DNA of 64,000 nt, from the NCBI GenBank assembly GCA_965208325.1, contig OZ242326.1, positions 1,696,001-1,760,000 on the forward strand. The letters are read 5' to 3'. A program made the position numbers and the translations under genes. Shown piece after piece: positions 1-64,000 of the stretch. The notes under the pieces were generated by a model, which was not told where the DNA came from, made no database searches, and worked only from the letters and a program-made list of their open reading frames with translations. The stretch's first letter is position 1. Each line of letters opens with the position of its first letter. The DNA is from Candidatus Poribacteria bacterium. GTDB lineage: Bacteria > Poribacteria > WGA-4E > PCPOR2b.

Positions 1-2209
1 TGTAGCCGTGAGGCGCTAGGACTGTGTTATCAGGAAATGCCCATTTTCTCGGATTGTTTGGGTTGTCACTCAAGTACATATTCGAAAGATCTACCTCATG
101 ACTGCTGAGGTTGTGCAATTCAATCCAGTCGTCGTGCTCCCCTTGCGGGTCGGCGATACTCTCCGTGTTGTTCGGCATCAGTTCGTTAATAACGATCAGC
201 GTGCTTTCGGCAAGAGGTGCGCGCACGCGGTAGGACAACGCACCCATTTCCGCGTTTGCAGGCGAAAACACGGTCGTCCCGTTCGCTTCAAGCGTGCGCG
301 CTTCAACATAATAACGCACCTCTGCCCCCGATCGCACGGCGGGGATTTCACCCGCGTAGCCGCTGCCGTTTCGAGACATCCGGACACTCTCAAACGGCGC
401 CAATCGACTCACGGCGTAGTACAGCATGACAGCGTCAATCTTGGAATCGGCGCCAATCTCCGCTGATATTAGCACAGGTTCAGTTGCCAGCGGCTTTTCC
501 GGCTGAGAAACGAATTGGATTGATGCCGTCCGCCCGTTGATTTCGGGATGATTGAGCAGGAACTCCCGACGCTCGTCTACAAACTGTTTGAAACTTGGCG
601 CCGCTCGTGGTCCTCTGCCGCTGCTCTGATTTCCAATGAGGCTATCTGCAAACGCCTCGTAAGCATAGAGCTTCTTGTCGTCCACCTTAACTTCGGCATC
701 AATGAGCGAGCGGTATTCTTCAATGATTGGCGCCAGCACCTCCCAATCCAGCCATTCGCCCGCAATGGTGCGGATATGCGCCAAATAACGCGCGCGCAGG
801 TGCGGAATGGAGAACAAGCGGCTAATCACCGGCCGCATCGCATCGGACTCCTGTGCGACAGGAGACAGCATCGGACCATCGTAATCCCAAGAGTTGGGCC
901 CGCCGCCGCCGGCATAACGAAACGTCTCGTTATTGTCTTGCGGCAGAAAGTGAAAGCGCCCCAACGGGTCTTGGTAGATTGCGTAATCGCTCGCGCGGCT
1001 GAAATAGCCGTCATTGTCAATGAACACATTTTCCAGCGCAAGATTCCACAGCGCGCGGTCAATGTTGAACACCCGTGAAAGCTCAACTGCAAGTTGCTCA
1101 TCGGGGGTTTTGTCCAGAATTTTGCACAGCGCAATTAAATCTACCCACGCATTCGGCGCGTCATTTGTTTTTAGTTGATAAGCTCGCTTATACGAGTCAG
1201 GGTTTTCGCCATTATAGACAAGACCGCCCTCGCGGCTCGGCGGCACTTTCCAACGAACCCCAATTCTCGTTCCGAACCACTCGTTGAGGAAGTCTTTGTT
1301 GAACTGCTGGGCGTTTATGTAGATCCCCCAGCTTTCCCCGTTAATCATTAGTTTAACAAAGTTCGCCTTTGATGCGGGAATATAATTTTGCGCTATCCGT
1401 GAATAAAGCACCTCACGGAGAAATGAGGGATCGGCATGGCCATTGAGTAGATTGAGAGTCTTGTAACCGTAGAGACGCTTGCCGTCGTCGCCGTAGTCAA
1501 CGGCGATGTGGAACGACTTTTTCTCGGAGTCTCGTATCGTGAAATAGGACGAACTGCCGCGAAAACGCACCCCGACTGACGGATAGAGTTTACCATCAAC
1601 GATTAAATCTGCAGGCAGATTAACATCCGTCCGATAAAAATCGCCGAGCTGTTCATACCAATCTTCGTCGTGAAATCGCAGGCATACGGTGCGCAGTGTT
1701 TTGGCGTCATATAGATGGGGTTCGCCTTTCGGTGCGGCGGCGCGGCTCATCTGTAAATCCGTGTCGAGTGTTGTATTCGGCGAGGATCGGCCTGAGGGAC
1801 GAGCGCTGCCGCTTTCACCTCTACTATCGCGGATGTAGCGTTGTGCCGCTTTTCGTTCTTCGCCGTTTAATTTTCCGTCTTTATCCTCGTCAAAACGGTC
1901 GACAATCATCTCAGCTCGCCTCGGACCCATTCGGCCGCCGAATCCACCACGACGTCCAAAGCCGCGTTCACGGCGCATCTGTCTGAGATCTTCAGCGTTT
2001 AAGTCACGACCCGTGAATACCTCGAACGTAGTTGCCTGAAACATTAAATCTCGTTCGGCTTCGCTCAATTTACCGTCGCCATCTGCGTCAAATAGTGCCA
2101 AATCCGATTCAGAGACTTTAGGTTCGTCCGCGTGTATATTTAGGGCAAAGTGGAGTCCCCCTAACAGCATGATCGCGAGTATCAGTGGGTTAATAGTTTT
2201 ACGTTTCAT
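1..2209 (-). CDS. Secreted CotH-family kinase with two EF-hand loops and a C-terminal lamin-tail domain (3' end outside window)
   Basis: Hand translation from ATG 2209 is open to the window edge. It shows a signal peptide (MKRKTINPLILAIMLLGG), EF-hand loops DADGDGKLSEAE and DEDKDGKLNGEE, CotH motifs VGVRFRGSSS, KKSFHI, YKTLNLLN, FLREVL and FIDNDGY, and an LTD motif VINELMPNN...DDWIELHN...VDLSNMYLSD. Confidence 0.85.
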   Translation of the reverse strand, partial: MKRKTINPLILAIMLLGGLHFALNIHADEPKVSESDLALFDADGDGKLSEAERDLMFQATTFEVFTGRDLNAEDLRQMRRERGFGRRGGFGGRMGPRRAEMIVDRFDEDKDGKLNGEERKAAQRYIRDSRGESGSARPSGRSSPNTTLDTDLQMSRAAAPKGEPHLYDAKTLRTVCLRFHDEDWYEQLGDFYRTDVNLPADLIVDGKLYPSVGVRFRGSSSYFTIRDSEKKSFHIAVDYGDDGKRLYGYKTLNLLNGHADPSFLREVLYSRIAQNYIPASKANFVKLMINGESWGIYINAQQFNKDFLNEWFGTRIGVRWKVPPSREGGLVYNGENPDSYKRAYQLKTNDAPNAWVDLIALCKILDKTPDEQLAVELSRVFNIDRALWNLALENVFIDNDGYFSRASDYAIYQDPLGRFHFLPQDNNETFRYAGGGGPNSWDYDGPMLSPVAQESDAMRPVISRLFSIPHLRARYLAHIRTIAGEWLDWEVLAPIIEEYRSLIDAEVKVDDKKLYAYEAFADSLIGNQSSGRGPRAAPSFKQFVDERREFLLNHPEINGRTASIQFVSQPEKPLATEPVLISAEIGADSKIDAVMLYYAVSRLAPFESVRMSRNGSGYAGEIPAVRSGAEVRYYVEARTLEANGTTVFSPANAEMGALSYRVRAPLAESTLIVINELMPNNTESIADPQGEHDDWIELHNLSSHEVDLSNMYLSDNPNNPRKWAFPDNTVLAPHGY

Positions 2210-2320
2210 ATTTTCGTCCGGAGTTCCGAGTGATTCGACATTTTTGTTCCGTCGACAATAGTAACCAATGATGCCAATTTCACAAGGGCGCGTTGAAATT
2301 CTTGCGGTCTTGTCCATAAT

Positions 2321-2372
2321 CGTAGGGGCGGGGTTTCCCCGCCCGCAAAGGTTTGGACAACCCAACCCTTAC
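2321..2372. repeat. GTAG-family REP doublet
   Basis: cGTAGgggcggggtttccccgccc hairpin followed by a degenerate partner ending ccttacg; a related half-site lies at about 48762. Confidence 0.65.
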
Positions 2373-2470
2373 GGACCGTCATGTGTCTGCGCACTGCCCT
2401 GATTGCATAGTTGCGAGGAAATGTCCTCCTGTGGGAGCGTCCTACCGGACGCGATAATCCACACAAGATT

Positions 2471-2519
2471 AATATAGCCTAAGTGAGACATGATATGCAA
2501 TCCAAATCTCACTTAGACT
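2471..2519 (-). promoter_or_regulatory. Putative promoter of the CotH gene with overlapping inverted-repeat operator
   Basis: Minus-strand TTGCAT-N18-TATATT; inverted repeat agcctaagtgaga / tctcacttagact straddles the -35 box. Confidence 0.4.
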
Positions 2520-2861
2520 TAATGAAGACACCGGTTAAATCAATTCATTTAGACAAACGGAGAACATAAATTGTTCGCATTTTCCGCGTCTCGCGAAAAA
2601 ACAACCAGGTTTTCCACGGCCCACTGCCGCCACAACGGTTAATTGCTTGCCTCAAGAAATATATTTTCGCAAAACTTCGATGGCCTTACCAAAAGGTTTT
2701 TCCGGGAAAAGGATAGCCAGCTTCCGCGTATAATCCAACATGGATAAACACGGAGACAAAGTCCAGAGTTTAAGAGTTTACAAAAGTTTACAAAAATTAA
2801 CAAAGTTTACATATTTTTTCTAGCCCACACAATTCTTACTTCCACCGCCGTCATGCGTAAA

Positions 2862-3236
2862 CGTCTGAATCGCGGATTGCCGCGGATTATGCGGATGACA
2901 CAGATTGAAAAAACTCCTTCACGGTTCGGTTCGTTTTGAATAATCGATTACCGTGTTCTCCATAAGTTCTTGTAGGTTGGGTTAAGCGGGATTTAAGGAT
3001 AAAGGCATGTACGCCGCGAGCGTGCCTAGGTTGGATTGCGCTAAAAATTGTGTTACACGCAGCGAACCCAACGCTTTTCGGTATTGCACATGAGTCTCGT
3101 TTAACGGCGCCGGTTGAGACATAGGACTAGCGGTGGTTTACGCTACATCTCAACTAGTTTGGGCGGAAATCCTTTCCCGAAACCGATGAGTTTGTAGTAG
3201 CATATTTCAGGAAACCAGCTCTACCCAACCCAAAAA
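2862..3236. repeat. Composite repeat module, copy 1
   Basis: gtctgaatcgcggattgcc...ttgaaaaaactcc, then ...gttctcca, then tgtaggttgggttaagc...gctctacccaacc; same order of parts as 4827-5197. Confidence 0.75.
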
Positions 3237-3348
3237 AAACTGTTACAGATTAGCACCGAGACGATACTCAGATACCAAATTTGACAAAAGTTTACAAAAT
3301 TTGACAGATTGGAATTTAATCCTACACAATTATTCTGTCCATCGCCAT

Positions 3349-3412
3349 TGTCTGAATCGCGGATTGCCACGGATCAAAAACATCGGCGCTATCCGATTCA
3401 TCTGTTGAATCC
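3349..3412. repeat. TCTGAATCGCGGATT repeat
   Basis: tgtctgaatcgcggattgccacggat matches the copies at 2862 and 4827. Confidence 0.75.
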
Positions 3413-3499
3413 TTATGGCTATGTACCTGTAGTGTGGTGATTTATCGCCGGAGTGATGGTCCGCCTTGTCAAATGGCAACAGAACTTAGCAACTGAAGG

Positions 3500-4702
3500 T
3501 TATGGTAATATAGTCTGATGGAATTGTATCTTTCCATCTTTAACGGTATTGATGACTAGACTTTTGATCGCGCGCCGATTTTCATCAAAATGCGATAGTA
3601 TTGCCGCACCGTTGTAGTTCCGAGTCGCCTCAATTTCGTCACGTATCGCTGCGGGGGTGAGGTCAGCCAATCGACGCATGGCTTCAATGACAATAGAGGT
3701 AGAGTCATAGCCGAGTGCAGCGGGACCGTCGGGGGCGATACCAAATCGTGCAGTATAGGCGCCAACAAATTGACGCGCCGCTTCACTTAACTCCCCCGGC
3801 GGGGCATCGGCGGAAAAATGATTTGCAAAGAAACTCCCTTCAATGGCGGGACCGGCGATTTCAATTAAGTCCGGTCGATCCCAACCATCGCCGCCCAGAA
3901 AGGTCGCCGCAATACCAATTTCAGTGTTCTTCGCCTGTTTAACTGCCAGCGGGAATTCCGCACCCAAACCACCCAGAAACACAACATCAACAGCAGGTTC
4001 CACCGCGGCAATTGGTATCAACTGCGCCGTAAAATCTGTCGTACCTGCCTCGTACGGTTCATGAGCTGCAATTGTGCCACCGAGCGCGGTAAACTGTTCA
4101 ATGAAAGCGTCCGACAAGCCCTCCGAGTAGCTGTTACCTGTTTCTGTGAGGACTGCGGCAGTCGTTGCCGCCAACCCCTGCACAGCAAAATTCGCTATCA
4201 TACTCGCCTGATACGGATCTGTATAAGCACCCATAAAAGAAAAATTCCCATTTCTAGTAACCTGTGGGTTTGTCGGATAGGTTGTCACCATCGGTATTCC
4301 GCGTTGTTGGACAACCAGTCCGACTTCCAAAGCCACGGTGCTGTAGTCCGGTCCCACGATTGCCAATACACCCGCATCAATGAGTTCCTTTGCGAATTCG
4401 ACACTAAGTGAGGGATCTCTTTGATCTTCCCTAATGAGCAGTTCTATCGGTTGTCCGTTAATCCCTCCCGCCTCGTTTGCAAGGAGGACAGCTACCTCGG
4501 CACCGCTCCGAGTCGTTCCGGGGTCGGGTGGACTATAAAGAAAACCGATCTTGATTGGAGCCGCACCGTCAGGTGCGTCAGGCACGACGAGGTGTTGAAT
4601 AAAGTCGCACCCTAAAAAGCAAAGGGGCAATAAGAAAAATAACGCCAAAATGCCGTAAACCGAGAAACATCTGGGTATTGTTCTATGCTGGTTAAATATC
4701 AT
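3500..4702 (-). CDS. ABC transporter substrate-binding lipoprotein, branched-chain amino acid (LivJ/LivK-like) family
   Basis: Lipobox-like FLGC, IKIGFL, NEAGGING, FLGGDGWD and ALGYD motifs of periplasmic binding protein family 6. Confidence 0.9.
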   Translation of the reverse strand: MIFNQHRTIPRCFSVYGILALFFLLPLCFLGCDFIQHLVVPDAPDGAAPIKIGFLYSPPDPGTTRSGAEVAVLLANEAGGINGQPIELLIREDQRDPSLSVEFAKELIDAGVLAIVGPDYSTVALEVGLVVQQRGIPMVTTYPTNPQVTRNGNFSFMGAYTDPYQASMIANFAVQGLAATTAAVLTETGNSYSEGLSDAFIEQFTALGGTIAAHEPYEAGTTDFTAQLIPIAAVEPAVDVVFLGGLGAEFPLAVKQAKNTEIGIAATFLGGDGWDRPDLIEIAGPAIEGSFFANHFSADAPPGELSEAARQFVGAYTARFGIAPDGPAALGYDSTSIVIEAMRRLADLTPAAIRDEIEATRNYNGAAILSHFDENRRAIKSLVINTVKDGKIQFHQTILP

Positions 4703-4757
4703 GAAGATTCTCCTTGTTGTTCGAGGTAATATAATGGTGATGCCTTATCCCTATGCT

Positions 4758-4926
4758 TGTCTGAATCAGGATTTACTGGATTAAAGGATTTTCGGGATTT
4801 TGGGGACGCATCCTCTCTTTTCTCACTGTCTGAATCGCGGATTGCCACGGATTTAAGGATGACACGAGTTGAAAAAACTCCATCACGATAAGGTTGGTTT
4901 CGTAAAATCGGCTATCGCGTTCTCCA
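4758..4926. repeat. Two TCTGAATC repeats and the first part of composite module copy 2
   Basis: tgtctgaatcaggatt at 4758; tgtctgaatcgcggattgccacggatt...ttgaaaaaactcc...gttctcca at 4827-4926. Confidence 0.75.
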
Positions 4927-4968
4927 CGTGGTAATTTCTCTTATTGATTGTCAACGAGGCACGTTAGC

Positions 4969-5197
4969 TTTTGTAGGTTGGGTAGAGCCAAAGGCGAAAT
5001 CCAACGTTTCTAGAGCGTTACTAACTCATCGACAGATCCGAACGGCAAACACACAATATTAGGCGCATCGCTATAGCATAGACAAGTAAAGCGTTGGGTT
5101 TCGCTTCATGGTAACAAATGTGAAACAAACTCACCTTCCGAACGTCTTGCTCTTGATGTCGCTTGTTTCTCAACCCCGCTCTACCCAACCTACAAAA
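4969..5197. mobile_element. REPIN/MITE-like element with perfect 20-bp terminal inverted repeats
   Basis: ttttgtaggttgggtagagc (4969-4988) is the exact reverse complement of gctctacccaacctacaaaa (5178-5197); inner inverted repeat at 4994-5009 / 5089-5104. Confidence 0.75.
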
Positions 5198-5254
5198 CTA
5201 CTCGGTGATTTGGGTTCGTTTTGGCTTCGTTTCGTAGAACTCGGTTACCACGTT

Positions 5255-5388
5255 CTCCATTAGTAAGGTGTACGTCAAAGATTCCGTTTTACCTCGCCCC
5301 AACGCTTTAGCCTTCCCGTATTCAGTTTTTCCGTCGAGAGGTGTTTGATTAACTCAATTGCTTGCTGTTGTATGTCTGCTTTTCGCAC
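5255..5388 (-). pseudogene. Decayed type II toxin-antitoxin locus: internally deleted antitoxin plus the first codons of a toxin
   Basis: AAGGAG RBS and GTG 5388 give VRKADIQQQAIELIKHLSTEKL joined directly to GRLKRWGEVKRNL. An overlapping TTG start reads MTYTLLM and then runs into repeat DNA. Confidence 0.5.
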
Positions 5389-5420
5389 GGCATTCTCCTT
5401 TCGTTCTGTTTGCTGTGCAT

Positions 5421-5600
5421 TGTCTGAATCGCTGTATGCCACGGATTCAAAAATTCGCACTATCCAATCAAGCGACTGAATAAGGAGTGCGGTAAAAATC
5501 CCTTAATCCGTGATTCAAACAATTGCTGCCGCATTCAAATCCCCCTTGTCGCGTTATCTGAATAGCGGATTACCGTAGATTAAGGGATTACTCGGATTCA
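5421..5600. repeat. TCTGAATC inverted-repeat pair plus an extra copy downstream of the ATPase-TOPRIM gene
   Basis: tgtctgaatcgc at 5421, inverted aatccgtgattcaaaca at about 5505-5521, and tctgaatagcggatt at about 5557. Confidence 0.7.
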
Positions 5601-5607
5601 AAAAAAC

Positions 5608-7410
5608 TCACCCTTGCTGAACCGAATGAGCCTGATGGGCTTCGATGAATTCCTCAAGACTTTCCACGATCTTATCAAACTTTTCAAAATCATCAACTTT
5701 CTTCCGTTTTTCACAAATCCAGTCGCAAAATTTCTTTTTATTAAGACGCTTCGTATATCCACCGTCATCCCCTGGGTATTCGCAATAGAAGCAATCGTCA
5801 AAAAGTTCCGCCGGGAAAAGATTTTCAATGCCTTTATTCACTTTGTTATTTTCAGTATTACGCGGAATTGACCGCACCCAAAGACGTTCGACTTGGTCAT
5901 CTGGCTTACCAGCATCCCAATCGTAAAGAAGCAATACTGGGCGATGGAACAACGATACCTTCGATTCGTAAACGTTCTTAAATCTATTTAGCCCGCTAGA
6001 TCCTCCAGGACGAGGTTGATTTCCCCCTTCCATGCCCACAGGTTCAATATCAAAAGAGTTTAGAAGATCTTCCTTTCCCAATAAAGCTAGAGCTGTTTGA
6101 ACATAGCGCACATCTGAGGTGCCTTCTGTAAGAACTAGAGGTTTATTTCCCTCCATGAAACGCTGTTCTATCTGTTCCTTAAAGCTTTCTGTATTTTGAT
6201 AGTATTCAAAAGCTTTCCCAAATTCAGTGAACCGTTCGCTACTAATTCTGCTGCCGGTTGGTAATTCAAGAATGGTGAATCCGTCCGGACCGTACATCCT
6301 GTCCATGCCAAGAAGGAATAGCGGAGAGTGAGATGATACAATAAACTGAACTTTCGGAAACAGTTGTATGAGTTTTGGGATCACTTCATATTGGAGAGAC
6401 GCGTGCAAGTGAGCGTCAATTTCGTCTATCAATACAACGCCCGTAATCTCAGATAGACGAATGCTCCTGTTGATGTCAATTCGTTCACCATATCGAATGA
6501 TTGTGGCAAATAGGTGGAACAACTGAGATTGACCTTCCGATAACGACTGTAAGCTAGGAATCATCTGTCTATTGTTTAACTGTATGGAAAGCCGAGATGG
6601 TGCAAGGTTCCGAAAGTTCAAATGTAACTTTGCGGTACCATCTTGAAGTATCGCCTGCAATATGCGTTCGACATTCTGCCGGGCTCGCTGAAGAGCTTGA
6701 CGGTTTTCCAAGTTAACTACTTCTTCTATACTCAAATTGGGCCTTAGGAGTCTCAGGTCAACCAAGGAGTCAAGAAATACATCCAATATCCAACTGATAT
6801 TTTCCTCTGTGCAGGTTTCTACCCGAATGGGTTTGGCAAGCTCTTGATTAAAGCGGCCGATTGCGGAATCTTCCGGTCCGGCTTTTAAACTCTTCGGGTT
6901 TAACCAGTCAGGATCTTCTCGGCGGCTGGCAGGAAAAAAGACATGGGCACCTTTTTCCATCTCGGTCTTGATGATCTCTTTGTTGCGTGATACTTTCTTG
7001 TGGTTTCCATCTAGTTGCCAGTTCCACACAGGAGCAAATACAGATCTGAGATCAGGGTAAGGGGTTCCCGGATCGAGCTGTCCAGCTTTCTCACAGTAAT
7101 GTAACTCACTGGCAGCAGTTCTGAAACGAAGGAGACTTAAGCTAAACGCTTCTCCACTCCTTATTGCCCTTCCACTAATGATTCGGAAATATGGAGTATT
7201 TGGACCACCAGAAGGGACAATGTCAGTAAAGGCTTTTTTTGCAAACTCCATAAGTGCGTCAACGATATAGGAGATGAAGACGCTTTTACCTGATCCGTTG
7301 GGTCCGACGATTATTACAGGACGAGGATTATTATTGTCATCGAACGGTAGGTTTACATGACATTTTGAAATGGGACCGGTATTTTCTAGGTATATTTCAG
7401 ATAGATACAT
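5608..7410 (-). CDS. ABC-type ATPase fused to a C-terminal TOPRIM domain (OLD-like nuclease; probable defence protein)
   Basis: Walker A GPNGSGKS, signature LSEGQ, Walker B VLIDEIDAHLH, H-loop SSHSP; TOPRIM motifs LTEGTSD, LYDWD and GIENLF. ATG 7410 preferred to TTG 7425. Confidence 0.85.
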   Translation of the reverse strand: MYLSEIYLENTGPISKCHVNLPFDDNNNPRPVIIVGPNGSGKSVFISYIVDALMEFAKKAFTDIVPSGGPNTPYFRIISGRAIRSGEAFSLSLLRFRTAASELHYCEKAGQLDPGTPYPDLRSVFAPVWNWQLDGNHKKVSRNKEIIKTEMEKGAHVFFPASRREDPDWLNPKSLKAGPEDSAIGRFNQELAKPIRVETCTEENISWILDVFLDSLVDLRLLRPNLSIEEVVNLENRQALQRARQNVERILQAILQDGTAKLHLNFRNLAPSRLSIQLNNRQMIPSLQSLSEGQSQLFHLFATIIRYGERIDINRSIRLSEITGVVLIDEIDAHLHASLQYEVIPKLIQLFPKVQFIVSSHSPLFLLGMDRMYGPDGFTILELPTGSRISSERFTEFGKAFEYYQNTESFKEQIEQRFMEGNKPLVLTEGTSDVRYVQTALALLGKEDLLNSFDIEPVGMEGGNQPRPGGSSGLNRFKNVYESKVSLFHRPVLLLYDWDAGKPDDQVERLWVRSIPRNTENNKVNKGIENLFPAELFDDCFYCEYPGDDGGYTKRLNKKKFCDWICEKRKKVDDFEKFDKIVESLEEFIEAHQAHSVQQG

Positions 7411-7505
7411 GTAAGTAGCTCTCAAAAATCAAATGTCGCAGTGTTTTCGGTTAGGCTGAGACCGTACAATGTAATTGCTCAACACATTAATAGCGATTTC
7501 TGCGT

Positions 7506-7580
7506 TGTTTGAATCACGGACTGACACGGATTCAAAAATCCGCGTTATCTGCTACATCTGTTTAATCCGTGATTCGGACA
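7506..7580. repeat. TCTGAATC inverted-repeat pair upstream of the ATPase-TOPRIM gene
   Basis: tgtttgaatcacgga ... tccgtgattcggaca; same family as 5421-5521. Confidence 0.7.
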
Positions 7581-7641
7581 GTATTTTCATCCACAATCGC
7601 AATTTCTTCAGGGGTTGTAATAGGATTCGGTAGCAACATAA

Positions 7642-7680
7642 TAAAGGCGGCAGTAACCTCATTTCACTCTGCCGCCAAAA
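7642..7680. terminator. Possible bidirectional terminator hairpin
   Basis: aaaggcggcag-N15-ctgccgccaaaa; GC-rich stem with a large loop. Confidence 0.35.
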
Positions 7681-7789
7681 TCGAACGTCAATGTCCTCTG
7701 GTGTTCAGCACGTACAGAAAACCCTAAAAACAATCAATTGAGGATTTCATTCTTATGTCATCAATAGAATGAAAATATGTACGTGGGAA

Positions 7790-7993
7790 TTAAGGGGTAC
7801 CGCGTTTCTGGTCCTTTTCCCAATCCCTAGCACCGTCTTGTGTTGAGACATTCCCAACCTTCGTAACATGAACATCTTTTCCATATTCTCGTTGATGTTC
7901 TTTTTCACGGCGGTCGAGGTCCTTAGTAACACCGCTGCGAATAATTGTATTGCCTCGTTTCAAATGATACTTGTAGGTATCACGTGCACCCAT
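7790..7993 (-). CDS. 67-aa minimal GIY-YIG-like protein
   Basis: Strong RBS AAAGGGGG. TYKYHL...IIRSGVTKDLDRREKEHQ...ARDWE follows the YxYxL...GxTxDLxRRxxEH...AxxxE pattern of GIY-YIG nucleases. Confidence 0.65.
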   Translation of the reverse strand: MGARDTYKYHLKRGNTIIRSGVTKDLDRREKEHQREYGKDVHVTKVGNVSTQDGARDWEKDQKRGTP

Positions 7994-8212
7994 GGGTAGT
8001 TTCCCCCTTTCTCAAAAAGTAATGGTATATTAGCATCCCTGGATGACCGAATGCAAGGAAAAATGCATTTCGACTGCTATATATTGTGTAAAACTATGAA
8101 ATATACCCAACATATAGGAGATTTGGTCAGTCAGAAATGAATAAGAAGTTGACCTCAACTTTCACCAATCAAAACTTATTCTAGCCCATTCAAACTACCC
8201 ACTTTTTGTGAG

Positions 8213-8750
8213 TCATGCCTCTACAATCGCAATTTCTTCGGGGGTAAAGTCGTACAAAGAGTATACTATCTGGTCAGTCTCAATTTCAAGTTCGGATAAA
8301 TCCGCGTCCGGGGCAGCGCGTCTGGCGGCAAGGATTTGATCGGCGAGCACTACAGTCTGCTCGTGCGTTGCTCTGTCATTTGAAATATTAAAGTCGAGGT
8401 TGGAGATGGGGATCGCTTCAATTTCAGATTTTTTGATTTTGGGAAATAGCGTTTTGAAGTCAGAACTGTTTTTTATCCAGAACCATTTACCCAATTTGCC
8501 GTTTATGCTTCCACGTACATATTTCAATGAATATTTATCGTGCGAACCAATTAGATTAAATATTGTATTCAGAATGTAAAACTGTTCCCCGTCATGAGTA
8601 GCTATTGGAGTTCGTCCTATCTGGCGAATTACTATCTTCGGATTCAGAAAATACCTTTCATTTCTCTCGCGATGCAGCCAACTACCATATTGAACATGAA
8701 GCCCTTTCCAGTTTTTCTGGTAAGTAAACCTTTCCTCACGCCTACCGCTT
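8213..8750 (-). pseudogene. 3' remnant of an Eco57I/TaqI-like type IIG R-M gene (TaqI_C specificity domain)
   Basis: The frame extends upstream of the listed ORF as NWKGLHVQYGSWLHRERNERYFLNPKIVIRQIG... and ends DQIVYSLYDFTPEEIAIVE. It is closed by an in-frame stop near 8750, and no MTase part is present. Confidence 0.75.
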
Positions 8751-8868
8751 CACATGGCCGCATTAAAATCTTGACAGCGCTGATGAAATTATGCAAAGAT
8801 TGAGAATGTTCCCAATTTTGGCGTGGATTTTCTGGGGCTGAGTGGATAGGGATCAAGGGATAAAGGAT

Positions 8869-11808
8869 ATGCAGGCTGAAGACACCATCACGACCTACAT
8901 AGCAGATATTTTGCGCGAGCGTAGAAATACCTGGACAGTAGAACCCCAGTTGCCCTTGCTGCTCGAAACCAAACGCCCCGATATAACAGTATTTGAAACC
9001 GGTAGAGAACCAATAGTCATAGAGGTAAAAATTGACTATGCACATACGGCAAATTTGGATGGGGAAGAGCAAGCGAAAGGACGTCTCGGAGAATATGTGG
9101 CACCTTTTGAAATGCTAAAAACAGCCATGTCGTTACGAGTCCCCTATCGATTTCGAAAACTTAGTACCGCCGAAATCTCCGGCGCACTCCGCCGTGCCGA
9201 TGACTTCCGTTATGCCCTCTTCAGCATAGACGATCTTCACCGTACTACCAATCCGCACCGTTTTCCCAAAAACGGTTGGATCGCTGGAAATATGGGTGAC
9301 GTTGCCACCGCGCTCCGAATCGGTGCAATTCCCGTTTCCAAGGTTTCCGAAGCCGCGGAAGAATTAGAGCGCGGCGTAAATGAAGCCGCATCCCTTCTCG
9401 CCGAAACCGCAGAGTCACGTAGTCGCATCGCAGAAACCATTGAGGATATTCTTTACCAAAAAGCGGGCAAACAGACCTATCGGATGGCGATGTTAATAAT
9501 TACGAACGCCTTTGTGTTTCAGAGCGCCCTCGCTGGCACCCCGGAAATGGAAGAGGTACCATCCCTTAGTCAACTCAAGACTGTGGCGGAAAAACTTAGC
9601 CTCAATGAAGTCTTGGACGCATGGAACGCTGTTAAACAGGTTAACTACCGTCCAATTTTTGATGTTGCGTATCGTCTAACGGATGAGGTGCTCGCAACAG
9701 ATGATGCGTTAGTCGGCCAGGTGTTGCGGATTCTGCGTGACACCGCCCGACGACTAATCACGCGTCGTCTGGAACAGGTACATGAGTTAGCAGGTATCGT
9801 CTTCCAACGGTTGATTGTTGACCGTCGATTCATAAAGGCCAATTACACGCGCCCCGAATCCGTTGCCCTGCTTTCTGCTCTCGTCTTACCCAACGAACAG
9901 CCTACCGTAGGTGACGGGCTACGTACTTTCCCAAAGGTTGCCGATTTCGCCTGTGGCACTGGGGCGTTACTAAACGGTCTTTACCAACGGATTTTGTCGC
10001 TACATGAACAAGCTGGCGGTCGCGGCAAAGATATTCACCGGCAAATGGTAGAAGATAACCTTTTAGGGGCGGACATCATGCCCAATGCTAGCCACCTCAC
10101 CGCTTCAATAATAGCCAGTACCTATCCGGATGTTAAAATCGGCAAAACCCGCATTCATACCATGGAATACGGCACCCAAAGACGCGATGGACAATATTCT
10201 ATTGGGGCATTGGATTTACTTGAAAACCCGGAGGAAACCAATCCACTAGAGTTAGATCGTGCAAAAGTGTTATTTCGATCGAAGCAAGTTCAGGGTGACG
10301 ATCGCGACACCCCGGAATCCGAGTTTCGGCACGGTGAGTTTAATGTAATTGTCGAAAATCCGCCCTTTACGCGCACGGGCGCAGACACCAGTTCGCATAA
10401 TCCTGAAGTTCCAAAGACTGTGTTCGGAGATAGGACTGACGATGTTGCCGGCGAAATGAAAGCCGCGCTTAAAAGCATAAAAACGTCTATTGCACACAGC
10501 AATGCCGGTCTCGGTTCATACTTCGTAGACCTCGCGGATCGAATGCTAATGGATGGCAATCGAGATGGCTCCCCGTGGCCGCCTACAATGGGATTCGTCC
10601 TTCCCATTACTGTTCTAACCTCACCTGACTGGCAAAAAGTTCGAAAAATGTGGGCGGAAAAATACCACGGTGTAACTGTAGTCACCATCGCCGAAGCCAA
10701 AAGGGAAAACTGTGCCTTCTCTGCGGACACAAACATGGCAGAGTGTCTCGTCGTTGCAATCAAGGGCAGGACGGAAAGCACTGGTCGCGGAACCTTTGTC
10801 TGTCTCCGCCGCAGACCAGATAGCCATTTAGAAGCGGTTGAAACCGGCAAGCAAATTCAGAGTTTGCTAGAAGTCAGAAACCTCGAAGATCCGCCGATTG
10901 GTGGCAATTCTATCAAAGTGGGGGATGAACTTGTCGGGTCTGCTTTAAATTGTCCGTTGGACGAGATATGGCCCACTTCTCGAGTTAAAGACCTCGCATT
11001 GATGCAATGCGCATATCATTTAACAAATGGGTGTATTTGGTTTCCTGAACTGCAAAATCCTTTTGAAATTCCAGTCTGTTCTGTGGCGGATATTGCGTCA
11101 ACTAGTTTTGATGAAACGATGATTAAAGGGAAAAATGGTGCATTTGATATAGAACATGGGTGCGCGGACAATGATATGTATCCGGGGCTGTGGCACGTCA
11201 GTTCAGACAAGCAACGCACGATGGTGGTTGAACCGGACTCCCACGGAATAATTCGGTCCAATTCTTGGGCGAAAGCTCAACGAATTCTAGACAGGAACAG
11301 CCGTATCCACCAAAATATAGGTTTACAGTTCAACGCAAATTCATTATCGGTGCTCTTCACAGAGAGGCCCGCTATCGGTATCCGCTCCATGCCAAATGTT
11401 AAGTTTGAGAATCCGTCGCACGATTACCCATTTGCCGTGTGGGGCAACTCAACCCTGGGATTTCTGTGCTATTGGATGCGTAGCAACAGAGTGCAAGAGG
11501 GTCGAGGTGCAATTCGTTTGACACTTTTGCGTTCTATGCCGACGTTGGATGTGCGTCAATTGGACCAGACCGCATTGCAAAATGCCGAACATATTTTTGC
11601 GGAGATGAAGAACAAAAAGATGCTTCCGTTCAATCAGATGTACGAAGATACGGTGCGTCAGAAGTTGGATAGGCGGTTGTTGTCCGAGGTGCTTGGAATA
11701 TCTGAATCTACACATCCAGAGGTCTATACGGGCTTGCATCGCCTCCGTGAGCGATTGTGTGCGGAGCCGAGCATCCACGGCGGGAAGAAGTCGAAGGTAG
11801 TGCTATAA
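8869..11808 (+). CDS. Type IIG restriction-modification fusion (PD-(D/E)xK endonuclease, N6-adenine MTase, specificity domain)
   Basis: RPDI...IVIEVK nuclease motif, YTRPES, motif I DFACGTG, motif IV ENPPF, GFVLP; AAGGA RBS before ATG 8869. Confidence 0.85.
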   Translation: MQAEDTITTYIADILRERRNTWTVEPQLPLLLETKRPDITVFETGREPIVIEVKIDYAHTANLDGEEQAKGRLGEYVAPFEMLKTAMSLRVPYRFRKLSTAEISGALRRADDFRYALFSIDDLHRTTNPHRFPKNGWIAGNMGDVATALRIGAIPVSKVSEAAEELERGVNEAASLLAETAESRSRIAETIEDILYQKAGKQTYRMAMLIITNAFVFQSALAGTPEMEEVPSLSQLKTVAEKLSLNEVLDAWNAVKQVNYRPIFDVAYRLTDEVLATDDALVGQVLRILRDTARRLITRRLEQVHELAGIVFQRLIVDRRFIKANYTRPESVALLSALVLPNEQPTVGDGLRTFPKVADFACGTGALLNGLYQRILSLHEQAGGRGKDIHRQMVEDNLLGADIMPNASHLTASIIASTYPDVKIGKTRIHTMEYGTQRRDGQYSIGALDLLENPEETNPLELDRAKVLFRSKQVQGDDRDTPESEFRHGEFNVIVENPPFTRTGADTSSHNPEVPKTVFGDRTDDVAGEMKAALKSIKTSIAHSNAGLGSYFVDLADRMLMDGNRDGSPWPPTMGFVLPITVLTSPDWQKVRKMWAEKYHGVTVVTIAEAKRENCAFSADTNMAECLVVAIKGRTESTGRGTFVCLRRRPDSHLEAVETGKQIQSLLEVRNLEDPPIGGNSIKVGDELVGSALNCPLDEIWPTSRVKDLALMQCAYHLTNGCIWFPELQNPFEIPVCSVADIASTSFDETMIKGKNGAFDIEHGCADNDMYPGLWHVSSDKQRTMVVEPDSHGIIRSNSWAKAQRILDRNSRIHQNIGLQFNANSLSVLFTERPAIGIRSMPNVKFENPSHDYPFAVWGNSTLGFLCYWMRSNRVQEGRGAIRLTLLRSMPTLDVRQLDQTALQNAEHIFAEMKNKKMLPFNQMYEDTVRQKLDRRLLSEVLGISESTHPEVYTGLHRLRERLCAEPSIHGGKKSKVVL

Positions 11809-11936
11809 ACTGGGACACTATCGTCTGGCGCCGTTCGGTCGTGTTAAATTAACAGGATAAGATGCTGACCCGGCGAAATCAAACTGGCACGCGAATTGAA
11901 ATTGTCTTTACCCGTTTTTTTGGAAAGGAATAGCCA

Positions 11937-12644
11937 ATGAAATCTTCGAAAAGCATGAAGGCCTCGCAGCGTGAAGCCCTCGGATACTGGAACCAAGCTA
12001 TAGCGCGGAATCCAGATGATACCAAGGCCTTTAACAATCGTGGCATGTATCACTTCCAACAGGGCGATTATACTTCTGCAATTGGAGACTTTAACAGAAT
12101 TATTGAAATTGACCCTTCAAATTCAAAGGCCGCTGACTATCTTTTGCGCGCATATTCGGCGCGCGGGTTAGTTTACTATGACAGGGGTGATGATGACAGC
12201 GCCATCGAAGACTTCAGTAAAGTGCTAGAGCGTGACTCGAACAATACAGACGCCTATATTTCCCGTGGAATAGCCTATTTTCGTAACGGCGATGACGACA
12301 GCGCAATTTCGGATTTTGCCCAAGTATTACAACTCAACCCCAATGAGGCGTTTGCCTATTACAGGCGTGCACTAGTATACTACGCCAAGGGCAATGTTGA
12401 CGCCGCCATTGGTGACCTGACTCAAATGATACAACTAAGACCAGATAGCGCCTCTGCCTATTTCACCCGCGGACTCATATACTTCGCTATAGGTGATAAT
12501 GATAATGCCATTAAAGATTTCACACACGCGATACACCTCAATCCGAAGAGTGTTTCAAATCGACTCAGTCGTAGTATAACTTACCTTCGTAAAGGTTTTC
12601 GTCACCATGCCATTGAGGACATGCCTAGAGATGAAGACTTTTGA
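11937..12644 (+). CDS. Tetratricopeptide repeat protein
   Basis: About five tandem AYxxRGxxY...AIxDFxxxxxxxP repeats; GGAAAGGA RBS. Confidence 0.9.
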   Translation: MKSSKSMKASQREALGYWNQAIARNPDDTKAFNNRGMYHFQQGDYTSAIGDFNRIIEIDPSNSKAADYLLRAYSARGLVYYDRGDDDSAIEDFSKVLERDSNNTDAYISRGIAYFRNGDDDSAISDFAQVLQLNPNEAFAYYRRALVYYAKGNVDAAIGDLTQMIQLRPDSASAYFTRGLIYFAIGDNDNAIKDFTHAIHLNPKSVSNRLSRSITYLRKGFRHHAIEDMPRDEDF

Positions 12645-12699
12645 GCAAGAAAGGCGCCTAGGCGGGGGAAAGAGGATATACACAAGTCAAAACGCGGCA

Positions 12700-12909
12700 A
12701 CAATCAGCGATTCCAAATTGAATCATATCCTTTACCCCTACAAAATTAAACGAGACAAGGAGAGCGGCATTGTCAACGACCCTAATGGTTGGTACGCCGA
12801 CCCCCGCGCCCTCGTCGCCGCAATCAAACGCATCGTACACGTCAGCGTCGAATCAACACGCATCATTGAAGGCCTGCCAACGGAGATAACGAATGGGACT
12901 AAAGAATAG
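12700..12909 (+). pseudogene. Extreme C-terminal remnant of a type ISP (LlaBIII-like) R-M enzyme
   Basis: YKIKRDKESGIVNDPNGW...IKRIVHVSVESTRIIEGLP matches the characteristic type ISP C-terminus; the rest of the gene is absent. Confidence 0.7.
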
Positions 12910-12943
12910 GGCATTTGTCTAAGACAATCATCGAAACCACAAA

Positions 12944-13050
12944 AAGCGTTGGGTTTCGCTACCCCCAACGAATCACGAACGCATTCAACCGAACGAAACC
13001 CATTCGCATTTATCCCAGTGCAACACCGACATCGATCTACCCAACCTACA
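12944..13050. repeat. Right half of a GTAGGTTGGGT REPIN
   Basis: aagcgttgggtttcgct ... tctacccaacctaca, as at 5089-5194. Confidence 0.7.
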
Positions 13051-13213
13051 GAATACTGAACCCTACCGTATAGTGAATCTTGCATTTTCCCGCTCGCGGG
13101 CACAATTAGCCCATAGACCCAAATTTACTATATATATGTTAAGTATTTGGGATAAATATACGTTTCAGATATTCTCTGAGACTTCGTAGCCAGCATCCCT
13201 CACTACAGCCGTT

Positions 13214-14140
13214 TCAGTCCGCGTTATCCCCATCATTGCCATTCGGCGCAGGCAGCGCCTTCGTTCCGTTGCCATCCGTTTTCTCTTCAGGCGCGTTTAA
13301 CGCTAACCGTAACCTTTCCAAATCCCCGATAAGCTCAGCGGTTTCACCGTCGATTGCTTTTTTGTCCCGTGCTGCGAACATGATTTTCGCTATCCGCGAT
13401 AACGCAAGTAAGTCAGGTGCTGACAGGCCTGTAAGTGACAGTTCTTCAAACCCCGTTATCTCCCGTATTTTCTCCAACGTTTCATGTAACATCGCTAACA
13501 GCATTTGAAAAACTCCCAAGTCATTACGCGCATTCCCCAATTTGTCGATGATTTGTTCCGCCAGCTGGGATAATACCGCGATATGCTCGACTGGCGAGGT
13601 CAACGGAATATCGCTAATTGATTGTAAATGTTCTTCTCTCGCTTCCCTCCAGACAGCGCCGTATTTCTTTTGAGGCCACCTCGCCGTTCCCGGCTTCAGA
13701 TATGACATGCGAAGAATCAAATCTTCGCGAAGCGCTTTGAATCCCATCGCGTCCTCGAAGGCCAACCGACTAATCGTTGTATCTGTAGACATCAACTCCA
13801 TTACCGCTTCAGATGTAGAACTCCCCCGTGCGTGAGCACGGACCACAAATTCCCGGTGCTCATCCAAGATAAAATGTGAAATGTAGGCACCTAATTCTTT
13901 ACGAATGATTTCCTGAACCGCATTCGTCTCGTCCTCACTCATTTCCACAAAATCGCCGTCTACGTTCATTCCTAAAGACTCAACCGCAAAATGATGCACC
14001 CGCTCAATAATCGCAGCGGCAAGATCAAACCCGCTCAATGTTTCAAACAAAGTGTCAATTTCCGAATTCAGTTCGGTGCGTTTTTCATGCGCACGATTAC
14101 CCCGAAGTGCCAACCCAAGCGAAGTCCTCGGTTTCTTCAT
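13214..14140 (-). CDS. Hypothetical helical protein with a central DUF2280-like segment
   Basis: GAGGAGGG RBS; 308-aa ORF. EHREFVVRAHA...KKYGAVWREAREEHLQSISDIPL resembles phage DUF2280 proteins as recalled. Confidence 0.6.
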   Translation of the reverse strand: MKKPRTSLGLALRGNRAHEKRTELNSEIDTLFETLSGFDLAAAIIERVHHFAVESLGMNVDGDFVEMSEDETNAVQEIIRKELGAYISHFILDEHREFVVRAHARGSSTSEAVMELMSTDTTISRLAFEDAMGFKALREDLILRMSYLKPGTARWPQKKYGAVWREAREEHLQSISDIPLTSPVEHIAVLSQLAEQIIDKLGNARNDLGVFQMLLAMLHETLEKIREITGFEELSLTGLSAPDLLALSRIAKIMFAARDKKAIDGETAELIGDLERLRLALNAPEEKTDGNGTKALPAPNGNDGDNAD

Positions 14141-14438
14141 TTTATGACCCTCCTCGTGTCTTCAAAAAAAGTGAAATTTCACAGTAAAATGATGCGGACA
14201 TTCTGTTCCACTTGCTAGAAGATCCGTCCCACACTGCGTTTACGCCCATTTTATGCAGTTGTCGAATTACCGCATTTCCACAATTTACTGTGAAAACTGT
14301 GAAATTTGACAACATCTCTCACGAACATTTTCCGGCGCATTCTGCGCCGTCGCAACCCTGTTTTAAAGTACGTTACAAATCCCAATTCACCCGATAATCG
14401 CCCTTTTCACAATGCCTTAGCCGCCTAATTGAAACCTC

Positions 14439-14480
14439 AAAAAAAAAAAGGGAGAGACACCCCCGCGGTGTCCCTCCCTC
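14439..14480 (-). terminator. Rho-independent terminator
   Basis: Minus strand reads GGGAGGGACACC-gcggg-GGTGTCTCTCCC followed by 11 T. Confidence 0.85.
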
Positions 14481-14494
14481 GAATTTGAATTTGT
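14439..14494 (-). ncRNA. Candidate ~55-nt small RNA or attenuated leader
   Basis: Lies between a perfect sigma70 promoter and a strong terminator, with no ORF. Confidence 0.45.
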
Positions 14495-14500
14495 ATTACA

Positions 14501-14529
14501 ATTATACCCAGCCCAATGACGAATGTCAA
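14501..14529 (-). promoter_or_regulatory. Consensus sigma70 promoter
   Basis: TTGACA (14529-14524), N17, TATAAT (14506-14501). Confidence 0.8.
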
Positions 14530-14756
14530 TTAAAAATTCTGCTAGACACAATGTTCTTGCAGACTAGGTTTCCCAAATGCCATTTCACGCGCACTTGCGG
14601 AAGGCAGAAAAGTGTTTGGGCGCGCTGGAAACTATCGACTTTGATATTCGCTCAACTGATCCTATACGGTCACTCGATCCGCAAATCGGGAAAAGGATCC
14701 CCCTGTCACAGTGCTTTGAGTAAGCACAATGCGTGCACCTATATTTGGTCTATTCT

Positions 14757-14786
14757 TGTAAGGGCAACCCTTATGGTTGCCCTGTA
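14757..14786. repeat. REP-like hairpin
   Basis: tgtaagggcaacc-cttat-ggttgccct, just downstream of the E2 gene. Confidence 0.55.
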
Positions 14787-14830
14787 GTTTATATCGGGTG
14801 AAACTTCAGTAGGATTTTGTCGGTGGGAAG

Positions 14831-16189
14831 TTAGGGCAGCAGAGATTCAGGGGCTTCGATTAGGCTTCGTAAATCGCCGAGGAATCGGGCGCAGGGCGCG
14901 CCGTCTATTGCGCGGTGATCGAAAGTGAGAACCAGCGTTGCGCGGTCTCGCGCTACGATGGACTCGCCCTCGAACACCGCAACGCGGCGAACACGGCCGA
15001 CGCCCAGAATAGCGCACTGCGGCGGGTTGAGGACAGGCGTAAACCAATCGACGCCCAATCCGCCGAGATTCGTGACGGTAAACGTGCCATCCGCAAATTC
15101 ATCGGGCGCCAGTTTTCCGGCTCTAGCGCGGTCTGCAAGTTCTCTGACGCTGCGCGCAATCTTTACGACGTCGAGGTTGCCAGCGCCGCGAATCACCGGT
15201 ACCACCAAACCGGCTTCAACGTCAATGGCGACCCCCAAGTTGATATCGTGATATTGGTGTATCGCGCCGTCAATAAGTGCTGCGTTAAGCTGGGGATGGA
15301 GTTTCAACGCTTCGACGGTGGCTTTCAAAACGAAGTCGTTGATTGTCGGGGCGGCGCCGTACGCGTCGCGCCACACGTCCGAATTGGCTGCCCGTGCGGA
15401 TTGGATGGCGCTGAAATCCACTTCGATGCCTTCGGTGACGTGGGGTGCTTCAGACCAGTTTTTGCCCAACCGTTCGGCGGTGGTACGGCGGATGCCTGCC
15501 AGCGGAATAACATCAACGCCGTGGGTGGGAGTTTCGTCGACTGGCTTTTCCGCCGCGGGAGCGCCCGCATCTATTGCATGCTGCACGTCTTCCTTCGTTA
15601 CTCGTCCGCCCGGACCCGTTCCACCCAACGCTCCCGCATCAATGCCGTGCCGATCTGCCAGCCGCTGCGCTACAGGCGTAACGCGAGACGCCGCAGGGCG
15701 GTCGGCATCTGGCGGCGGATCAGCCGGAGTTTGATCGGCTGCTTCCTGTACCGTGGGAACGCCCGCATCTATTGCACGCTGCACGTCCTCCTTGGTCACT
15801 CGTCCGCCCGGACCCGTACCAGTCAACGCTCCTGCGTCGATGCCGTGCCGGTCTGCCAGCCGCTGCGCGACCGGCGTAACGTTAGACGCAGCTTGCCGAT
15901 CGGCGACGGGCGCCTTGGGCTGTCCGGCGGATTCTTCCGGCACCTTCTCACCCGCTTCGCCAATCCAAGCCAAGGTATCGCCGACGTCATATTCACGCTC
16001 GACCTCACCGACGAGCCTCAACAACACACCGCTGACAGGGGATTCAACATCGACAACAGCTTTGTCGGTCTCAATTGACACGAGCAGCTGTCCTTCCTCA
16101 ATTGCGGCGCCCTCTGTTGCATGCCACTCGACGATACGCCCGGTATCCATGGTGTGGCCGAGCGCTGCTAAACGGAACTGTATCGCCAT
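14831..16189 (-). CDS. Dihydrolipoamide acyltransferase E2 with one lipoyl domain and two E3-binding domains
   Basis: ETDKA lipoyl site, two TPVAQRLA...GTGPGGRVTKEDV domains, catalytic DHRAIDG. Confidence 0.95.
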   Translation of the reverse strand: MAIQFRLAALGHTMDTGRIVEWHATEGAAIEEGQLLVSIETDKAVVDVESPVSGVLLRLVGEVEREYDVGDTLAWIGEAGEKVPEESAGQPKAPVADRQAASNVTPVAQRLADRHGIDAGALTGTGPGGRVTKEDVQRAIDAGVPTVQEAADQTPADPPPDADRPAASRVTPVAQRLADRHGIDAGALGGTGPGGRVTKEDVQHAIDAGAPAAEKPVDETPTHGVDVIPLAGIRRTTAERLGKNWSEAPHVTEGIEVDFSAIQSARAANSDVWRDAYGAAPTINDFVLKATVEALKLHPQLNAALIDGAIHQYHDINLGVAIDVEAGLVVPVIRGAGNLDVVKIARSVRELADRARAGKLAPDEFADGTFTVTNLGGLGVDWFTPVLNPPQCAILGVGRVRRVAVFEGESIVARDRATLVLTFDHRAIDGAPCARFLGDLRSLIEAPESLLP

Positions 16190-16205
16190 GAATCTCCCCT
16201 TCTCG

Positions 16206-17180
16206 CTAGGACATTACCTGCTCAACGGCTGCGGTGATATTCGGAACCTCAGGCACAACATGCTTGACAAGCGCGGCGCTGAACGGCATCGGTACGTGCG
16301 GGCTGCCAACCCGAACAACCGGCGCCTTTAAATCCCCGAAACAGTTTTCGCCAATCATCGCGGCAATCTCGGAAACTGAGCCCGCAAAGCTGGAATCCTC
16401 GCCGCAGACTACGGCTCGACCGGTCCGCCGCACCGACTCGCAAATCGTTTCGGTATCGAGCGGTGATAGGGTTCTCGGATCAACGACCTCCACATCGTAG
16501 CCTTCATCTTCCAACAGCACCGCGGCTTCCAGCGACTTTTGCACCATTGGGCCGACAGCGACGATGGTCGCGTCCTCGCCATCCCGCTTTATATCTGCCT
16601 GGCCGAACGGGATGGTGTACTCCCCCTCCGGCACCTCACCCTTAGAAGTGTATGTGCGCTTGTATTCGAAAAATAGCACGGGATCTGGACTGCGCACGGC
16701 GGTCTTTAGCAAACCCTTGCCGTCGCTCGGCGTTGAAGGAACAGCAACCTGCACACCGGGAACGTGCATAAACCAAGATTCCATAATCTGCGAGTGTTGC
16801 GCCGCTAACAGCCGTCCGGCGCCGCACGGTAAGCGAATGACCATCGGGACGCTTGCCTGACCGCCGGTCATGTAGCGCATCTTGGCGGCTTGGTTGACCA
16901 CTTCGTCCATGGCACAAGTAATGAAATCTAGGTACATAATCTCCACAACCGGTTGCATGCCAGCCATCGCCGCACCGACGCCTACGCCGACAATCCCTGC
17001 CTCTGCGATTGGAGTCTCGAAGATGCGCCCGGGGAATCGTTCTGCGATACCCTCTGTAACCTTGTACGGACCGCCGTGCGTAATAACATCCTCGCCCATG
17101 ACAAACACAGTGTCGTCTCGTTCCATCTCCTCGTGCAGCGCTTCCCGCAACGCCTCACCGAAAGTGATTGTTCTCATCAT
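16206..17180 (-). CDS. 2-oxoacid/acetoin dehydrogenase E1 beta subunit
   Basis: MGEDV, TPIAEAG, AQHSQ and EVVDPRTLSPLD motifs. Confidence 0.95.
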   Translation of the reverse strand: MMRTITFGEALREALHEEMERDDTVFVMGEDVITHGGPYKVTEGIAERFPGRIFETPIAEAGIVGVGVGAAMAGMQPVVEIMYLDFITCAMDEVVNQAAKMRYMTGGQASVPMVIRLPCGAGRLLAAQHSQIMESWFMHVPGVQVAVPSTPSDGKGLLKTAVRSPDPVLFFEYKRTYTSKGEVPEGEYTIPFGQADIKRDGEDATIVAVGPMVQKSLEAAVLLEDEGYDVEVVDPRTLSPLDTETICESVRRTGRAVVCGEDSSFAGSVSEIAAMIGENCFGDLKAPVVRVGSPHVPMPFSAALVKHVVPEVPNITAAVEQVMS

Positions 17181-18157
17181 CCCGCCTCCTGTGCTGGAGC
17201 GAGGACATCCGTCGTAACTTCGGCGGCATCCGGAAACGGACTCTCATCGGCGAACTTCACGGCGTTTGCAATCTCGTCCTTCACCTCATCTTGAATCGCG
17301 GTGTCCTCTTGGTCGGTCAGCCACTGCCGATCCACCATTAATGCGCGCAGCGTTTTTATTGGGTCATGGTCGGTCCGCCAGGCTTCAACTTCCTCCGGCG
17401 TACGGTATTGTTGTTCGTCACCTAAACTGTGTCCATAGAACCGGTAGGTTCGCGCCTCAATTAACGTTGGCCCGCCGCCGCTGCGGGCACGATTGATTGC
17501 CTCGCGAGCGACTTCGTAAACTTCAATGGGGTCCTGTCCATTGACCGACACGCCCGGAATCGCATAGGCGCCAGCCATATCGGAAACCGAATCGAGCACA
17601 GCCACATTCATACGCGGCACCCACTGTTGGTACTGGTTGTTCTCGCAAACGTATACGACGGGAAGCTTCCACAAAGATCCGAGCCCGATGCCTTCATGGA
17701 AAGTGCCGCGCGCAGCGGCACCGTCACCGAAAAAGCATACGGCTACCTGATCTGTCCCGCGCATCTTGCTGGCAAGCGCGGCGCCGGTGGCTGGTGCGAT
17801 GCCGGCACCGACAATGCCGTTGGCGCCAAGCATGTTGAGCGAGAAATCCGCAATGTGCATTGAACCGCCTTTGCCGGCACAGGTCCCCGTAGCTTTGCCA
17901 TAGAGTTCAGCCATCATCTGCCGAGAATCAGCACCCTTAGCCAAACAGTGCCCGTGACTGCGGTGTGTACCCAAGACGTAGTCATCCTTTCGCAAATTGG
18001 AACAAACGCCGACAGCGACTGCTTCCTCGCCGCAGTACATGTGAAGCGCACCCATCACGTTACCAAGATTAGTTTGGCGGTTAGCTTCCTCTTCAAAAAG
18101 CCGAATGCGCCACATATCTTTGTACATGGTCCGGCACAATTCCGCTGAAAGACTCAT
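17177..18157 (-). CDS. 2-oxoacid/acetoin dehydrogenase E1 alpha subunit (TPP-dependent)
   Basis: THRSHGH, GKGGSMH, GDG...ENN TPP motif, TYRFYGHS. Confidence 0.95.
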   Translation of the reverse strand: MSLSAELCRTMYKDMWRIRLFEEEANRQTNLGNVMGALHMYCGEEAVAVGVCSNLRKDDYVLGTHRSHGHCLAKGADSRQMMAELYGKATGTCAGKGGSMHIADFSLNMLGANGIVGAGIAPATGAALASKMRGTDQVAVCFFGDGAAARGTFHEGIGLGSLWKLPVVYVCENNQYQQWVPRMNVAVLDSVSDMAGAYAIPGVSVNGQDPIEVYEVAREAINRARSGGGPTLIEARTYRFYGHSLGDEQQYRTPEEVEAWRTDHDPIKTLRALMVDRQWLTDQEDTAIQDEVKDEIANAVKFADESPFPDAAEVTTDVLAPAQEAG

Positions 18158-18257
18158 AAATTAGTCTCCTGGAGTCAATATTGTAAAATAATTCTTCAAG
18201 CAACAAGGAGGAGCGGGAAATGGTCTCCCTCTCCTCCCGTATAACCCCGCATTCAAT

Positions 18258-18641
18258 TTACTCTGGAGCGCACCCTACTGAAGCGTGGATTTGTACAAAT
18301 CTCCAGCTTCCCTGCTCCTTCTCCAGCACGCCCGTCATACGCATCGAAAGTTCTTCGAATACTCCTTGCCAAGTCAAACGCCACACCTGCCGTGTATAAA
18401 ACCATGCGACGTTGCCGCGTTCTTGAACATCAAGATGTTCAAGTGCGATTGTGAAATCGGCCGCGCACGCGACGAGGTGTTTATAGTAATCAGCAGTGTT
18501 TTCGCTTCCTTCAACAAACTCACCGGCATCCGTCCCGATTTTCACATAGTAACTCGCGGAAGACATCATCTCTATAAGCCGAGGCGCATCCCCCGCAGCA
18601 AGCGCATCAAAGTAGTTTTTGACTGTGGCGTGTGCATCCAT
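18258..18641 (-). CDS. SnoaL/NTF2-like protein
   Basis: YFDALAAGD...IGTDAGE...RMTGVLEKEQGSWRFVQIHAS. Confidence 0.85.
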   Translation of the reverse strand: MDAHATVKNYFDALAAGDAPRLIEMMSSASYYVKIGTDAGEFVEGSENTADYYKHLVACAADFTIALEHLDVQERGNVAWFYTRQVWRLTWQGVFEELSMRMTGVLEKEQGSWRFVQIHASVGCAPE

Positions 18642-18782
18642 CTTCGCGCAGGAGGCTTAGGTCATCTCGCAGGCATTCGCGCAGGTACGCCGCGGCAAAT
18701 CAGGGAAAACTCGGCTGACACGGCGTCCTGAACTTACGGCGAACACAGTGGAAATATCCGCCTCACACCGCAACACGTTTCG

Positions 18783-20171
18783 CTACGGGTTGTATCCGCG
18801 CTCGTTATGCTGCGTGAGGTCGAGGCCTTCAAGTTCTTCGTCAAGATCGACACGCAACCCAATTGTAGCATCGATAATCTTGAGGATGACGAATGAGAGC
18901 ACGCCCGAATAGATTAACGTAAACACAATGCTGATGAGTTGAGCCAAGATTTGCTTTCCGACGGTCACGCCTTCAGCAAGTCCGACGCCGCCCAATCCTT
19001 TTACGACAAACACGCCGGTCAACAAGCAACCGACAATCCCGCCGATGCCGTGGACGCCAAACGCATCCAGCGAATCATCGTACCCAAGTGATTGCTTGAG
19101 GCTGGTGGCAGCCCAAAAACAGATTGCGCCTGATGCTATGCCGATGACGAGCGCGCCAATTGGGCCAACAAAGCCAGAAGCGGGGGTTATCGCCACGAGG
19201 CCGGCTACAGCGCCGGTAACGATACCGAGTACGCTCGGCCTGCCGTGCCTTGCCCACTCGACGAACATCCAGGCTAGCGCCGCTGCCGCTGTGGAAATCT
19301 GAGTAACAAGCATGGCATTACCTGCCCCACCGTCAGCAGCTAATTGGCTGCCCGCGTTGAAGCCGAACCAACCGACCCAGAGCATCGAAGCCCCAACCAC
19401 CGTTAATGTTAAGCTGTGAGGCGGCATCGGCCTATCCGGATAGCCGCGCCGTTTGCCGATTACGATTGCTGCAACTAGAGCGGCAATTCCAGCATTGATG
19501 TGCACCACCGTTCCGCCGGCAAAATCGAGGGCGCCCAATATACTTCCGAAGAAAGAACCGTCACCGCTCCAAGCCATGTGGCACAGCGGCGCATATACGA
19601 TAATAGACCAAATTCCCATAAACCAGAGCATCGCAGAAAACTTCATGCGTTCTGCAAATGCACCCGCAATGAGTGCGGGTGTGATTATGGCAAAGGTCAT
19701 CTGGAACATAACAAAGACATTCTCCGGAATGGTGCCGGATGGGGTGTCTGGCGATATGCCTCGGAGAAAAACCTTGCTTAGGCCTCCAACAAATGAATTG
19801 AGGTTGACTGCCCCCTCTTTCATACCCGTTGTGTCAAATGCAAGACTGTAGTTACACACCAGCCATAAAATGGTCATCAGTCCGGTCAAAGAAAAACACT
19901 GCATCAATACCGACAGGACATTTTTCGTGCGTACAAGACCGCCGTAGAAAAGCGCAAGACCGGGAATCGTCATGAACAGTACGAGTGCAGTTGAAGTGAG
20001 CATCCAGGCTGTGTCGCCCGAATCGAGACCATCATCTGCCAACGCAATCGTCGGAATTGCTAGCAAGGTTAGTGTCAATAGTACCGCCAAGCCGATTCTA
20101 TGTTTGCTTAGACCTGAAAGCCTTTCTTGTTTATTTTGAAATTTCACAAATTCTGATGCATCCTGTTGCAT
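18783..20171 (-). CDS. amtB: Ammonium transporter
   Basis: DSGDTAWMLTSTALVLFMTIPGLALFYGG, DFAGGTVVH, WFGFNAGS, DDSLDAFGVHG; GGAGGT RBS before ATG 20171. Confidence 0.97.
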   Translation of the reverse strand: MQQDASEFVKFQNKQERLSGLSKHRIGLAVLLTLTLLAIPTIALADDGLDSGDTAWMLTSTALVLFMTIPGLALFYGGLVRTKNVLSVLMQCFSLTGLMTILWLVCNYSLAFDTTGMKEGAVNLNSFVGGLSKVFLRGISPDTPSGTIPENVFVMFQMTFAIITPALIAGAFAERMKFSAMLWFMGIWSIIVYAPLCHMAWSGDGSFFGSILGALDFAGGTVVHINAGIAALVAAIVIGKRRGYPDRPMPPHSLTLTVVGASMLWVGWFGFNAGSQLAADGGAGNAMLVTQISTAAAALAWMFVEWARHGRPSVLGIVTGAVAGLVAITPASGFVGPIGALVIGIASGAICFWAATSLKQSLGYDDSLDAFGVHGIGGIVGCLLTGVFVVKGLGGVGLAEGVTVGKQILAQLISIVFTLIYSGVLSFVILKIIDATIGLRVDLDEELEGLDLTQHNERGYNP

Positions 20172-20344
20172 CGTAGACCTCCATTTCAAATTGGATGTTG
20201 GGTGTATTGAAAAACTGAATACGGCAATAGAAAAGAGTGATTCTGGAATGCGTGCTGCGCAAAGAATTTATGTTAACATCGCTATTTTCAATCGCGTGCT
20301 TCAAAAACTATCCGTTCAGTCGCTGGGAGTTGAACTTGCTACAC

Positions 20345-20373
20345 ATTTTAGCACAATACCGAAATCTAATCAA
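20345..20373 (-). promoter_or_regulatory. Putative amtB promoter
   Basis: Minus-strand TTGATT-N17-TAAAAT with an upstream TG, about 170 nt before the start codon. Confidence 0.45.
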
Positions 20374-20527
20374 CCACAAAACTCTCAGTTGCAAACCACC
20401 ATGCGGTAACAAAGCTATCCTGACAAATCAACCCGTAATCCGCAATTGAGTGCCGTCGGTTAAATCGCGCTAAATCACCGTTCCTTAACAATCGTAGCCC
20501 TTAAGAATCCGGTCTTTGCGCTGAACA

Positions 20528-22363
20528 TCACCGAACCACAGCGAATTTACCGCTCGATGAAATCTTGCCTCTCCCCGCTGATATTGGCGCTTCAACGTGG
20601 TAGACATAAACCCCTGGGGCGATTAGCTTGCCTTCGTCATTTCGCCCGTCCCAATGTTCAACCGGCCCTTCTTTGGCGCGGTCGATTAACTTGACGAGGT
20701 TTCCAGTACTGTTGTAGATGCGGATTGTGGCGTGGCGCGTCAAGTTGCGAAATTCAATGACATCCGCACTGGGACGATACGGGTTCGGCACAACAATCAC
20801 ATTTTCCAAGTCCAATGGAGTACCGGCAGCAACGCCTTCCGGAATTACGATGCTTGCCGAGGCGGAGAAGTTACTTCGTCCATCGAATTCATTTGTCGCA
20901 TTAATTGCGTAGAAATACCTTAATCCCGGATACACATCGGCATCGACAAAACTAGTAGGTTCCGCGGGGACAGATGCTATCGGTGTCCATGGAGAGTCTC
21001 CTGTGTGATTCCGGTTGATAATATACCCCGCAATCGGCCCGTTAGATTGCTTCCATTCGAGTATGACGCGATTTCCGCTAAGCGTTGCTGTTAAGCCTTC
21101 CGGCGCATCCGGCATGAGATTTGGTATGACACGAACTTCAGGTGAGTCAAATTCGAACGGCCGTCCATTTAAATTGATAGGGCGAAGTTTATAAATGTGT
21201 TCCACCCCAAATTGAACGATTTCTGTATCATCTGACGAAATTCCGCTTACGGTTTTGAGTAGTTGAAAATCCTGTTCTTCGGCGGTTCGCCTCAAGAGGG
21301 CGTATCCAGCCACACTTGGGTTGATTGATGCCTCCCAATTCAACGCAACACCATCAGGGGTGACTTCCGCGCTTAACTCCTGCGGTGCAAAGCTGATGTG
21401 CCGCGCCGCATCAATGTTCTTCCGGAGATCTGCTAAGTTTTCGCCCCCGACGAGGGCAAAAGTGACAGTAACGAACTTTTTCGCTCGAATGTCGTAAGGT
21501 CCTGCTGAAATTACCGACATGTAATCCCAAGCTGGAAACCCAAGTTCCTCTATATCCTGTCGGCTCGAGGCAAAAAAAGTAGGAGGTGCCAACAACACCG
21601 ATCGGTTGGCATCAACGAAGATGGAGCTGAAAAGCTGACCGCTCGGGTCAAAAAATGGGACGATTTGTTGAACGCTGAATTTACCGTCAAGCAGCGCCAA
21701 ACCCATGTGCGCCGGATTGATTCCGTCTGTATCGTCCCCATCGTAAGTCAATAACGTCTGCCGGCTTTCGTCCCAATCCACCCAATCCAGGCTCAACTGT
21801 CCAGCGCCGAGGTCTGTTCCATCCACGTCCCAATTTGTCATCATGGCGACGTAGATACCGCTGAGATTAGCGTTGCTGTCATTGGTAATAATCAGCTTAA
21901 TCACTATGAAATCGTCCGCATTAGGATACGCATTTGTGCTCCAAGAAAAACTTTGCTGATCGACTAAAATATCGAGCGGGAAGTCCGGATCGCGTGACGA
22001 ACTGTATTGAGAGGTAGCGATTTCCCTGCCATCCGCCTCCACGACCTTATTGATTGCGCCGGTTTGGGTGGTCGCCCATTCACCTAAAAGAAATCGGTCG
22101 GTGAACTCCCATACATTTGCAACGTTTCCGTTCAAATCGCCAATCCAGATTTCAGATTGCGCCTGCAAATAATAAATATCCTCGGTCTTTGGAAATCTGA
22201 AATTCGGGGCAAGGCTCCCATCTCTAACTGCCCCCAATGAACCAAAGTCTGACACGGAAACCTGGACATTCCCTGATGTATGGGACAGAAACGCATCGGC
22301 GTGCGCATGCATCTGAATCGTCAACAGCCAGACAAAACTCAACGCTATTTTTTGAATTTTCAT
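20528..22363 (-). CDS. Secreted protein with two FN3-like domains and a FlgD-Ig/T9SS-like C-terminal domain
   Basis: Signal peptide ending AHA-DA; APQELSA and APEGLTA FN3 repeats; VVPNPY...IRIYNSTG...WDGRNDEGKLIAPGVYVY. Confidence 0.8.
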   Translation of the reverse strand: MKIQKIALSFVWLLTIQMHAHADAFLSHTSGNVQVSVSDFGSLGAVRDGSLAPNFRFPKTEDIYYLQAQSEIWIGDLNGNVANVWEFTDRFLLGEWATTQTGAINKVVEADGREIATSQYSSSRDPDFPLDILVDQQSFSWSTNAYPNADDFIVIKLIITNDSNANLSGIYVAMMTNWDVDGTDLGAGQLSLDWVDWDESRQTLLTYDGDDTDGINPAHMGLALLDGKFSVQQIVPFFDPSGQLFSSIFVDANRSVLLAPPTFFASSRQDIEELGFPAWDYMSVISAGPYDIRAKKFVTVTFALVGGENLADLRKNIDAARHISFAPQELSAEVTPDGVALNWEASINPSVAGYALLRRTAEEQDFQLLKTVSGISSDDTEIVQFGVEHIYKLRPINLNGRPFEFDSPEVRVIPNLMPDAPEGLTATLSGNRVILEWKQSNGPIAGYIINRNHTGDSPWTPIASVPAEPTSFVDADVYPGLRYFYAINATNEFDGRSNFSASASIVIPEGVAAGTPLDLENVIVVPNPYRPSADVIEFRNLTRHATIRIYNSTGNLVKLIDRAKEGPVEHWDGRNDEGKLIAPGVYVYHVEAPISAGRGKISSSGKFAVVR

Positions 22364-22591
22364 ATCTCTCTCGGCTTATTTCAAAACAGTGCCGAATTAT
22401 GATCGCTCGGCGGCAGGAAACTAGCCTATCATAGCAAAAGCCAAAATGCCTGTCAAGGTAAAGATTGGTAACGGCCGGTTCGCAAAACAGTCCGGGTACA
22501 CCGCCCGCGCCGCCTCTTGGTCAACCCTTCATTCTTAAATGCGGTGCCCGCAAATTTGACGATTTCGGCGGGATGATGGAAACGCTGCATC

Positions 22592-22620
22592 TTGACATAA
22601 CTTCTGGTTCGATGTATAAT
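22592..22620 (+). promoter_or_regulatory. Consensus sigma70 promoter upstream of the SDR gene
   Basis: TTGACA-N17-TATAAT. Confidence 0.7.
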
Positions 22621-22780
22621 TCCGATTCGAGGCGGATTCCGCGGGTGGCGCAGAATTTGACCGGTATATGTTTTCCTCCCGCCCAAAATTTGGAAGGTAT
22701 GTAGATTACTGGCAGGGGTGCGCAGGATGGGCGGCAAAACCGCGGTTCGCACCTCTACTGACGAACTAAGGGAGTAGTGA

Positions 22781-23605
22781 ATGAAAGTTGACGGAATATC
22801 GGCGATTGTCACCGGCGGCAGTATGGGAATCGGTCGCGCAATTGCCGTCGAATTAGCCGGCCGCGGCGCAAAGGTAGTTTGTACAGCGCGCAGCGAGGCG
22901 CGGCTCCGTGATACGGTTGACGCAATCAAGTCGGAGGGCGGGATTGCGCTTGCCGTGCCGACTGATGTTACTGACACGAGTCAGGTAGAGCGGATGGCGG
23001 CGCAGACACTGAACGCTTTCGGCAAGATAGATGTGCTCATAAACAACGCCGCTGTTTTCCACGGCATCGGTGGATTGTGGGAGGTTGACCCGGACGCTTG
23101 GTGGGCGGATGTCAAGACGAAGTTGTTCGGCGGGTTTCTCTGCTGCCGCGCCGTGCTTCCCCACATGATGAAGCAAAACAGTGGAATCATCATGAATATG
23201 GCTGGCGGCGGGTACGACCAACCCAACGTAGGGGGGACGGGTTATGCGAGCGCCAGCGCCGGACTCATGCGGCTGACCGATACGTTGGCGTCCGAATTAG
23301 GCGATGCGAACAACATTCAGGTTTACGGGCTGTGGCCCGGGTTCGTCCGTTCCGAAATGACTGAAATCTTGGCGACCGCCGAACAGGGGCAACGCTGGCT
23401 GCCGCACGTCAAAAAAGGGCTTTCCCTCGGTCAAGATCACGCGGCTGAAGATGTCGCTCTCGCTGTCGTAAAAATAATTGAGCACACCTGTCCCGCCTTG
23501 TCCGGCCGCATTGTCTCGTATGAAGAAGATTTTGAAAAAATTGTCGAACGTGCGGAGGCGATTCGGGAAAAAGACCTGTACCAACTGCGACTGCGCTCCG
23601 AGTAA
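22781..23605 (+). CDS. SDR family oxidoreductase
   Basis: TGGSMGIG and INNAA; the catalytic YxxxK is replaced by YASAS. Confidence 0.9.
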   Translation: MKVDGISAIVTGGSMGIGRAIAVELAGRGAKVVCTARSEARLRDTVDAIKSEGGIALAVPTDVTDTSQVERMAAQTLNAFGKIDVLINNAAVFHGIGGLWEVDPDAWWADVKTKLFGGFLCCRAVLPHMMKQNSGIIMNMAGGGYDQPNVGGTGYASASAGLMRLTDTLASELGDANNIQVYGLWPGFVRSEMTEILATAEQGQRWLPHVKKGLSLGQDHAAEDVALAVVKIIEHTCPALSGRIVSYEEDFEKIVERAEAIREKDLYQLRLRSE

Positions 23606-23745
23606 GGGAACAAGCATTAATTTCAATCACTACGTATTAATTAAGTTTCGAAGCCATCAATTGTATTTCCATAATACTGCTCTCGTGAGTTTCGACGAAA
23701 CCTTAAGAGCCTTTTCTTTTTTTAAAATTTAAATGAGGTGATTCA

Positions 23746-26157
23746 ATGACACAAAATCAGACAGATGGTTCCCAAAGCGCTATCAATTCCGGGAATCGGT
23801 TGTTTCCGCCCCACCTGCTACACGCCAGGTGGCACGAGTTTCAAGCTGAAGGGTATACCGAACCTGTGACCGGCGTAATTTATCGGGGCAATCCCCGTCC
23901 GACGTGCGGCATGCCGCTGGGCGGTCTCGATACCGGTTGTATTGACATCGAACCCAACGGTATGCTGGGTTACAGTACAATTTTTAATCATTTGGTCAAT
24001 CCCCGCCTGTTGCTAAACCTCCCCTTTTTGGGGTTACATTGCGACGAAAAAACCTGGGTGCTGGTTTCGGATACACTGGGTAAGGACTATACACCGAAGG
24101 ACAGCGAGTACGTAGCAACCTTCCCGCCAATCGACTACACTCCCCGATTCACCGATATTGAACTGGACGGAGTGGAAACCGCTGATTCCATCGACTATTG
24201 GGGGCATTACCCGATTGTTGACATGGAATTCAACACGAGCGCCGCCGTGGAAGTTGGACTGCGTGCATGGTCGCCTTTCATCCCCGGCGACACAGCCATT
24301 TCCATGGCGCCCGGCGCAGTATTTGAACTCACGGTGCGGAACCCTGGAAACGCGGGAAAAAATGGCACGCTCGCCTTCAGTTTCCCCGGTTTTGAACTAT
24401 CCGACGAAGAGAACTCTGAAGACTCAGTCCGCCGCGAAGCGCTGCAGGGTCAGTTGAACGGCTTGCATGTTGACAGCGGTGTAAAGGACGATGCCTGGGA
24501 AATGGCGTATGTCTTAGCGGCAATTGATGATGCCGTTCGCTGCGGCGGACCGCTGAATACAGACGGCGCCGCATGGGCTGGAATTGCCGACCAGCTTCCC
24601 GATGCCGGAGCGGGTGAAACCGGCGCGTCTCTGGCGTTCGATTTTAATCTCGATGCAGGCGAATCCAAAACCTACCGCTTCGTCCTTGCGTGGCACGCGC
24701 CGCACTGGAGAGCAGGAGGAGCGCCGTCGCATACGAATTCGAACCTGCTCACGCACATGTATGCCAAACACCACCCGGACGCAAAATCCACAGCAAATCT
24801 GTTAGCAAGCGACCCTGACTCGCTGCTAAAAAGAGTTATCTCTTGGCAGGAAGTCGTCTACCAAGACCCTACGATTCCGGGCTGGCTTGCAGATTCGTTA
24901 ATCAACAACCTTTACTTGATTCCCGAATGCAGCATCTGGGGTCAAGCCAAGGCGCCGATTGGCGACTGGTGCGATCCCGACGACGGCGTCTTCGGATTAA
25001 ACGAATGTCCACGAGGCTGTCCGCAAATTGAGTGCCTTCCGTGTAGTTTTTACGGGAATATACCGTTGGTCTACTTCTTCCCCGAAGCCGCCTTATCGAC
25101 CTTACGCGGGCAGAAGGCATACCAATACGAGGACGGACGGCCGCCCTGGATATTTGGCGGTGTCACCGCCATTGAGGAAGGAAACCGGCCGCCTTACGAA
25201 CTAAGTAAACCCGATGTCGGCTACCAGACCGTACTGAACGGCGCGTGCTACATTATTATGGCGGACCGGATATGGCGCGCCTCCGGAGATGATGGTATGC
25301 TGGAGGAATTCTGGGATTCCCTTAAGCGTTGCAACGATTTCTCAATGAATTTGCGGCCAGCCTACGGACTGTCGCAGGTCATTTCAATGCCAACCCCCGG
25401 TACCGACTCACACGGCCTAGGCGACACGGAATGGTTTGAAGCGCCCGAACCCGGCTGGAAAGGGTATGTGACGCATGCCGGGGCAGTACGGCTTGCCCAA
25501 GTGCAAATCATGTACCGTATGGCGGAGGCAATGAACGATCATGAATATCTCAAGAAGTGCGGCGATTGGATTGAAGCTGGGGAAGCGGCGCTAGAAGAGC
25601 ACCTCTGGGCAGGCGAGTATTATCTGAACTTCAATGAGCCGGAAACCGGCCAGAAGTCCGATTTAATCTTCGGCTATCAGCTTGACGGCCAGTGGATTAC
25701 CGACTGGCACGGGGTACCCGGTGCGTTTCCCAAGGATCGGGTGGATCAAACGCTTGAGACGCTCCGGAAATATAACTGTGCGCTCAGCCAGTCAGGCGCT
25801 CTCAACTACGCGAGTGCAGATGGGCAGCTTGCCAATGTAGGCGGTTACGGGACCTATAGCTATTTCCCACCGGAATTATACATGCTTGCCATGACCTACA
25901 TGTACGGCGGGCAGCAAGATTTTGGTCTTGAACTGCTTCACAAATGTATGAACAACATCATCTGTCGGTGGGGTTATACTTGGGATATGCCGAACACGGT
26001 ACGCGGCGATGCCGACACCGGGCAAATGGCGTTTGGCGCCGATTACTATCAAAATATGATGCTCTGGGGTGCGCCGGCGGCGATTGCAGGGTCAGATCTC
26101 ACGGGACCGTGCCAACCCGGCGGGCTCGTGGACCGCGTCATCCAAGCCGGCAAGTAA
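23746..26157 (+). CDS. GH116-family glycoside hydrolase (GBA2-like)
   Basis: GMPLGGLDTG, YWGHYP, RAWSPFIPGD, FGYQLDGQW; N-terminal beta domain plus (alpha/alpha)6 domain. Confidence 0.8.
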   Translation: MTQNQTDGSQSAINSGNRLFPPHLLHARWHEFQAEGYTEPVTGVIYRGNPRPTCGMPLGGLDTGCIDIEPNGMLGYSTIFNHLVNPRLLLNLPFLGLHCDEKTWVLVSDTLGKDYTPKDSEYVATFPPIDYTPRFTDIELDGVETADSIDYWGHYPIVDMEFNTSAAVEVGLRAWSPFIPGDTAISMAPGAVFELTVRNPGNAGKNGTLAFSFPGFELSDEENSEDSVRREALQGQLNGLHVDSGVKDDAWEMAYVLAAIDDAVRCGGPLNTDGAAWAGIADQLPDAGAGETGASLAFDFNLDAGESKTYRFVLAWHAPHWRAGGAPSHTNSNLLTHMYAKHHPDAKSTANLLASDPDSLLKRVISWQEVVYQDPTIPGWLADSLINNLYLIPECSIWGQAKAPIGDWCDPDDGVFGLNECPRGCPQIECLPCSFYGNIPLVYFFPEAALSTLRGQKAYQYEDGRPPWIFGGVTAIEEGNRPPYELSKPDVGYQTVLNGACYIIMADRIWRASGDDGMLEEFWDSLKRCNDFSMNLRPAYGLSQVISMPTPGTDSHGLGDTEWFEAPEPGWKGYVTHAGAVRLAQVQIMYRMAEAMNDHEYLKKCGDWIEAGEAALEEHLWAGEYYLNFNEPETGQKSDLIFGYQLDGQWITDWHGVPGAFPKDRVDQTLETLRKYNCALSQSGALNYASADGQLANVGGYGTYSYFPPELYMLAMTYMYGGQQDFGLELLHKCMNNIICRWGYTWDMPNTVRGDADTGQMAFGADYYQNMMLWGAPAAIAGSDLTGPCQPGGLVDRVIQAGK

Positions 26158-26256
26158 TGCCTGAGACGGGCGAGAATTTCTACATCGATACTTGACTGTG
26201 AACGATGTTCCATAAGATCAGGCGCCCTAACCCTTCACTGTTACACATGAAAACGA

Positions 26257-26289
26257 AAAACCCTCGACGTTACTCATGTCGAGGGTTTT
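26257..26289. terminator. Bidirectional terminator
   Basis: aaaaccctcgac-N9-gtcgagggtttt between convergent genes. Confidence 0.75.
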
Positions 26290-26356
26290 CATGTTCAAGG
26301 CCTGTTACGACATCCGTATTAAACGTTTGCCGTTATTAGATTGTACCGTTATCGCA

Positions 26357-26584
26357 CTAAGTTATGTTTTTGCGATAGTCTTTCTCGGTCTGGTTCAATT
26401 TCCATAATTTCTTTTGATATTTTTCGATCTCCTGCTCAATCTGCTCAATGTGTTCACGGACTCCTAATGAATAAAATTCAAAATCCTCTGGCCGGGGATG
26501 CTGCCCCCGCAATTCTAAGTATACCTGACGGAATTCCTTTAATCTTTGCTGCGATATTTTAAGTTGGTGTTCATTTTCAATCAT
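26357..26584 (-). CDS. Small helical protein resembling the N-terminal domain of HigA/XRE antitoxins, without an HTH
   Basis: MIENEHQLKISQQRLKEF...EQIEQEIEKY; a GTAGGTTGGGT REP starts 20 bp upstream at 26604. Confidence 0.55.
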   Translation of the reverse strand: MIENEHQLKISQQRLKEFRQVYLELRGQHPRPEDFEFYSLGVREHIEQIEQEIEKYQKKLWKLNQTEKDYRKNIT

Positions 26585-26927
26585 AAAATCCGTTACAAGT
26601 CCTCGTAGGTTGGGTTTAGCGTTCCTGCTTAATTCTACCATCAGAAACTTAGATCGTACCACCGCTTTGCATCAAAAATATCATAACGATACGCGGTTGT
26701 CAATGAATGTTACATAATTTTTGATTTTGGAATAAGACGATTCAACTGCGAGTTCATCATAAACTTTGTGCATGTGTATTCGGTATGATTAGGGAGACAT
26801 GTCATACTAAGCTAGTCCCTTGTATTTCGCTGTTACGGTACAATACCGTGAAGTCGTCTGCTGTGATTGTGAGTCTAGGTATCGCCTTTCGGTTGAGATT
26901 ATCTGACATAAAGATTCAGAACGCAAA

Positions 26928-27836
26928 ATGAATCAGTCAAGCGTCGAAAAACTAAACACACACAATCGAGACGCAGCGCTGTCCTTGATAAACGACGCGT
27001 ACGCCACTGTGCGCGGATTTCAGCCGCTCACGATGGCTGATTTGATTTCGCTAGCACAGTCGGGATTCGTAGCGCTTGGTTTAATGAATGGTAAGCCGGT
27101 CAGTTTCGCATGCGGCGTTATGGCGGCGGATGGTGCGGGAAAAATCTGTCGGGCGGGCGTCTCCGAAAAATACCGAGGGGAATGCCGCAGCCTTCCGCCG
27201 ATGCGGGCATGTATCAACTTCCTAAAAAATAGAGGCGCAAAGCGGATCGGTGTGGAGAACTGGCTGGATGCGCCTTACCGACAGATGTTGAGCTATTTTG
27301 AACAAGAGGGGATCATAGTTGAACATGTGCATGCTACCCTTCGGCTTGACATGGGGGACTATACGCCGCAGCCGCCGCTGATTAAAGCAGGCTATTACTT
27401 GCGAACCTTTCGAGACGGCGATGCGCAAACTTGGGCGGATATCCGAAATGCGGCGTTTGGCGATTCTTCGAAAGCGAACGAGTTTTGGTCCCAAACCTTT
27501 TTGGGTGTCAACAAGAATACAGACTTTGACCCACAGGGGTTCTTCTTCGCTGAATCGGGAGGAAAACCTGTCGGCATGAGTGCAGGCATCGTGCTGCATA
27601 ATCGAAAACAGATTGGCGGAACGCTCCCCGGCGGGATTGGTTGGACAAGCGTCCATAAAGACCACAGGGGTATTGGACTAGGCCGGGCTTTGGTTGTTAG
27701 CTCCCTAAATTATCTGCACGACCGGGGTGTTGCCGTAACGGAAGTTGGCACCGAGTTTTATCGAACTGCAGCGGTGAATCTATACGAAAGTCTCGGTTTT
27801 CGCATTTACATTGCATGGTTTACTATTGTGTGTTAG
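26928..27836 (+). CDS. Tandem GNAT acetyltransferase (MshD-like architecture)
   Basis: VSEKYRG and VHKDHRGIGLG acetyl-CoA motifs; AVNLYESLGF. Confidence 0.85.
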   Translation: MNQSSVEKLNTHNRDAALSLINDAYATVRGFQPLTMADLISLAQSGFVALGLMNGKPVSFACGVMAADGAGKICRAGVSEKYRGECRSLPPMRACINFLKNRGAKRIGVENWLDAPYRQMLSYFEQEGIIVEHVHATLRLDMGDYTPQPPLIKAGYYLRTFRDGDAQTWADIRNAAFGDSSKANEFWSQTFLGVNKNTDFDPQGFFFAESGGKPVGMSAGIVLHNRKQIGGTLPGGIGWTSVHKDHRGIGLGRALVVSSLNYLHDRGVAVTEVGTEFYRTAAVNLYESLGFRIYIAWFTIVC

Positions 27837-27869
27837 CGGGTGTAGTCCCTTCACAAGTCGGTCAGTCAT

Positions 27870-27912
27870 CGTAGGTTGGATTGCGCAAAACCTCTCAAGC
27901 CAACCCACCTAA
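27870..27912. repeat. GTAG-family REP
   Basis: cgtaggttggattg...caacccaccta between convergent genes. Confidence 0.55.
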
Positions 27913-27925
27913 GCTAAGAGAACAA

Positions 27926-30900
27926 CTATTTCACGATGACCATCCGCTTCACCGAAGTAAAGTCGCCGGCCCGGAGTTGATAGAAATACAGTCCGCTCGC
28001 AACGCGCTCTCCGGTCTCGGATTTTCCGTCCCAAAACGCCGCACGTTCCCTATCAATGTAATAACCCGCCCTCTGATGTCCCAATTTCAATTGGCGAACA
28101 ATTGCGCCGTCGGAGTCATAAATTGAAATTTCCACCGATGCATCGGACGCCAATTGATAAGGGATCCACGTTTCCGGATTGAACGGATTCGGGTAGTTGG
28201 GCAAGAGTCTAGTTTCAGTAGCGGCACTTTTGCGCTGCGTTAACCATGCGAGCAGAAGATTACGCGCGGTAACTGCCGCCGGCGATGGATTGGTGAGCGC
28301 TCCCAATTCGGCGAGTGCGCCTTGAATCGCAGCAATCCCGTCTACTGCGAGCGGTCCCGGATGTGGAATTTGTGGAAGTGTAGAAAAGATACCCCGCACA
28401 TTGCTCGGCGCAGACGGCGCCGCTATGTTTTCGCCGAGCCGTTCGCTGATTCGAATTAGATCATCGACATCAACGGTTCCATCCCTGTTGACATCGGCTG
28501 CAGGGTTTTTGGGCGGCGTCTGCCCGAATTGCATACCGGCAATAACCAAGTCGGCGACATCAATGACACCGTCCGCATTGACATCTTCAGGATTGGCCGC
28601 ATCTTGAGGAACCGTTTGTGTCCGTTCTATGAAGTCGGCGTATGACATTGCGCATCGAAAACCGCCGAGATGAATGCGAAAATCCGGGGTGCTGACGTGG
28701 TTGTCACGATGGGCGCATCGGGTCACGTGTCTTTTATTCATCCAACATGCCCCGCGGAACGCGCGGTGTATCCCGAACGCTGGTCCCTGTGGGTTATTCC
28801 ACTCCGTTAGCGAAGAATAATAGGCATGATTATACCAATCTGAAACCGATTCCCAGACATTGCCGACCATATCCAGCGCTCCGTACGGACTTGCGCCGTC
28901 GGGGAAACTTCCGACAGGCGTGGTTGTCCGGGGCCCAAGTTCCAAGGAATTCAAGCGTGTGGGGTCCCATTCATTCCCCCAAGGGAATATCCGGGCGTCC
29001 GTGCCTCTTGAGGCTTTTTCCCATTCGGCTTCTGTCGGCAATCGTTTCCCCGCCCATTTTGTGTATGCGACTGCATCATTGTAGCTCACTTGGACCACCG
29101 GATGATTCATTTTGTCCCGAATGGTGCTTCCGTGCCCAAGCGGCGCCCTCCAGTTTGCGCCCTGGATTTGAGGCCAAACGTTGCCGCCCTCCCATACAAA
29201 TCCCCAGTTTTCCCTTTCAGCGTCGGTGATGTAACTGGTCGCATTCACAAATTTTTCAAACTGCGCGTTCGTCACCTCAAATTTGTCGATGTAAAAGGCG
29301 TCCAAATATACCGTATGCTGCGGCTGTTCATGCTTGAAAAGTTCTCGGAGTGCGGGATTACGCCGCGTAATTTCATCAAGTTGCGAATCACTCGTGCCCA
29401 TAATGAACTCGCCTTCGGGCACGAGCACCATGGTTGAATCGTCCTTTTGGTGGGTGATTTCAGTCAGGGGACCATCGTGGATAACGGTGTCAAGCGCGGG
29501 AAGATGCATAGATGCTCCCGTTCCGCTGTAGAACGGAATCTCTGCATTAACCGGACTGTTATTAAAATTTGCGACTATCCAACGATCAGATTCCTCGGTC
29601 ACCAATTTTACCGCCTTGACGAGACTATCGCTCGTAGCTAACCACTGAAGTTTGTCCACCATGCTTCGTGCCGCATCCCTGTCGCCGCTGATTAAGAGAT
29701 AACTGCCCTCTCGAACAATATCGCCTTGTTCGTATTCCCCCGCTCCCAATCGCGGATTCGATGCCAGGACGTAATCGATCCGTTCACTTATCTGTCCATT
29801 CCAAAGGTTTCTCTTTCCGGGTCGAATCCTAAATGCGCCATTGTTGCGCACGCTGATGATTCCTAGTTTGTCGTCGATGTTTATCCATGCTGAATCAATT
29901 GTGATATCCTCGCCCGGGCTGCTCCCAGCCGACAACCTTACCGTGTCGCCCGCAGAATATATTTGCCTCTGGTTATCGTTAAAGATGTCGTTCGGCAAAT
30001 GGTAAGTCAAACCGGCTTGCGCGGATACTGTAATTGCTTCGCGCGCCACGAGATATTCCATCATTATCGCGGTTCCGTCCTCGGGCAACGCCGTAAAACT
30101 TATGTAGTGGTCTAAACCGTCTGTATTGCCGCGCCTCCCCTCTCTTAAATGCCCTGTAGCGATGAAACCTCCTTCAATGAAGCGCTCATTATGATGTAGG
30201 AGTAAAGGGGGCGCGTCCGTATCTTTAATAAATACATTGCCGATGAAATTTCCTCTTGCCCATTCCACCATGTTGTCGTCTCCAGGCACAAATAAAGCCA
30301 TTGGATAGTGTCCTGACAGATGCTGCCAACTGAATGACACAAACAGGTTTTCTGTGCGTGTGTAGAGATACTGGCAAAATTCGCTGTGAAAACTGCCTTC
30401 CACCTTTTTCCGAAAAGTGTAAAAGTTTTCGGCGCTTATTGTGGGCGAGAATTGGTGGAGCAGATAGGCTAACCCCATATTCGCGTAGCCATCTGTTTCG
30501 TAGATAAGGGGCCATCCCTGGCGTTGATTTGCGAACCGTGCCCCGAAAATACTCCCGCCGCTGTTCTGTTGCTGCTCCCACGAGAGAGCGCGAAAGCGGA
30601 GTTGTTCGATGAGCCGTGCGTCGGAGTCGCCGAGTTCATTTTCCAACAGTACTAAGGCAGGAATGATAAAGTAAGGCCCGTAGACGTGCCGCCCCCAATC
30701 CTTGCCCTGAAAATAGGCAAAACGTCCGGAAAAAAGATGTGTGCGCTTTAGCGTATCCCAAACATCGGTGAGATGATGGAAAAGAGTTTGTGGCACTGGC
30801 TGTCCGTTGCTAACGAAAGCGTAGTATGCCCAAGCGAGCGAGTGCAGCGGAACCGCAATATAGTCAAACTGATAGGCGCCGTGTCCTTCCAGTGTGAAAT

Positions 30901-31747
30901 CCGGATGCGCGTTTGTTGTATTTACCCATTCATTAACCGGTTTTCCATCGACTACTGTGGTGTCGTTGGAATCCGCCTCAACCGAAAAGGTGTTCATGAA
31001 CAACTCTTGCGCTTTCGATAGCCACCTTTCTGCATTGGGGTGGTTTGGATACAGGCTGGCTGCCCAAGCGAGTACCTCGGCGTTCAAGGCGTTGAGTTCA
31101 GCTTGGGTGTCTTCGTATTCACGGGAAAACACCCGGTTTCCTAACTGAAAATCCGCTTCATGAACAACGACGCGCCGAATGGCATCAGTTTCCTCTTGGG
31201 TTAACTCATCCCAAATCAGGCGCGCCCCAGCCACAGCTTTAGAAATGACCCATGGCGACAACCACTGATGCGGCTGCGCCCCCCACTTTTCGCCGTCCGT
31301 ACAGACGATGCCGCCGGTGACGTGCGTCGCCGTAAAATATCGAAGCGCCGCCCGGACACGATTCAAAAGCGTCTCTCGACTGATTTGCGGTGCAGTACGA
31401 TTTCCTCCCGTTTCCGCAGCCAACAACCCGTATACGAAGATAAAATTAGCCAGTACGCGCATCTGATTGTGATCGTGCACGCCGTTGCTGAAATATCCGA
31501 GCTGGGAATCGCCCTGATAGCCGCTATGCCATTCTGATTCTGCGTAGGTCGGGAACCGTTCTAGAAATGCAATGTAATCCGCATGATTGGGAAAGTCTGC
31601 ACTTGGGTAAAAATGCTGAATCGGCGGGATAGCCCAAAGATTGAAGGGAAAGCCAAGTAGAGATGCTAGTAAAACAACTAAGATGGTAGGTAGTTTAGCA
31701 TGAGACGATTTACAGCAGGTGGTGCCGGTTCTCTTCAAAGATTGCAT
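27926..31747 (-). CDS. Large secreted multidomain protein: lyase-like helical/beta region, FGE-sulfatase (SUMF1) domain, dockerin-like EF-hands and FlgD-Ig/T9SS-like C-terminal domain
   Basis: FGE motifs KFEVTN, RLPTEAEWE, DMVGNVWE and GFRC; EDVNADGVID and ADVNRDGTVD; NYPNPFNPETWIPYQLA. The N-terminal ~750 aa is assigned only tentatively. Confidence 0.75.
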   Translation of the reverse strand: MQSLKRTGTTCCKSSHAKLPTILVVLLASLLGFPFNLWAIPPIQHFYPSADFPNHADYIAFLERFPTYAESEWHSGYQGDSQLGYFSNGVHDHNQMRVLANFIFVYGLLAAETGGNRTAPQISRETLLNRVRAALRYFTATHVTGGIVCTDGEKWGAQPHQWLSPWVISKAVAGARLIWDELTQEETDAIRRVVVHEADFQLGNRVFSREYEDTQAELNALNAEVLAWAASLYPNHPNAERWLSKAQELFMNTFSVEADSNDTTVVDGKPVNEWVNTTNAHPDFTLEGHGAYQFDYIAVPLHSLAWAYYAFVSNGQPVPQTLFHHLTDVWDTLKRTHLFSGRFAYFQGKDWGRHVYGPYFIIPALVLLENELGDSDARLIEQLRFRALSWEQQQNSGGSIFGARFANQRQGWPLIYETDGYANMGLAYLLHQFSPTISAENFYTFRKKVEGSFHSEFCQYLYTRTENLFVSFSWQHLSGHYPMALFVPGDDNMVEWARGNFIGNVFIKDTDAPPLLLHHNERFIEGGFIATGHLREGRRGNTDGLDHYISFTALPEDGTAIMMEYLVAREAITVSAQAGLTYHLPNDIFNDNQRQIYSAGDTVRLSAGSSPGEDITIDSAWINIDDKLGIISVRNNGAFRIRPGKRNLWNGQISERIDYVLASNPRLGAGEYEQGDIVREGSYLLISGDRDAARSMVDKLQWLATSDSLVKAVKLVTEESDRWIVANFNNSPVNAEIPFYSGTGASMHLPALDTVIHDGPLTEITHQKDDSTMVLVPEGEFIMGTSDSQLDEITRRNPALRELFKHEQPQHTVYLDAFYIDKFEVTNAQFEKFVNATSYITDAERENWGFVWEGGNVWPQIQGANWRAPLGHGSTIRDKMNHPVVQVSYNDAVAYTKWAGKRLPTEAEWEKASRGTDARIFPWGNEWDPTRLNSLELGPRTTTPVGSFPDGASPYGALDMVGNVWESVSDWYNHAYYSSLTEWNNPQGPAFGIHRAFRGACWMNKRHVTRCAHRDNHVSTPDFRIHLGGFRCAMSYADFIERTQTVPQDAANPEDVNADGVIDVADLVIAGMQFGQTPPKNPAADVNRDGTVDVDDLIRISERLGENIAAPSAPSNVRGIFSTLPQIPHPGPLAVDGIAAIQGALAELGALTNPSPAAVTARNLLLAWLTQRKSAATETRLLPNYPNPFNPETWIPYQLASDASVEISIYDSDGAIVRQLKLGHQRAGYYIDRERAAFWDGKSETGERVASGLYFYQLRAGDFTSVKRMVIVK

Positions 31748-31920
31748 CAAGTGCTCCAAAATTTTATGCGCTAATCGGCTTATTCTTGCATATATGCCCA
31801 ATAAAGTCAAGAATGGAATTCGGCTGTGTAGGTTTGCGCAGCGCAATCATGGACGATATTATTTAATGGTGATCGTGCACTCATAGGATTTGCCGCAATT
31901 CCCGATGCGCCAATCCCAAC

Positions 31921-31950
31921 TTGCCAAGCTAAACGCCTTCATGCTATAAT
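31921..31950 (+). promoter_or_regulatory. Putative argH promoter
   Basis: TTGCCA-N18-TATAAT with an extended -10 TG. Confidence 0.55.
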
Positions 31951-32047
31951 ACTCCGCACATTTATCGCCAAGAAATTACAACCGGATTAGACCAAACTAA
32001 ATGCGTGCGCCGAATAAAGTCATTGATGGCTCCGCCATATCGGAAGA

Positions 32048-33562
32048 ATGAAAAGGTCGAATAAACTATGGGGCGGGCGGTTCCGCTCAGACCCCGCTAC
32101 TAAAACTGAAGACTTCACGCAATCGATTGAAGTTGATTCTCGCTTGGTTGCGCACGACATCTGGGGGAGCCAAGCCCATGCAATAATGCTGGCGTATCAG
32201 GGCATCATATCTGATGTAGACCTTCAACATATCCTAACCGGGTTACACAAAGCCGAAAAAGATTTCCGCAACGGGACGTTCCGCCTCGAACGCGACAAGG
32301 AAGATGTCCACTTGAACGTGGAGGCGTACCTTATCAGTCAAGCTGGACGCGAATTTGGCGGAAAACTGCACACGGCGCGATCCCGGAACGACCAGATACT
32401 TGCCGATGCCCGCCTATACATTCGGGAGCAGCTCCTCCAGTGCCAAGGCGGTTTGTCTCGTCTATGCCGCCGATTCTTAGCAATTGCAAAAGCGCACCCC
32501 GAAACAGTCATGCCGGGCTACACCCATACGCAGCACGCGCAGCCAATCAGCCTCGGTTTTTGGGCAACCGCCTACGTCAGCATGTTTCTGCGAGATTGCA
32601 AACGCTTGAACGCTGCCTATGAAATCGTGAATGTTAATCCGCTCGGCGCATGTGCGCTAGCCGGCACGTCCTTTCCAATCGATCGCCGCTTGACAGCGGA
32701 GTTACTCGGTTTTGATTCCGTGCAGGAACACGCTCTGGATGTCATCAGCTCCCGCGATTTCATCGCCGAGCCGCTCTGTGCTTTGGCGGTGCTAATGGCA
32801 AACCTCTCTCGATTCAGCGAGGAACTTGTTTATTGGACATCTTACGAATTCGGCATGGCTGTGATTGATGATGCTTATGCGTCCGGCAGCTCGATTATGC
32901 CTCAGAAAAAAAACCCTGACCTCGCCGAACTCATACGCGGACGCACCGGCCGCATCTACGGTGCGCTTGTGGATCACCTGACTAACCTCAAGGCGTTGCC
33001 GATGGGCTATAACCGCGACCTGCAAGAAGATAAACCGCCGTTGTGGGATTCCTTTGACATCATCCAATCTTGCTTGGGAATACTGCCTGACATACTTGAA
33101 ACGCTTAATTTTCAAACAGACCGAATGGAAGCGTTGGCAAACGCCAACTTTGCGACTGCGACGGAGTTGGCAAATTATCTAGTTGGTGAATGCGGCATTG
33201 CGTTTCGTGAGTGCCACGAAATTGTTGGCGGCGTCGTGGGCGATCTGGTGGGGATGGGCAAGCCTTTTCAAGACTGGGAGGAGACGCAAATACTGTTGCA
33301 ACAACGAGGCATCAAACTGTCCATTCCAAAACTCCAAGCTATTCTCGATTCAAAGTGCGCGCTTCGTAATTACCAGAGCCTTGGGAGTGCATCACCCGAT
33401 GAGGTTAAGCGGATGACCGAGGAATTTGAGGAAAGGTTGGACGTTATTGAGGCGAAAATTGAAACTCGGCAAGCTGCGATTCAGGCGGCGCACGAACGCA
33501 CTCGCCAAATCGTCGAACGGGTGCTGGCAGGCAAGCCGATTGGGGAGGTCTTGCCCGAATAA
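32048..33562 (+). CDS. argH: Argininosuccinate lyase
   Basis: KLWGGRF, LHTARSRNDQ, MPGYTHTQHAQP, GSSIMPQKKNPD. Confidence 0.97.
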   Translation: MKRSNKLWGGRFRSDPATKTEDFTQSIEVDSRLVAHDIWGSQAHAIMLAYQGIISDVDLQHILTGLHKAEKDFRNGTFRLERDKEDVHLNVEAYLISQAGREFGGKLHTARSRNDQILADARLYIREQLLQCQGGLSRLCRRFLAIAKAHPETVMPGYTHTQHAQPISLGFWATAYVSMFLRDCKRLNAAYEIVNVNPLGACALAGTSFPIDRRLTAELLGFDSVQEHALDVISSRDFIAEPLCALAVLMANLSRFSEELVYWTSYEFGMAVIDDAYASGSSIMPQKKNPDLAELIRGRTGRIYGALVDHLTNLKALPMGYNRDLQEDKPPLWDSFDIIQSCLGILPDILETLNFQTDRMEALANANFATATELANYLVGECGIAFRECHEIVGGVVGDLVGMGKPFQDWEETQILLQQRGIKLSIPKLQAILDSKCALRNYQSLGSASPDEVKRMTEEFEERLDVIEAKIETRQAAIQAAHERTRQIVERVLAGKPIGEVLPE

Positions 33563-33619
33563 CGGATCGGCATTCCCGGACGAGGTGAACGCCTTCCAAA
33601 TACAAACGCAAATCAATTG

Positions 33620-34357
33620 ATGAAACCGGATACTGCTGAAAATAGGCTCATCGTCCCGTTAGATGTCGATAGTTTGGCGGATGCGAATCGAATTGTCGCA
33701 CAGCTCTTCAATTGTGTGAGAATGTTCAAAGTTGGCAAACAACTCTTCACGGCTGCCGGTCCCCCCGCTGTCAAGAGACTGATTGAGGAGAAAAAGGATG
33801 TCTTTTTAGACCTTAAATTCCACGACATCGCCAACACCGTTGCGGGGGCGGTTGCATCGGCAACAAAAATTGGCGCAGAGATGATCAACATGCACGCTTC
33901 AGGCGGACTTCAAATGATGCGCGCCGCAAAGGAAACCGCTGAAAGGATAGCATCGGAACTGGATATTCCCCCGCCGACGCTCTTGGGGGTAACTATCCTC
34001 ACGAGCATTGATGAGGCGGCCTTCCAGCGCGACTTTGGAACGAGTCGCAAGCTGAGAGATCAGGTCGCTTATCTCGCGGAACTTTCTCAAACCGCTGGCT
34101 TGAACGGCGTGGTCGCCTCGCCGTTAGAGATTGGGCGGGTTCGCGAGGTTTGCGGCGGCGATTTTGTCATTGTTACGCCCGGTGTTCGCCCAAAATGGGC
34201 ACGGCGCGGGGATCAGCGGCGCATCATGACGCCCGTAGAAGCCATTGCGGAGGGCGCGGACTATATCGTTGTTGGGCGCCCAATTACTGCTTCCAATCGA
34301 CCACGTGAGGCGGCAAACGCAATTATTGGTGAAATTAAGCAGGCTGAAGAAGGATGA
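33620..34357 (+). CDS. pyrF: Orotidine-5'-phosphate decarboxylase
   Basis: FLDLKFHDIANT, VTPGVRP, DQRR, VVGRPI. Confidence 0.97.
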   Translation: MKPDTAENRLIVPLDVDSLADANRIVAQLFNCVRMFKVGKQLFTAAGPPAVKRLIEEKKDVFLDLKFHDIANTVAGAVASATKIGAEMINMHASGGLQMMRAAKETAERIASELDIPPPTLLGVTILTSIDEAAFQRDFGTSRKLRDQVAYLAELSQTAGLNGVVASPLEIGRVREVCGGDFVIVTPGVRPKWARRGDQRRIMTPVEAIAEGADYIVVGRPITASNRPREAANAIIGEIKQAEEG

Positions 34358-34478
34358 AAGAGACGTGGATGTGAGATCCCCTTCCGTCTAATCTAATCAT
34401 GTTCCTCCACGCCTTTCGTCAATCGGAGGTAAACTCCGGGAATAGGTGCTTTATTCAGCCCCATTACACTGGACAACT

Positions 34479-35039
34479 ATGCTCAATCAAGACCGAGTTT
34501 TAGAAATCTTTCAATTTTCGGGTGCATTACTAGCCGGGCATTTCCAACTTAGATCTGGACTGCATAGCGATCGTTTTTTACAAACTTCCGTTGTCCTGCA
34601 ACATCCGGCGTATACTTCAGCAATTGGCACCGAGATTGCGGATCGAGTAAGGGGGTACCGCGCTAATATTGTGATCGGTCCCGCAATCGGCGGGGTGATT
34701 TTGGCGTACGACGTGGCGCGGGTATTGGGTGCCCGCGCCATGTTCGGCGAGAAGAACGGCGATCAGATGACGCTTCGGCCGGGGTTTAATATTGCACCCC
34801 GCGATCGGATTGTCGTCGTAGATGATGTTCTGACAACGGGCGGGTCGGTGTTCAAATTAGTAAATCTTTGCCGCCGATACGGCGCGCAGGTCGTCGTGAC
34901 AGCATTTATCGTTGACCGCAGCACAACGCCAATTGACTTTGGCGTTCCGACAATTTCCCTCGCGGCAATCAATATTGCTACGTATGCGTCCGATGAATGC
35001 CCTATGTGCCGGCAAGGCATTCCCCTAGTTGAACCGTAA
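34479..35039 (+). CDS. pyrE: Orotate phosphoribosyltransferase
   Basis: GHFQLRSGLHS and PRPP motif VVVDDVLTTGGS; adjacent to pyrF. Confidence 0.95.
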   Translation: MLNQDRVLEIFQFSGALLAGHFQLRSGLHSDRFLQTSVVLQHPAYTSAIGTEIADRVRGYRANIVIGPAIGGVILAYDVARVLGARAMFGEKNGDQMTLRPGFNIAPRDRIVVVDDVLTTGGSVFKLVNLCRRYGAQVVVTAFIVDRSTTPIDFGVPTISLAAINIATYASDECPMCRQGIPLVEP

Positions 35040-35156
35040 TTCCGGGAATAACCCCGCTGCACGGGGTATTATGGAAAGGTGCAATAACAGTATGAAGAAA
35101 CGATTCCACCCCGGCCGCTATATCTTTGACATTCGCAATTCACGCAAATCCAAAAC

Positions 35157-36950
35157 ATGAAGCAGAGAATACGAAACTTTTGTATTTTAGGGCACATAGA
35201 TCACGGGAAAAGTACTCTGAGTGATCGCCTTTTGGAATACACTGGTACCTTGACGCAGCGCCAGATGCGGGATCAGGTGCTCGATTTGATGGATCTGGAA
35301 CGCGAACGCGGGATTACGATTAAGGCAACCGTTGTTAGACTGGAGTATCGCGCCGCAGATGGGGAAGTCTACGAGTTAAATCTGATTGATACCCCCGGCC
35401 ACGTTGATTTTACCTACGAGGTCTCTAGGAGTTTAGCCGCGTGCGACGGCGCACTCTTGATTGTCGATGCCGCCCAGGGGGTTGAAGCTCAGACCTTGGC
35501 AAATGCATATCTTGCTATAGATCAAAACCTTGAAATTGTGCCCGTTATCAACAAGATTGACCTTCCTATAGCACGGCCCGACGCGGTGAAACGTGAGATT
35601 GAGGAAATCATCGGGCTGCCCGCTGAAGATGCAATTTTAGTCAGCGCAAAACAGGGTGTTGGGACACACGAGGTGTTAGAGGCAATCGTTAGTTATATTC
35701 CGCCGCCCCAAGGAGATTCTAATGCGCCCTTAAAGGCGTTGGTGATAGACTCGCTATACGATAGCTACCGGGGTGTCGTTATGTATGTCCGCGTTTTTGA
35801 CGGTACGGTCAAGACGGGGGATGGCATTCGGTTGATGGCGACCGAAAAATCTTACGAAGTCGAGGAGGTCGGCGTATTTTTGCCAACTATGGAGCCGGTT
35901 AGCCAGCTCTCCACCGGCTCCGTCGGTTATGTAATCGCTTCAGTTCGGGAGATTGCGGATGCGAAGATCGGGGATACCATCACTCACCAGGACAGAGCGG
36001 CGCTGAAAGCGTTGCCCGGCTATCGTGAACTCAACCCCCTCGTGTTTTGCGGGCTGTATCCGGCAGATGCCGGTGAATTTGTCCCACTCCGGGAAGCGCT
36101 GGAAAAGCTAAGGCTAAACGATGCATCGTTCACTTTTGAGCCCGAAAGTTCCGTTGCGCTCGGCTTTGGTTTTCGATGCGGTTTCTTGGGGCTGCTGCAC
36201 ATGGAGATTATCCAGGAACGCCTTGAACGCGAATTTGATTTGTCTCTTATCCGCACTTCCCCCAGCGTCCGCTATCATGTCTTCCAAACAAATGGAAAAC
36301 GCCTTGTGGTCGATAATCCTGCCCAAATGCCGCCTCCAGACAAAATTGACCACATTGATGAACCACACATCACCGCCGACATTATCGTTTGGAAGGACTA
36401 TATCGGATCAGTAATGGATTTGTGCCAGAAACGGCGAGGACGTTTTATTCAAATGAATCAGCTCGACCAATCCCGCGTACAGGTGATTTACGATCTGCCG
36501 TTAGGCGAGATTCTCATTGATTTCTACGATAAACTTAAATCTGCAACGCGCGGCTACGGTTCGTTAGAATATGACATCGGCGAATATCAGCCTGCGGATT
36601 TGGTGAAATTGGATATTCTGCTCCACGGTAAAGCGGTTGATGCGCTATCGACAATCCTTCATCGCGATTTGGCATACGCCCGCGGCAAAGCTTTGGTCGA
36701 GAAGTTGCATGAGGTGATCCCGCGTCAGATGTTTGAGGCGCCAATTCAAGCGGCAATTGGCAACCGAGTGATAGCTCGAGAAACCATTCGTGCTTTACGT
36801 AAAAATGTCACCGCAAAACTCTATGGCGGCGATGTGACGCGAAAACGAAAGTTGTTGGAACGGCAGAAGGAAGGCAAAAAAAGAATGAAACAAGTTGGCA
36901 GTGTCGAAGTGCCTCAAGAGGCGTTTATGGCGATTCTTTCAATTGAGTAG
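35157..36950 (+). CDS. lepA: Elongation factor 4
   Basis: [48 protein letters not shown]. Confidence 0.98.
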
Positions 36951-37284
36951 CAAGGAAGCGGAAAGTATTACGAGCACGACGCTGAATCAGTTTAGAAGGG
37001 CTGCATGACGTTACTTTGGAATAGGTCGGTGCCAAAGTCAAAGAGACTAGAAAGTCTCTCCTACGGTTAGAGAGGGGCAGAATCGGCAAATTAATCCGGT
37101 CGGAATTTGATGGCAGTCAAGAGTAAGGAGCGAACACGAGCAAGCAATGGAAGCGCGGAGACGTGAGAGGCTAAAGTTCGTCCTTCAATTCTCACGGTTC
37201 GCATTCCGCATCTTTCATAAACACCGGTTTCTTGTATTAATTTTTTTTGCACTGATATTGCTTATTATTGGAGGAATTTTATTG

Positions 37285-38124
37285 ATGAATACAGATACAA
37301 ACGACACAAAGGAAAACCTTTCGCGATGGCAGCGATTCCAGCAGACCGTGGTATGGGAGTATCTACAAGTCATCATTGTCGCTTTCGTTCTCGTTTTTGG
37401 GTTTATTCGCCCCTTTGTTGTCGAAGCATTCAAAATCCCTTCGGGTTCAATGGAGAACACACTGCTTGTTGGCGATCGTATCCTCGTCTGCAAGTTCATC
37501 TACGGAATTAAAGTACCCGGTACGGACATCGAACTCCTTAACTTTCATAAACCGGCGCGGGGAGATGTCTTTGTCTTTATTCCACCCCACGAGCGGGCAA
37601 AGAATTTCATCAAGCGCATTGTCGCTGTGGAGGGTGATGAGATTGAAACTAGGGGGGACAGGCTTTACGTCAACGGCCGTGCAATCGACGATAGCAGTTA
37701 CACCAAGCACGTTCCGTTTCCCACGCCCGACTTTCCACCGTTCCACGCAAAAGGGGTGAGAAGCGGTATGCTGTCCATGGATAAATTTCCAACCTTTGAT
37801 GCCCAAGAAGATTTTGACGGTCTGTTTTCCGACTACAAGCTGTCACCGAATCAGTTCCGCATGAAGTTCCCGATGGGCAAACCGTTTAAGGTCCCAAAGG
37901 GTTATGTCTTTGCGATGGGTGACAATCGAGATCAGAGTCAGGATAGCCGTACGTGGGGACCGGTTTCTGTAAGGGACATCAAGGGTCAGGCGTTCTTGGT
38001 CTACTGGTCGCACGATAGCAGAAATCGTACAAAGCCTTGGCAGATTTGGAAGATTATCGGAGATATACGATTTAGCAGAATCGGCAAATTAATCCGATCG
38101 GAATTCGAAGCGAGCAAAGAGTGA
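37285..38124 (+). CDS. lepB: Signal peptidase I
   Basis: IPSGSMENTL, FIKRI, MGDNRDQSQDSR; follows lepA. GGAGG RBS favours ATG 37285; the alternative start is 37147. Confidence 0.95.
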   Translation: MNTDTNDTKENLSRWQRFQQTVVWEYLQVIIVAFVLVFGFIRPFVVEAFKIPSGSMENTLLVGDRILVCKFIYGIKVPGTDIELLNFHKPARGDVFVFIPPHERAKNFIKRIVAVEGDEIETRGDRLYVNGRAIDDSSYTKHVPFPTPDFPPFHAKGVRSGMLSMDKFPTFDAQEDFDGLFSDYKLSPNQFRMKFPMGKPFKVPKGYVFAMGDNRDQSQDSRTWGPVSVRDIKGQAFLVYWSHDSRNRTKPWQIWKIIGDIRFSRIGKLIRSEFEASKE

Positions 38125-38216
38125 GACGTGAAGACTAGCGTAGGAAGATTCAAGAGATAAACGGCATTTCATGTTAAATGCAGCTCCGTTTCGTTCAAAT
38201 TGGAGGCAAACGCCCA

Positions 38217-39314
38217 TTGTCTGTTGCAGTCTGTCTAGAACGTGTTGTTAAAGCCTTCGATACCACCGTCGCCGTAAACGATGTCAGCCTTGAGATTCGA
38301 GAAGGCGAGCTGTTTTTTCTGTTGGGACCGTCAGGCTGCGGCAAGACAACCTGTTTGCGGGTTATCGCCGGATTCTATGAACCTGACGTTGGAGAATTGC
38401 GGTTTGGCGGTCGCGTCATGAATAGCGTGCCGCCTCATAAGCGAAACACCGGGATGGTATTTCAAAACTATGCGCTCTGGCCGCATATGAATGTTTATGA
38501 AAATGTCGAATACGGTTTGACCATCCGTAAGGTCGATAAGGAAGCCCGCAAGAATAGGGTGGCGGAGGTGCTCAATGTCGTTCGTATGCCGGAGTATGCC
38601 GACCGCCCCGTCAATAAACTCTCTGGCGGACAGCAACAGCGGATTGCCTTGGCGCGTGCGTTGGTGGTTGAGCCAGACGTGTTGCTGCTAGATGAGCCGC
38701 TCAGTAACCTTGACGCAAAACTTCGCCTGGAGATGCGGCACGAAATCAAGCGGATTCATTCGCAAGCGAACATCACGGCAATCTACGTCACGCACGATCA
38801 GCACGAAGCCCTCTCCCTGGCCGATCGGATGGCAATCATGAATGACGGGGTAATCGTACAAGTTGGCGCGCCGCGCGAGGTCTATCGCGCGCCTGCGAAC
38901 GCTTTTGTCGCTAGCTTCATTGGCGAGACGAATTTCATTGAAGGCCGGATTAGCGCTCAGTCGAACGGAGCCGCCGAAATTATAACGACGATGGGGATTC
39001 TTCACACGACAACAATCTATCACGAATTTGCCAACGGGGAAAACGTAACCTGTTCTATCCGTCCCGAATCCATCCATATCCACGATGAAATGCCATCGGG
39101 TGTTCCGAATCGTCTGAGCGCGAAGGTCGTTGAGGCAACCTATCTCGGTCGTATTGAGGAATACCAGCTTGCGCTCAACGACAAATTTAAAGCCAAGGCA
39201 AGTCTATACAATCCTGGGCGGCAAGGCAAGGCGGTCGGCGAGACAATCCATTGCTGCATCCATCCGGAAGATGTAATCCCGCTGCCAGTGGACGGACGGT
39301 TAAGCGATTCTTGA
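38217..39314 (+). CDS. ABC transporter ATP-binding protein (PotA/FbpC-like, with TOBE domain)
   Basis: GPSGCGKTT, LSGGQQQR, LLLDEPLSNLD, YVTHDQ; TTG start after GGAGG (alternative 38178). Confidence 0.93.
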   Translation: MSVAVCLERVVKAFDTTVAVNDVSLEIREGELFFLLGPSGCGKTTCLRVIAGFYEPDVGELRFGGRVMNSVPPHKRNTGMVFQNYALWPHMNVYENVEYGLTIRKVDKEARKNRVAEVLNVVRMPEYADRPVNKLSGGQQQRIALARALVVEPDVLLLDEPLSNLDAKLRLEMRHEIKRIHSQANITAIYVTHDQHEALSLADRMAIMNDGVIVQVGAPREVYRAPANAFVASFIGETNFIEGRISAQSNGAAEIITTMGILHTTTIYHEFANGENVTCSIRPESIHIHDEMPSGVPNRLSAKVVEATYLGRIEEYQLALNDKFKAKASLYNPGRQGKAVGETIHCCIHPEDVIPLPVDGRLSDS

Positions 39315-39556
39315 ACATTGACTTGCCGAATTCCGAAAACCTGTGAAATATTTTAATCGCCAAGTTGCATATAGAAACTCAAAATTCATTGCTCCCGCTC
39401 CCCAGAGTAACAGAATGAAACTTGATACTGAGATTTTTCTTGAGGACTCGGTTTATTTTACGGAGCGGTGTACGCAAACCACTTCTTTATGACCGTCGCC
39501 TTGCATTTCCATGCCCAAATTTATACCCGGCGAATGTACACTTCGGGCAAGATTAT

Positions 39557-39586
39557 TTGACACGTTACTCAAGTAAAAGTTATAAT
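39557..39586 (+). promoter_or_regulatory. Sigma70 promoter
   Basis: TTGACA-N18-TATAAT directly before a GGGAGG RBS. Confidence 0.7.
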
Positions 39587-39608
39587 TCCATTGGGAGGCA
39601 ATACCAAA

Positions 39609-39866
39609 ATGGACCAATCAACGCTACAAACAATTGGGATTTTCTTATCGCCGAGTCTGCTGTTGTTTATTGCAATAATCGTCAACAAACGTATTGATGA
39701 TTTGAGGGAAGATATAAAAGGATTTCGATCCGAGATAAACAATAATATAAAAGACCTTCAATCGGAGATGAAAATGGAACACGCCGCGCTCGCTAACAAA
39801 GTTGATTCACTGAGTCAGGATTTTACCAAGCACCTAATCGAATTGCATGGAAAACAAGAAAGTTAG
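39609..39866 (+). CDS. Small membrane-anchored coiled-coil protein
   Basis: One N-terminal TM segment then heptads RIDDLREDIKGFRSEI...; has its own promoter and RBS. Confidence 0.7.
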   Translation: MDQSTLQTIGIFLSPSLLLFIAIIVNKRIDDLREDIKGFRSEINNNIKDLQSEMKMEHAALANKVDSLSQDFTKHLIELHGKQES

Positions 39867-40295
39867 ATAGGCACTTCCCATACGAACACATCAACGAAAT
39901 TTTCGTTTTTTTTGCGCTCATGAAATTTTCGCCGTGCCCGTCCGCTAAATTTGGCACTATACTTCACGCCCGTAAATACCAGTTCATTTTCTATCTCTTC
40001 GCTACCCTTTGAATAATTTACGTTGGATGGCCGCCGCGTCTTGTGTAATGAACTCTTGATTATATGGAGATCCCCTTTTTCTGGCAAACTCCGTGCCAAA
40101 GCGTTTTACTTCAAGAGCAAATCCCCTAGAGTGTGGACGCTCCTCGCACCTGCACACTAGCGAGGAACAATCTCCCCCAGAGCCTGCTGCAAGACTGCCA
40201 AATCACCCGGGCGTCATCGCTAATACGCCGAGCAAAAACCACGGACTTTCGCCAATATCCTGCACTACGAAAAACCCTTCAAAAAGGTTGAGGAG

Positions 40296-40520
40296 ATGAA
40301 TTACAGAGACATCATTACCATCGAACCGGGCAAACGCAGCGGGGAACCGTGCATTCGCGGAATGCGCATCACCGTGTACGATGTTCTTGAATATCTTGCT
40401 TCGGGGATGACAAACGCGTAAATTCTTTGCGAGTTTCCCGAACTGGCTGAAGCAGACATCCGAGCTTGTCTTGCGTATGCCGCGGACCGAGAAAAATCGC
40501 AGATGGTTGTTTACACACAT
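40296..40520 (+). pseudogene. DUF433 antitoxin with a premature stop
   Basis: MNYRDIITIEPGKRSGEPCIRGMRITVYDVLEYLASGMTNA*ILCEFPELAEADIRACLAYAADRE; TAA at 40419. Confidence 0.9.
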
Positions 40521-40614
40521 GAAACTGCTATTCGATCAGAACCTGTCGGCCCAGTTAGCGACTCGGCTGGCGAATCTGTATCCTGATTCCACCCACGTTA
40601 AAGCCGTTGGTTAA
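40519..40614 (+). pseudogene. Truncated DUF5615 PIN-like toxin
   Basis: MKLLFDQNLSAQLATRLANLYPDSTHVKAVG* (31 aa), overlapping the end of the DUF433 gene. Confidence 0.85.
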
Positions 40615-40739
40615 CCCACCGCCTCACAAATTGTAAACTTCCTTGTTTTTGCATTCGAGAATAGACTTTCTCTTGAATTCGCTACTTAGTCAAAACCAAC
40701 CCGATTAACCAAACAGGAAGGGGCAAAACCGAAACTTTC

Positions 40740-40961
40740 TCACCTACATCTCCATACGTACCTAACCACCACGCCGATGAGAATCAAGCAAACGACCAGC
40801 CCGATCAAACCGAGAATGATACCTAAAATGTTGAACATCCAGTGCCCAGCAGAGGAATGGCTAAATTCCCACAACAACCATAACGAGCCGTATCCTACGA
40901 CAAGGATGAATCCCGCGGTGATCAAACTGGCTAACAGCTTGAGAAGGCAACCGAGATTCAT
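40740..40961 (-). CDS. Small two-TM membrane protein
   Basis: GGAGG RBS; 73 aa with two hydrophobic helices. Confidence 0.6.
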   Translation of the reverse strand: MNLGCLLKLLASLITAGFILVVGYGSLWLLWEFSHSSAGHWMFNILGIILGLIGLVVCLILIGVVVRYVWRCR

Positions 40962-41017
40962 GCCAACCCTCCATTTAGCTTTACCAATCCCTAGGAAACG
41001 AGTTTCAATGTTATTTT

Positions 41018-41914
41018 TCACGAAAATCTGATGAAAAACGGCTGTGTCCACGCCATGCGTCCGCCGGCGCCGTAGCATTCCGCGCGGATATATCCCAACT
41101 GCGCGGCATCGTCCGGGCTTTCCGGTAGTGTGAATGTAGCTTCAGGGGCATTGACAGTGGAACGGATGACGCCGGCGTTACTGATGAAACGGATTCGCTG
41201 CGCATCTTCAGTTTCTACATGCACCGTTGTACCTTCCGCACCGACGCGGGTGACTGTGACACCAGTAGAGCCGTAGAAACTGCCGGCTTTGAGCGCCGAT
41301 GTAATGTCTTCAACCGTGCAATTTTCTGTCTGTACCATGTTCCAAGCCAGTTCAACGTCGATCGGGAGGTGCGAATCGTCGTGCGCAAATCCCCAAATAG
41401 TGCGTCCCATTGTCAGCAAGCGATCCCACCGATCAGTGGCTATTGCGACGCCGGGCAGGCGTTCAATGACGCCGTTGTAGATTTCGATGCCGTGGTAGCG
41501 ATTGAGGGACTCCATCTGTTCCTGTGGAAAATGATTAAAGTGCGCTTCAAAGTTCGGGTGGTTCAGCACACTCACGCCGCCCTGTTTGTTGATTTCGTCG
41601 ATAACCCACTGTCGATTTGGGTGCGGCTCAATCCAGGCTTCCGCGTTGACCTGCAAAACATGGGGACCTCGCGCCGTCACTTCAACCGCCGGGATAAGCG
41701 TCATGGAGGTCTCTTTCTGAAAGCCATCGAGTTTAACCAACACGTCGTGATCCGAGATAGCCAAGAAATCGTAACCTCGGCTATCGTAGTCGGCAATTAC
41801 CGCTTCGGGCGGACGAGAGCCGTCGCTGCGGGTTGTATGGGTATGCAGGTTGCCGCGGAACCAGTTTGAAGCCCCTGTGTAGCTGCTCTTTAGCTGGATA
41901 CCGTTATTTGACAT
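41018..41914 (-). CDS. PHP-domain metallohydrolase (CehA/McbA-like)
   Basis: GNLHTHTTRSDG, ISDHD, LNHP, DDSH. Confidence 0.9.
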   Translation of the reverse strand: MSNNGIQLKSSYTGASNWFRGNLHTHTTRSDGSRPPEAVIADYDSRGYDFLAISDHDVLVKLDGFQKETSMTLIPAVEVTARGPHVLQVNAEAWIEPHPNRQWVIDEINKQGGVSVLNHPNFEAHFNHFPQEQMESLNRYHGIEIYNGVIERLPGVAIATDRWDRLLTMGRTIWGFAHDDSHLPIDVELAWNMVQTENCTVEDITSALKAGSFYGSTGVTVTRVGAEGTTVHVETEDAQRIRFISNAGVIRSTVNAPEATFTLPESPDDAAQLGYIRAECYGAGGRMAWTQPFFIRFS

Positions 41915-42017
41915 TTTTGACTCCTTCTTCGCAAGACATACAGACATGTCCGCGATTAGTTCAAACAAACCTTTTAAACTTACTGGCCACTGGACACTGG
42001 CCGCTGATTCTGCGGTT

Positions 42018-43244
42018 TCAATCTAAGGAAGCGTAATATTCAACGATGACCTGCCACGCCTTCTCGCTCATGAATCCGTCGGGCGGGGATTCGCCGTTCC
42101 GCGCGTATTCACGCATCTGCGAACCTGAAACGAAAAGAAAATCCGGGGCGCGGTTGGGTTCAAAAAAGCCCATACTGCCCGCGGCTTTGTCATAAGCCGC
42201 GACGCGGAAAGGGACGATTTTCAGGCGTTCTAGTCCAACCGCCGCCTGTAACGCCTTCACTCCGTGCCAGGGATCGTATAACGGGGCGGACTTGCCGCCG
42301 GAGTCCAGCCGCTCTGGATGCAGCATGCCTGCCGGGTCCCGCCCGACGATGTAGTAATCCGCGCCAGCGTTCATCCGCGCCTTCGCATGCCACTGCACCT
42401 CGGTTGGACCGGCGTAAAGCATCGGACTAGGAAAAATCGAGACGACTGTCGTGTCCGCATCCAGAACACCGTCTTCCAGAACTGCGTCGTGTTGGCGCAT
42501 CCGCACCTGCAACGGCACATCGTCGGCTTTTGTCCAACCGCCGAGTGGATGGAGCAGGAGCATCGGGTTTTGATATCCCTGTTTTTTTAGCTCGTCCCGG
42601 GTCTCGTTCATCAACAGCGCATGACCGTTGTGAATGGGGTTGCGGAGTTGAAACGCATAGACAACATCCGCACCGCGCCGTTTGAATTCGGCGCGAATTT
42701 CCGCAGGACTCAAGCGATATTGATCCAGACCATCGTTGTAGGTGATTCGATCAAAAACTTCGAGTTCCCCGCCGACAAGGTAATTCCCCATCGCATTGAT
42801 TCTCTCGATACTCGGGTGTGCAGGGTGGGTTAAACCGAATGTCCGTGCTGCCCGCTCCTCTTTTGGGTGCGGGTAAAACTCCGGGTCACGTAAGATTGCA
42901 ACGGCATTTCCTTCGGTGTTAACCAGCGCCACTGCTTTCTGATTTTTCAAACGGTTAAAATTGTCGGTAGAAACGTCTAGCGTAATCGGAATGGACATAT
43001 TCACACGCGTCCCGTCGTGCTGGCGTAGGCAGTTAAAATGAAGCGTCTGCAAAAATTCATCTTCGCGCATAAACCCGCGAAGCGGGCTCGCCCATCCTTC
43101 GCTGAGGACATGTACCCACTGGACATCGTAATCGGTAACCGGAAGTTTTGGACGGTCTGTTGCTTCGGCACGTTTTTTTACCCGTTGATTGTCGGGTACG
43201 ATTAAGTCTACTAGAGCACCGCCGTCTGGTGCAATTAAGGACAT
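42018..43244 (-). CDS. sat: Sulfate adenylyltransferase (ATP sulfurylase), plant/metazoan type
   Basis: SEGWASPLRGFM, FQLRNPIHNGHALLM, LHPLGGWTKADDVP, YAGPTEVQWHAKAR, VGRDPAGM. Confidence 0.95.
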   Translation of the reverse strand: MSLIAPDGGALVDLIVPDNQRVKKRAEATDRPKLPVTDYDVQWVHVLSEGWASPLRGFMREDEFLQTLHFNCLRQHDGTRVNMSIPITLDVSTDNFNRLKNQKAVALVNTEGNAVAILRDPEFYPHPKEERAARTFGLTHPAHPSIERINAMGNYLVGGELEVFDRITYNDGLDQYRLSPAEIRAEFKRRGADVVYAFQLRNPIHNGHALLMNETRDELKKQGYQNPMLLLHPLGGWTKADDVPLQVRMRQHDAVLEDGVLDADTTVVSIFPSPMLYAGPTEVQWHAKARMNAGADYYIVGRDPAGMLHPERLDSGGKSAPLYDPWHGVKALQAAVGLERLKIVPFRVAAYDKAAGSMGFFEPNRAPDFLFVSGSQMREYARNGESPPDGFMSEKAWQVIVEYYASLD

Positions 43245-43345
43245 ATTTTCTCCTCATGATGAGTAAATTTTGGCATGGTATTCAGGTACAATTTGGGACG
43301 ATTATATCACAATTGCGAGATTGAAGTCGAGGCTATTAAATTGTG

Positions 43346-43374
43346 TTGACATAAACCGCAGATCCGCATAAAAT
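43346..43374 (+). promoter_or_regulatory. Sigma70 promoter
   Basis: TTGACA-N17-TAAAAT upstream of the isomerase-ADH-PhyH run. Confidence 0.65.
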
Positions 43375-43439
43375 TAGAGATCGTAAATCGTTCCGGCATC
43401 TATAGGAGACACCGGTGTAATCGGAGGAGAAAAATTCAC

Positions 43440-44315
43440 ATGAAGGGACTAAGTTGTAATTCGGGGCTTTTGTGCAAATACAGCACAGAAGAGGCGATCA
43501 ACATACTCGCAGAACACGGCTATCAAGGTATCGACATAAGTCTTGAAATTGCGCCGCCGTTTTTGCCTATGCCGCCGCCCCACATGAGTCCGGATGACAA
43601 CGCGAGTGCAAGAAGGCGGGTGCGAAAAGCTGCGGAACAAGCCGGAATCACAATCGTTGCGTTGAACGCCCACAATAACCTGATTCATTCTGTGCCCGAG
43701 ACTAGACAGGCGAATTTAGAGTTCGTTAAGGGCACGCTGCAACTCGCGTCTGACCTTGAAGTCCAATGTGTGGTTGCCGGCTCCGGAATGAAAGAATTCT
43801 ACGGATGGGAAAGCCTATACTGGGAATGGATAGTAGATGCCTTGCGGGAATTAGTTTCGGACGCAGACCGCCTGGGAATTTCGCTGGCAGTTGAAGCGGG
43901 CGGGCTTCCCGGTATCCTTGTGCACAATTTGAGTCGTATGCAACGCTTGCTTGAATACGAGGGTTTAGAGTCGTTGGGCGTGCTGTTCGATCCCAGCCAC
44001 TACTATATCAGAGGAGACGATGTACCCGAAGCCTTCAAGGCGTTGAGCCGACGCGTAGCGCACGTGCACGCCAAGGATGCCAAAGGATATGTCGAAGACT
44101 ACGCATTCCCGCCGCTCGGAATGGGCGAAATAGATTTCGAGGCATTGGTATCGGCGATGGCGGCGTGTAACTACACAGGTTACATTTCGGTCGAGTATGA
44201 AGCGTTCGCTTGGGGATATGAAATGGAACCTACACAAGTCCTTTCCCAGGGCAAGATTCTACTAGACGGCATCATTTCCGCGGCTGCGGGACAACCGAAA
44301 CAGCAATCTAGCTAG
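43440..44315 (+). CDS. Sugar phosphate isomerase/epimerase (xylose isomerase-like TIM barrel)
   Basis: LAVE, FDPSH, HVHAKD, GMGEIDF, SVEYE. Confidence 0.9.
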   Translation: MKGLSCNSGLLCKYSTEEAINILAEHGYQGIDISLEIAPPFLPMPPPHMSPDDNASARRRVRKAAEQAGITIVALNAHNNLIHSVPETRQANLEFVKGTLQLASDLEVQCVVAGSGMKEFYGWESLYWEWIVDALRELVSDADRLGISLAVEAGGLPGILVHNLSRMQRLLEYEGLESLGVLFDPSHYYIRGDDVPEAFKALSRRVAHVHAKDAKGYVEDYAFPPLGMGEIDFEALVSAMAACNYTGYISVEYEAFAWGYEMEPTQVLSQGKILLDGIISAAAGQPKQQSS

Positions 44316-44380
44316 AATTTTAGAGAAACTGATCCGCAATCCTGTCGAGAATTCAAGATGAAGACAAGGGGGAACATACC

Positions 44381-45430
44381 ATGCTAGCTGCCGTTCTGAA
44401 AGAATTAAGCAAACCCTTGCGCATTGAGGAGGTGGAAACGCCGTCGCCCGATCCGGACGAGGTTTTGGTGCAAGTTATGGCATGCGGCACGGATGCGACC
44501 GATCTAAAGATGATTGATGGATTCGGTTACGCGCCCGATTTGCCGTTCATCACGGGCCATGAAATTGCCGGCGTCGTCTCTGAATTTGGCAACCAAGTAA
44601 CCGATTTCAAACCTGGCGACCGGGTCGTCGCCCACAATTTCTTTACGTGCGGCAAGTGCTTGCTCTGCCGCACAAACCGGGAGCAGTTGTGTATCGACAT
44701 GTCCGGTGTCATGGGTGCAAGGATAAAACACGGCGGCCACGCAGAATACGTCCTTGTCCCCGCTCGGCAGCTTGTTTCAGTTCCGGACGGAGTGCCTTGG
44801 CCGGATGCTGCGGTGTGCTGCGACGCCGGAATCACGGCATTTCACGCGGTGGATAGAGCGGAGGTAAGCTTAGGCGAAACTCTGGTCGTTATCGGAGTCG
44901 GCGGCGTGGGGTCTGTCGTTACCCAACTGGCAAAGGCGGCTGGCGCATATGTCATCGCCGTTGACCGATTGGCGGTAAAGGTGGCGCGCGGCCTCGAAAT
45001 GGGAGCTGATGTCGCGCTCAATGCCAGCGAAACGGATGTCGAAACAGAAGTCCGCGAACTCACCGATGGGCTCGGTGCGGACTGCGTGATTGATGTCGTC
45101 GGCAACAAAGAGACACTGACGTATGGGGTCAACACGTTGCGCCACGGCGGGCGATTGCTCGTCGTAGGTTACACGCCGGAACTATACGAACTCAGTGGAA
45201 GACAACTTGCCCAGAACGAGTTGATGCTTATCGGTTCGCGGTGCGGCCGGCTTCAGGATTTGGCCAGTGCTGTTCGGTTGGTTGCGGAAGGAAAAATAAA
45301 ATCCATCGTCACCGATTTGTATCCATTGGAAAAAATCAATGATGCGTTGGATGACTTACGCGCGAGCAAAGTGCTGGGGCGGGCTGTCTTACTCACACCC
45401 GCTGGTAGGAAGGCAATGGAACAGGTGTAA
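44381..45430 (+). CDS. Zinc-dependent alcohol dehydrogenase
   Basis: CGTDATD, GHEIAG, CGKCLLC...C, GVGGVG. Confidence 0.93.
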   Translation: MLAAVLKELSKPLRIEEVETPSPDPDEVLVQVMACGTDATDLKMIDGFGYAPDLPFITGHEIAGVVSEFGNQVTDFKPGDRVVAHNFFTCGKCLLCRTNREQLCIDMSGVMGARIKHGGHAEYVLVPARQLVSVPDGVPWPDAAVCCDAGITAFHAVDRAEVSLGETLVVIGVGGVGSVVTQLAKAAGAYVIAVDRLAVKVARGLEMGADVALNASETDVETEVRELTDGLGADCVIDVVGNKETLTYGVNTLRHGGRLLVVGYTPELYELSGRQLAQNELMLIGSRCGRLQDLASAVRLVAEGKIKSIVTDLYPLEKINDALDDLRASKVLGRAVLLTPAGRKAMEQV

Positions 45431-45488
45431 ACGATGCGGGGACTCATGTTTACGTCGTCGAACTTAATCCTTCGCTGAGGTGATTGTG

Positions 45489-46325
45489 ATGGATGGAACA
45501 CGCGTTGATGACCGCGACTGGTCAGCTTTGACCTTGGGCGAACAGATTCGACAGATAGAAGTCGAAGGATATCTACTGTTACCAAACCTGTTGTCTCCCA
45601 ACCAAATTGCTCGGCTCAAGGCAGAAACGGCAAAGTTGGAAACCAGCGCCGTGGATTACAGCGTGCACCAGCGGGGGCGCTCAAACATTCAGTTTCTCGG
45701 CGGAGCGATAACCGAACTCGCCGCACATCCGGCAACCTTATCCTTTCTGCGGAGGCTACTCGGTGATGAAGTCATTCTCATGAGCTATGGTTACGCCCGT
45801 TCGGAACCCGGGCATCCGGGCATCAGCCTGCACACAGACGGACAACCCTATGGATCGCAGATTTTTGGATATGAGGGGAGTGTCCCCGTCATGGTACGGG
45901 TGTTGTATTACCTCGACAATCTTACGCCTGAAATTTCCCCGTTCCGTGTTGTACCCCGCTCTCATCTATGTATGCACGCCGACGCGAACCCCTACAAACG
46001 CTATGAATCCCATCCCGAAGAGGTCATGGTGCCAGCGAAAGCGGGGTCCGCGGTAATGATTAACCACCGAGTTTTCCACGGCAATTACCCCAACACTGGC
46101 GACCGTCCGCGGGAGATGTTGGCGATTGCTTATCGGCCTGCTTGGGCAAGCCCAATTAAGGATGTACCGCCTTGGGACGAAGCCGGTTTAACCAAACTGC
46201 CCGATTCGGTACGCCCGCTTTACGCCGACCGGAATACCCGTCATTGGGACTTTCATGGAGGCAATAAACCCCCAAATATGGCGCCCGAAGCGCCCGGCAT
46301 GAACCCGAGCCGATGGATCGACTGA
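45489..46325 (+). CDS. PhyH-family Fe(II)/2OG dioxygenase
   Basis: HTD, VVPRSH, AGS...FHGNYPN...R. Confidence 0.88.
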   Translation: MDGTRVDDRDWSALTLGEQIRQIEVEGYLLLPNLLSPNQIARLKAETAKLETSAVDYSVHQRGRSNIQFLGGAITELAAHPATLSFLRRLLGDEVILMSYGYARSEPGHPGISLHTDGQPYGSQIFGYEGSVPVMVRVLYYLDNLTPEISPFRVVPRSHLCMHADANPYKRYESHPEEVMVPAKAGSAVMINHRVFHGNYPNTGDRPREMLAIAYRPAWASPIKDVPPWDEAGLTKLPDSVRPLYADRNTRHWDFHGGNKPPNMAPEAPGMNPSRWID

Positions 46326-46359
46326 TGGTTTGATTATTTCCGCTGAAATTTATATCACG

Positions 46360-46989
46360 ATGAACAAGAATTGCGCAAATTCATGGCGCGCATTGACCGC
46401 GAAGCGATTTTTTGACGTTATGTTTTCGGTATTGGGCCTTCTCGCCGCGCTTCCCCTTTTTCTGATGATTGCGTTTGCTATCAAGCTCGATTCAAAGGGT
46501 CCAGTGTTCTTTAAACACCAGCGCATCGGATTAAATGGCATCCCTTTCCTAATGTACAAGTTTCGCACAATGGTGGCGAGCGCCGCAAGCATCGGCCCGG
46601 GCATCACCTATCACGAGGACACCCGAATCACCGCGCTCGGACAACTCTTGCGTAAAACAAAGCTAGACGAGCTGCCTCAAATGATAAATGTCTGGAGAGG
46701 GGAAATGAGTTTTGTCGGGCCTCGCCCAGAAGTGCCAAACTATGTTAAACACTATTCTCCAGAGCAAGTGCATGTCCTTACGGCAAAACCAGGTATTACC
46801 GGTCCTGCCCAGATTGAGTGGCGGGATGAAGCTTCATACATCCGAGATGTGGAAAAAATTGATGAAGTATATGTTCAACAGATAATGCCCAAAAAACTTG
46901 TTCTCGACCTCGAATACGTGAAATCGCCAATATCGCTCATGAAGGATGTACAATATATTCTCACAACCGTCAGAACGCTTCTAAGTTAG
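46360..46989 (+). CDS. Sugar transferase (polyprenyl phosphoglycosyl transferase)
   Basis: KRFFD, KFRTM, LDELPQ, GEMSFVGPRP, KPGITG. Confidence 0.95.
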   Translation: MNKNCANSWRALTAKRFFDVMFSVLGLLAALPLFLMIAFAIKLDSKGPVFFKHQRIGLNGIPFLMYKFRTMVASAASIGPGITYHEDTRITALGQLLRKTKLDELPQMINVWRGEMSFVGPRPEVPNYVKHYSPEQVHVLTAKPGITGPAQIEWRDEASYIRDVEKIDEVYVQQIMPKKLVLDLEYVKSPISLMKDVQYILTTVRTLLS

Positions 46990-47129
46990 ATTTCTCACGA
47001 ACACCAAATCTGCCATGCTTGAATTCGGCGGATACCGTTGACGCCGTTGACGCTGAATCGCTGTATGCCGTGCTCTTCCAAACCGTTTTGCTGTCCGCAA
47101 TTCAAGCCGTGCGCTTACGGTTAATTTGG

Positions 47130-47846
47130 TTAAATCTCTCTGCCTTCCCAGTCTCGTAGGACTGCTCGAAGATCCTCTGTTCTATCAATCCACCAAAATT
47201 TTTCATTTTCGTCCATCCGGTAACCGTATAGATTCTGGCCTGATTTTAATAGCTCGGGAAAGAGATGCCGCCCAAAATCATAGTTTTGGTTTTCCGGGAT
47301 GTGATTTAGGATGTCGGGCTCTAACACGTACACGCCGGCGTTGACCCAATGGCTAAACACCTGGTAAGGGGACGGTTTTTCTAAAAATCGCAGGATTCGG
47401 CAATCCTCATTAAAGTCAACAATTCCGACTTGAGAAACCTCCTCGCGCCAATGCAGCGCTATTGTAGCAATACCCCCTTTTTTGTTGTGAAAGTCAACAA
47501 GTTGGGCCAAGTTGAGATGGCAGAGATTGTCGCCGTACCAGAGGATGAATGTTTCGTCAAAAAAATCAGGGATTACCTTCAATGCGCCCGCCGTGCCCAG
47601 AAGCGATTCTTCATAAGAGTAACGGATTTTTACACCCCACTTCGCGCCGTCTCCAAAATAGTCCATAATGACACCCGGGCAGTAGTGGAGATTGATTGCG
47701 ATATCCTTGATTCCGTATGCCGTTAGGCTTTCGACGTTATGCTCCAAGATTGGTTTTCCACCAATTTGCACCATCGGTTTAGGTATTTTGTCCGTGTAGG
47801 GTCTAAGCCGAGTACCCTGACCCGCGGCTAATAGCATCGCCCTCAT
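47130..47846 (-). CDS. NDP-sugar nucleotidyltransferase (mannose-1-P guanylyltransferase/HddC-like)
   Basis: LAAGQGTRLRP, PKPM, LGTAGAL, NAGVY. Confidence 0.88.
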   Translation of the reverse strand: MRAMLLAAGQGTRLRPYTDKIPKPMVQIGGKPILEHNVESLTAYGIKDIAINLHYCPGVIMDYFGDGAKWGVKIRYSYEESLLGTAGALKVIPDFFDETFILWYGDNLCHLNLAQLVDFHNKKGGIATIALHWREEVSQVGIVDFNEDCRILRFLEKPSPYQVFSHWVNAGVYVLEPDILNHIPENQNYDFGRHLFPELLKSGQNLYGYRMDENEKFWWIDRTEDLRAVLRDWEGREI

Positions 47847-47960
47847 TCGATATCCTCAATCTTGTATGTCAATAGAGTTGGTCATCTCGCCGGTTCACAC
47901 CCATTCAACCATCACGGTTTTCGTTCGCTTAAACATACTTCAGCACATCGTCTCCGCTTT

Positions 47961-48689
47961 TCACTCTTGTATTTTGTTTTGGCATTGATTGAGCATCTGG
48001 TTTGCGATAAATAAGGATTCAAAAGTGCCGGCGTCAGTCCAATCACCTTCAAGAATATCGTGCTTGAGTTCAGACCGCTTTATATATTCATTGTTCACAT
48101 CGGTGATTTCGAGTTCACCTCTTTCCGAGGGACGCTGTTTTTCAATAAAGTCAAATACCTGCTGGTCGTACATATAATATCCGATGACGGCGAAATTGGT
48201 TTTGGGTTTACCGGGTTTTTCTATGATTTCAACTATATTTTCTTCATCCAGCGCGGCAATCCCGTACCGCGTCGGCTCGCCAACCTCTTTCAATAAGACT
48301 CTCGCCCCCCGTTCCTGCCGGCTGAAATTATTTACATAAGGTTTTATCGATTTAACAGCGATATTGTCGCCAAGCACAACCACAATTCTCTCACCCTTGG
48401 CAAAATTCTCCGCGAGCAGCAGGGCGTGGGCAATCCCTCCAGATTTCTCTTGTACCTTGTAGCTGAAGTCGACGCCAAACTCGTTGCCGCTTCCGAGCAG
48501 ATTGACAACGTCTCCCATGTGCTCGGTACTGGTCACAACCAAGATTTCTGTGATACCTGCCGAAACAAGCTGCTTAATCGGATTAAGAATCATCGGCTCT
48601 CTCCCCACGGGAAGGAGATGCTTGTTTGTTACCTTTGTTAAAGGATAAAGACGAACACCTTTACCGCCCGCCAAAATGACACCCTTCAT
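47961..48689 (-). CDS. Glucose-1-phosphate thymidylyltransferase, short form
   Basis: LAGGKGVRLYPLT, NKHLLPV, LGDN, RGELEITD, WTDAGT. Confidence 0.9.
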   Translation of the reverse strand: MKGVILAGGKGVRLYPLTKVTNKHLLPVGREPMILNPIKQLVSAGITEILVVTSTEHMGDVVNLLGSGNEFGVDFSYKVQEKSGGIAHALLLAENFAKGERIVVVLGDNIAVKSIKPYVNNFSRQERGARVLLKEVGEPTRYGIAALDEENIVEIIEKPGKPKTNFAVIGYYMYDQQVFDFIEKQRPSERGELEITDVNNEYIKRSELKHDILEGDWTDAGTFESLFIANQMLNQCQNKIQE

Positions 48690-48939
48690 TTCAAATACGT
48701 CCTATCGTACCCATTCATAGTGAACCTTGGGCGTGCTGCCATTTGTAAAGCCATTTGTTTTCGTAGGGGCGAGGTTTCATCGCCCATTGGCCAAGCTAGT
48801 TGGAAAATTCAAACCTTGTAGGTTGAACGATTACAAATGTTGGTTCAGATTCATATCTCGACGCCGAAACGCTAACTCTGGAAAAATTGCCCCCCAGAAG
48901 CAAATATCAACAGAACCCATTGCTCGGAATATAAGATAA

Positions 48940-49512
48940 TCACCCAGTTTCATCCACGGCAAGATTAGCATCAATGAAACTGCACATGATGTGGCCGATG
49001 ATGAGATGCGCTTCCTGAATGTGCGCGGTAATATCGGAAGGTACAGAAATACATAAATCCACTATGTCTTTCAAAATACCCCCGCCTCTTCCCGTCAACC
49101 CAACCGTGAATAAACCTATTTCCCTAGCTTTTCGCATTGCATGAAGGACATTCGCACTGCTGCCCGAAGTCGATATCCCAATTAGGAGATCGTCCGGCCG
49201 CCCCAAGGCTTCAACCTGACGTTCGAACACCCGTTCATAACCGTAGTCGTTTGAAATCGCGGTTAACGCGGAGGTATCCGCAGTTAAAGCGATTGCAGGA
49301 TAACCGTTTCGTTCCTTAACGAAGCGGCCGACAATCTCGGCTGCCAGATGCTGGCATTCGGCGGCGCTGCCGCCATTGCCGCAAAAGAAGATGGTGCGGC
49401 CGGTCTTCAACGTTTCAACCGCCTTTTCGCCCAATTGCTGAATGGGATCGGAATGCTCGCTACTCAGCCGCTGTATCACACCAATATGTTCTTGGAGAAT
49501 TTCATCTATCAT
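48940..49512 (-). CDS. gmhA: D-sedoheptulose-7-phosphate isomerase
   Basis: CGNGGSAA, NDYG, ISTSGSS, IQEAH. Confidence 0.93.
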   Translation of the reverse strand: MIDEILQEHIGVIQRLSSEHSDPIQQLGEKAVETLKTGRTIFFCGNGGSAAECQHLAAEIVGRFVKERNGYPAIALTADTSALTAISNDYGYERVFERQVEALGRPDDLLIGISTSGSSANVLHAMRKAREIGLFTVGLTGRGGGILKDIVDLCISVPSDITAHIQEAHLIIGHIMCSFIDANLAVDETG

Positions 49513-49754
49513 GCAATGTTCTATAGATGGTAATGTTCAAGAGGATGTTTTACCTACGTTGCTGCATTCGCCGGAGAATCATCCCCCCTGCCAAGGAGGA
49601 ACTAGAGGGGGTCGGGTAGATTTCACTCCTGCCAAATCCGATAGCTCGTCGGAATTGAATTATCGAGGCCACTTGAGACATAGTCGCAGATTTCAATCAT
49701 GTTTTTGCCGAATACACCATTTTATTTGGACCATGCAAAATATCAAAGCAGGCG

Positions 49755-50492
49755 TCAATTTCTGGTGCTAGGCATGGAATCGAAGCCAAGCAGCCGTTTT
49801 AATCTCGGTGCGGCGCGATTCAGCACTGTATCGGATGCAAGTTTTGCGTGGTCCTGCTGCGGTTTCATGAACGCTCGACAGAAAAAACCGAGCAGTGCAA
49901 CCCGATCCCGATTCGTGCAATTCGCGGAGGATCCGTGCCAAGCAGAACCATTGACAATCAATACCGAACCTTTCGGGCCGGGTATTTGTACTTCATCGTC
50001 ATACTCGACGCCGGGCTCCGGCATCGCTTCAAGCCGGCGGTGGCTGCCGGGGACGCAACTGGTCGCGCCGTTCTCAAGCGTAAAATCGTCGAGAAACCAG
50101 ACACTGTTGGCAACGATGGGGAAACTCGGACGAGGTGTAGGCATAGCACTCAATGGGTAGTCGATATGGAGGCCGCCATCCGGAGCACCGGGACCGATAA
50201 CGTTGACCGAAAAAGAACTAAGTGTACAGTCTTCACCGAGCAGATACTCGATTGGCGCGAGAATGCGCGGATGCTGAATCGCATTTTCAAACAATTCTCC
50301 TTTGTTGACCAAGTTCCAGACCCGCTGGGCGCAGTCTTCAAAATACATAAAGCCGCACCCAGCTTCTCGCTCCTCCGAAGCAAGAGAAATTGACAGACTT
50401 CGTAATTGATCGGCCTCGTCCTTCGTGATGACATTCTTCAGAAGGACATAGCCGTGTTCATCAAGTTGCCATTTCTCTGAATCTGCCAGCAT
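49755..50492 (-). CDS. PhyH-family dioxygenase
   Basis: LHID, DDFTLENGAT, VPGSH, WHGSSAN...R. Confidence 0.92.
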   Translation of the reverse strand: MLADSEKWQLDEHGYVLLKNVITKDEADQLRSLSISLASEEREAGCGFMYFEDCAQRVWNLVNKGELFENAIQHPRILAPIEYLLGEDCTLSSFSVNVIGPGAPDGGLHIDYPLSAMPTPRPSFPIVANSVWFLDDFTLENGATSCVPGSHRRLEAMPEPGVEYDDEVQIPGPKGSVLIVNGSAWHGSSANCTNRDRVALLGFFCRAFMKPQQDHAKLASDTVLNRAAPRLKRLLGFDSMPSTRN

Positions 50493-50603
50493 TCAATCTC
50501 GCTCCAATAATTTGGATTTTTACCACTGCCTAGTTTCAAACGCCCTTTCAATTTGCATATTGATTTATTTGAGGCTCGACATTCTGTTTTGCTGGATTTT
50601 CTT

Positions 50604-51410
50604 TCAGGGACTGTTATCGGTATTGACCGGACCTTCATCATTGTTGACAAATCGATCCATCGTGTTTTGCGTAAATGGGGACGTTCGGAAGTCGGCGATC
50701 CACGGTTCACGAAAGTAAGCCTGTTTCTCCCGCGGCAGTCCCGCCAACACCTCTCGCGGGACGGTGAGGCGGTGCCAATTTGTGGCAAGGTGGGAATAAG
50801 CGTTGAACACAGCGATACGCGGCGTATCACGCTGCCAAGGGGGACCGGCGTGGCAAAGGCTCTCCGTGAAAATAACCGCGCTGCCCGCCGGACACTCGAA
50901 ACTCCTCAAAAACTCGCTGCGCTGGCCCGGCTCCAACGACATATGATCCGGATGCATCGGGAAGTTTGCCTTATGGCTGCCAACGATGAAATGCGTCGCT
51001 CCATCTTCTTTGCCGATTTCCGTCAGTTCGAAAACCACCCGCACCATCCCGGCGTGAATGCGCCCATCCTTGACACGATACCCAAAAATAGGATCGGCTT
51101 GTATCGGCCCTCCGCCGTGAAGCGGTCCGGGCGACTCGCCTTTATTGCGCCAGATACAGAAGCTGCTTTCAATCCGCACATCAGGTCCGATGACTTCGTG
51201 AATTACGTCGATGACTTTCGGATGGTCAATCAGCAGGCTGGAGGGGCCTCCCGGTACGGCTCGATGTGCGGGAGGCAGTGATTCAGGGTCATGTATGATA
51301 CGGTCAATTTGGTCAATGATTGCGTCAATTTCATCCGAAGCCAGAATTGCCGGGCGTATCAAAAACCCGGCAAGGTCAAACCGAAAACGTTCTTCATCGG
51401 TCATCGCCAT
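50604..51410 (-). CDS. PhyH-family dioxygenase (HGG variant)
   Basis: FRFDLAGF, LHGG, VGSHKANF, FTESLCH. Confidence 0.88.
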   Translation of the reverse strand: MAMTDEERFRFDLAGFLIRPAILASDEIDAIIDQIDRIIHDPESLPPAHRAVPGGPSSLLIDHPKVIDVIHEVIGPDVRIESSFCIWRNKGESPGPLHGGGPIQADPIFGYRVKDGRIHAGMVRVVFELTEIGKEDGATHFIVGSHKANFPMHPDHMSLEPGQRSEFLRSFECPAGSAVIFTESLCHAGPPWQRDTPRIAVFNAYSHLATNWHRLTVPREVLAGLPREKQAYFREPWIADFRTSPFTQNTMDRFVNNDEGPVNTDNSP

Positions 51411-51545
51411 GGTTCTATCCTCCAATTTATTGGGTTGTGAGACATGGCATTCGGACTAACTAGCGTCGTGCATCTTATTCTGCGCTAGGTTCGTTTTACA
51501 GGACAAGAATTCGGCAATTCGATGCGTTGGTTTCCCGCCAATTGT

Positions 51546-52490
51546 TCAAACAAGCTCTGATGCGCCGCCGTGCTTGTCGAGAATTTCAGCGATGCGTTCA
51601 CAACCGAAGTGCTTCGCCCACTGCATCGGCGTTGCCTTAAATTTGGGGTCTCGAATGGAAACATCGGCACCGTGCTCAAGTAGGAAATTTACTGCCCCCA
51701 ACCGTTGTTGTTCGACATCGCTAGGATTTGCGGTTGCTCCGAAATTGCCATTGGTTGCCAGCCGATGCAGGATAGTCCACTCACCTTCTCCTAAGTCTGG
51801 TACCATTGCGTTCACGTCCACGCCGTGTTGAATAAGGTGTTCCGCAACCTGCAGCCTATTATTTAAACATGCGTACAAGAGTGCTTGACTCAGGATATTT
51901 TCGGGTGACCGCTCACACCTATAGACAGTGCCATTGCTCCGTTTCCACTCATGTCCGTATGGATCAGCAAGTGCGCCTGCTCCCGGTTTCAGGCTGCCAT
52001 CCGCTTTGAAGTAACTCTTGACCCTGTCCAAATCGCCGATACCGGCGGCAAATCGTAAGTCAATATTTGCACCCCATTCCACGAGTAACTCCGAAACCGT
52101 TGTAGATCCGAAGAATAGCGTATATGCCATCGGTACACCGTCGTTGTCCGTGCCGTTGACCGATACACCGCTCTCAAGCAGTGCGCGCACAACGTGCGGC
52201 GCATTGTAGCTGACGGCGGCGGCGAGAGGATAACCATCAAAGAAGTCAACATCGGCACCGGCTTTCAACAGTGCTTTGGCCATGGCATATTCGTTTGTTC
52301 CCGCTGGAATTTTCCCCTCATATACTGCCGCTGAGACGTGTACAAGGAACATCGGCTCGTTCAACCAGCTCGCGTCTGTAATGGGTGGATCCTGACTGAG
52401 TACCTCCGTTACTCGTTCGATATCATTGTCTTCAATTGCCCTGATTACGTCAAGAGTTAAAGGATTTTGATTTTGGTCGTTTTCTACCAT
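51546..52490 (-). CDS. Ankyrin repeat protein
   Basis: LLKAGADVD, PLAAAV, LIQHGVDVN, TILH, TPMQWA. Confidence 0.88.
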   Translation of the reverse strand: MVENDQNQNPLTLDVIRAIEDNDIERVTEVLSQDPPITDASWLNEPMFLVHVSAAVYEGKIPAGTNEYAMAKALLKAGADVDFFDGYPLAAAVSYNAPHVVRALLESGVSVNGTDNDGVPMAYTLFFGSTTVSELLVEWGANIDLRFAAGIGDLDRVKSYFKADGSLKPGAGALADPYGHEWKRSNGTVYRCERSPENILSQALLYACLNNRLQVAEHLIQHGVDVNAMVPDLGEGEWTILHRLATNGNFGATANPSDVEQQRLGAVNFLLEHGADVSIRDPKFKATPMQWAKHFGCERIAEILDKHGGASELV

Positions 52491-52676
52491 GCACTCTCCG
52501 AGCAGGCTTAGAAGTCATGAAATAAAATCCCACCGGATTCCATAGCTACTCCGTTGCATTGAGAAATTCATCAATCCTAAATCGTGAGCATCGGTTGATA
52601 CAAAACAGCGGGATTACCAGTCGCTCGGTTGTCCGGCCAAAAAGCTTTAACCATTTGCAGCCTGACAAACGACACA

Positions 52677-53480
52677 CTAACGCGCAGTATCCCATGCCTC
52701 ATACCATTCCGTAACGGCATCAAGATCGGCGGCTTCGCGATACAATAGTCGCGACCGTACAGAGATTTGTTCCCCGGAACTCACATTTTCGCCAATTAGC
52801 GAGAATGCTTGCCCGATCGGGAACATGTTGACCGAAATCGCGGGGCATCTCATAAGTTCGATCATTTGAATCAGAACGAACTTGGTGCTTTCACTCCTAT
52901 AAACTATCACTGGCAGCGAATACTTCCGTCCGTCGTCGTTGGCACAGCGGCCGTAATTTTGAAGCCAATCCCACCGCCCATCCAGCATAAGCACGGATGC
53001 CTCGTCATCGCGCGTAAAAAAGAGTTGTTCATTCGGTTGAAAATGTGGTCGTATCCACTCCTGGCCGACATTAAGTAAGGGGGCGTACTGCTCATCGAAG
53101 TAGGAAGAGACGATGGCTTCAAAACCCCCGTAGCCGCGAGAAAACTTAAAATCGAAAGTCACATCAATACAGTCATCGGGTTGAAAATCGTAGGTCAACA
53201 CCGTATGGATGTTCCACGCGTCCATGTCGTCGAAGTCTACAGACAGCACACCTTCATCAACTTCATAGTACGATTCAACGATGGGGATAAAAAATCTCAA
53301 CCTATCGCTACTTGAAAGGTAGAGTTCAAGGTTGATAGCGCACATTCCAAAGCGAGTGATTGGCGTGCCGTTTACCTCAAGGAAAAGTCCGTTACCGGTG
53401 CCGCGCGGATGTATGACTCCGTTCAGCCTCTTCAATTGAAATCCGTAGCCGCCATTTTCGTTTAACTTCAAAACCGACAT
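52677..53480 (-). CDS. Hypothetical beta-rich protein
   Basis: Long ORF with AAGGAG RBS, co-oriented with its neighbours; no motif recognised. Confidence 0.7.
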   Translation of the reverse strand: MSVLKLNENGGYGFQLKRLNGVIHPRGTGNGLFLEVNGTPITRFGMCAINLELYLSSSDRLRFFIPIVESYYEVDEGVLSVDFDDMDAWNIHTVLTYDFQPDDCIDVTFDFKFSRGYGGFEAIVSSYFDEQYAPLLNVGQEWIRPHFQPNEQLFFTRDDEASVLMLDGRWDWLQNYGRCANDDGRKYSLPVIVYRSESTKFVLIQMIELMRCPAISVNMFPIGQAFSLIGENVSSGEQISVRSRLLYREAADLDAVTEWYEAWDTAR

Positions 53481-53555
53481 CAATCAACTCCTTCATATCC
53501 AGAATCACAAATGTGTTACTAGTATTGAATCATCAATGGCTTTTCTTTTGAGAAT

Positions 53556-54044
53556 TCACAACTCACGAATTTCTGCTTCCAGTGAATCAAGTTCCACAAT
53601 CGCTGCGGTACACCTGCCGGTTGTCCAACCGCCGGTCTCGCCGGGGTTAAGAAGTAGTGAACATTGTCTGCGAATATCCACCTCATGGGTATGCCCATAA
53701 ATGACGATGTCGTATCGGCCGCTTTTCGCGATGGGTTCGGCAAGTTCGGGGTAGTGGGTCGCCGCTATCGTGCGCCCTTCAATTTCAATGATGGCGAGAT
53801 TTGGGTGAATCTCACCGATGGCTTCAAATTGTCTGGCAATGCCAATACGCTCCCCGTCGTTATTACCGAAGACGCCGACGACACGGCATTTCAGGTTATG
53901 CAACGCTGCTACCGCAAATGGGGCAACAAAATCTCCGGCGTGAATCACTAACGCAACCGCTTCATCGTTGAATAACTCCACAGCATTATCAATCATGGGT
54001 ACATTGTCGTGGCTATCGGAAAGAACGCCGATTTTCATCGTCAT
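53556..54044 (-). CDS. Metallophosphoesterase (YfcE/MJ0936 family)
   Basis: SDSH, HAGD, GNND, GHTH, NPG. Confidence 0.93.
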   Translation of the reverse strand: MTMKIGVLSDSHDNVPMIDNAVELFNDEAVALVIHAGDFVAPFAVAALHNLKCRVVGVFGNNDGERIGIARQFEAIGEIHPNLAIIEIEGRTIAATHYPELAEPIAKSGRYDIVIYGHTHEVDIRRQCSLLLNPGETGGWTTGRCTAAIVELDSLEAEIREL

Positions 54045-54131
54045 CTCCTGAATTTTGCGCGGATAATGGCTCAGACATCAATTAATCGGGTTTCCGCGTT
54101 TTATTGCAAATCGGTTGTGCGGCCATCGCCG

Positions 54132-54920
54132 TTATGTCCAAGCCCCTTTCGCCATCAGACCGCCGTCCACGCATACGTACTCCCCCGTCATGAAAGAAGC
54201 CTTGCCGCTGGCGAGGAACAGCACTGCATGGGCGATATCCTCGGGTTGTCCAATGCGCCCAATCGGGTGCGCTGTTGCAAGTTTCGCTCTCAATTCCGCC
54301 TCGCCGCCCTCAATGATTTCCAGCGATTCCGCAACCAACGGCGTGTCGATTGTTCCGGGGTTGACCGCCAGTACCCTAATGTTGTCTTCGGCATACTCTA
54401 GGGCTAACTGGCGGGTCAGAGACAGGATGCCGCCCTTGCTAGCCGCATAAGCCGGTACTCCCTTCATGGATTGTAGTCCTTGTACGCTGGCGGTGTTGAC
54501 GATTACTCCGCCGCCGTGTTTTTTCATCTCCGGGATACACGCCTTCGTCATCAAGAAAAAGCTTTTGAGGTTCACATCGATTATTCGGTCCCACAACGCC
54601 TCGGGGAGTTCATGGGCTGGTAAATAGCTGCTCGCCGGCTGGATACCAACGTTGTTGCAAAGAATGTCTACGCCGTCCCATGCCGACACCGTTGCCTCGA
54701 CCAGCGCCTCACATTCGCAGCCTTGCGATACGTCAGTTTGGCGGAAGCGGATGGTGCCAGCTAGCGCCTTGCATGCGGCGGAAAGTTCGGCGCCGGCACT
54801 TTCGTCCACGTCTGCGCACATCACTTGGGCGCCTGCCTCGGCAAAAGCCATGCAAATACCTCGTCCAATACCCTTGGCGCCGCCTGTTACAATTACCGCT
54901 TTATCCTTGAAATCTGACAT
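54132..54920 (-). CDS. SDR family oxidoreductase
   Basis: TGGAKGIG, NNVG, YAASK, DGG. Confidence 0.95.
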   Translation of the reverse strand: MSDFKDKAVIVTGGAKGIGRGICMAFAEAGAQVMCADVDESAGAELSAACKALAGTIRFRQTDVSQGCECEALVEATVSAWDGVDILCNNVGIQPASSYLPAHELPEALWDRIIDVNLKSFFLMTKACIPEMKKHGGGVIVNTASVQGLQSMKGVPAYAASKGGILSLTRQLALEYAEDNIRVLAVNPGTIDTPLVAESLEIIEGGEAELRAKLATAHPIGRIGQPEDIAHAVLFLASGKASFMTGEYVCVDGGLMAKGAWT

Positions 54921-55003
54921 AATCTACATTCCTTCTGCAGGTAAAGAGGCAAATGCTCATGCTAAATTTTGGAATCAGCCCGTAGCCACCACCCAAAAGA
55001 GAA

Positions 55004-56176
55004 TTATGGCGAAAACTCAGCAACGACAACTGTAACATCATCGTCAAACGCTTGTCCTCCGCGATAATCCTTAAGTTCCTCATACATGCGGGCAATCATT
55101 TCGCTAGGCGCCTGGGCGGCGTATTTGTACAGGAAACTCTCCAATGCATCGCCGCCAAATATCTGTTCATGCCGGTTTTGGGTTTCGATGACGCCATCAG
55201 AATACAGAAACAGTCGGTCACCGTGCTCCCATTTCACCGTCATCTCCGCCGGGCGTTGACGAAGAAGGGTTCCCAAAGGAAGCGAGTCAATCTCCAGTGT
55301 TGTCCATCTACGCTCGTCGCGCCGGTACAAATAGGGGTACGGGTGACCGGCGTTGGTCAATGTAAAGGTACCGTCGGCGGGGTTGAGTATCATGTAGGAA
55401 AACGTCATCAGAAGGCGGGTGTGGCGGTAGTTTCGCACGACTTTGTTTAAAGCAACGTGAACCGACTCGGGCGACGCGTCCCGCTCCGCCTGAAAGTGCA
55501 AGGCGCTGCTGACAATTGCAACTAACAGGCTGGAATGAAACCCGTGTCCGGCAACGTCACCAATTGCGACGCTGACGCACCCATCGGGCAATGGGAAATA
55601 GTCATAATAATCGCCGCCAACTACCGCAGCCGGTTGGCTTCTTCCGGTGAGGTGAACCCAATCCAGCGTCAGGTTGCCGCTGGGCAGCATCGCGGCCTGA
55701 ATCTCATGTGCGCGCTGGAGGTTATATTGGAGTTGTTCTTGTTCGTGGAGGATGGCGGCGCGCTGTTGCGTATCGCTCCGAATCTTCTGAACTAGCAGCC
55801 GGAGTAACGCACTCACAATCTGCGGTGAGGTCGTCAAGGCACGATGGAAATCCTCGCGGTAGAGTTTTAGGAGTACAGCATCAGTTATTGCCTCAACCGT
55901 GGCGCTGCGTGGAGAATCATCTAACAACGCTAATTCGCCCACATATTCCCCGGGCTCTCTCGTCCCGATTAGTACGCTGCCCGAATGAATCCCAAGCCTA
56001 CCTTCTAAAATTAAGAAAAGGCCATCACCAGGTTCCCCCGCGTTAAAAAGAGCCGTTCCCGCAGACAGCCGCACCTCTTCCATCTTATCCCAGATGGAGG
56101 AGAGTATTTCGCTCGGCGCATGGGCGAACAACTCCATCGCCTTTAGGGTGTCCAAAGACTCCTTCGATTGCAACAC
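55004..56176 (-). CDS. Cyclic-nucleotide-binding domain fused to a SpoIIE/RsbU PP2C phosphatase
   Basis: GELALLDDSPRSATV; VGGDYYD, GDVAGHG, NAGHP, YSDGVIE, DDVT. Confidence 0.93.
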   Translation of the reverse strand: MLQSKESLDTLKAMELFAHAPSEILSSIWDKMEEVRLSAGTALFNAGEPGDGLFLILEGRLGIHSGSVLIGTREPGEYVGELALLDDSPRSATVEAITDAVLLKLYREDFHRALTTSPQIVSALLRLLVQKIRSDTQQRAAILHEQEQLQYNLQRAHEIQAAMLPSGNLTLDWVHLTGRSQPAAVVGGDYYDYFPLPDGCVSVAIGDVAGHGFHSSLLVAIVSSALHFQAERDASPESVHVALNKVVRNYRHTRLLMTFSYMILNPADGTFTLTNAGHPYPYLYRRDERRWTTLEIDSLPLGTLLRQRPAEMTVKWEHGDRLFLYSDGVIETQNRHEQIFGGDALESFLYKYAAQAPSEMIARMYEELKDYRGGQAFDDDVTVVVAEFSP

Positions 56177-56206
56177 GGTGTTCTCCCCGCTGTTCTTGTG
56201 AACAAA

Positions 56207-56235
56207 ATTTTATCAACTAGCCGAACACGTGTCAA
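56207..56235 (-). promoter_or_regulatory. Sigma70 promoter of the cNMP-PP2C gene
   Basis: Minus-strand TTGACA-N17-TAAAAT. Confidence 0.6.
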
Positions 56236-56430
56236 TAAGAAACAACCCTTGGCTAGCACACAAATTTTCGCGATTCATATTGGAAGTTAGACATTTTTTC
56301 ATAGTGGGTTGTATGCGGGATAACACCGAAATGATGGGAAATCGAGCCGTGGAGAAAACCTCGAATTAGCGGGTGGTAAGCAATAGTTTTGGATAAGCGA
56401 ACTCTATGCGTTTTGTCCGGCTGTGGCAAG

Positions 56431-56802
56431 TTAACGTCCGTGAATCCGCTGGCGGTAGAGCAAATCCATCAACTTCTTGACATCGTCGTTATCCGGTTCT
56501 AAACGCATCACCTTCTCGCCTTCAGCGATTGCTGCATCAAGGTTGCCTACGTTGTAATATGCCCAGCCGAGGGCGGCGTGGATAACGGCGGAATGCGGAT
56601 TTAAGCGCAGCGCATGTCTGTATTGTTCGATTGCCTTGTGAAATTGATTCTCCTTAATATAAATGTTGCCCTGTTCAAAGTATAGGTTGCCATATCCCGT
56701 TGTCATCGGTTCGCCCGCTTGTTGCGAGCGGTATGCGTTACCGCATCCAGCCAGCATAACAGCGCAAACCATAAACGCAGTGGTATACCGCATTTCTTTC
56801 AT
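56431..56802 (-). CDS. TPR lipoprotein
   Basis: Lipobox LAGC and two TPRs. Confidence 0.8.
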   Translation of the reverse strand: MKEMRYTTAFMVCAVMLAGCGNAYRSQQAGEPMTTGYGNLYFEQGNIYIKENQFHKAIEQYRHALRLNPHSAVIHAALGWAYYNVGNLDAAIAEGEKVMRLEPDNDDVKKLMDLLYRQRIHGR

Positions 56803-57154
56803 ATGGATCCCCGCGCCAATACACAGTATATTCACAAACCTTTCCGCAGAGAACCTAGCACTCACAAGGAATCTACGTTCGTTCGTTTAATGCTGACCGG
56901 AAGTCTACAGTAGTCGCGAACCTACCACACCCGGTGTTATGCATCCCTACGGCTGTCAATGCTAGCACCCGCGTGTCAGCATGACTAGGCGCGTGAAACA
57001 CCCAAGCAAGAGTATACACAAGGAACTCAGCGTTTAATGGACGCACTAACAGTAAAGCGTTGAAAGAGAAATGAAAGCGCCTTCAAGCTAATCTCAGTGT
57101 AGGAAGTGCTTTACACGTAACGATTGCGATCTAAAACGACGCAATGCGAAAAGA

Positions 57155-57772
57155 TTAGTATACGTCCGACCCCTTAAGCGGCAGCGGTACGGCCCAAACA
57201 TCACGATACCGCACCTCATCACCATGATACTGCAGCAATAGCGGACCGGGCTCTAAAATATCTTCGTCCACCGCACCTGCCGAGGTGCTCGGAATATGGA
57301 CGTTGTTCTGAATTACCAACCCGTTTTGCAACACAGTTACTCGAGCCGCCTCTACCTGATTGCCCGAATCATCGACTCGCGGCGCCCGGAAAATTACATC
57401 GTACGTTTGCCACTGAAGCGGCGGTTTGCATGCATTCACTAATGAAGCGTGTTCGTTATAAACTGCACCGCAGTCGCCCATGCCGGGTACTTCAATGCCG
57501 TAAGAATCCAACACCTGAATTTCGTATCGGCCTTGCAGGAATACCCCGCTGTTGCCCTTCGCTTGACCAGTTGCCTCCGGCATATCGGGAGTCATAAACT
57601 GCAGGTGCAGCATGAAGTCTGTAAATTTTTCCTCGGTTAGAATATCGGCGTCACAGGTGGTCATCGCACCGTCTGCGATCGCCCAAGTCGCTGGCGAACC
57701 ATTGCGTTGCGTCCAATTGTCAACGTCTTGGCCGTTAAAAAGAACAACTGCTGAATCTGGTGCTTGTAGCAT
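57155..57772 (-). CDS. DUF1080 (3-keto-disaccharide hydrolase-like) protein
   Basis: LFNG, GNSGVF, YEIQVLDS, WQTYD, LQYHG. Confidence 0.92.
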   Translation of the reverse strand: MLQAPDSAVVLFNGQDVDNWTQRNGSPATWAIADGAMTTCDADILTEEKFTDFMLHLQFMTPDMPEATGQAKGNSGVFLQGRYEIQVLDSYGIEVPGMGDCGAVYNEHASLVNACKPPLQWQTYDVIFRAPRVDDSGNQVEAARVTVLQNGLVIQNNVHIPSTSAGAVDEDILEPGPLLLQYHGDEVRYRDVWAVPLPLKGSDVY

Positions 57773-57915
57773 TGTCGCGTTCCTTTCTTGATTAGAGGTT
57801 TATCAGTTTTGAACCACGTATTCCCAACGCTGGCCCGCAAGCGGCGCGGGCATGTAACGCGTTTCCTCAAAAATCGGATGACCCGACCCAATGCCTATTC
57901 CTCGCTGCATTGAAA

Positions 57916-58623
57916 TCATGGGGAATCCACGGATTTCGTTTGTTGCAACACTTGGTGGTTAAGAATCCGCTGCCGGTCTACAGATCGTAGGAAGGGTTCT
58001 GCTTTGTGCACGAAGTCCTTCAGGGTCTGTTCTACGGTTAAGTTCGTTGTATCTATCGTAATTTTTGCATCGAATAGCGAATTCGTGAAATGTTCTTCGA
58101 AATGATCCAGTACAATCTCTATATCACTCTCTTTTATCGGGCAGTTCGGGAGTGGATTCCGGTGCATACGCTCACGGATGACGTCTGGTGACGCCTTCAC
58201 CAGCGTCAAGAGCATTTCCGGTACCAACGCCTTTACCTCATGCTCAACAAACTGAGCAAGCCACTGGTGACCTGGTTCCCACGATGATTTAAAGTCGCCG
58301 TAATATAGCGGGCCATACACAGCGTCGGCATAATACCAGTTAACCAGAAAGAAATCGTCGCCTCGAAGAAGGTGCGGCTGTAGGTGGTAAAGGAATTGGA
58401 AACGCTGAAATTTCTCGACCAGCGAGGGAACCGTTTTGAGGAGTTCAATGATAGCCTCATTCTCCGCTTGGCTATCGGGCCCTTGGCCGACGTTTGGCAA
58501 CACGAAGTGGTCGTGCCAATACGGATATGCGATAGGCCCCATCATTTCCTCATGCCATCTTGTGATGCCTTGGGCAAGCGTCGTCTTGCCTGTATATTCG
58601 CACCCGATGATGAGAATTTGCAT
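57916..58623 (-). CDS. P-loop NMP-kinase-like protein
   Basis: IIGCEYTGKTT Walker A; VKASPDVIRERM and IDTT follow thymidylate-kinase-like topology. Confidence 0.7.
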   Translation of the reverse strand: MQILIIGCEYTGKTTLAQGITRWHEEMMGPIAYPYWHDHFVLPNVGQGPDSQAENEAIIELLKTVPSLVEKFQRFQFLYHLQPHLLRGDDFFLVNWYYADAVYGPLYYGDFKSSWEPGHQWLAQFVEHEVKALVPEMLLTLVKASPDVIRERMHRNPLPNCPIKESDIEIVLDHFEEHFTNSLFDAKITIDTTNLTVEQTLKDFVHKAEPFLRSVDRQRILNHQVLQQTKSVDSP

Positions 58624-58814
58624 TTGCAATCTCCTTATTCTGATTTAGGGTTTCTATACCTCGCCACAAGATAATTTGGCTCTTCAGGGTTTAGTGAGAA
58701 AATGGAATTAATTTAGAACTTGACACGTTAGGAGCGATCTCCGAATCGCGGCACATTCGCTCAAAACCCGCTCCAATTCAAGACCTGACTCCATTCTGAC
58801 TTCGTCAAATCATA

Positions 58815-61271
58815 TCAGAGGTTATCAACGTCGTTTTGACGCTTTCCGGCCGCCTGAATAATACGGTCAACCAACCCGTTCGATGCGCAGAACGCAGAAA
58901 TGTCCTTGCCCTCCATAGCCGCCGGCAACGCCCAAAGCATCAAGTTCTGAACATAGTGCGCACCAAACAACCGGTCGCCGTTATCGCCGCGTACGAGATT
59001 CGGCAAGTTCCAGGTAGACAGCGTGTTGATGGTAAGATTATGAATACACCGGCGCGCCAGTTCCAGGCCAAAATCCTTATCCCCCTCGTACATGTAAGTC
59101 ATCGCAAGCATGAACAGCTCGGGCGTGAAATAGGCAGTTGGGCCATATCCCAAACCCTGGGAAAGACTTCCGTCTGGACGAGAAAAATTCAATGCGCCAT
59201 AGGGGGTCAACGCCGCGCAAGTGTTTTTGATTGTCTCCAGAGTTTCCTTGACTCGGTCCGATCGAAAAACGCCCGGCAACCCGTGGAATCTTGCCATCCA
59301 CTGCCCGTCAAGTTGATACCCAAATACATCATCTGATTTTCGGCCGGTTTTGGGCTCATTGTAGCTCAAGTAATATGACCCTGCCCACATCTTGTCTTCC
59401 ATCGATTGACTCCCTTGCTCAAGCCAATCTTTGCATTGCCGGGCAAACTCGTCATCACCTACCTGCTCTGCCAGCCGTAGCGCCATTCTCAAATTCGCTA
59501 GGTGGATGCCTCCCACGTGGGATGTCATCCCAAACCACAATACCGCTTCAAACCATTCGAGGTGGTGTCCCGGCGGCTGATTAGGTCCGTACGGATCCAA
59601 ATTCCCACTCGGTACACTGATGATACCGTCGGCGCCATCCTCTGGCCTGAGGTTCATCGTGTAGATTGTATTTTTCTTAATGGATGGGTAGAACTCTGCA
59701 AGGATTCCCTTGTCGCCCGTGCGGAGCAGGTATCGGTCAACTAAATCAACGTAGCACGGCCCATTGGTCGTCGTCTGATATCCCGGTGTTGGCATCGCAA
59801 ACTCGGCGCCCATCGTCGGCTCGTAGCCGCCTATAGCAGCGCCCACAACGCCGCCAAATATCCACGGCGCTGCGCCATTCGCAAACTGGTAGGCTTTGTA
59901 GCCGCGCAGCGTTGAAAGGGCGAGATCGGGGAAAAAGAAAACGAGAGGTGCATTGGCGTAAAAGGTGTCGGGGATAGGCTCAACGGCTGGATTCTCCGTG
60001 ATCCCATCAATCAGCCCAAACAGCCCTTCCTCCGGGTGACACCACGGTCCAATCGGAGGGCGCGCCGCTGCCCACAGGCCGTTGATAGCGAATAGGTGAA
60101 GTATATTTATCAGCGAATCTTGGAGCCAATTCGGGAGGTTCGCCTCCGTATAGATAACCTCCTGCCACGCTAGGACGCGCCGCAAAAGAGAGTCGTGTTC
60201 GCGGCTTAGAAATTGAGCCGCATCAAGGGCACTCTTGTACCGGGTAGTGTACATGTGCGTGAATGTGTGCGGACCTTCTCCTATCCACATGGGCGCATAC
60301 CATGCAAGCACAAACCGAACGACTTTTTCCTCTCCCGGCGGCAGTTGGTAGCCGACGGAAATCGAACCGCTAAAGTCCGTTTCACCGGGTTCGGGAAGTT
60401 CAGAGCCAATTTTCGCCCAAGCTTTACCGCTGCTCATAGACGGGCTCCGAATCGCCAATCCGCCGCCGATTTCGATTTCCGCCTCACCAACTACACCGAG
60501 TGCGTAGCCGATTTCTGGAACCTTTTCCGATGTAACAACCAACCCGGTAAATTCTCCGTGTACGGTTTGCCGCTCCGCCTTCACCGGTTCCGGCGCAAGT
60601 GCAATCCACGTATGGCCGTACGGCATCCGTGCTTTTTCACGCGGGCTGTGCGCTTCAATCTGGGCTTCAGCCTGGGTCGGTCCAGGAAAACTGAAAGCTA
60701 ATCGCCCCTCCTGCGCCGTGTCCGTCACATTTCGGAGATGTACTTCAAACACGATTCCGGGAGTGTTGGTGGCGCCAGAGTCTCCGGGGAGAAACGGCAC
60801 CCAGGCGCGCAGTCCAACATTGACAGGCGATCCCGGCATCTCGTATTCCAGGTCCGCCACGGGATAATGACCCCAATAATGGATTTCACGCGGCGTTTGG
60901 ATGCCAAACCACATGTAACCGCCGTACGCTTCCCGTGGATCGCTAAGCAACCAGACCTGTTCACCTACTGTCATGCCAAGAAACGGCAGTTCCAGCGGAC
61001 CGCCTTCGGGACAGATGGAGTTAAAAATCGTGCAGTATCCGAAGGTTGCATCCGTGTTCAAATCGAGTCGTCCTGTGTCAATCCCGCCTAAAGGCATCCC
61101 GTTCTCGATTCGCTGTTTGCGTCTGTATATCACCCCGCATGCAGGTTCGCTAAATCCGTCCGCCGGGAATTGTGACCACTCAAGCACCGGTGCATCTGTA
61201 GAAAAAAGCCTCCGGTTGTTCCGATGACCGGAATTTCCTCCGTGCATACCCGCTATTGCAGTTGTGTTCAC
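58815..61271 (-). CDS. GH116-family glycoside hydrolase, paralog of 23746-26157
   Basis: GMPLGGIDTG, YWGHYP, RAWVPFLPGD, FGYQLDGQW. Confidence 0.8.
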   Translation of the reverse strand: MNTTAIAGMHGGNSGHRNNRRLFSTDAPVLEWSQFPADGFSEPACGVIYRRKQRIENGMPLGGIDTGRLDLNTDATFGYCTIFNSICPEGGPLELPFLGMTVGEQVWLLSDPREAYGGYMWFGIQTPREIHYWGHYPVADLEYEMPGSPVNVGLRAWVPFLPGDSGATNTPGIVFEVHLRNVTDTAQEGRLAFSFPGPTQAEAQIEAHSPREKARMPYGHTWIALAPEPVKAERQTVHGEFTGLVVTSEKVPEIGYALGVVGEAEIEIGGGLAIRSPSMSSGKAWAKIGSELPEPGETDFSGSISVGYQLPPGEEKVVRFVLAWYAPMWIGEGPHTFTHMYTTRYKSALDAAQFLSREHDSLLRRVLAWQEVIYTEANLPNWLQDSLINILHLFAINGLWAAARPPIGPWCHPEEGLFGLIDGITENPAVEPIPDTFYANAPLVFFFPDLALSTLRGYKAYQFANGAAPWIFGGVVGAAIGGYEPTMGAEFAMPTPGYQTTTNGPCYVDLVDRYLLRTGDKGILAEFYPSIKKNTIYTMNLRPEDGADGIISVPSGNLDPYGPNQPPGHHLEWFEAVLWFGMTSHVGGIHLANLRMALRLAEQVGDDEFARQCKDWLEQGSQSMEDKMWAGSYYLSYNEPKTGRKSDDVFGYQLDGQWMARFHGLPGVFRSDRVKETLETIKNTCAALTPYGALNFSRPDGSLSQGLGYGPTAYFTPELFMLAMTYMYEGDKDFGLELARRCIHNLTINTLSTWNLPNLVRGDNGDRLFGAHYVQNLMLWALPAAMEGKDISAFCASNGLVDRIIQAAGKRQNDVDNL

Positions 61272-61400
61272 TTGTTGTTCTCCATTTACCTCATAAATTT
61301 TCCACTAGAATCGGCAAGAGTCCTAATGCACTTTAACTCCGATTTCACACGGCATCAAGGATATTGTCATTTCCACTCATATTTGCACATTTTTCCGCAG

Positions 61401-61461
61401 GCGCGGTTGCCAACCGCACTTACGGACTGGATAAACACCGGTTCGCATAGGAAACCGAACC
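61401..61461. repeat. REP-like hairpin pair
   Basis: gcggttgccaaccgc-acttacgg and ggttcg...cgaacc. Confidence 0.5.
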
Positions 61462-61511
61462 TGGCGCAGTGCAAAAATACAAGTTGATTTTACTATAACC
61501 GCCGAATTTGT

Positions 61512-62552
61512 CTAGTGTTCTAGTTCTAGTTCTAAGTTGTATTTCTCACTGTATTCCAGCAGCTTGCTCCAGACAGTCTCCGGTAATTCAATCCCATCGC
61601 GCAACTGTTCTTGCTCAACCCGTCGTTCCAGGTCTCCCGGCACAAGTACTTCCGAAAACCCGGGCGCTGGCGGCGTGGCCCGCATACCTTCAAGAAAAGC
61701 GCTGGCATTCTGCTGATAATCCTCAAGAGGCTGAAAGGCGCTCACATCAATCGCCTGAAAAAGCGTCCCGCCGATACCGCCTGATGGGCGGTTGAATCCA
61801 CCCCCAAGCGCCCCGAGAAGACATGTCATTAAAGAGATCGCATAACCTTTGATTCCGCCAAAAACCAGAAGTCTGCCGCCTTCAATGTAATCATCAGGTT
61901 CAACGCTTGGCTGTCCGTGCTTATCCACAATACATCCGGGCGGGAGTTTCATTCCCTTCATTTTGTAGACATGGACTTTTGAATTCGCAAACACGGTAGT
62001 TGCGAAATCTGATATGAAAGGCTTCCCATCGGCACTCGGAACGCCAAGCGCCACCGGGTTCGTGCTCAGACGGTTAGCGATTACGCCGTGCGAGGTCATT
62101 TCCCCAGGTCCCGGCGCACCCCACCCCTCGGTCACTATGCCGATAAACCCTTCCGACGCAGCTTGTTCAACGTATTCGCCCAATCTACCAATATGGTTCA
62201 TGTTTACGAAGGTGACCGCTCCTATCCCGGTAGAACGCGCTTTCTGCATGGCGAGATTCATACTCCATTGTGCGGAATAGTGCCCCCAGCCTTTGCGTGC
62301 ATCCACAAATGCGGTACTCGGGGTTTGCTGAAGAATCTCCGGTACATTGCTAGGAAATAAACCGTCGTGCTCTATTGAATGCATGTAATGCCTCATTAAG
62401 AACACACCGTGAGAAGTATGGCCTTTGAGGTCGGCGTTCACAAGGATTCTTGACACCGATTCCGCTATGTTGCGAGGGGTTCCAACAGTCTCACAAAGCT
62501 GCGCGATAAAGGTCTGAAGCTTATCGGCTTGTATCCGGCGACTGGTATTCAT
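61512..62552 (-). CDS. Ldh_2-family (malate/L-lactate/sulfolactate) dehydrogenase
   Basis: ADLKGHTSHG, NHIGRLG, STNP, GIKGYA, VLVPG. Confidence 0.92.
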   Translation of the reverse strand: MNTSRRIQADKLQTFIAQLCETVGTPRNIAESVSRILVNADLKGHTSHGVFLMRHYMHSIEHDGLFPSNVPEILQQTPSTAFVDARKGWGHYSAQWSMNLAMQKARSTGIGAVTFVNMNHIGRLGEYVEQAASEGFIGIVTEGWGAPGPGEMTSHGVIANRLSTNPVALGVPSADGKPFISDFATTVFANSKVHVYKMKGMKLPPGCIVDKHGQPSVEPDDYIEGGRLLVFGGIKGYAISLMTCLLGALGGGFNRPSGGIGGTLFQAIDVSAFQPLEDYQQNASAFLEGMRATPPAPGFSEVLVPGDLERRVEQEQLRDGIELPETVWSKLLEYSEKYNLELELEH

Positions 62553-62650
62553 GCCTCTCTCTCCTCCAGAGTATTTAACATCCACGCCTGAGGTGCAGCG
62601 TCAATCATTTAAACCCAGAGATAACTGAAGATGAAATAAAATGCGTGTAC

Positions 62651-63925
62651 TTATCCGTTGATTTGCACTAGGACGGACTCAAGCCGGTCGACTTGCTCTT
62701 TCCGCAGCCGGTTATACACCCGCTCAGAGATTTCGCGCGCTTCGTACAACGCTTCCAACCGCGTAATTATCTCGAGTCGGGCAACGCGCGTGCGCTCAAG
62801 GTCGGCAGCGTCTAACTTGCCCAGCCAACTTCCATCGGGTAATCCTTTCGGCTTCTGAGTATCGTCAGCAGTATTCAGTGTAGGACGCCGCATTTTGAAG
62901 ATTGCCGCTACCAAAAAACCACCTGCAAGGGCGGCTGAGATGGCTATCAGCGCAATCAGCGTTGGATTTGACGGATTCCGGTTCATCGCCTTGAAGCGCA
63001 AATCTGCAATTTGCCCGGTTGTTAAGGGCTTTGCCGGATCCGTCGCATAAATCGTGTAAATCTGCTCGTGGACTTGCTCCCTGCGCCCCGCACCCAAAAT
63101 TCTCGATTGTGATGTCAATGGGGTTCCTTCCGAAACAAAAACGTAGACCTCATCCGTATCAAATGTCAGTTTCCGAGATAGATCTAATCCAGAGTCAATG
63201 TGTACGACATAAGAAAATCCAACTCTTGAATTGCCCGGCTCCAGCGGCTGATTAGCAATCAACCGAGCCGTCTGGGCAGTCATGTCCTGTTTGAAACCCG
63301 AATCGATCCGTAGTGCTTCGTACCCCTTCGGCAGATTAAAATACAGACCCGTCGATTGATTGTCAAGATCGAATCGGAACGCTGCATCGCTCGTGTTTTC
63401 GACCCCAATAATCTCCATCACCGAAACGGCTTGGTGTTGAGCATGATCTGCCGGAGGCGGGGTAATAACAATTGTATGCTGCCGAATCTTCACCTTCGAG
63501 GGGTCATCGGTAAAACCTCCAATGTCAATATTTACCTTGACTCTAGGCACCCACTCCGACAGAACAATGTCTTTCTCGACATATTCCTCTCCGTCGTACG
63601 TGGTCGAAACAACGTAGTGTACATCGAAAGCCGTTGAAAGATTATCAAAGGCATAAGCCCCGCTGTTGTCAGTTTTAGTGTCGCGTTGCTGGACATCTTT
63701 GCTTTCCTGGTGAATCCGCAAAATTACTATCTGTTGAGATACCGGTTGATCCTTCCCCTTATCTATGACGCGCCCTTCGATTCTGCCGGCGGCGTTTTGT
63801 CCATCCGCAGGAGACTGAATGATTGAAACCACGAATAATAAAAATAGAACCTGGGGAATAAACCGCAAAATGCGCACGTTGGGCACCTTATTAACTACAC
63901 GGTTGTCGCGCATGAATTTTTTCAA
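62651..63925 (-). CDS. Exported membrane-anchored protein with a carboxypeptidase-regulatory-like domain and a SHOCT-like tail
   Basis: Signal peptide, GRIEGRV...TDNSGAYAF, a C-terminal TM segment and EISERVYNRLR. Confidence 0.7.
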   Translation of the reverse strand: MKKFMRDNRVVNKVPNVRILRFIPQVLFLLFVVSIIQSPADGQNAAGRIEGRVIDKGKDQPVSQQIVILRIHQESKDVQQRDTKTDNSGAYAFDNLSTAFDVHYVVSTTYDGEEYVEKDIVLSEWVPRVKVNIDIGGFTDDPSKVKIRQHTIVITPPPADHAQHQAVSVMEIIGVENTSDAAFRFDLDNQSTGLYFNLPKGYEALRIDSGFKQDMTAQTARLIANQPLEPGNSRVGFSYVVHIDSGLDLSRKLTFDTDEVYVFVSEGTPLTSQSRILGAGRREQVHEQIYTIYATDPAKPLTTGQIADLRFKAMNRNPSNPTLIALIAISAALAGGFLVAAIFKMRRPTLNTADDTQKPKGLPDGSWLGKLDAADLERTRVARLEIITRLEALYEAREISERVYNRLRKEQVDRLESVLVQING

Positions 63926-64000
63926 CCCCGTGAATGCTTCTCTTGTTTGTATCTCTCGATTTCTTCTTCCACCGACACCGTGGTAGTCGTATCAATCCGT
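63922..64000 (-). CDS. 3' end of an upstream gene (partial)
   Basis: RIDTTTTVSVEEEIERYKQEKHSRG*; the stop overlaps the next start (TTGA). Confidence 0.5.
   Translation of the reverse strand, partial: RIDTTTTVSVEEEIERYKQEKHSRG

Follow-up and report, generated by a model that had tools for sequence, protein, structure and literature searches.

The window (the whole 64,000-nucleotide stretch that was analysed, from a Candidatus Poribacteria genome) carries on its minus strand a gene for a single-function ATP sulfurylase (ATPS), with the following features at and around it:

41018..41968, minus strand: CehA/McbA-family (PHP-like) metallohydrolase gene downstream of ATPS (NF038032, 114.8 bits, cut-off 80)
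42018..43244, minus strand: coding sequence for a 408-aa monofunctional ATP sulfurylase (sulfate adenylyltransferase), assigned to the plant/animal (PAPS-synthase-type) clade (reading frame, Pfam, TIGR00339, PDB, trees)
43250..43255, minus strand: Shine-Dalgarno-like GAGGAG, 5 nt 5' of the ATPS ATG (direct reading)
43301..43330, minus strand: weak promoter-like site, TCGACT, an 18-nt spacer and TATAAT preceded by TG (consensus scan, 10/12)

The ATPS reading frame starts with ATG, is free of internal stops and lies at 1738021-1739244 on genome contig C1. GAGGAG had been named as the ribosome-binding site (RBS) in the original prediction and is present as listed. The promoter scan upstream of the gene returned 2 sites against 2.5 expected from shuffled sequence, and is not above chance. 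No terminator-like site was detected between ATPS and the downstream gene, in a scan that was likewise not above chance. Pfam assigns PUA_2 (PF14306, 157.4 bits) to residues 4-165 and ATP-sulfurylase (PF01747, 219.3 bits) to residues 174-403, and the APS-kinase domain PF01583 was absent from the 408-residue protein in the same scan. The alignment with soybean ATPS (chain 4maf) starts at query residue 3 and chain residue 2, indicating that there is no N-terminal extension. The Pfam and 4maf results support the description of the gene as unfused, intronless and devoid of a transit peptide.

In a ranking of PDB chains, soybean ATPS came first (565.4 bits, E 6.5e-169), with the ATPS domains of human PAPSS2 and PAPSS1 at 501.8 and 494.5 bits. 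The best chain beyond soybean and human was the bifunctional SAT/APS kinase 2gks (152.8 bits); ordinary bacterial and fungal Sat chains scored at most 153 bits. The likeness to the plant and animal enzymes lies far beyond chance. The protein scores above the cut-off of TIGR00339 (371.6 versus 322.95 bits) and below that of the bacterial Sat model NF003166 (217.7 versus 387 bits), which places it outside ordinary Sat; a type-A and a type-B Sat from other Poribacteria score 563.1 and 385.7 bits with the latter model. Amino acid identity is 62-65% to plants (streptophytes), 64-66% to glaucophytes and 47-58% to animals. A closer resemblance to plants than to animals, originally proposed from the N-terminus, thus holds in terms of identity.

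All eight strings quoted in the original prediction are present in the translation, including LIAPDGG, GRDPAGM, PFRVAAYDK and PPDGFM; QWVHVLSEGWASPLRGFMREDEFLQTLHFN, FQLRNPIHNGHALLM, LHPLGGWTKADDVPL and IFPSPMLYAGPTEVQWHAKARMNAGA were likewise found. The protein carries the signature motifs of the plant/animal clade, FQLRNP.HNGHALLM and the PP-loop G..Y/F.IVGRDPAGM, which are common to streptophyte, glaucophyte, red-algal and animal rows of the alignment. In the outgroup and in the fused 'other eukaryote' rows, FQTRNP stands in place of FQLRNP. The motifs that had been contrasted with these were recovered from L021, an ordinary Sat of Poribacteria, in the form FQTRNPIHRAHE, YAGPREA and GRDHAG. 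Nine of nine aligned bacterial members have QLRNP (residues 199-203), the HXXH motif HNGH (205-208) and the GRDPAG loop (301-306) without variation. The passages of PMC9578213 cited here give HXXH and the PP-loop GANFYIVGRDPAGM as conserved ATPS motifs, and Arg248, Asn249, His255 and Arg349 as transition-state residues of the soybean enzyme.

Plant plastidic/cytosolic ATPS (soybean 4maf; Arabidopsis ATPS1-4) has the same two-domain monofunctional layout of ~400 aa, aligns end to end with the Poribacterial enzyme and shares FQLRNP.HNGHALLM, LHPLGGWTK, YAGPTEVQWHAKAR and GRDPAGM with it; the part of PMC4220642 cited here describes the plant enzyme as a homodimer. In contrast to plant ATPS, the Poribacterial enzyme lacks a transit peptide, is encoded on a bacterial chromosome behind an RBS, and contains an insertion of 6 residues behind HPE (HPERLDSGGKSAP), absent from plants. 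This insertion is common to g3, f9 and Latescibacteria-like sequences and absent in family f4. The human PAPSS1/2 ATPS domain has matching catalytic motifs and falls into one clade with the Poribacterial protein, which, unlike metazoan PAPS synthase, has no N-terminal APS kinase and is not a bifunctional APK-ATPS. Ordinary homo-oligomeric Sat (NF003166/PRK04149), which occurs in bacteria, archaea and fungi and as two types in Poribacteria, belongs to the same PF14306 plus PF01747 fold family and has the reaction and the place in sulfate assimilation that are predicted for the Poribacterial ATPS. However, its signatures differ (FQTRNP.HRAHE, YAGPREA, GRDHAG), and identity is just 27-35%.

The gene very probably encodes a working ATP sulfurylase that activates sulfate in its host, with the predicted reaction ATP + sulfate -> APS + PPi. 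No other sulfate activator was found in the genome of this sponge-associated Poribacterium. A profile search returned 1 match to PF01747, and a search for CysD gave two weak PF01507 hits, neither of which matches CysD models. A heterodimeric CysD/CysN enzyme was considered and rejected, as the ATPS protein is unrelated to it and CysD was not found in the genome. APS would pass to an unlinked sulfonucleotide reductase (C1:22019-22561; NF002537, 219 bits; with CC and CxxC cysteines) and a sulfite reductase (two-repeat NIR_SIR) on the way to cysteine, and also to an unlinked APS kinase that would supply PAPS for sulfation; one Sulfotransfer_3 gene is present in the genome. Assimilatory sulfate reduction is described for Poribacteria (PMC8546597). 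The APS kinase gene is separate (C1:1107592-1108209), 630 kb from ATPS. The earlier statement that neither cysC nor cysH is adjacent is true of this genome. For cysC it does not extend to genome G057, where ATPS is closely followed, on one strand, by genes for a phosphodiesterase and an APS kinase.

The CehA/McbA-family gene may be co-transcribed and co-inherited with ATPS. A close orthologue (62-95% identity) follows ATPS in three relatives of the same genus (g1) and in G030 of family f4; five other genomes have only 30-42% paralogues, located elsewhere. A pAp phosphatase was considered for this gene and dropped, since the model for 3',5'-nucleoside bisphosphate phosphatase requires 400 bits and gave 32.1.

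The APS kinase was noted as a side observation. Arabidopsis APK1 ranked first among its PDB matches (251.8 bits versus at most 168 for bacterial chains), the kinase fell on the eukaryote side of a split with 95 SH-aLRT in a 30-row quick tree containing 7 bacterial rows, and this kinase type fills nearly the whole Poribacteria order. The proposal that the kinase, too, is eukaryotic was not upheld, as NCBIfam classes it with bacterial CysC (subfamily NF003013, 303 bits), a match that covers the N-terminal extension too. The nearest Atlas clusters, in look-ups that gave family-level matches only, are Pseudomonadota, and 120 of 120 among the matches listed in a protein search are Poribacteria-like kinases. 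A eukaryotic origin of the kinase is not established and remains a lead.

The host of the ATPS gene is a bacterium and not a eukaryote. The genome is a single contig of 4,707,648 bp (95.6% complete, 1.6% contamination) with relatives among Candidatus Poribacteria. Three independent studies of sponge metagenomes supply contigs (13, 40 and 16 kb) that span ATPS and both flanks, crossing both gene ends. Among the sequencing runs listed as carrying the locus, none was an RNA run. The composition of the gene is native and fully ameliorated: GC is 0.546, GC3 0.586 and codon-usage distance 0.154, compared with means of 0.520, 0.554 and 0.182 over 38 window genes. Its neighbours are kept in the complete genomes of the three g1 relatives, and bacterial neighbours surround nine further loci of plant/animal-type ATPS. 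The original prediction had argued against contamination from the bacterial neighbours, and these data bear it out. Together with the bacterial RBS, they leave a negligible probability for eukaryotic contamination or a chimeric assembly join, in favour of which we found no point.

The distribution of the gene was determined in 176 genomes of the Poribacteria phylum. Plant/animal-type ATPS was present in 12 and ordinary Sat alone in 157; the remaining 7 had no ATPS match, and 0/176 had two. The plant/animal-type and ordinary enzymes are mutually exclusive in the 169 genomes with a match, which present a natural experiment in non-orthologous (xenologous) displacement, two to three unrelated-looking Sat types being swapped one for one. 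One such case concerns an identical chromosomal slot: in one genus, plant/animal-type ATPS holds the position of other families' ordinary Sat. The two genes behind ATPS in genome G005, one ADH-like and one Lar_N, show 74-75% identity to the pair following ordinary Sat in G038 (the G005 ADH-like gene is 64.6% identical to its counterpart in G108). The plant/animal type is also found in a further group, one of whose members is a Latescibacteria-labelled MAG.

Within Poribacteria, ATPS divergence reaches 65% identity. Across 15 genome pairs, ATPS identity (66-85%) parallels that of LepA (72-90%), and this tracking indicates that the gene is an old resident, of an age that reaches the limit measurable by LepA divergence. 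The gene is present in family f4, which a tree of LepA alone places at the base of its order (91 SH-aLRT), and in f9, a family of a different Poribacteria order. A genome search did not find LepA in G057 or G045, and f9 therefore has no place in the LepA species tree. The eukaryote-to-bacterium transfer suggested in the original prediction is, if it occurred, neither recent nor specific to this genome; what stands is an old bacterial lineage.

We then consider where this lineage belongs in ATPS phylogeny. The plant/animal-type clade, including the Poribacterial gene, received support of 100/100 in careful trees of 60 and of 80 rows and stood apart from ordinary bacterial Sat. Otherwise, this clade is known from streptophytes, glaucophytes, red algae, animals, in which ATPS forms the C-terminal half of PAPS synthase, and further eukaryotes. 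The bacterial sequences of this type form one clade (99/95 with 60 rows, 96/88 with 80 rows). Both readings offered originally, a eukaryotic donor or a bacterial clade related to the source of the plant enzyme, survive the phylogeny.

We favour transfer from a eukaryote to a bacterium over the reverse, at a probability of roughly 55%. ATPS would then be an ancient xenologue derived from one inter-domain transfer, with an early alga-like eukaryote as the most likely donor; the tree with the best sampling puts glaucophytes closest. This single transfer would have seeded the bacterial lineage that some Poribacteria and the group with the Latescibacteria-labelled MAG carry today. Inheritance inside Poribacteria would have lasted about as long as the order exists, and ordinary Sat would have been displaced, consistent with the mutual exclusivity and with a chromosomal slot shared at least once. 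We infer direction and donor mainly from the two full-sampling trees, which nest the bacteria among eukaryotes (92/93 with 60 rows, 91/92 with 80 rows). All eukaryotes came together in 0/200 bootstrap trees of either set. In the 80-row tree, the densest, the bacteria are sister to glaucophytes (92/88; 93% of 200 bootstrap trees), a pairing seen in only 26% of bootstrap trees with 60 rows.

The reverse history is less probable but credible: the Poribacteria/Latescibacteria-like ATPS would be the native surviving sister or source lineage of eukaryotic PAPS-synthase-type ATPS, the eukaryotic stem having acquired the enzyme from bacteria of this kind, or both sides having received it from a common lost donor. 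Eukaryotic metabolic enzymes are commonly of bacterial origin, which counts for this reading. The occurrence of the gene in basal f4 and in a second order, its age, the short bacterial branches and the unfused state that the bacterial genes share with the outgroup point the same way. Furthermore, constraining all 30 eukaryote rows to group together costs 5.10 lnL and is not rejected (p-AU 0.296). When 11 long-branched fused eukaryote rows are left out, the root falls inside the bacterial clade with eukaryotes nested, as (Poribacteria order, (f9, (Latescibacteria-like, eukaryotes))). However, this bacterial paraphyly is weakly supported (eukaryote clade 74/86; further nodes 69/83 and 67/92), and a tree with the bacteria together is as good as this careful tree and beats the quick tree, a local optimum. 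The narrow bacterial range, with 12 of 176 Poribacteria genomes and a single additional group, also speaks against a bacterial source.

The rooting is affected by several properties of the data. The outgroup stem is very long (~2.7-3.5 changes per column), and most eukaryote rows added later are metagenome ORFs without a species name. The fused stramenopile-like rows take a basal place that conflicts with accepted eukaryote relationships and may reflect long-branch attraction. A grouping of bacteria with crown eukaryotes is favoured by two signature columns, either alternative by 0; because the eukaryote species tree demands homoplasy at these columns, we gave them no weight for rooting. Since the root is unstable, the trees do not decide the direction of transfer.

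A metagenome scan for the context of the Latescibacteria-like genes gave 5 bacterial loci, all f4-like Poribacteria, and the other metagenome loci checked or used (L096, L127, L139, L151 and 26 added ORFs) appear eukaryotic. From 1.84 billion cluster representatives, the 150 best were judged as prokaryotic or eukaryotic on length and N-termini only, and we noticed among them no prokaryotic-looking full-length unfused row at 40-60% identity; all of these 150 above ordinary Sat (at most 38%) appear to belong to the plant/animal-type clade. This result, too, counts against a bacterial source. It is possible but rather unlikely that the ATPS which a eukaryotic ancestor built into PAPS synthase came from the Poribacteria/Latescibacteria-like lineage, or has its sole surviving prokaryotic relatives there.

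A recent capture from the sponge host, in which the symbiont received a PAPS synthase that then lost its kinase half, is very improbable. The locus is contained in sponge-metagenome-labelled runs of several studies, and a bacteria-animal clade survives formal testing (p-AU 0.092), in trees that contain no sponge sequence; a profile search with animal PAPS synthases returned named rows from vertebrates, nematodes and one wasp and no sponge-named row. Nevertheless, this clade costs 14.7 lnL and appears in 0/200 bootstrap trees, and animals show the lower identity noted above. The gene is frequent, too, in clusters to which Tara contributes members, and in the one that holds NCBI Poribacteria records. 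Its native composition and its divergence in step with LepA argue against a recent arrival as well.

The passages cited here of Patron et al. (2008; PMC2275785) treat plant and animal ATPS as a eukaryote-only lineage of unknown origin, and the part consulted of a 2024 review still does so. A search of article texts found no earlier report of plant/animal-type ATPS in Poribacteria, and the words 'sulfate' and 'sulfur' are absent from the text of Kamke 2014. What is new here is a bacterial host for the plant/animal-type clade, that is, its taxonomic range and not the definition of the enzyme. An old, diverse and monophyletic bacterial branch would represent either an ancient eukaryote-to-bacterium transfer, which for a core enzyme would be a rare kind of event, or a prokaryotic source of the eukaryotic enzyme. 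Either way, the origin of plant/animal ATPS becomes testable with existing sequences; should the bacteria have come first, they would for the first time tie the origin of the eukaryotic sulfate-activation/sulfation pathway to a concrete prokaryotic lineage. A precedent for the favoured direction, again from the cited passages of Patron et al., is the transfer of a eukaryotic ATPS into marine Synechococcus/Prochlorococcus, a narrow bacterial group in which the resident enzyme was replaced. Unlike the Poribacterial enzyme, that ATPS sits in another clade (chlorophyte/chromist/fungal-related).

As an intronless and untargeted plant-type ATPS, the bacterial enzyme should be easy to express for comparative enzymology. 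Note that JGI names the bacterial genes of this type 'PAPS synthase', a label of KEGG-style pipelines that can mislead metabolic reconstructions of sponge symbionts.

The ATP sulfurylase (ATPS) gene and its immediate surroundings comprise:
42018-43244, minus strand: ATPS CDS, plant/animal type (the PAPS-synthase-type clade), an uninterrupted ORF with an ATG start and 408 codons
43250-43255, minus strand: GAGGAG, 5 nt upstream of the ATPS ATG
41018-41968, minus strand: PHP-like hydrolase of the CehA/McbA family, following ATPS in the query genus

PUA_2 (residues 4-165) and ATP-sulfurylase (residues 174-403) are the only Pfam domains of the ATPS product. In a search against all PDB chains, the best match was soybean ATP sulfurylase (4maf; 565.4 bits, E 6.5e-169), aligned over residues 3 to 407. 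Human PAPSS2 and PAPSS1 scored 501.8 and 494.5 bits with their ATPS domains, and all bacterial, archaeal and fungal enzymes at most 152.8 bits. The protein passed the general ATPS model TIGR00339 (371.6 bits; cut-off 322.95) and failed the bacterial Sat model NF003166 (217.7 bits; cut-off 387; both NCBIfam). All 8 signature strings quoted in the original prediction were present in the translation, and the contrasting motifs it had ascribed to ordinary Sat, the usual bacterial, archaeal and fungal enzyme (FQTRNPIHRAHE, YAGPREA and GRDHAG), were read in a Poribacterial ordinary Sat. PDB ranking, family scores and motif strings together confirm a plant/animal-type ATPS at 42018-43244.

The query genome is a single contig of 4,707,648 bp (completeness 95.6%, contamination 1.6%), in which this ATPS is the only PF01747 match. 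Three close Candidatus Poribacteria relatives (85-96% identity, complete chromosomes) have the same genes around the ATPS. Upstream are a xylose-isomerase-like TIM-barrel gene, an alcohol dehydrogenase and a PhyH dioxygenase; downstream is the CehA/McbA-like hydrolase. GC (0.546), GC3 (0.586) and codon-usage distance (0.154) fall inside the spread of the 38 window genes (means 0.520, 0.554 and 0.182). At least part of a 4-kb stretch of this locus is contained in at least 20 sequencing runs from 12 studies, many labelled sponge metagenome, and three further studies supplied contigs of 13,064, 39,967 and 16,169 bp that span the ATPS and both flanks. The earlier argument against contamination, based on the RBS and bacterial neighbours, is thus upheld by the one-contig genome, the kept neighbours and the native composition, and the coverage check proposed for the flanks is answered by independent contigs crossing both gene ends. 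Contamination and chimerism of the locus are excluded for practical purposes.

A Sat survey covered 176 genomes of the phylum, the query genome included. Plant/animal-type ATPS was found in 12 (66-100% identity, E <=2.5e-188), only ordinary Sat in 157 (28-35% identity to the query ATPS) and no Sat match in 7; none of the 176 had two Sat matches. The holders are all four genomes of the query genus (g1), G005 of genus g3, six of the seven f4 family genomes, and G057, whose family, f9, is in a different order from the query. Ordinary Sat comes in two kinds, a common type in deeper families and a very long-branched type in most of the query's order. The latter (families f1-f3; loci L033, L036, L037 and L078-L082; stem ~1.8-2.0 changes per column) scores 385.7 bits, narrowly below the NF003166 cut-off, and differs from the deeper-family Sat; the phylum therefore has three Sat types. 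Further plant/animal-type members (401-419 aa) are present in public protein collections. Two such clusters contain NCBI records 'sulfate adenylyltransferase [Candidatus Poribacteria bacterium]' and a Tara-sourced member, and several bear the JGI label 'PAPS synthase'. A sister group comprises four clusters, including MBI4552748.1, 'MAG: sulfate adenylyltransferase [Candidatus Latescibacteria bacterium]'.

All ATPS trees were inferred under LG+C20+F+G4 with PMSF. Key rows were the glaucophytes Cyanoptyche, Cyanophora and Gloeochaete, the red algae Cyanidioschyzon and Erythrolobus, a nematode and animal rows. Two long-branched public proteins (P0133, P0137), partial ('short') representatives, duplicates, many plant sequences and P0006 were excluded. 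Note that P0006, a 595-aa Cocos nucifera 'hypothetical protein', had the top plant score (789 bits) yet 57% identity over 81% of the query, which suggests a duplicated or mis-joined ATPS gene model.

In a careful tree of 60 rows, the query ATPS fell inside the plant/animal-type clade (100/100), not with ordinary bacterial Sat. All 18 bacterial rows formed one clade (99/95), which shared a group supported at 92/93 with streptophytes, glaucophytes, red algae and animals; ten fused rows on long branches diverged first, and no sister of the bacteria was resolved. Clade membership and the single bacterial clade are solid. In an 80-row careful tree (26 metagenome eukaryote ORFs added, 6 near-duplicates removed), the bacteria were one clade (96/88) nested at 91/92, with glaucophytes as sister (92/88; 93% of 200 bootstrap trees), and all eukaryotes grouped together in 0 of 200 bootstrap trees. 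Transfer from an early alga-like eukaryotic donor to bacteria is the better-supported direction, with a probability of roughly 0.55. A live though less probable alternative is that the bacterial genes are the sister or source lineage of the eukaryotic enzyme: an AU test on the 60 rows did not reject placing the 30 eukaryote rows together (dlnL 5.10, p 0.296). Bacteria grouped with animals gave dlnL 14.7 and p 0.092 on these rows. When 11 fused rows were removed (49-row careful tree), the outgroup joined within the bacterial clade, giving (order, (f9, (Latescibacteria-like, eukaryotes))) with supports of 69/83, 67/92 and 74/86, and a tree keeping the bacteria together was equally good. With an outgroup stem of ~2.7-3.5 changes per column, no root can be taken as firm.

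In G005, an ADH-like gene and a Lar_N gene come after the ATPS; they are 74-75% identical to the two genes after ordinary Sat in G038 (f3), and the ADH-like gene is 64.6% identical to that downstream of ordinary Sat in G108 (f2). The two Sat types thus occupied the same slot, one having displaced the other. In a LepA tree (single gene, 32 rows, quick search; SH-aLRT supports), f4 was basal in the order (91), g1 was sister to the ordinary-Sat genus g2 (91) and g3 was placed elsewhere; thus, the ATPS holders are scattered. The ATPS gene tree reads (f9, (f4, (g3, g1))), with all nodes at least 96 (60 rows). Pairwise identities of plant/animal-type ATPS (66-85%, n=15 pairs) follow those of LepA (72-90%), as do those of the long-branched ordinary Sat (71-91%; LepA 72-93%; n=10 pairs), so each type has a long history in the order. 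Such a pattern requires that the two coexisted for long and were lost differentially, or that they were exchanged early. Plant/animal-type ATPS is no recent acquisition in Poribacteria, and its recent capture from a sponge host is unlikely. A 6-residue insertion, HPERLDSGGKSAP, is common to g1, g3, f9 and the Latescibacteria-like sequences and missing from f4, plants, red algae, glaucophytes and vertebrates. LepA searches yielded no match in G057 and G044-G048 (E <=1e-50; families f5, f6, f7 and f9; genomes 73-95% complete), nor, with the LepA-specific C-terminal part, in G045 and G057 (E <=1e-20); LepA was either missed by the search or is absent there.

The catalytic motifs QLRNP (199-203), HNGH (205-208) and the GADYYIVGRDPAGM loop are intact in the query ATPS and invariant in 9/9 aligned bacterial members. 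The plant counterparts are the HXXH and PP-loop motifs, with soybean transition-state residues Arg248, Asn249, His255 and Arg349 (available text of PMC9578213). Neither CysD/CysN nor a second Sat was found in the query genome, so its plant/animal-type ATPS should, judging from gene content, carry all sulfate activation as the sole activator; its activity, oligomeric state and expression are presumptive. The partner genes are unlinked to ATPS: a 252-aa reductase (NF002537, 219 bits) carrying EYCCHVRKV and SLGCIICT, a cysteine pattern we take to be that of iron-sulfur APS reductases; a sulfite reductase with two NIR_SIR repeats; an APS kinase; and one Sulfotransfer_3 gene. In G057, the gene arrangement points to PAPS synthesis (locus L042, G057:C356, region 5872-10578):
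7312-8535, same strand as the next two genes: plant/animal-type ATPS
8561-10003, ATPS strand: type I phosphodiesterase/nucleotide pyrophosphatase, just downstream of ATPS
9985-10578, ATPS strand: APS kinase of ordinary prokaryote type, after the phosphodiesterase gene
An FGE-sulfatase gene lies upstream of this ATPS on the opposite strand, and a further APS kinase gene in G057 is of the order-wide type.

The APS kinase of the query genome lies outside the window:
G000:C1:1107592-1108209 (L013:1417-2037): APS kinase
Arabidopsis APK1 ranked first among PDB chains (251.8 bits), with human at 219 and bacterial chains at <=168 bits. Kinases of this order-wide type (66-100% identity) are encoded by almost every genome of the order and also by G047 and G057; the type found in deeper families is more distant (E 1e-48 to 1e-53). 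NCBIfam assigns the query kinase to the bacterial CysC subfamily NF003013 (303 bits); eukaryotic ancestry is therefore not established.

Patron et al. treated the plant and animal enzymes as a single lineage confined to eukaryotes, and described eukaryote-to-cyanobacterium transfer of ATPS in the other ATPS clade (available text of PMC2275785). Plant-animal ATPS similarity was restated by Prioretti et al. 2014 and a 2024 review, the available portions of which include no bacterial members. No prior report of this gene's affinity was found in full-text searches of the literature or in the main text of Poribacteria genomics papers, and such sequences were already deposited with routine annotation. 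The query ATPS is therefore a new prokaryotic addition to a known enzyme lineage and no new system type; the value of the bacterial enzyme is evolutionary.

A CehA/McbA-family homologue (62% identity; L040 7029-7919) also follows the ATPS in G030 (f4); five other genomes have only 30-42% paralogues, distant from their Sat. ATPS and this gene may form a two-gene unit travelling together. Other genes in the window include:
27926-31846, minus strand: 1306-aa protein with an FGE-sulfatase domain and a FlgD-Ig-like end
23746-26157, plus strand: GH116 glycoside hydrolase
58815-61271, minus strand: GH116 glycoside hydrolase
Sponge-associated Poribacteria have been reported as rich in carbohydrate and sulfatase genes, and these three genes fit that richness. 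One metagenome contig of 128 kb, on which long ORFs are sparse, carries an intronless 629-aa APK-ATPS fusion (L127 6296-8185). The ATPS half of this fusion shows 52-56% identity to the PAPS synthases of vertebrates and insects among the rows and 49% to a nematode row; the source is probably an intron-poor eukaryote.
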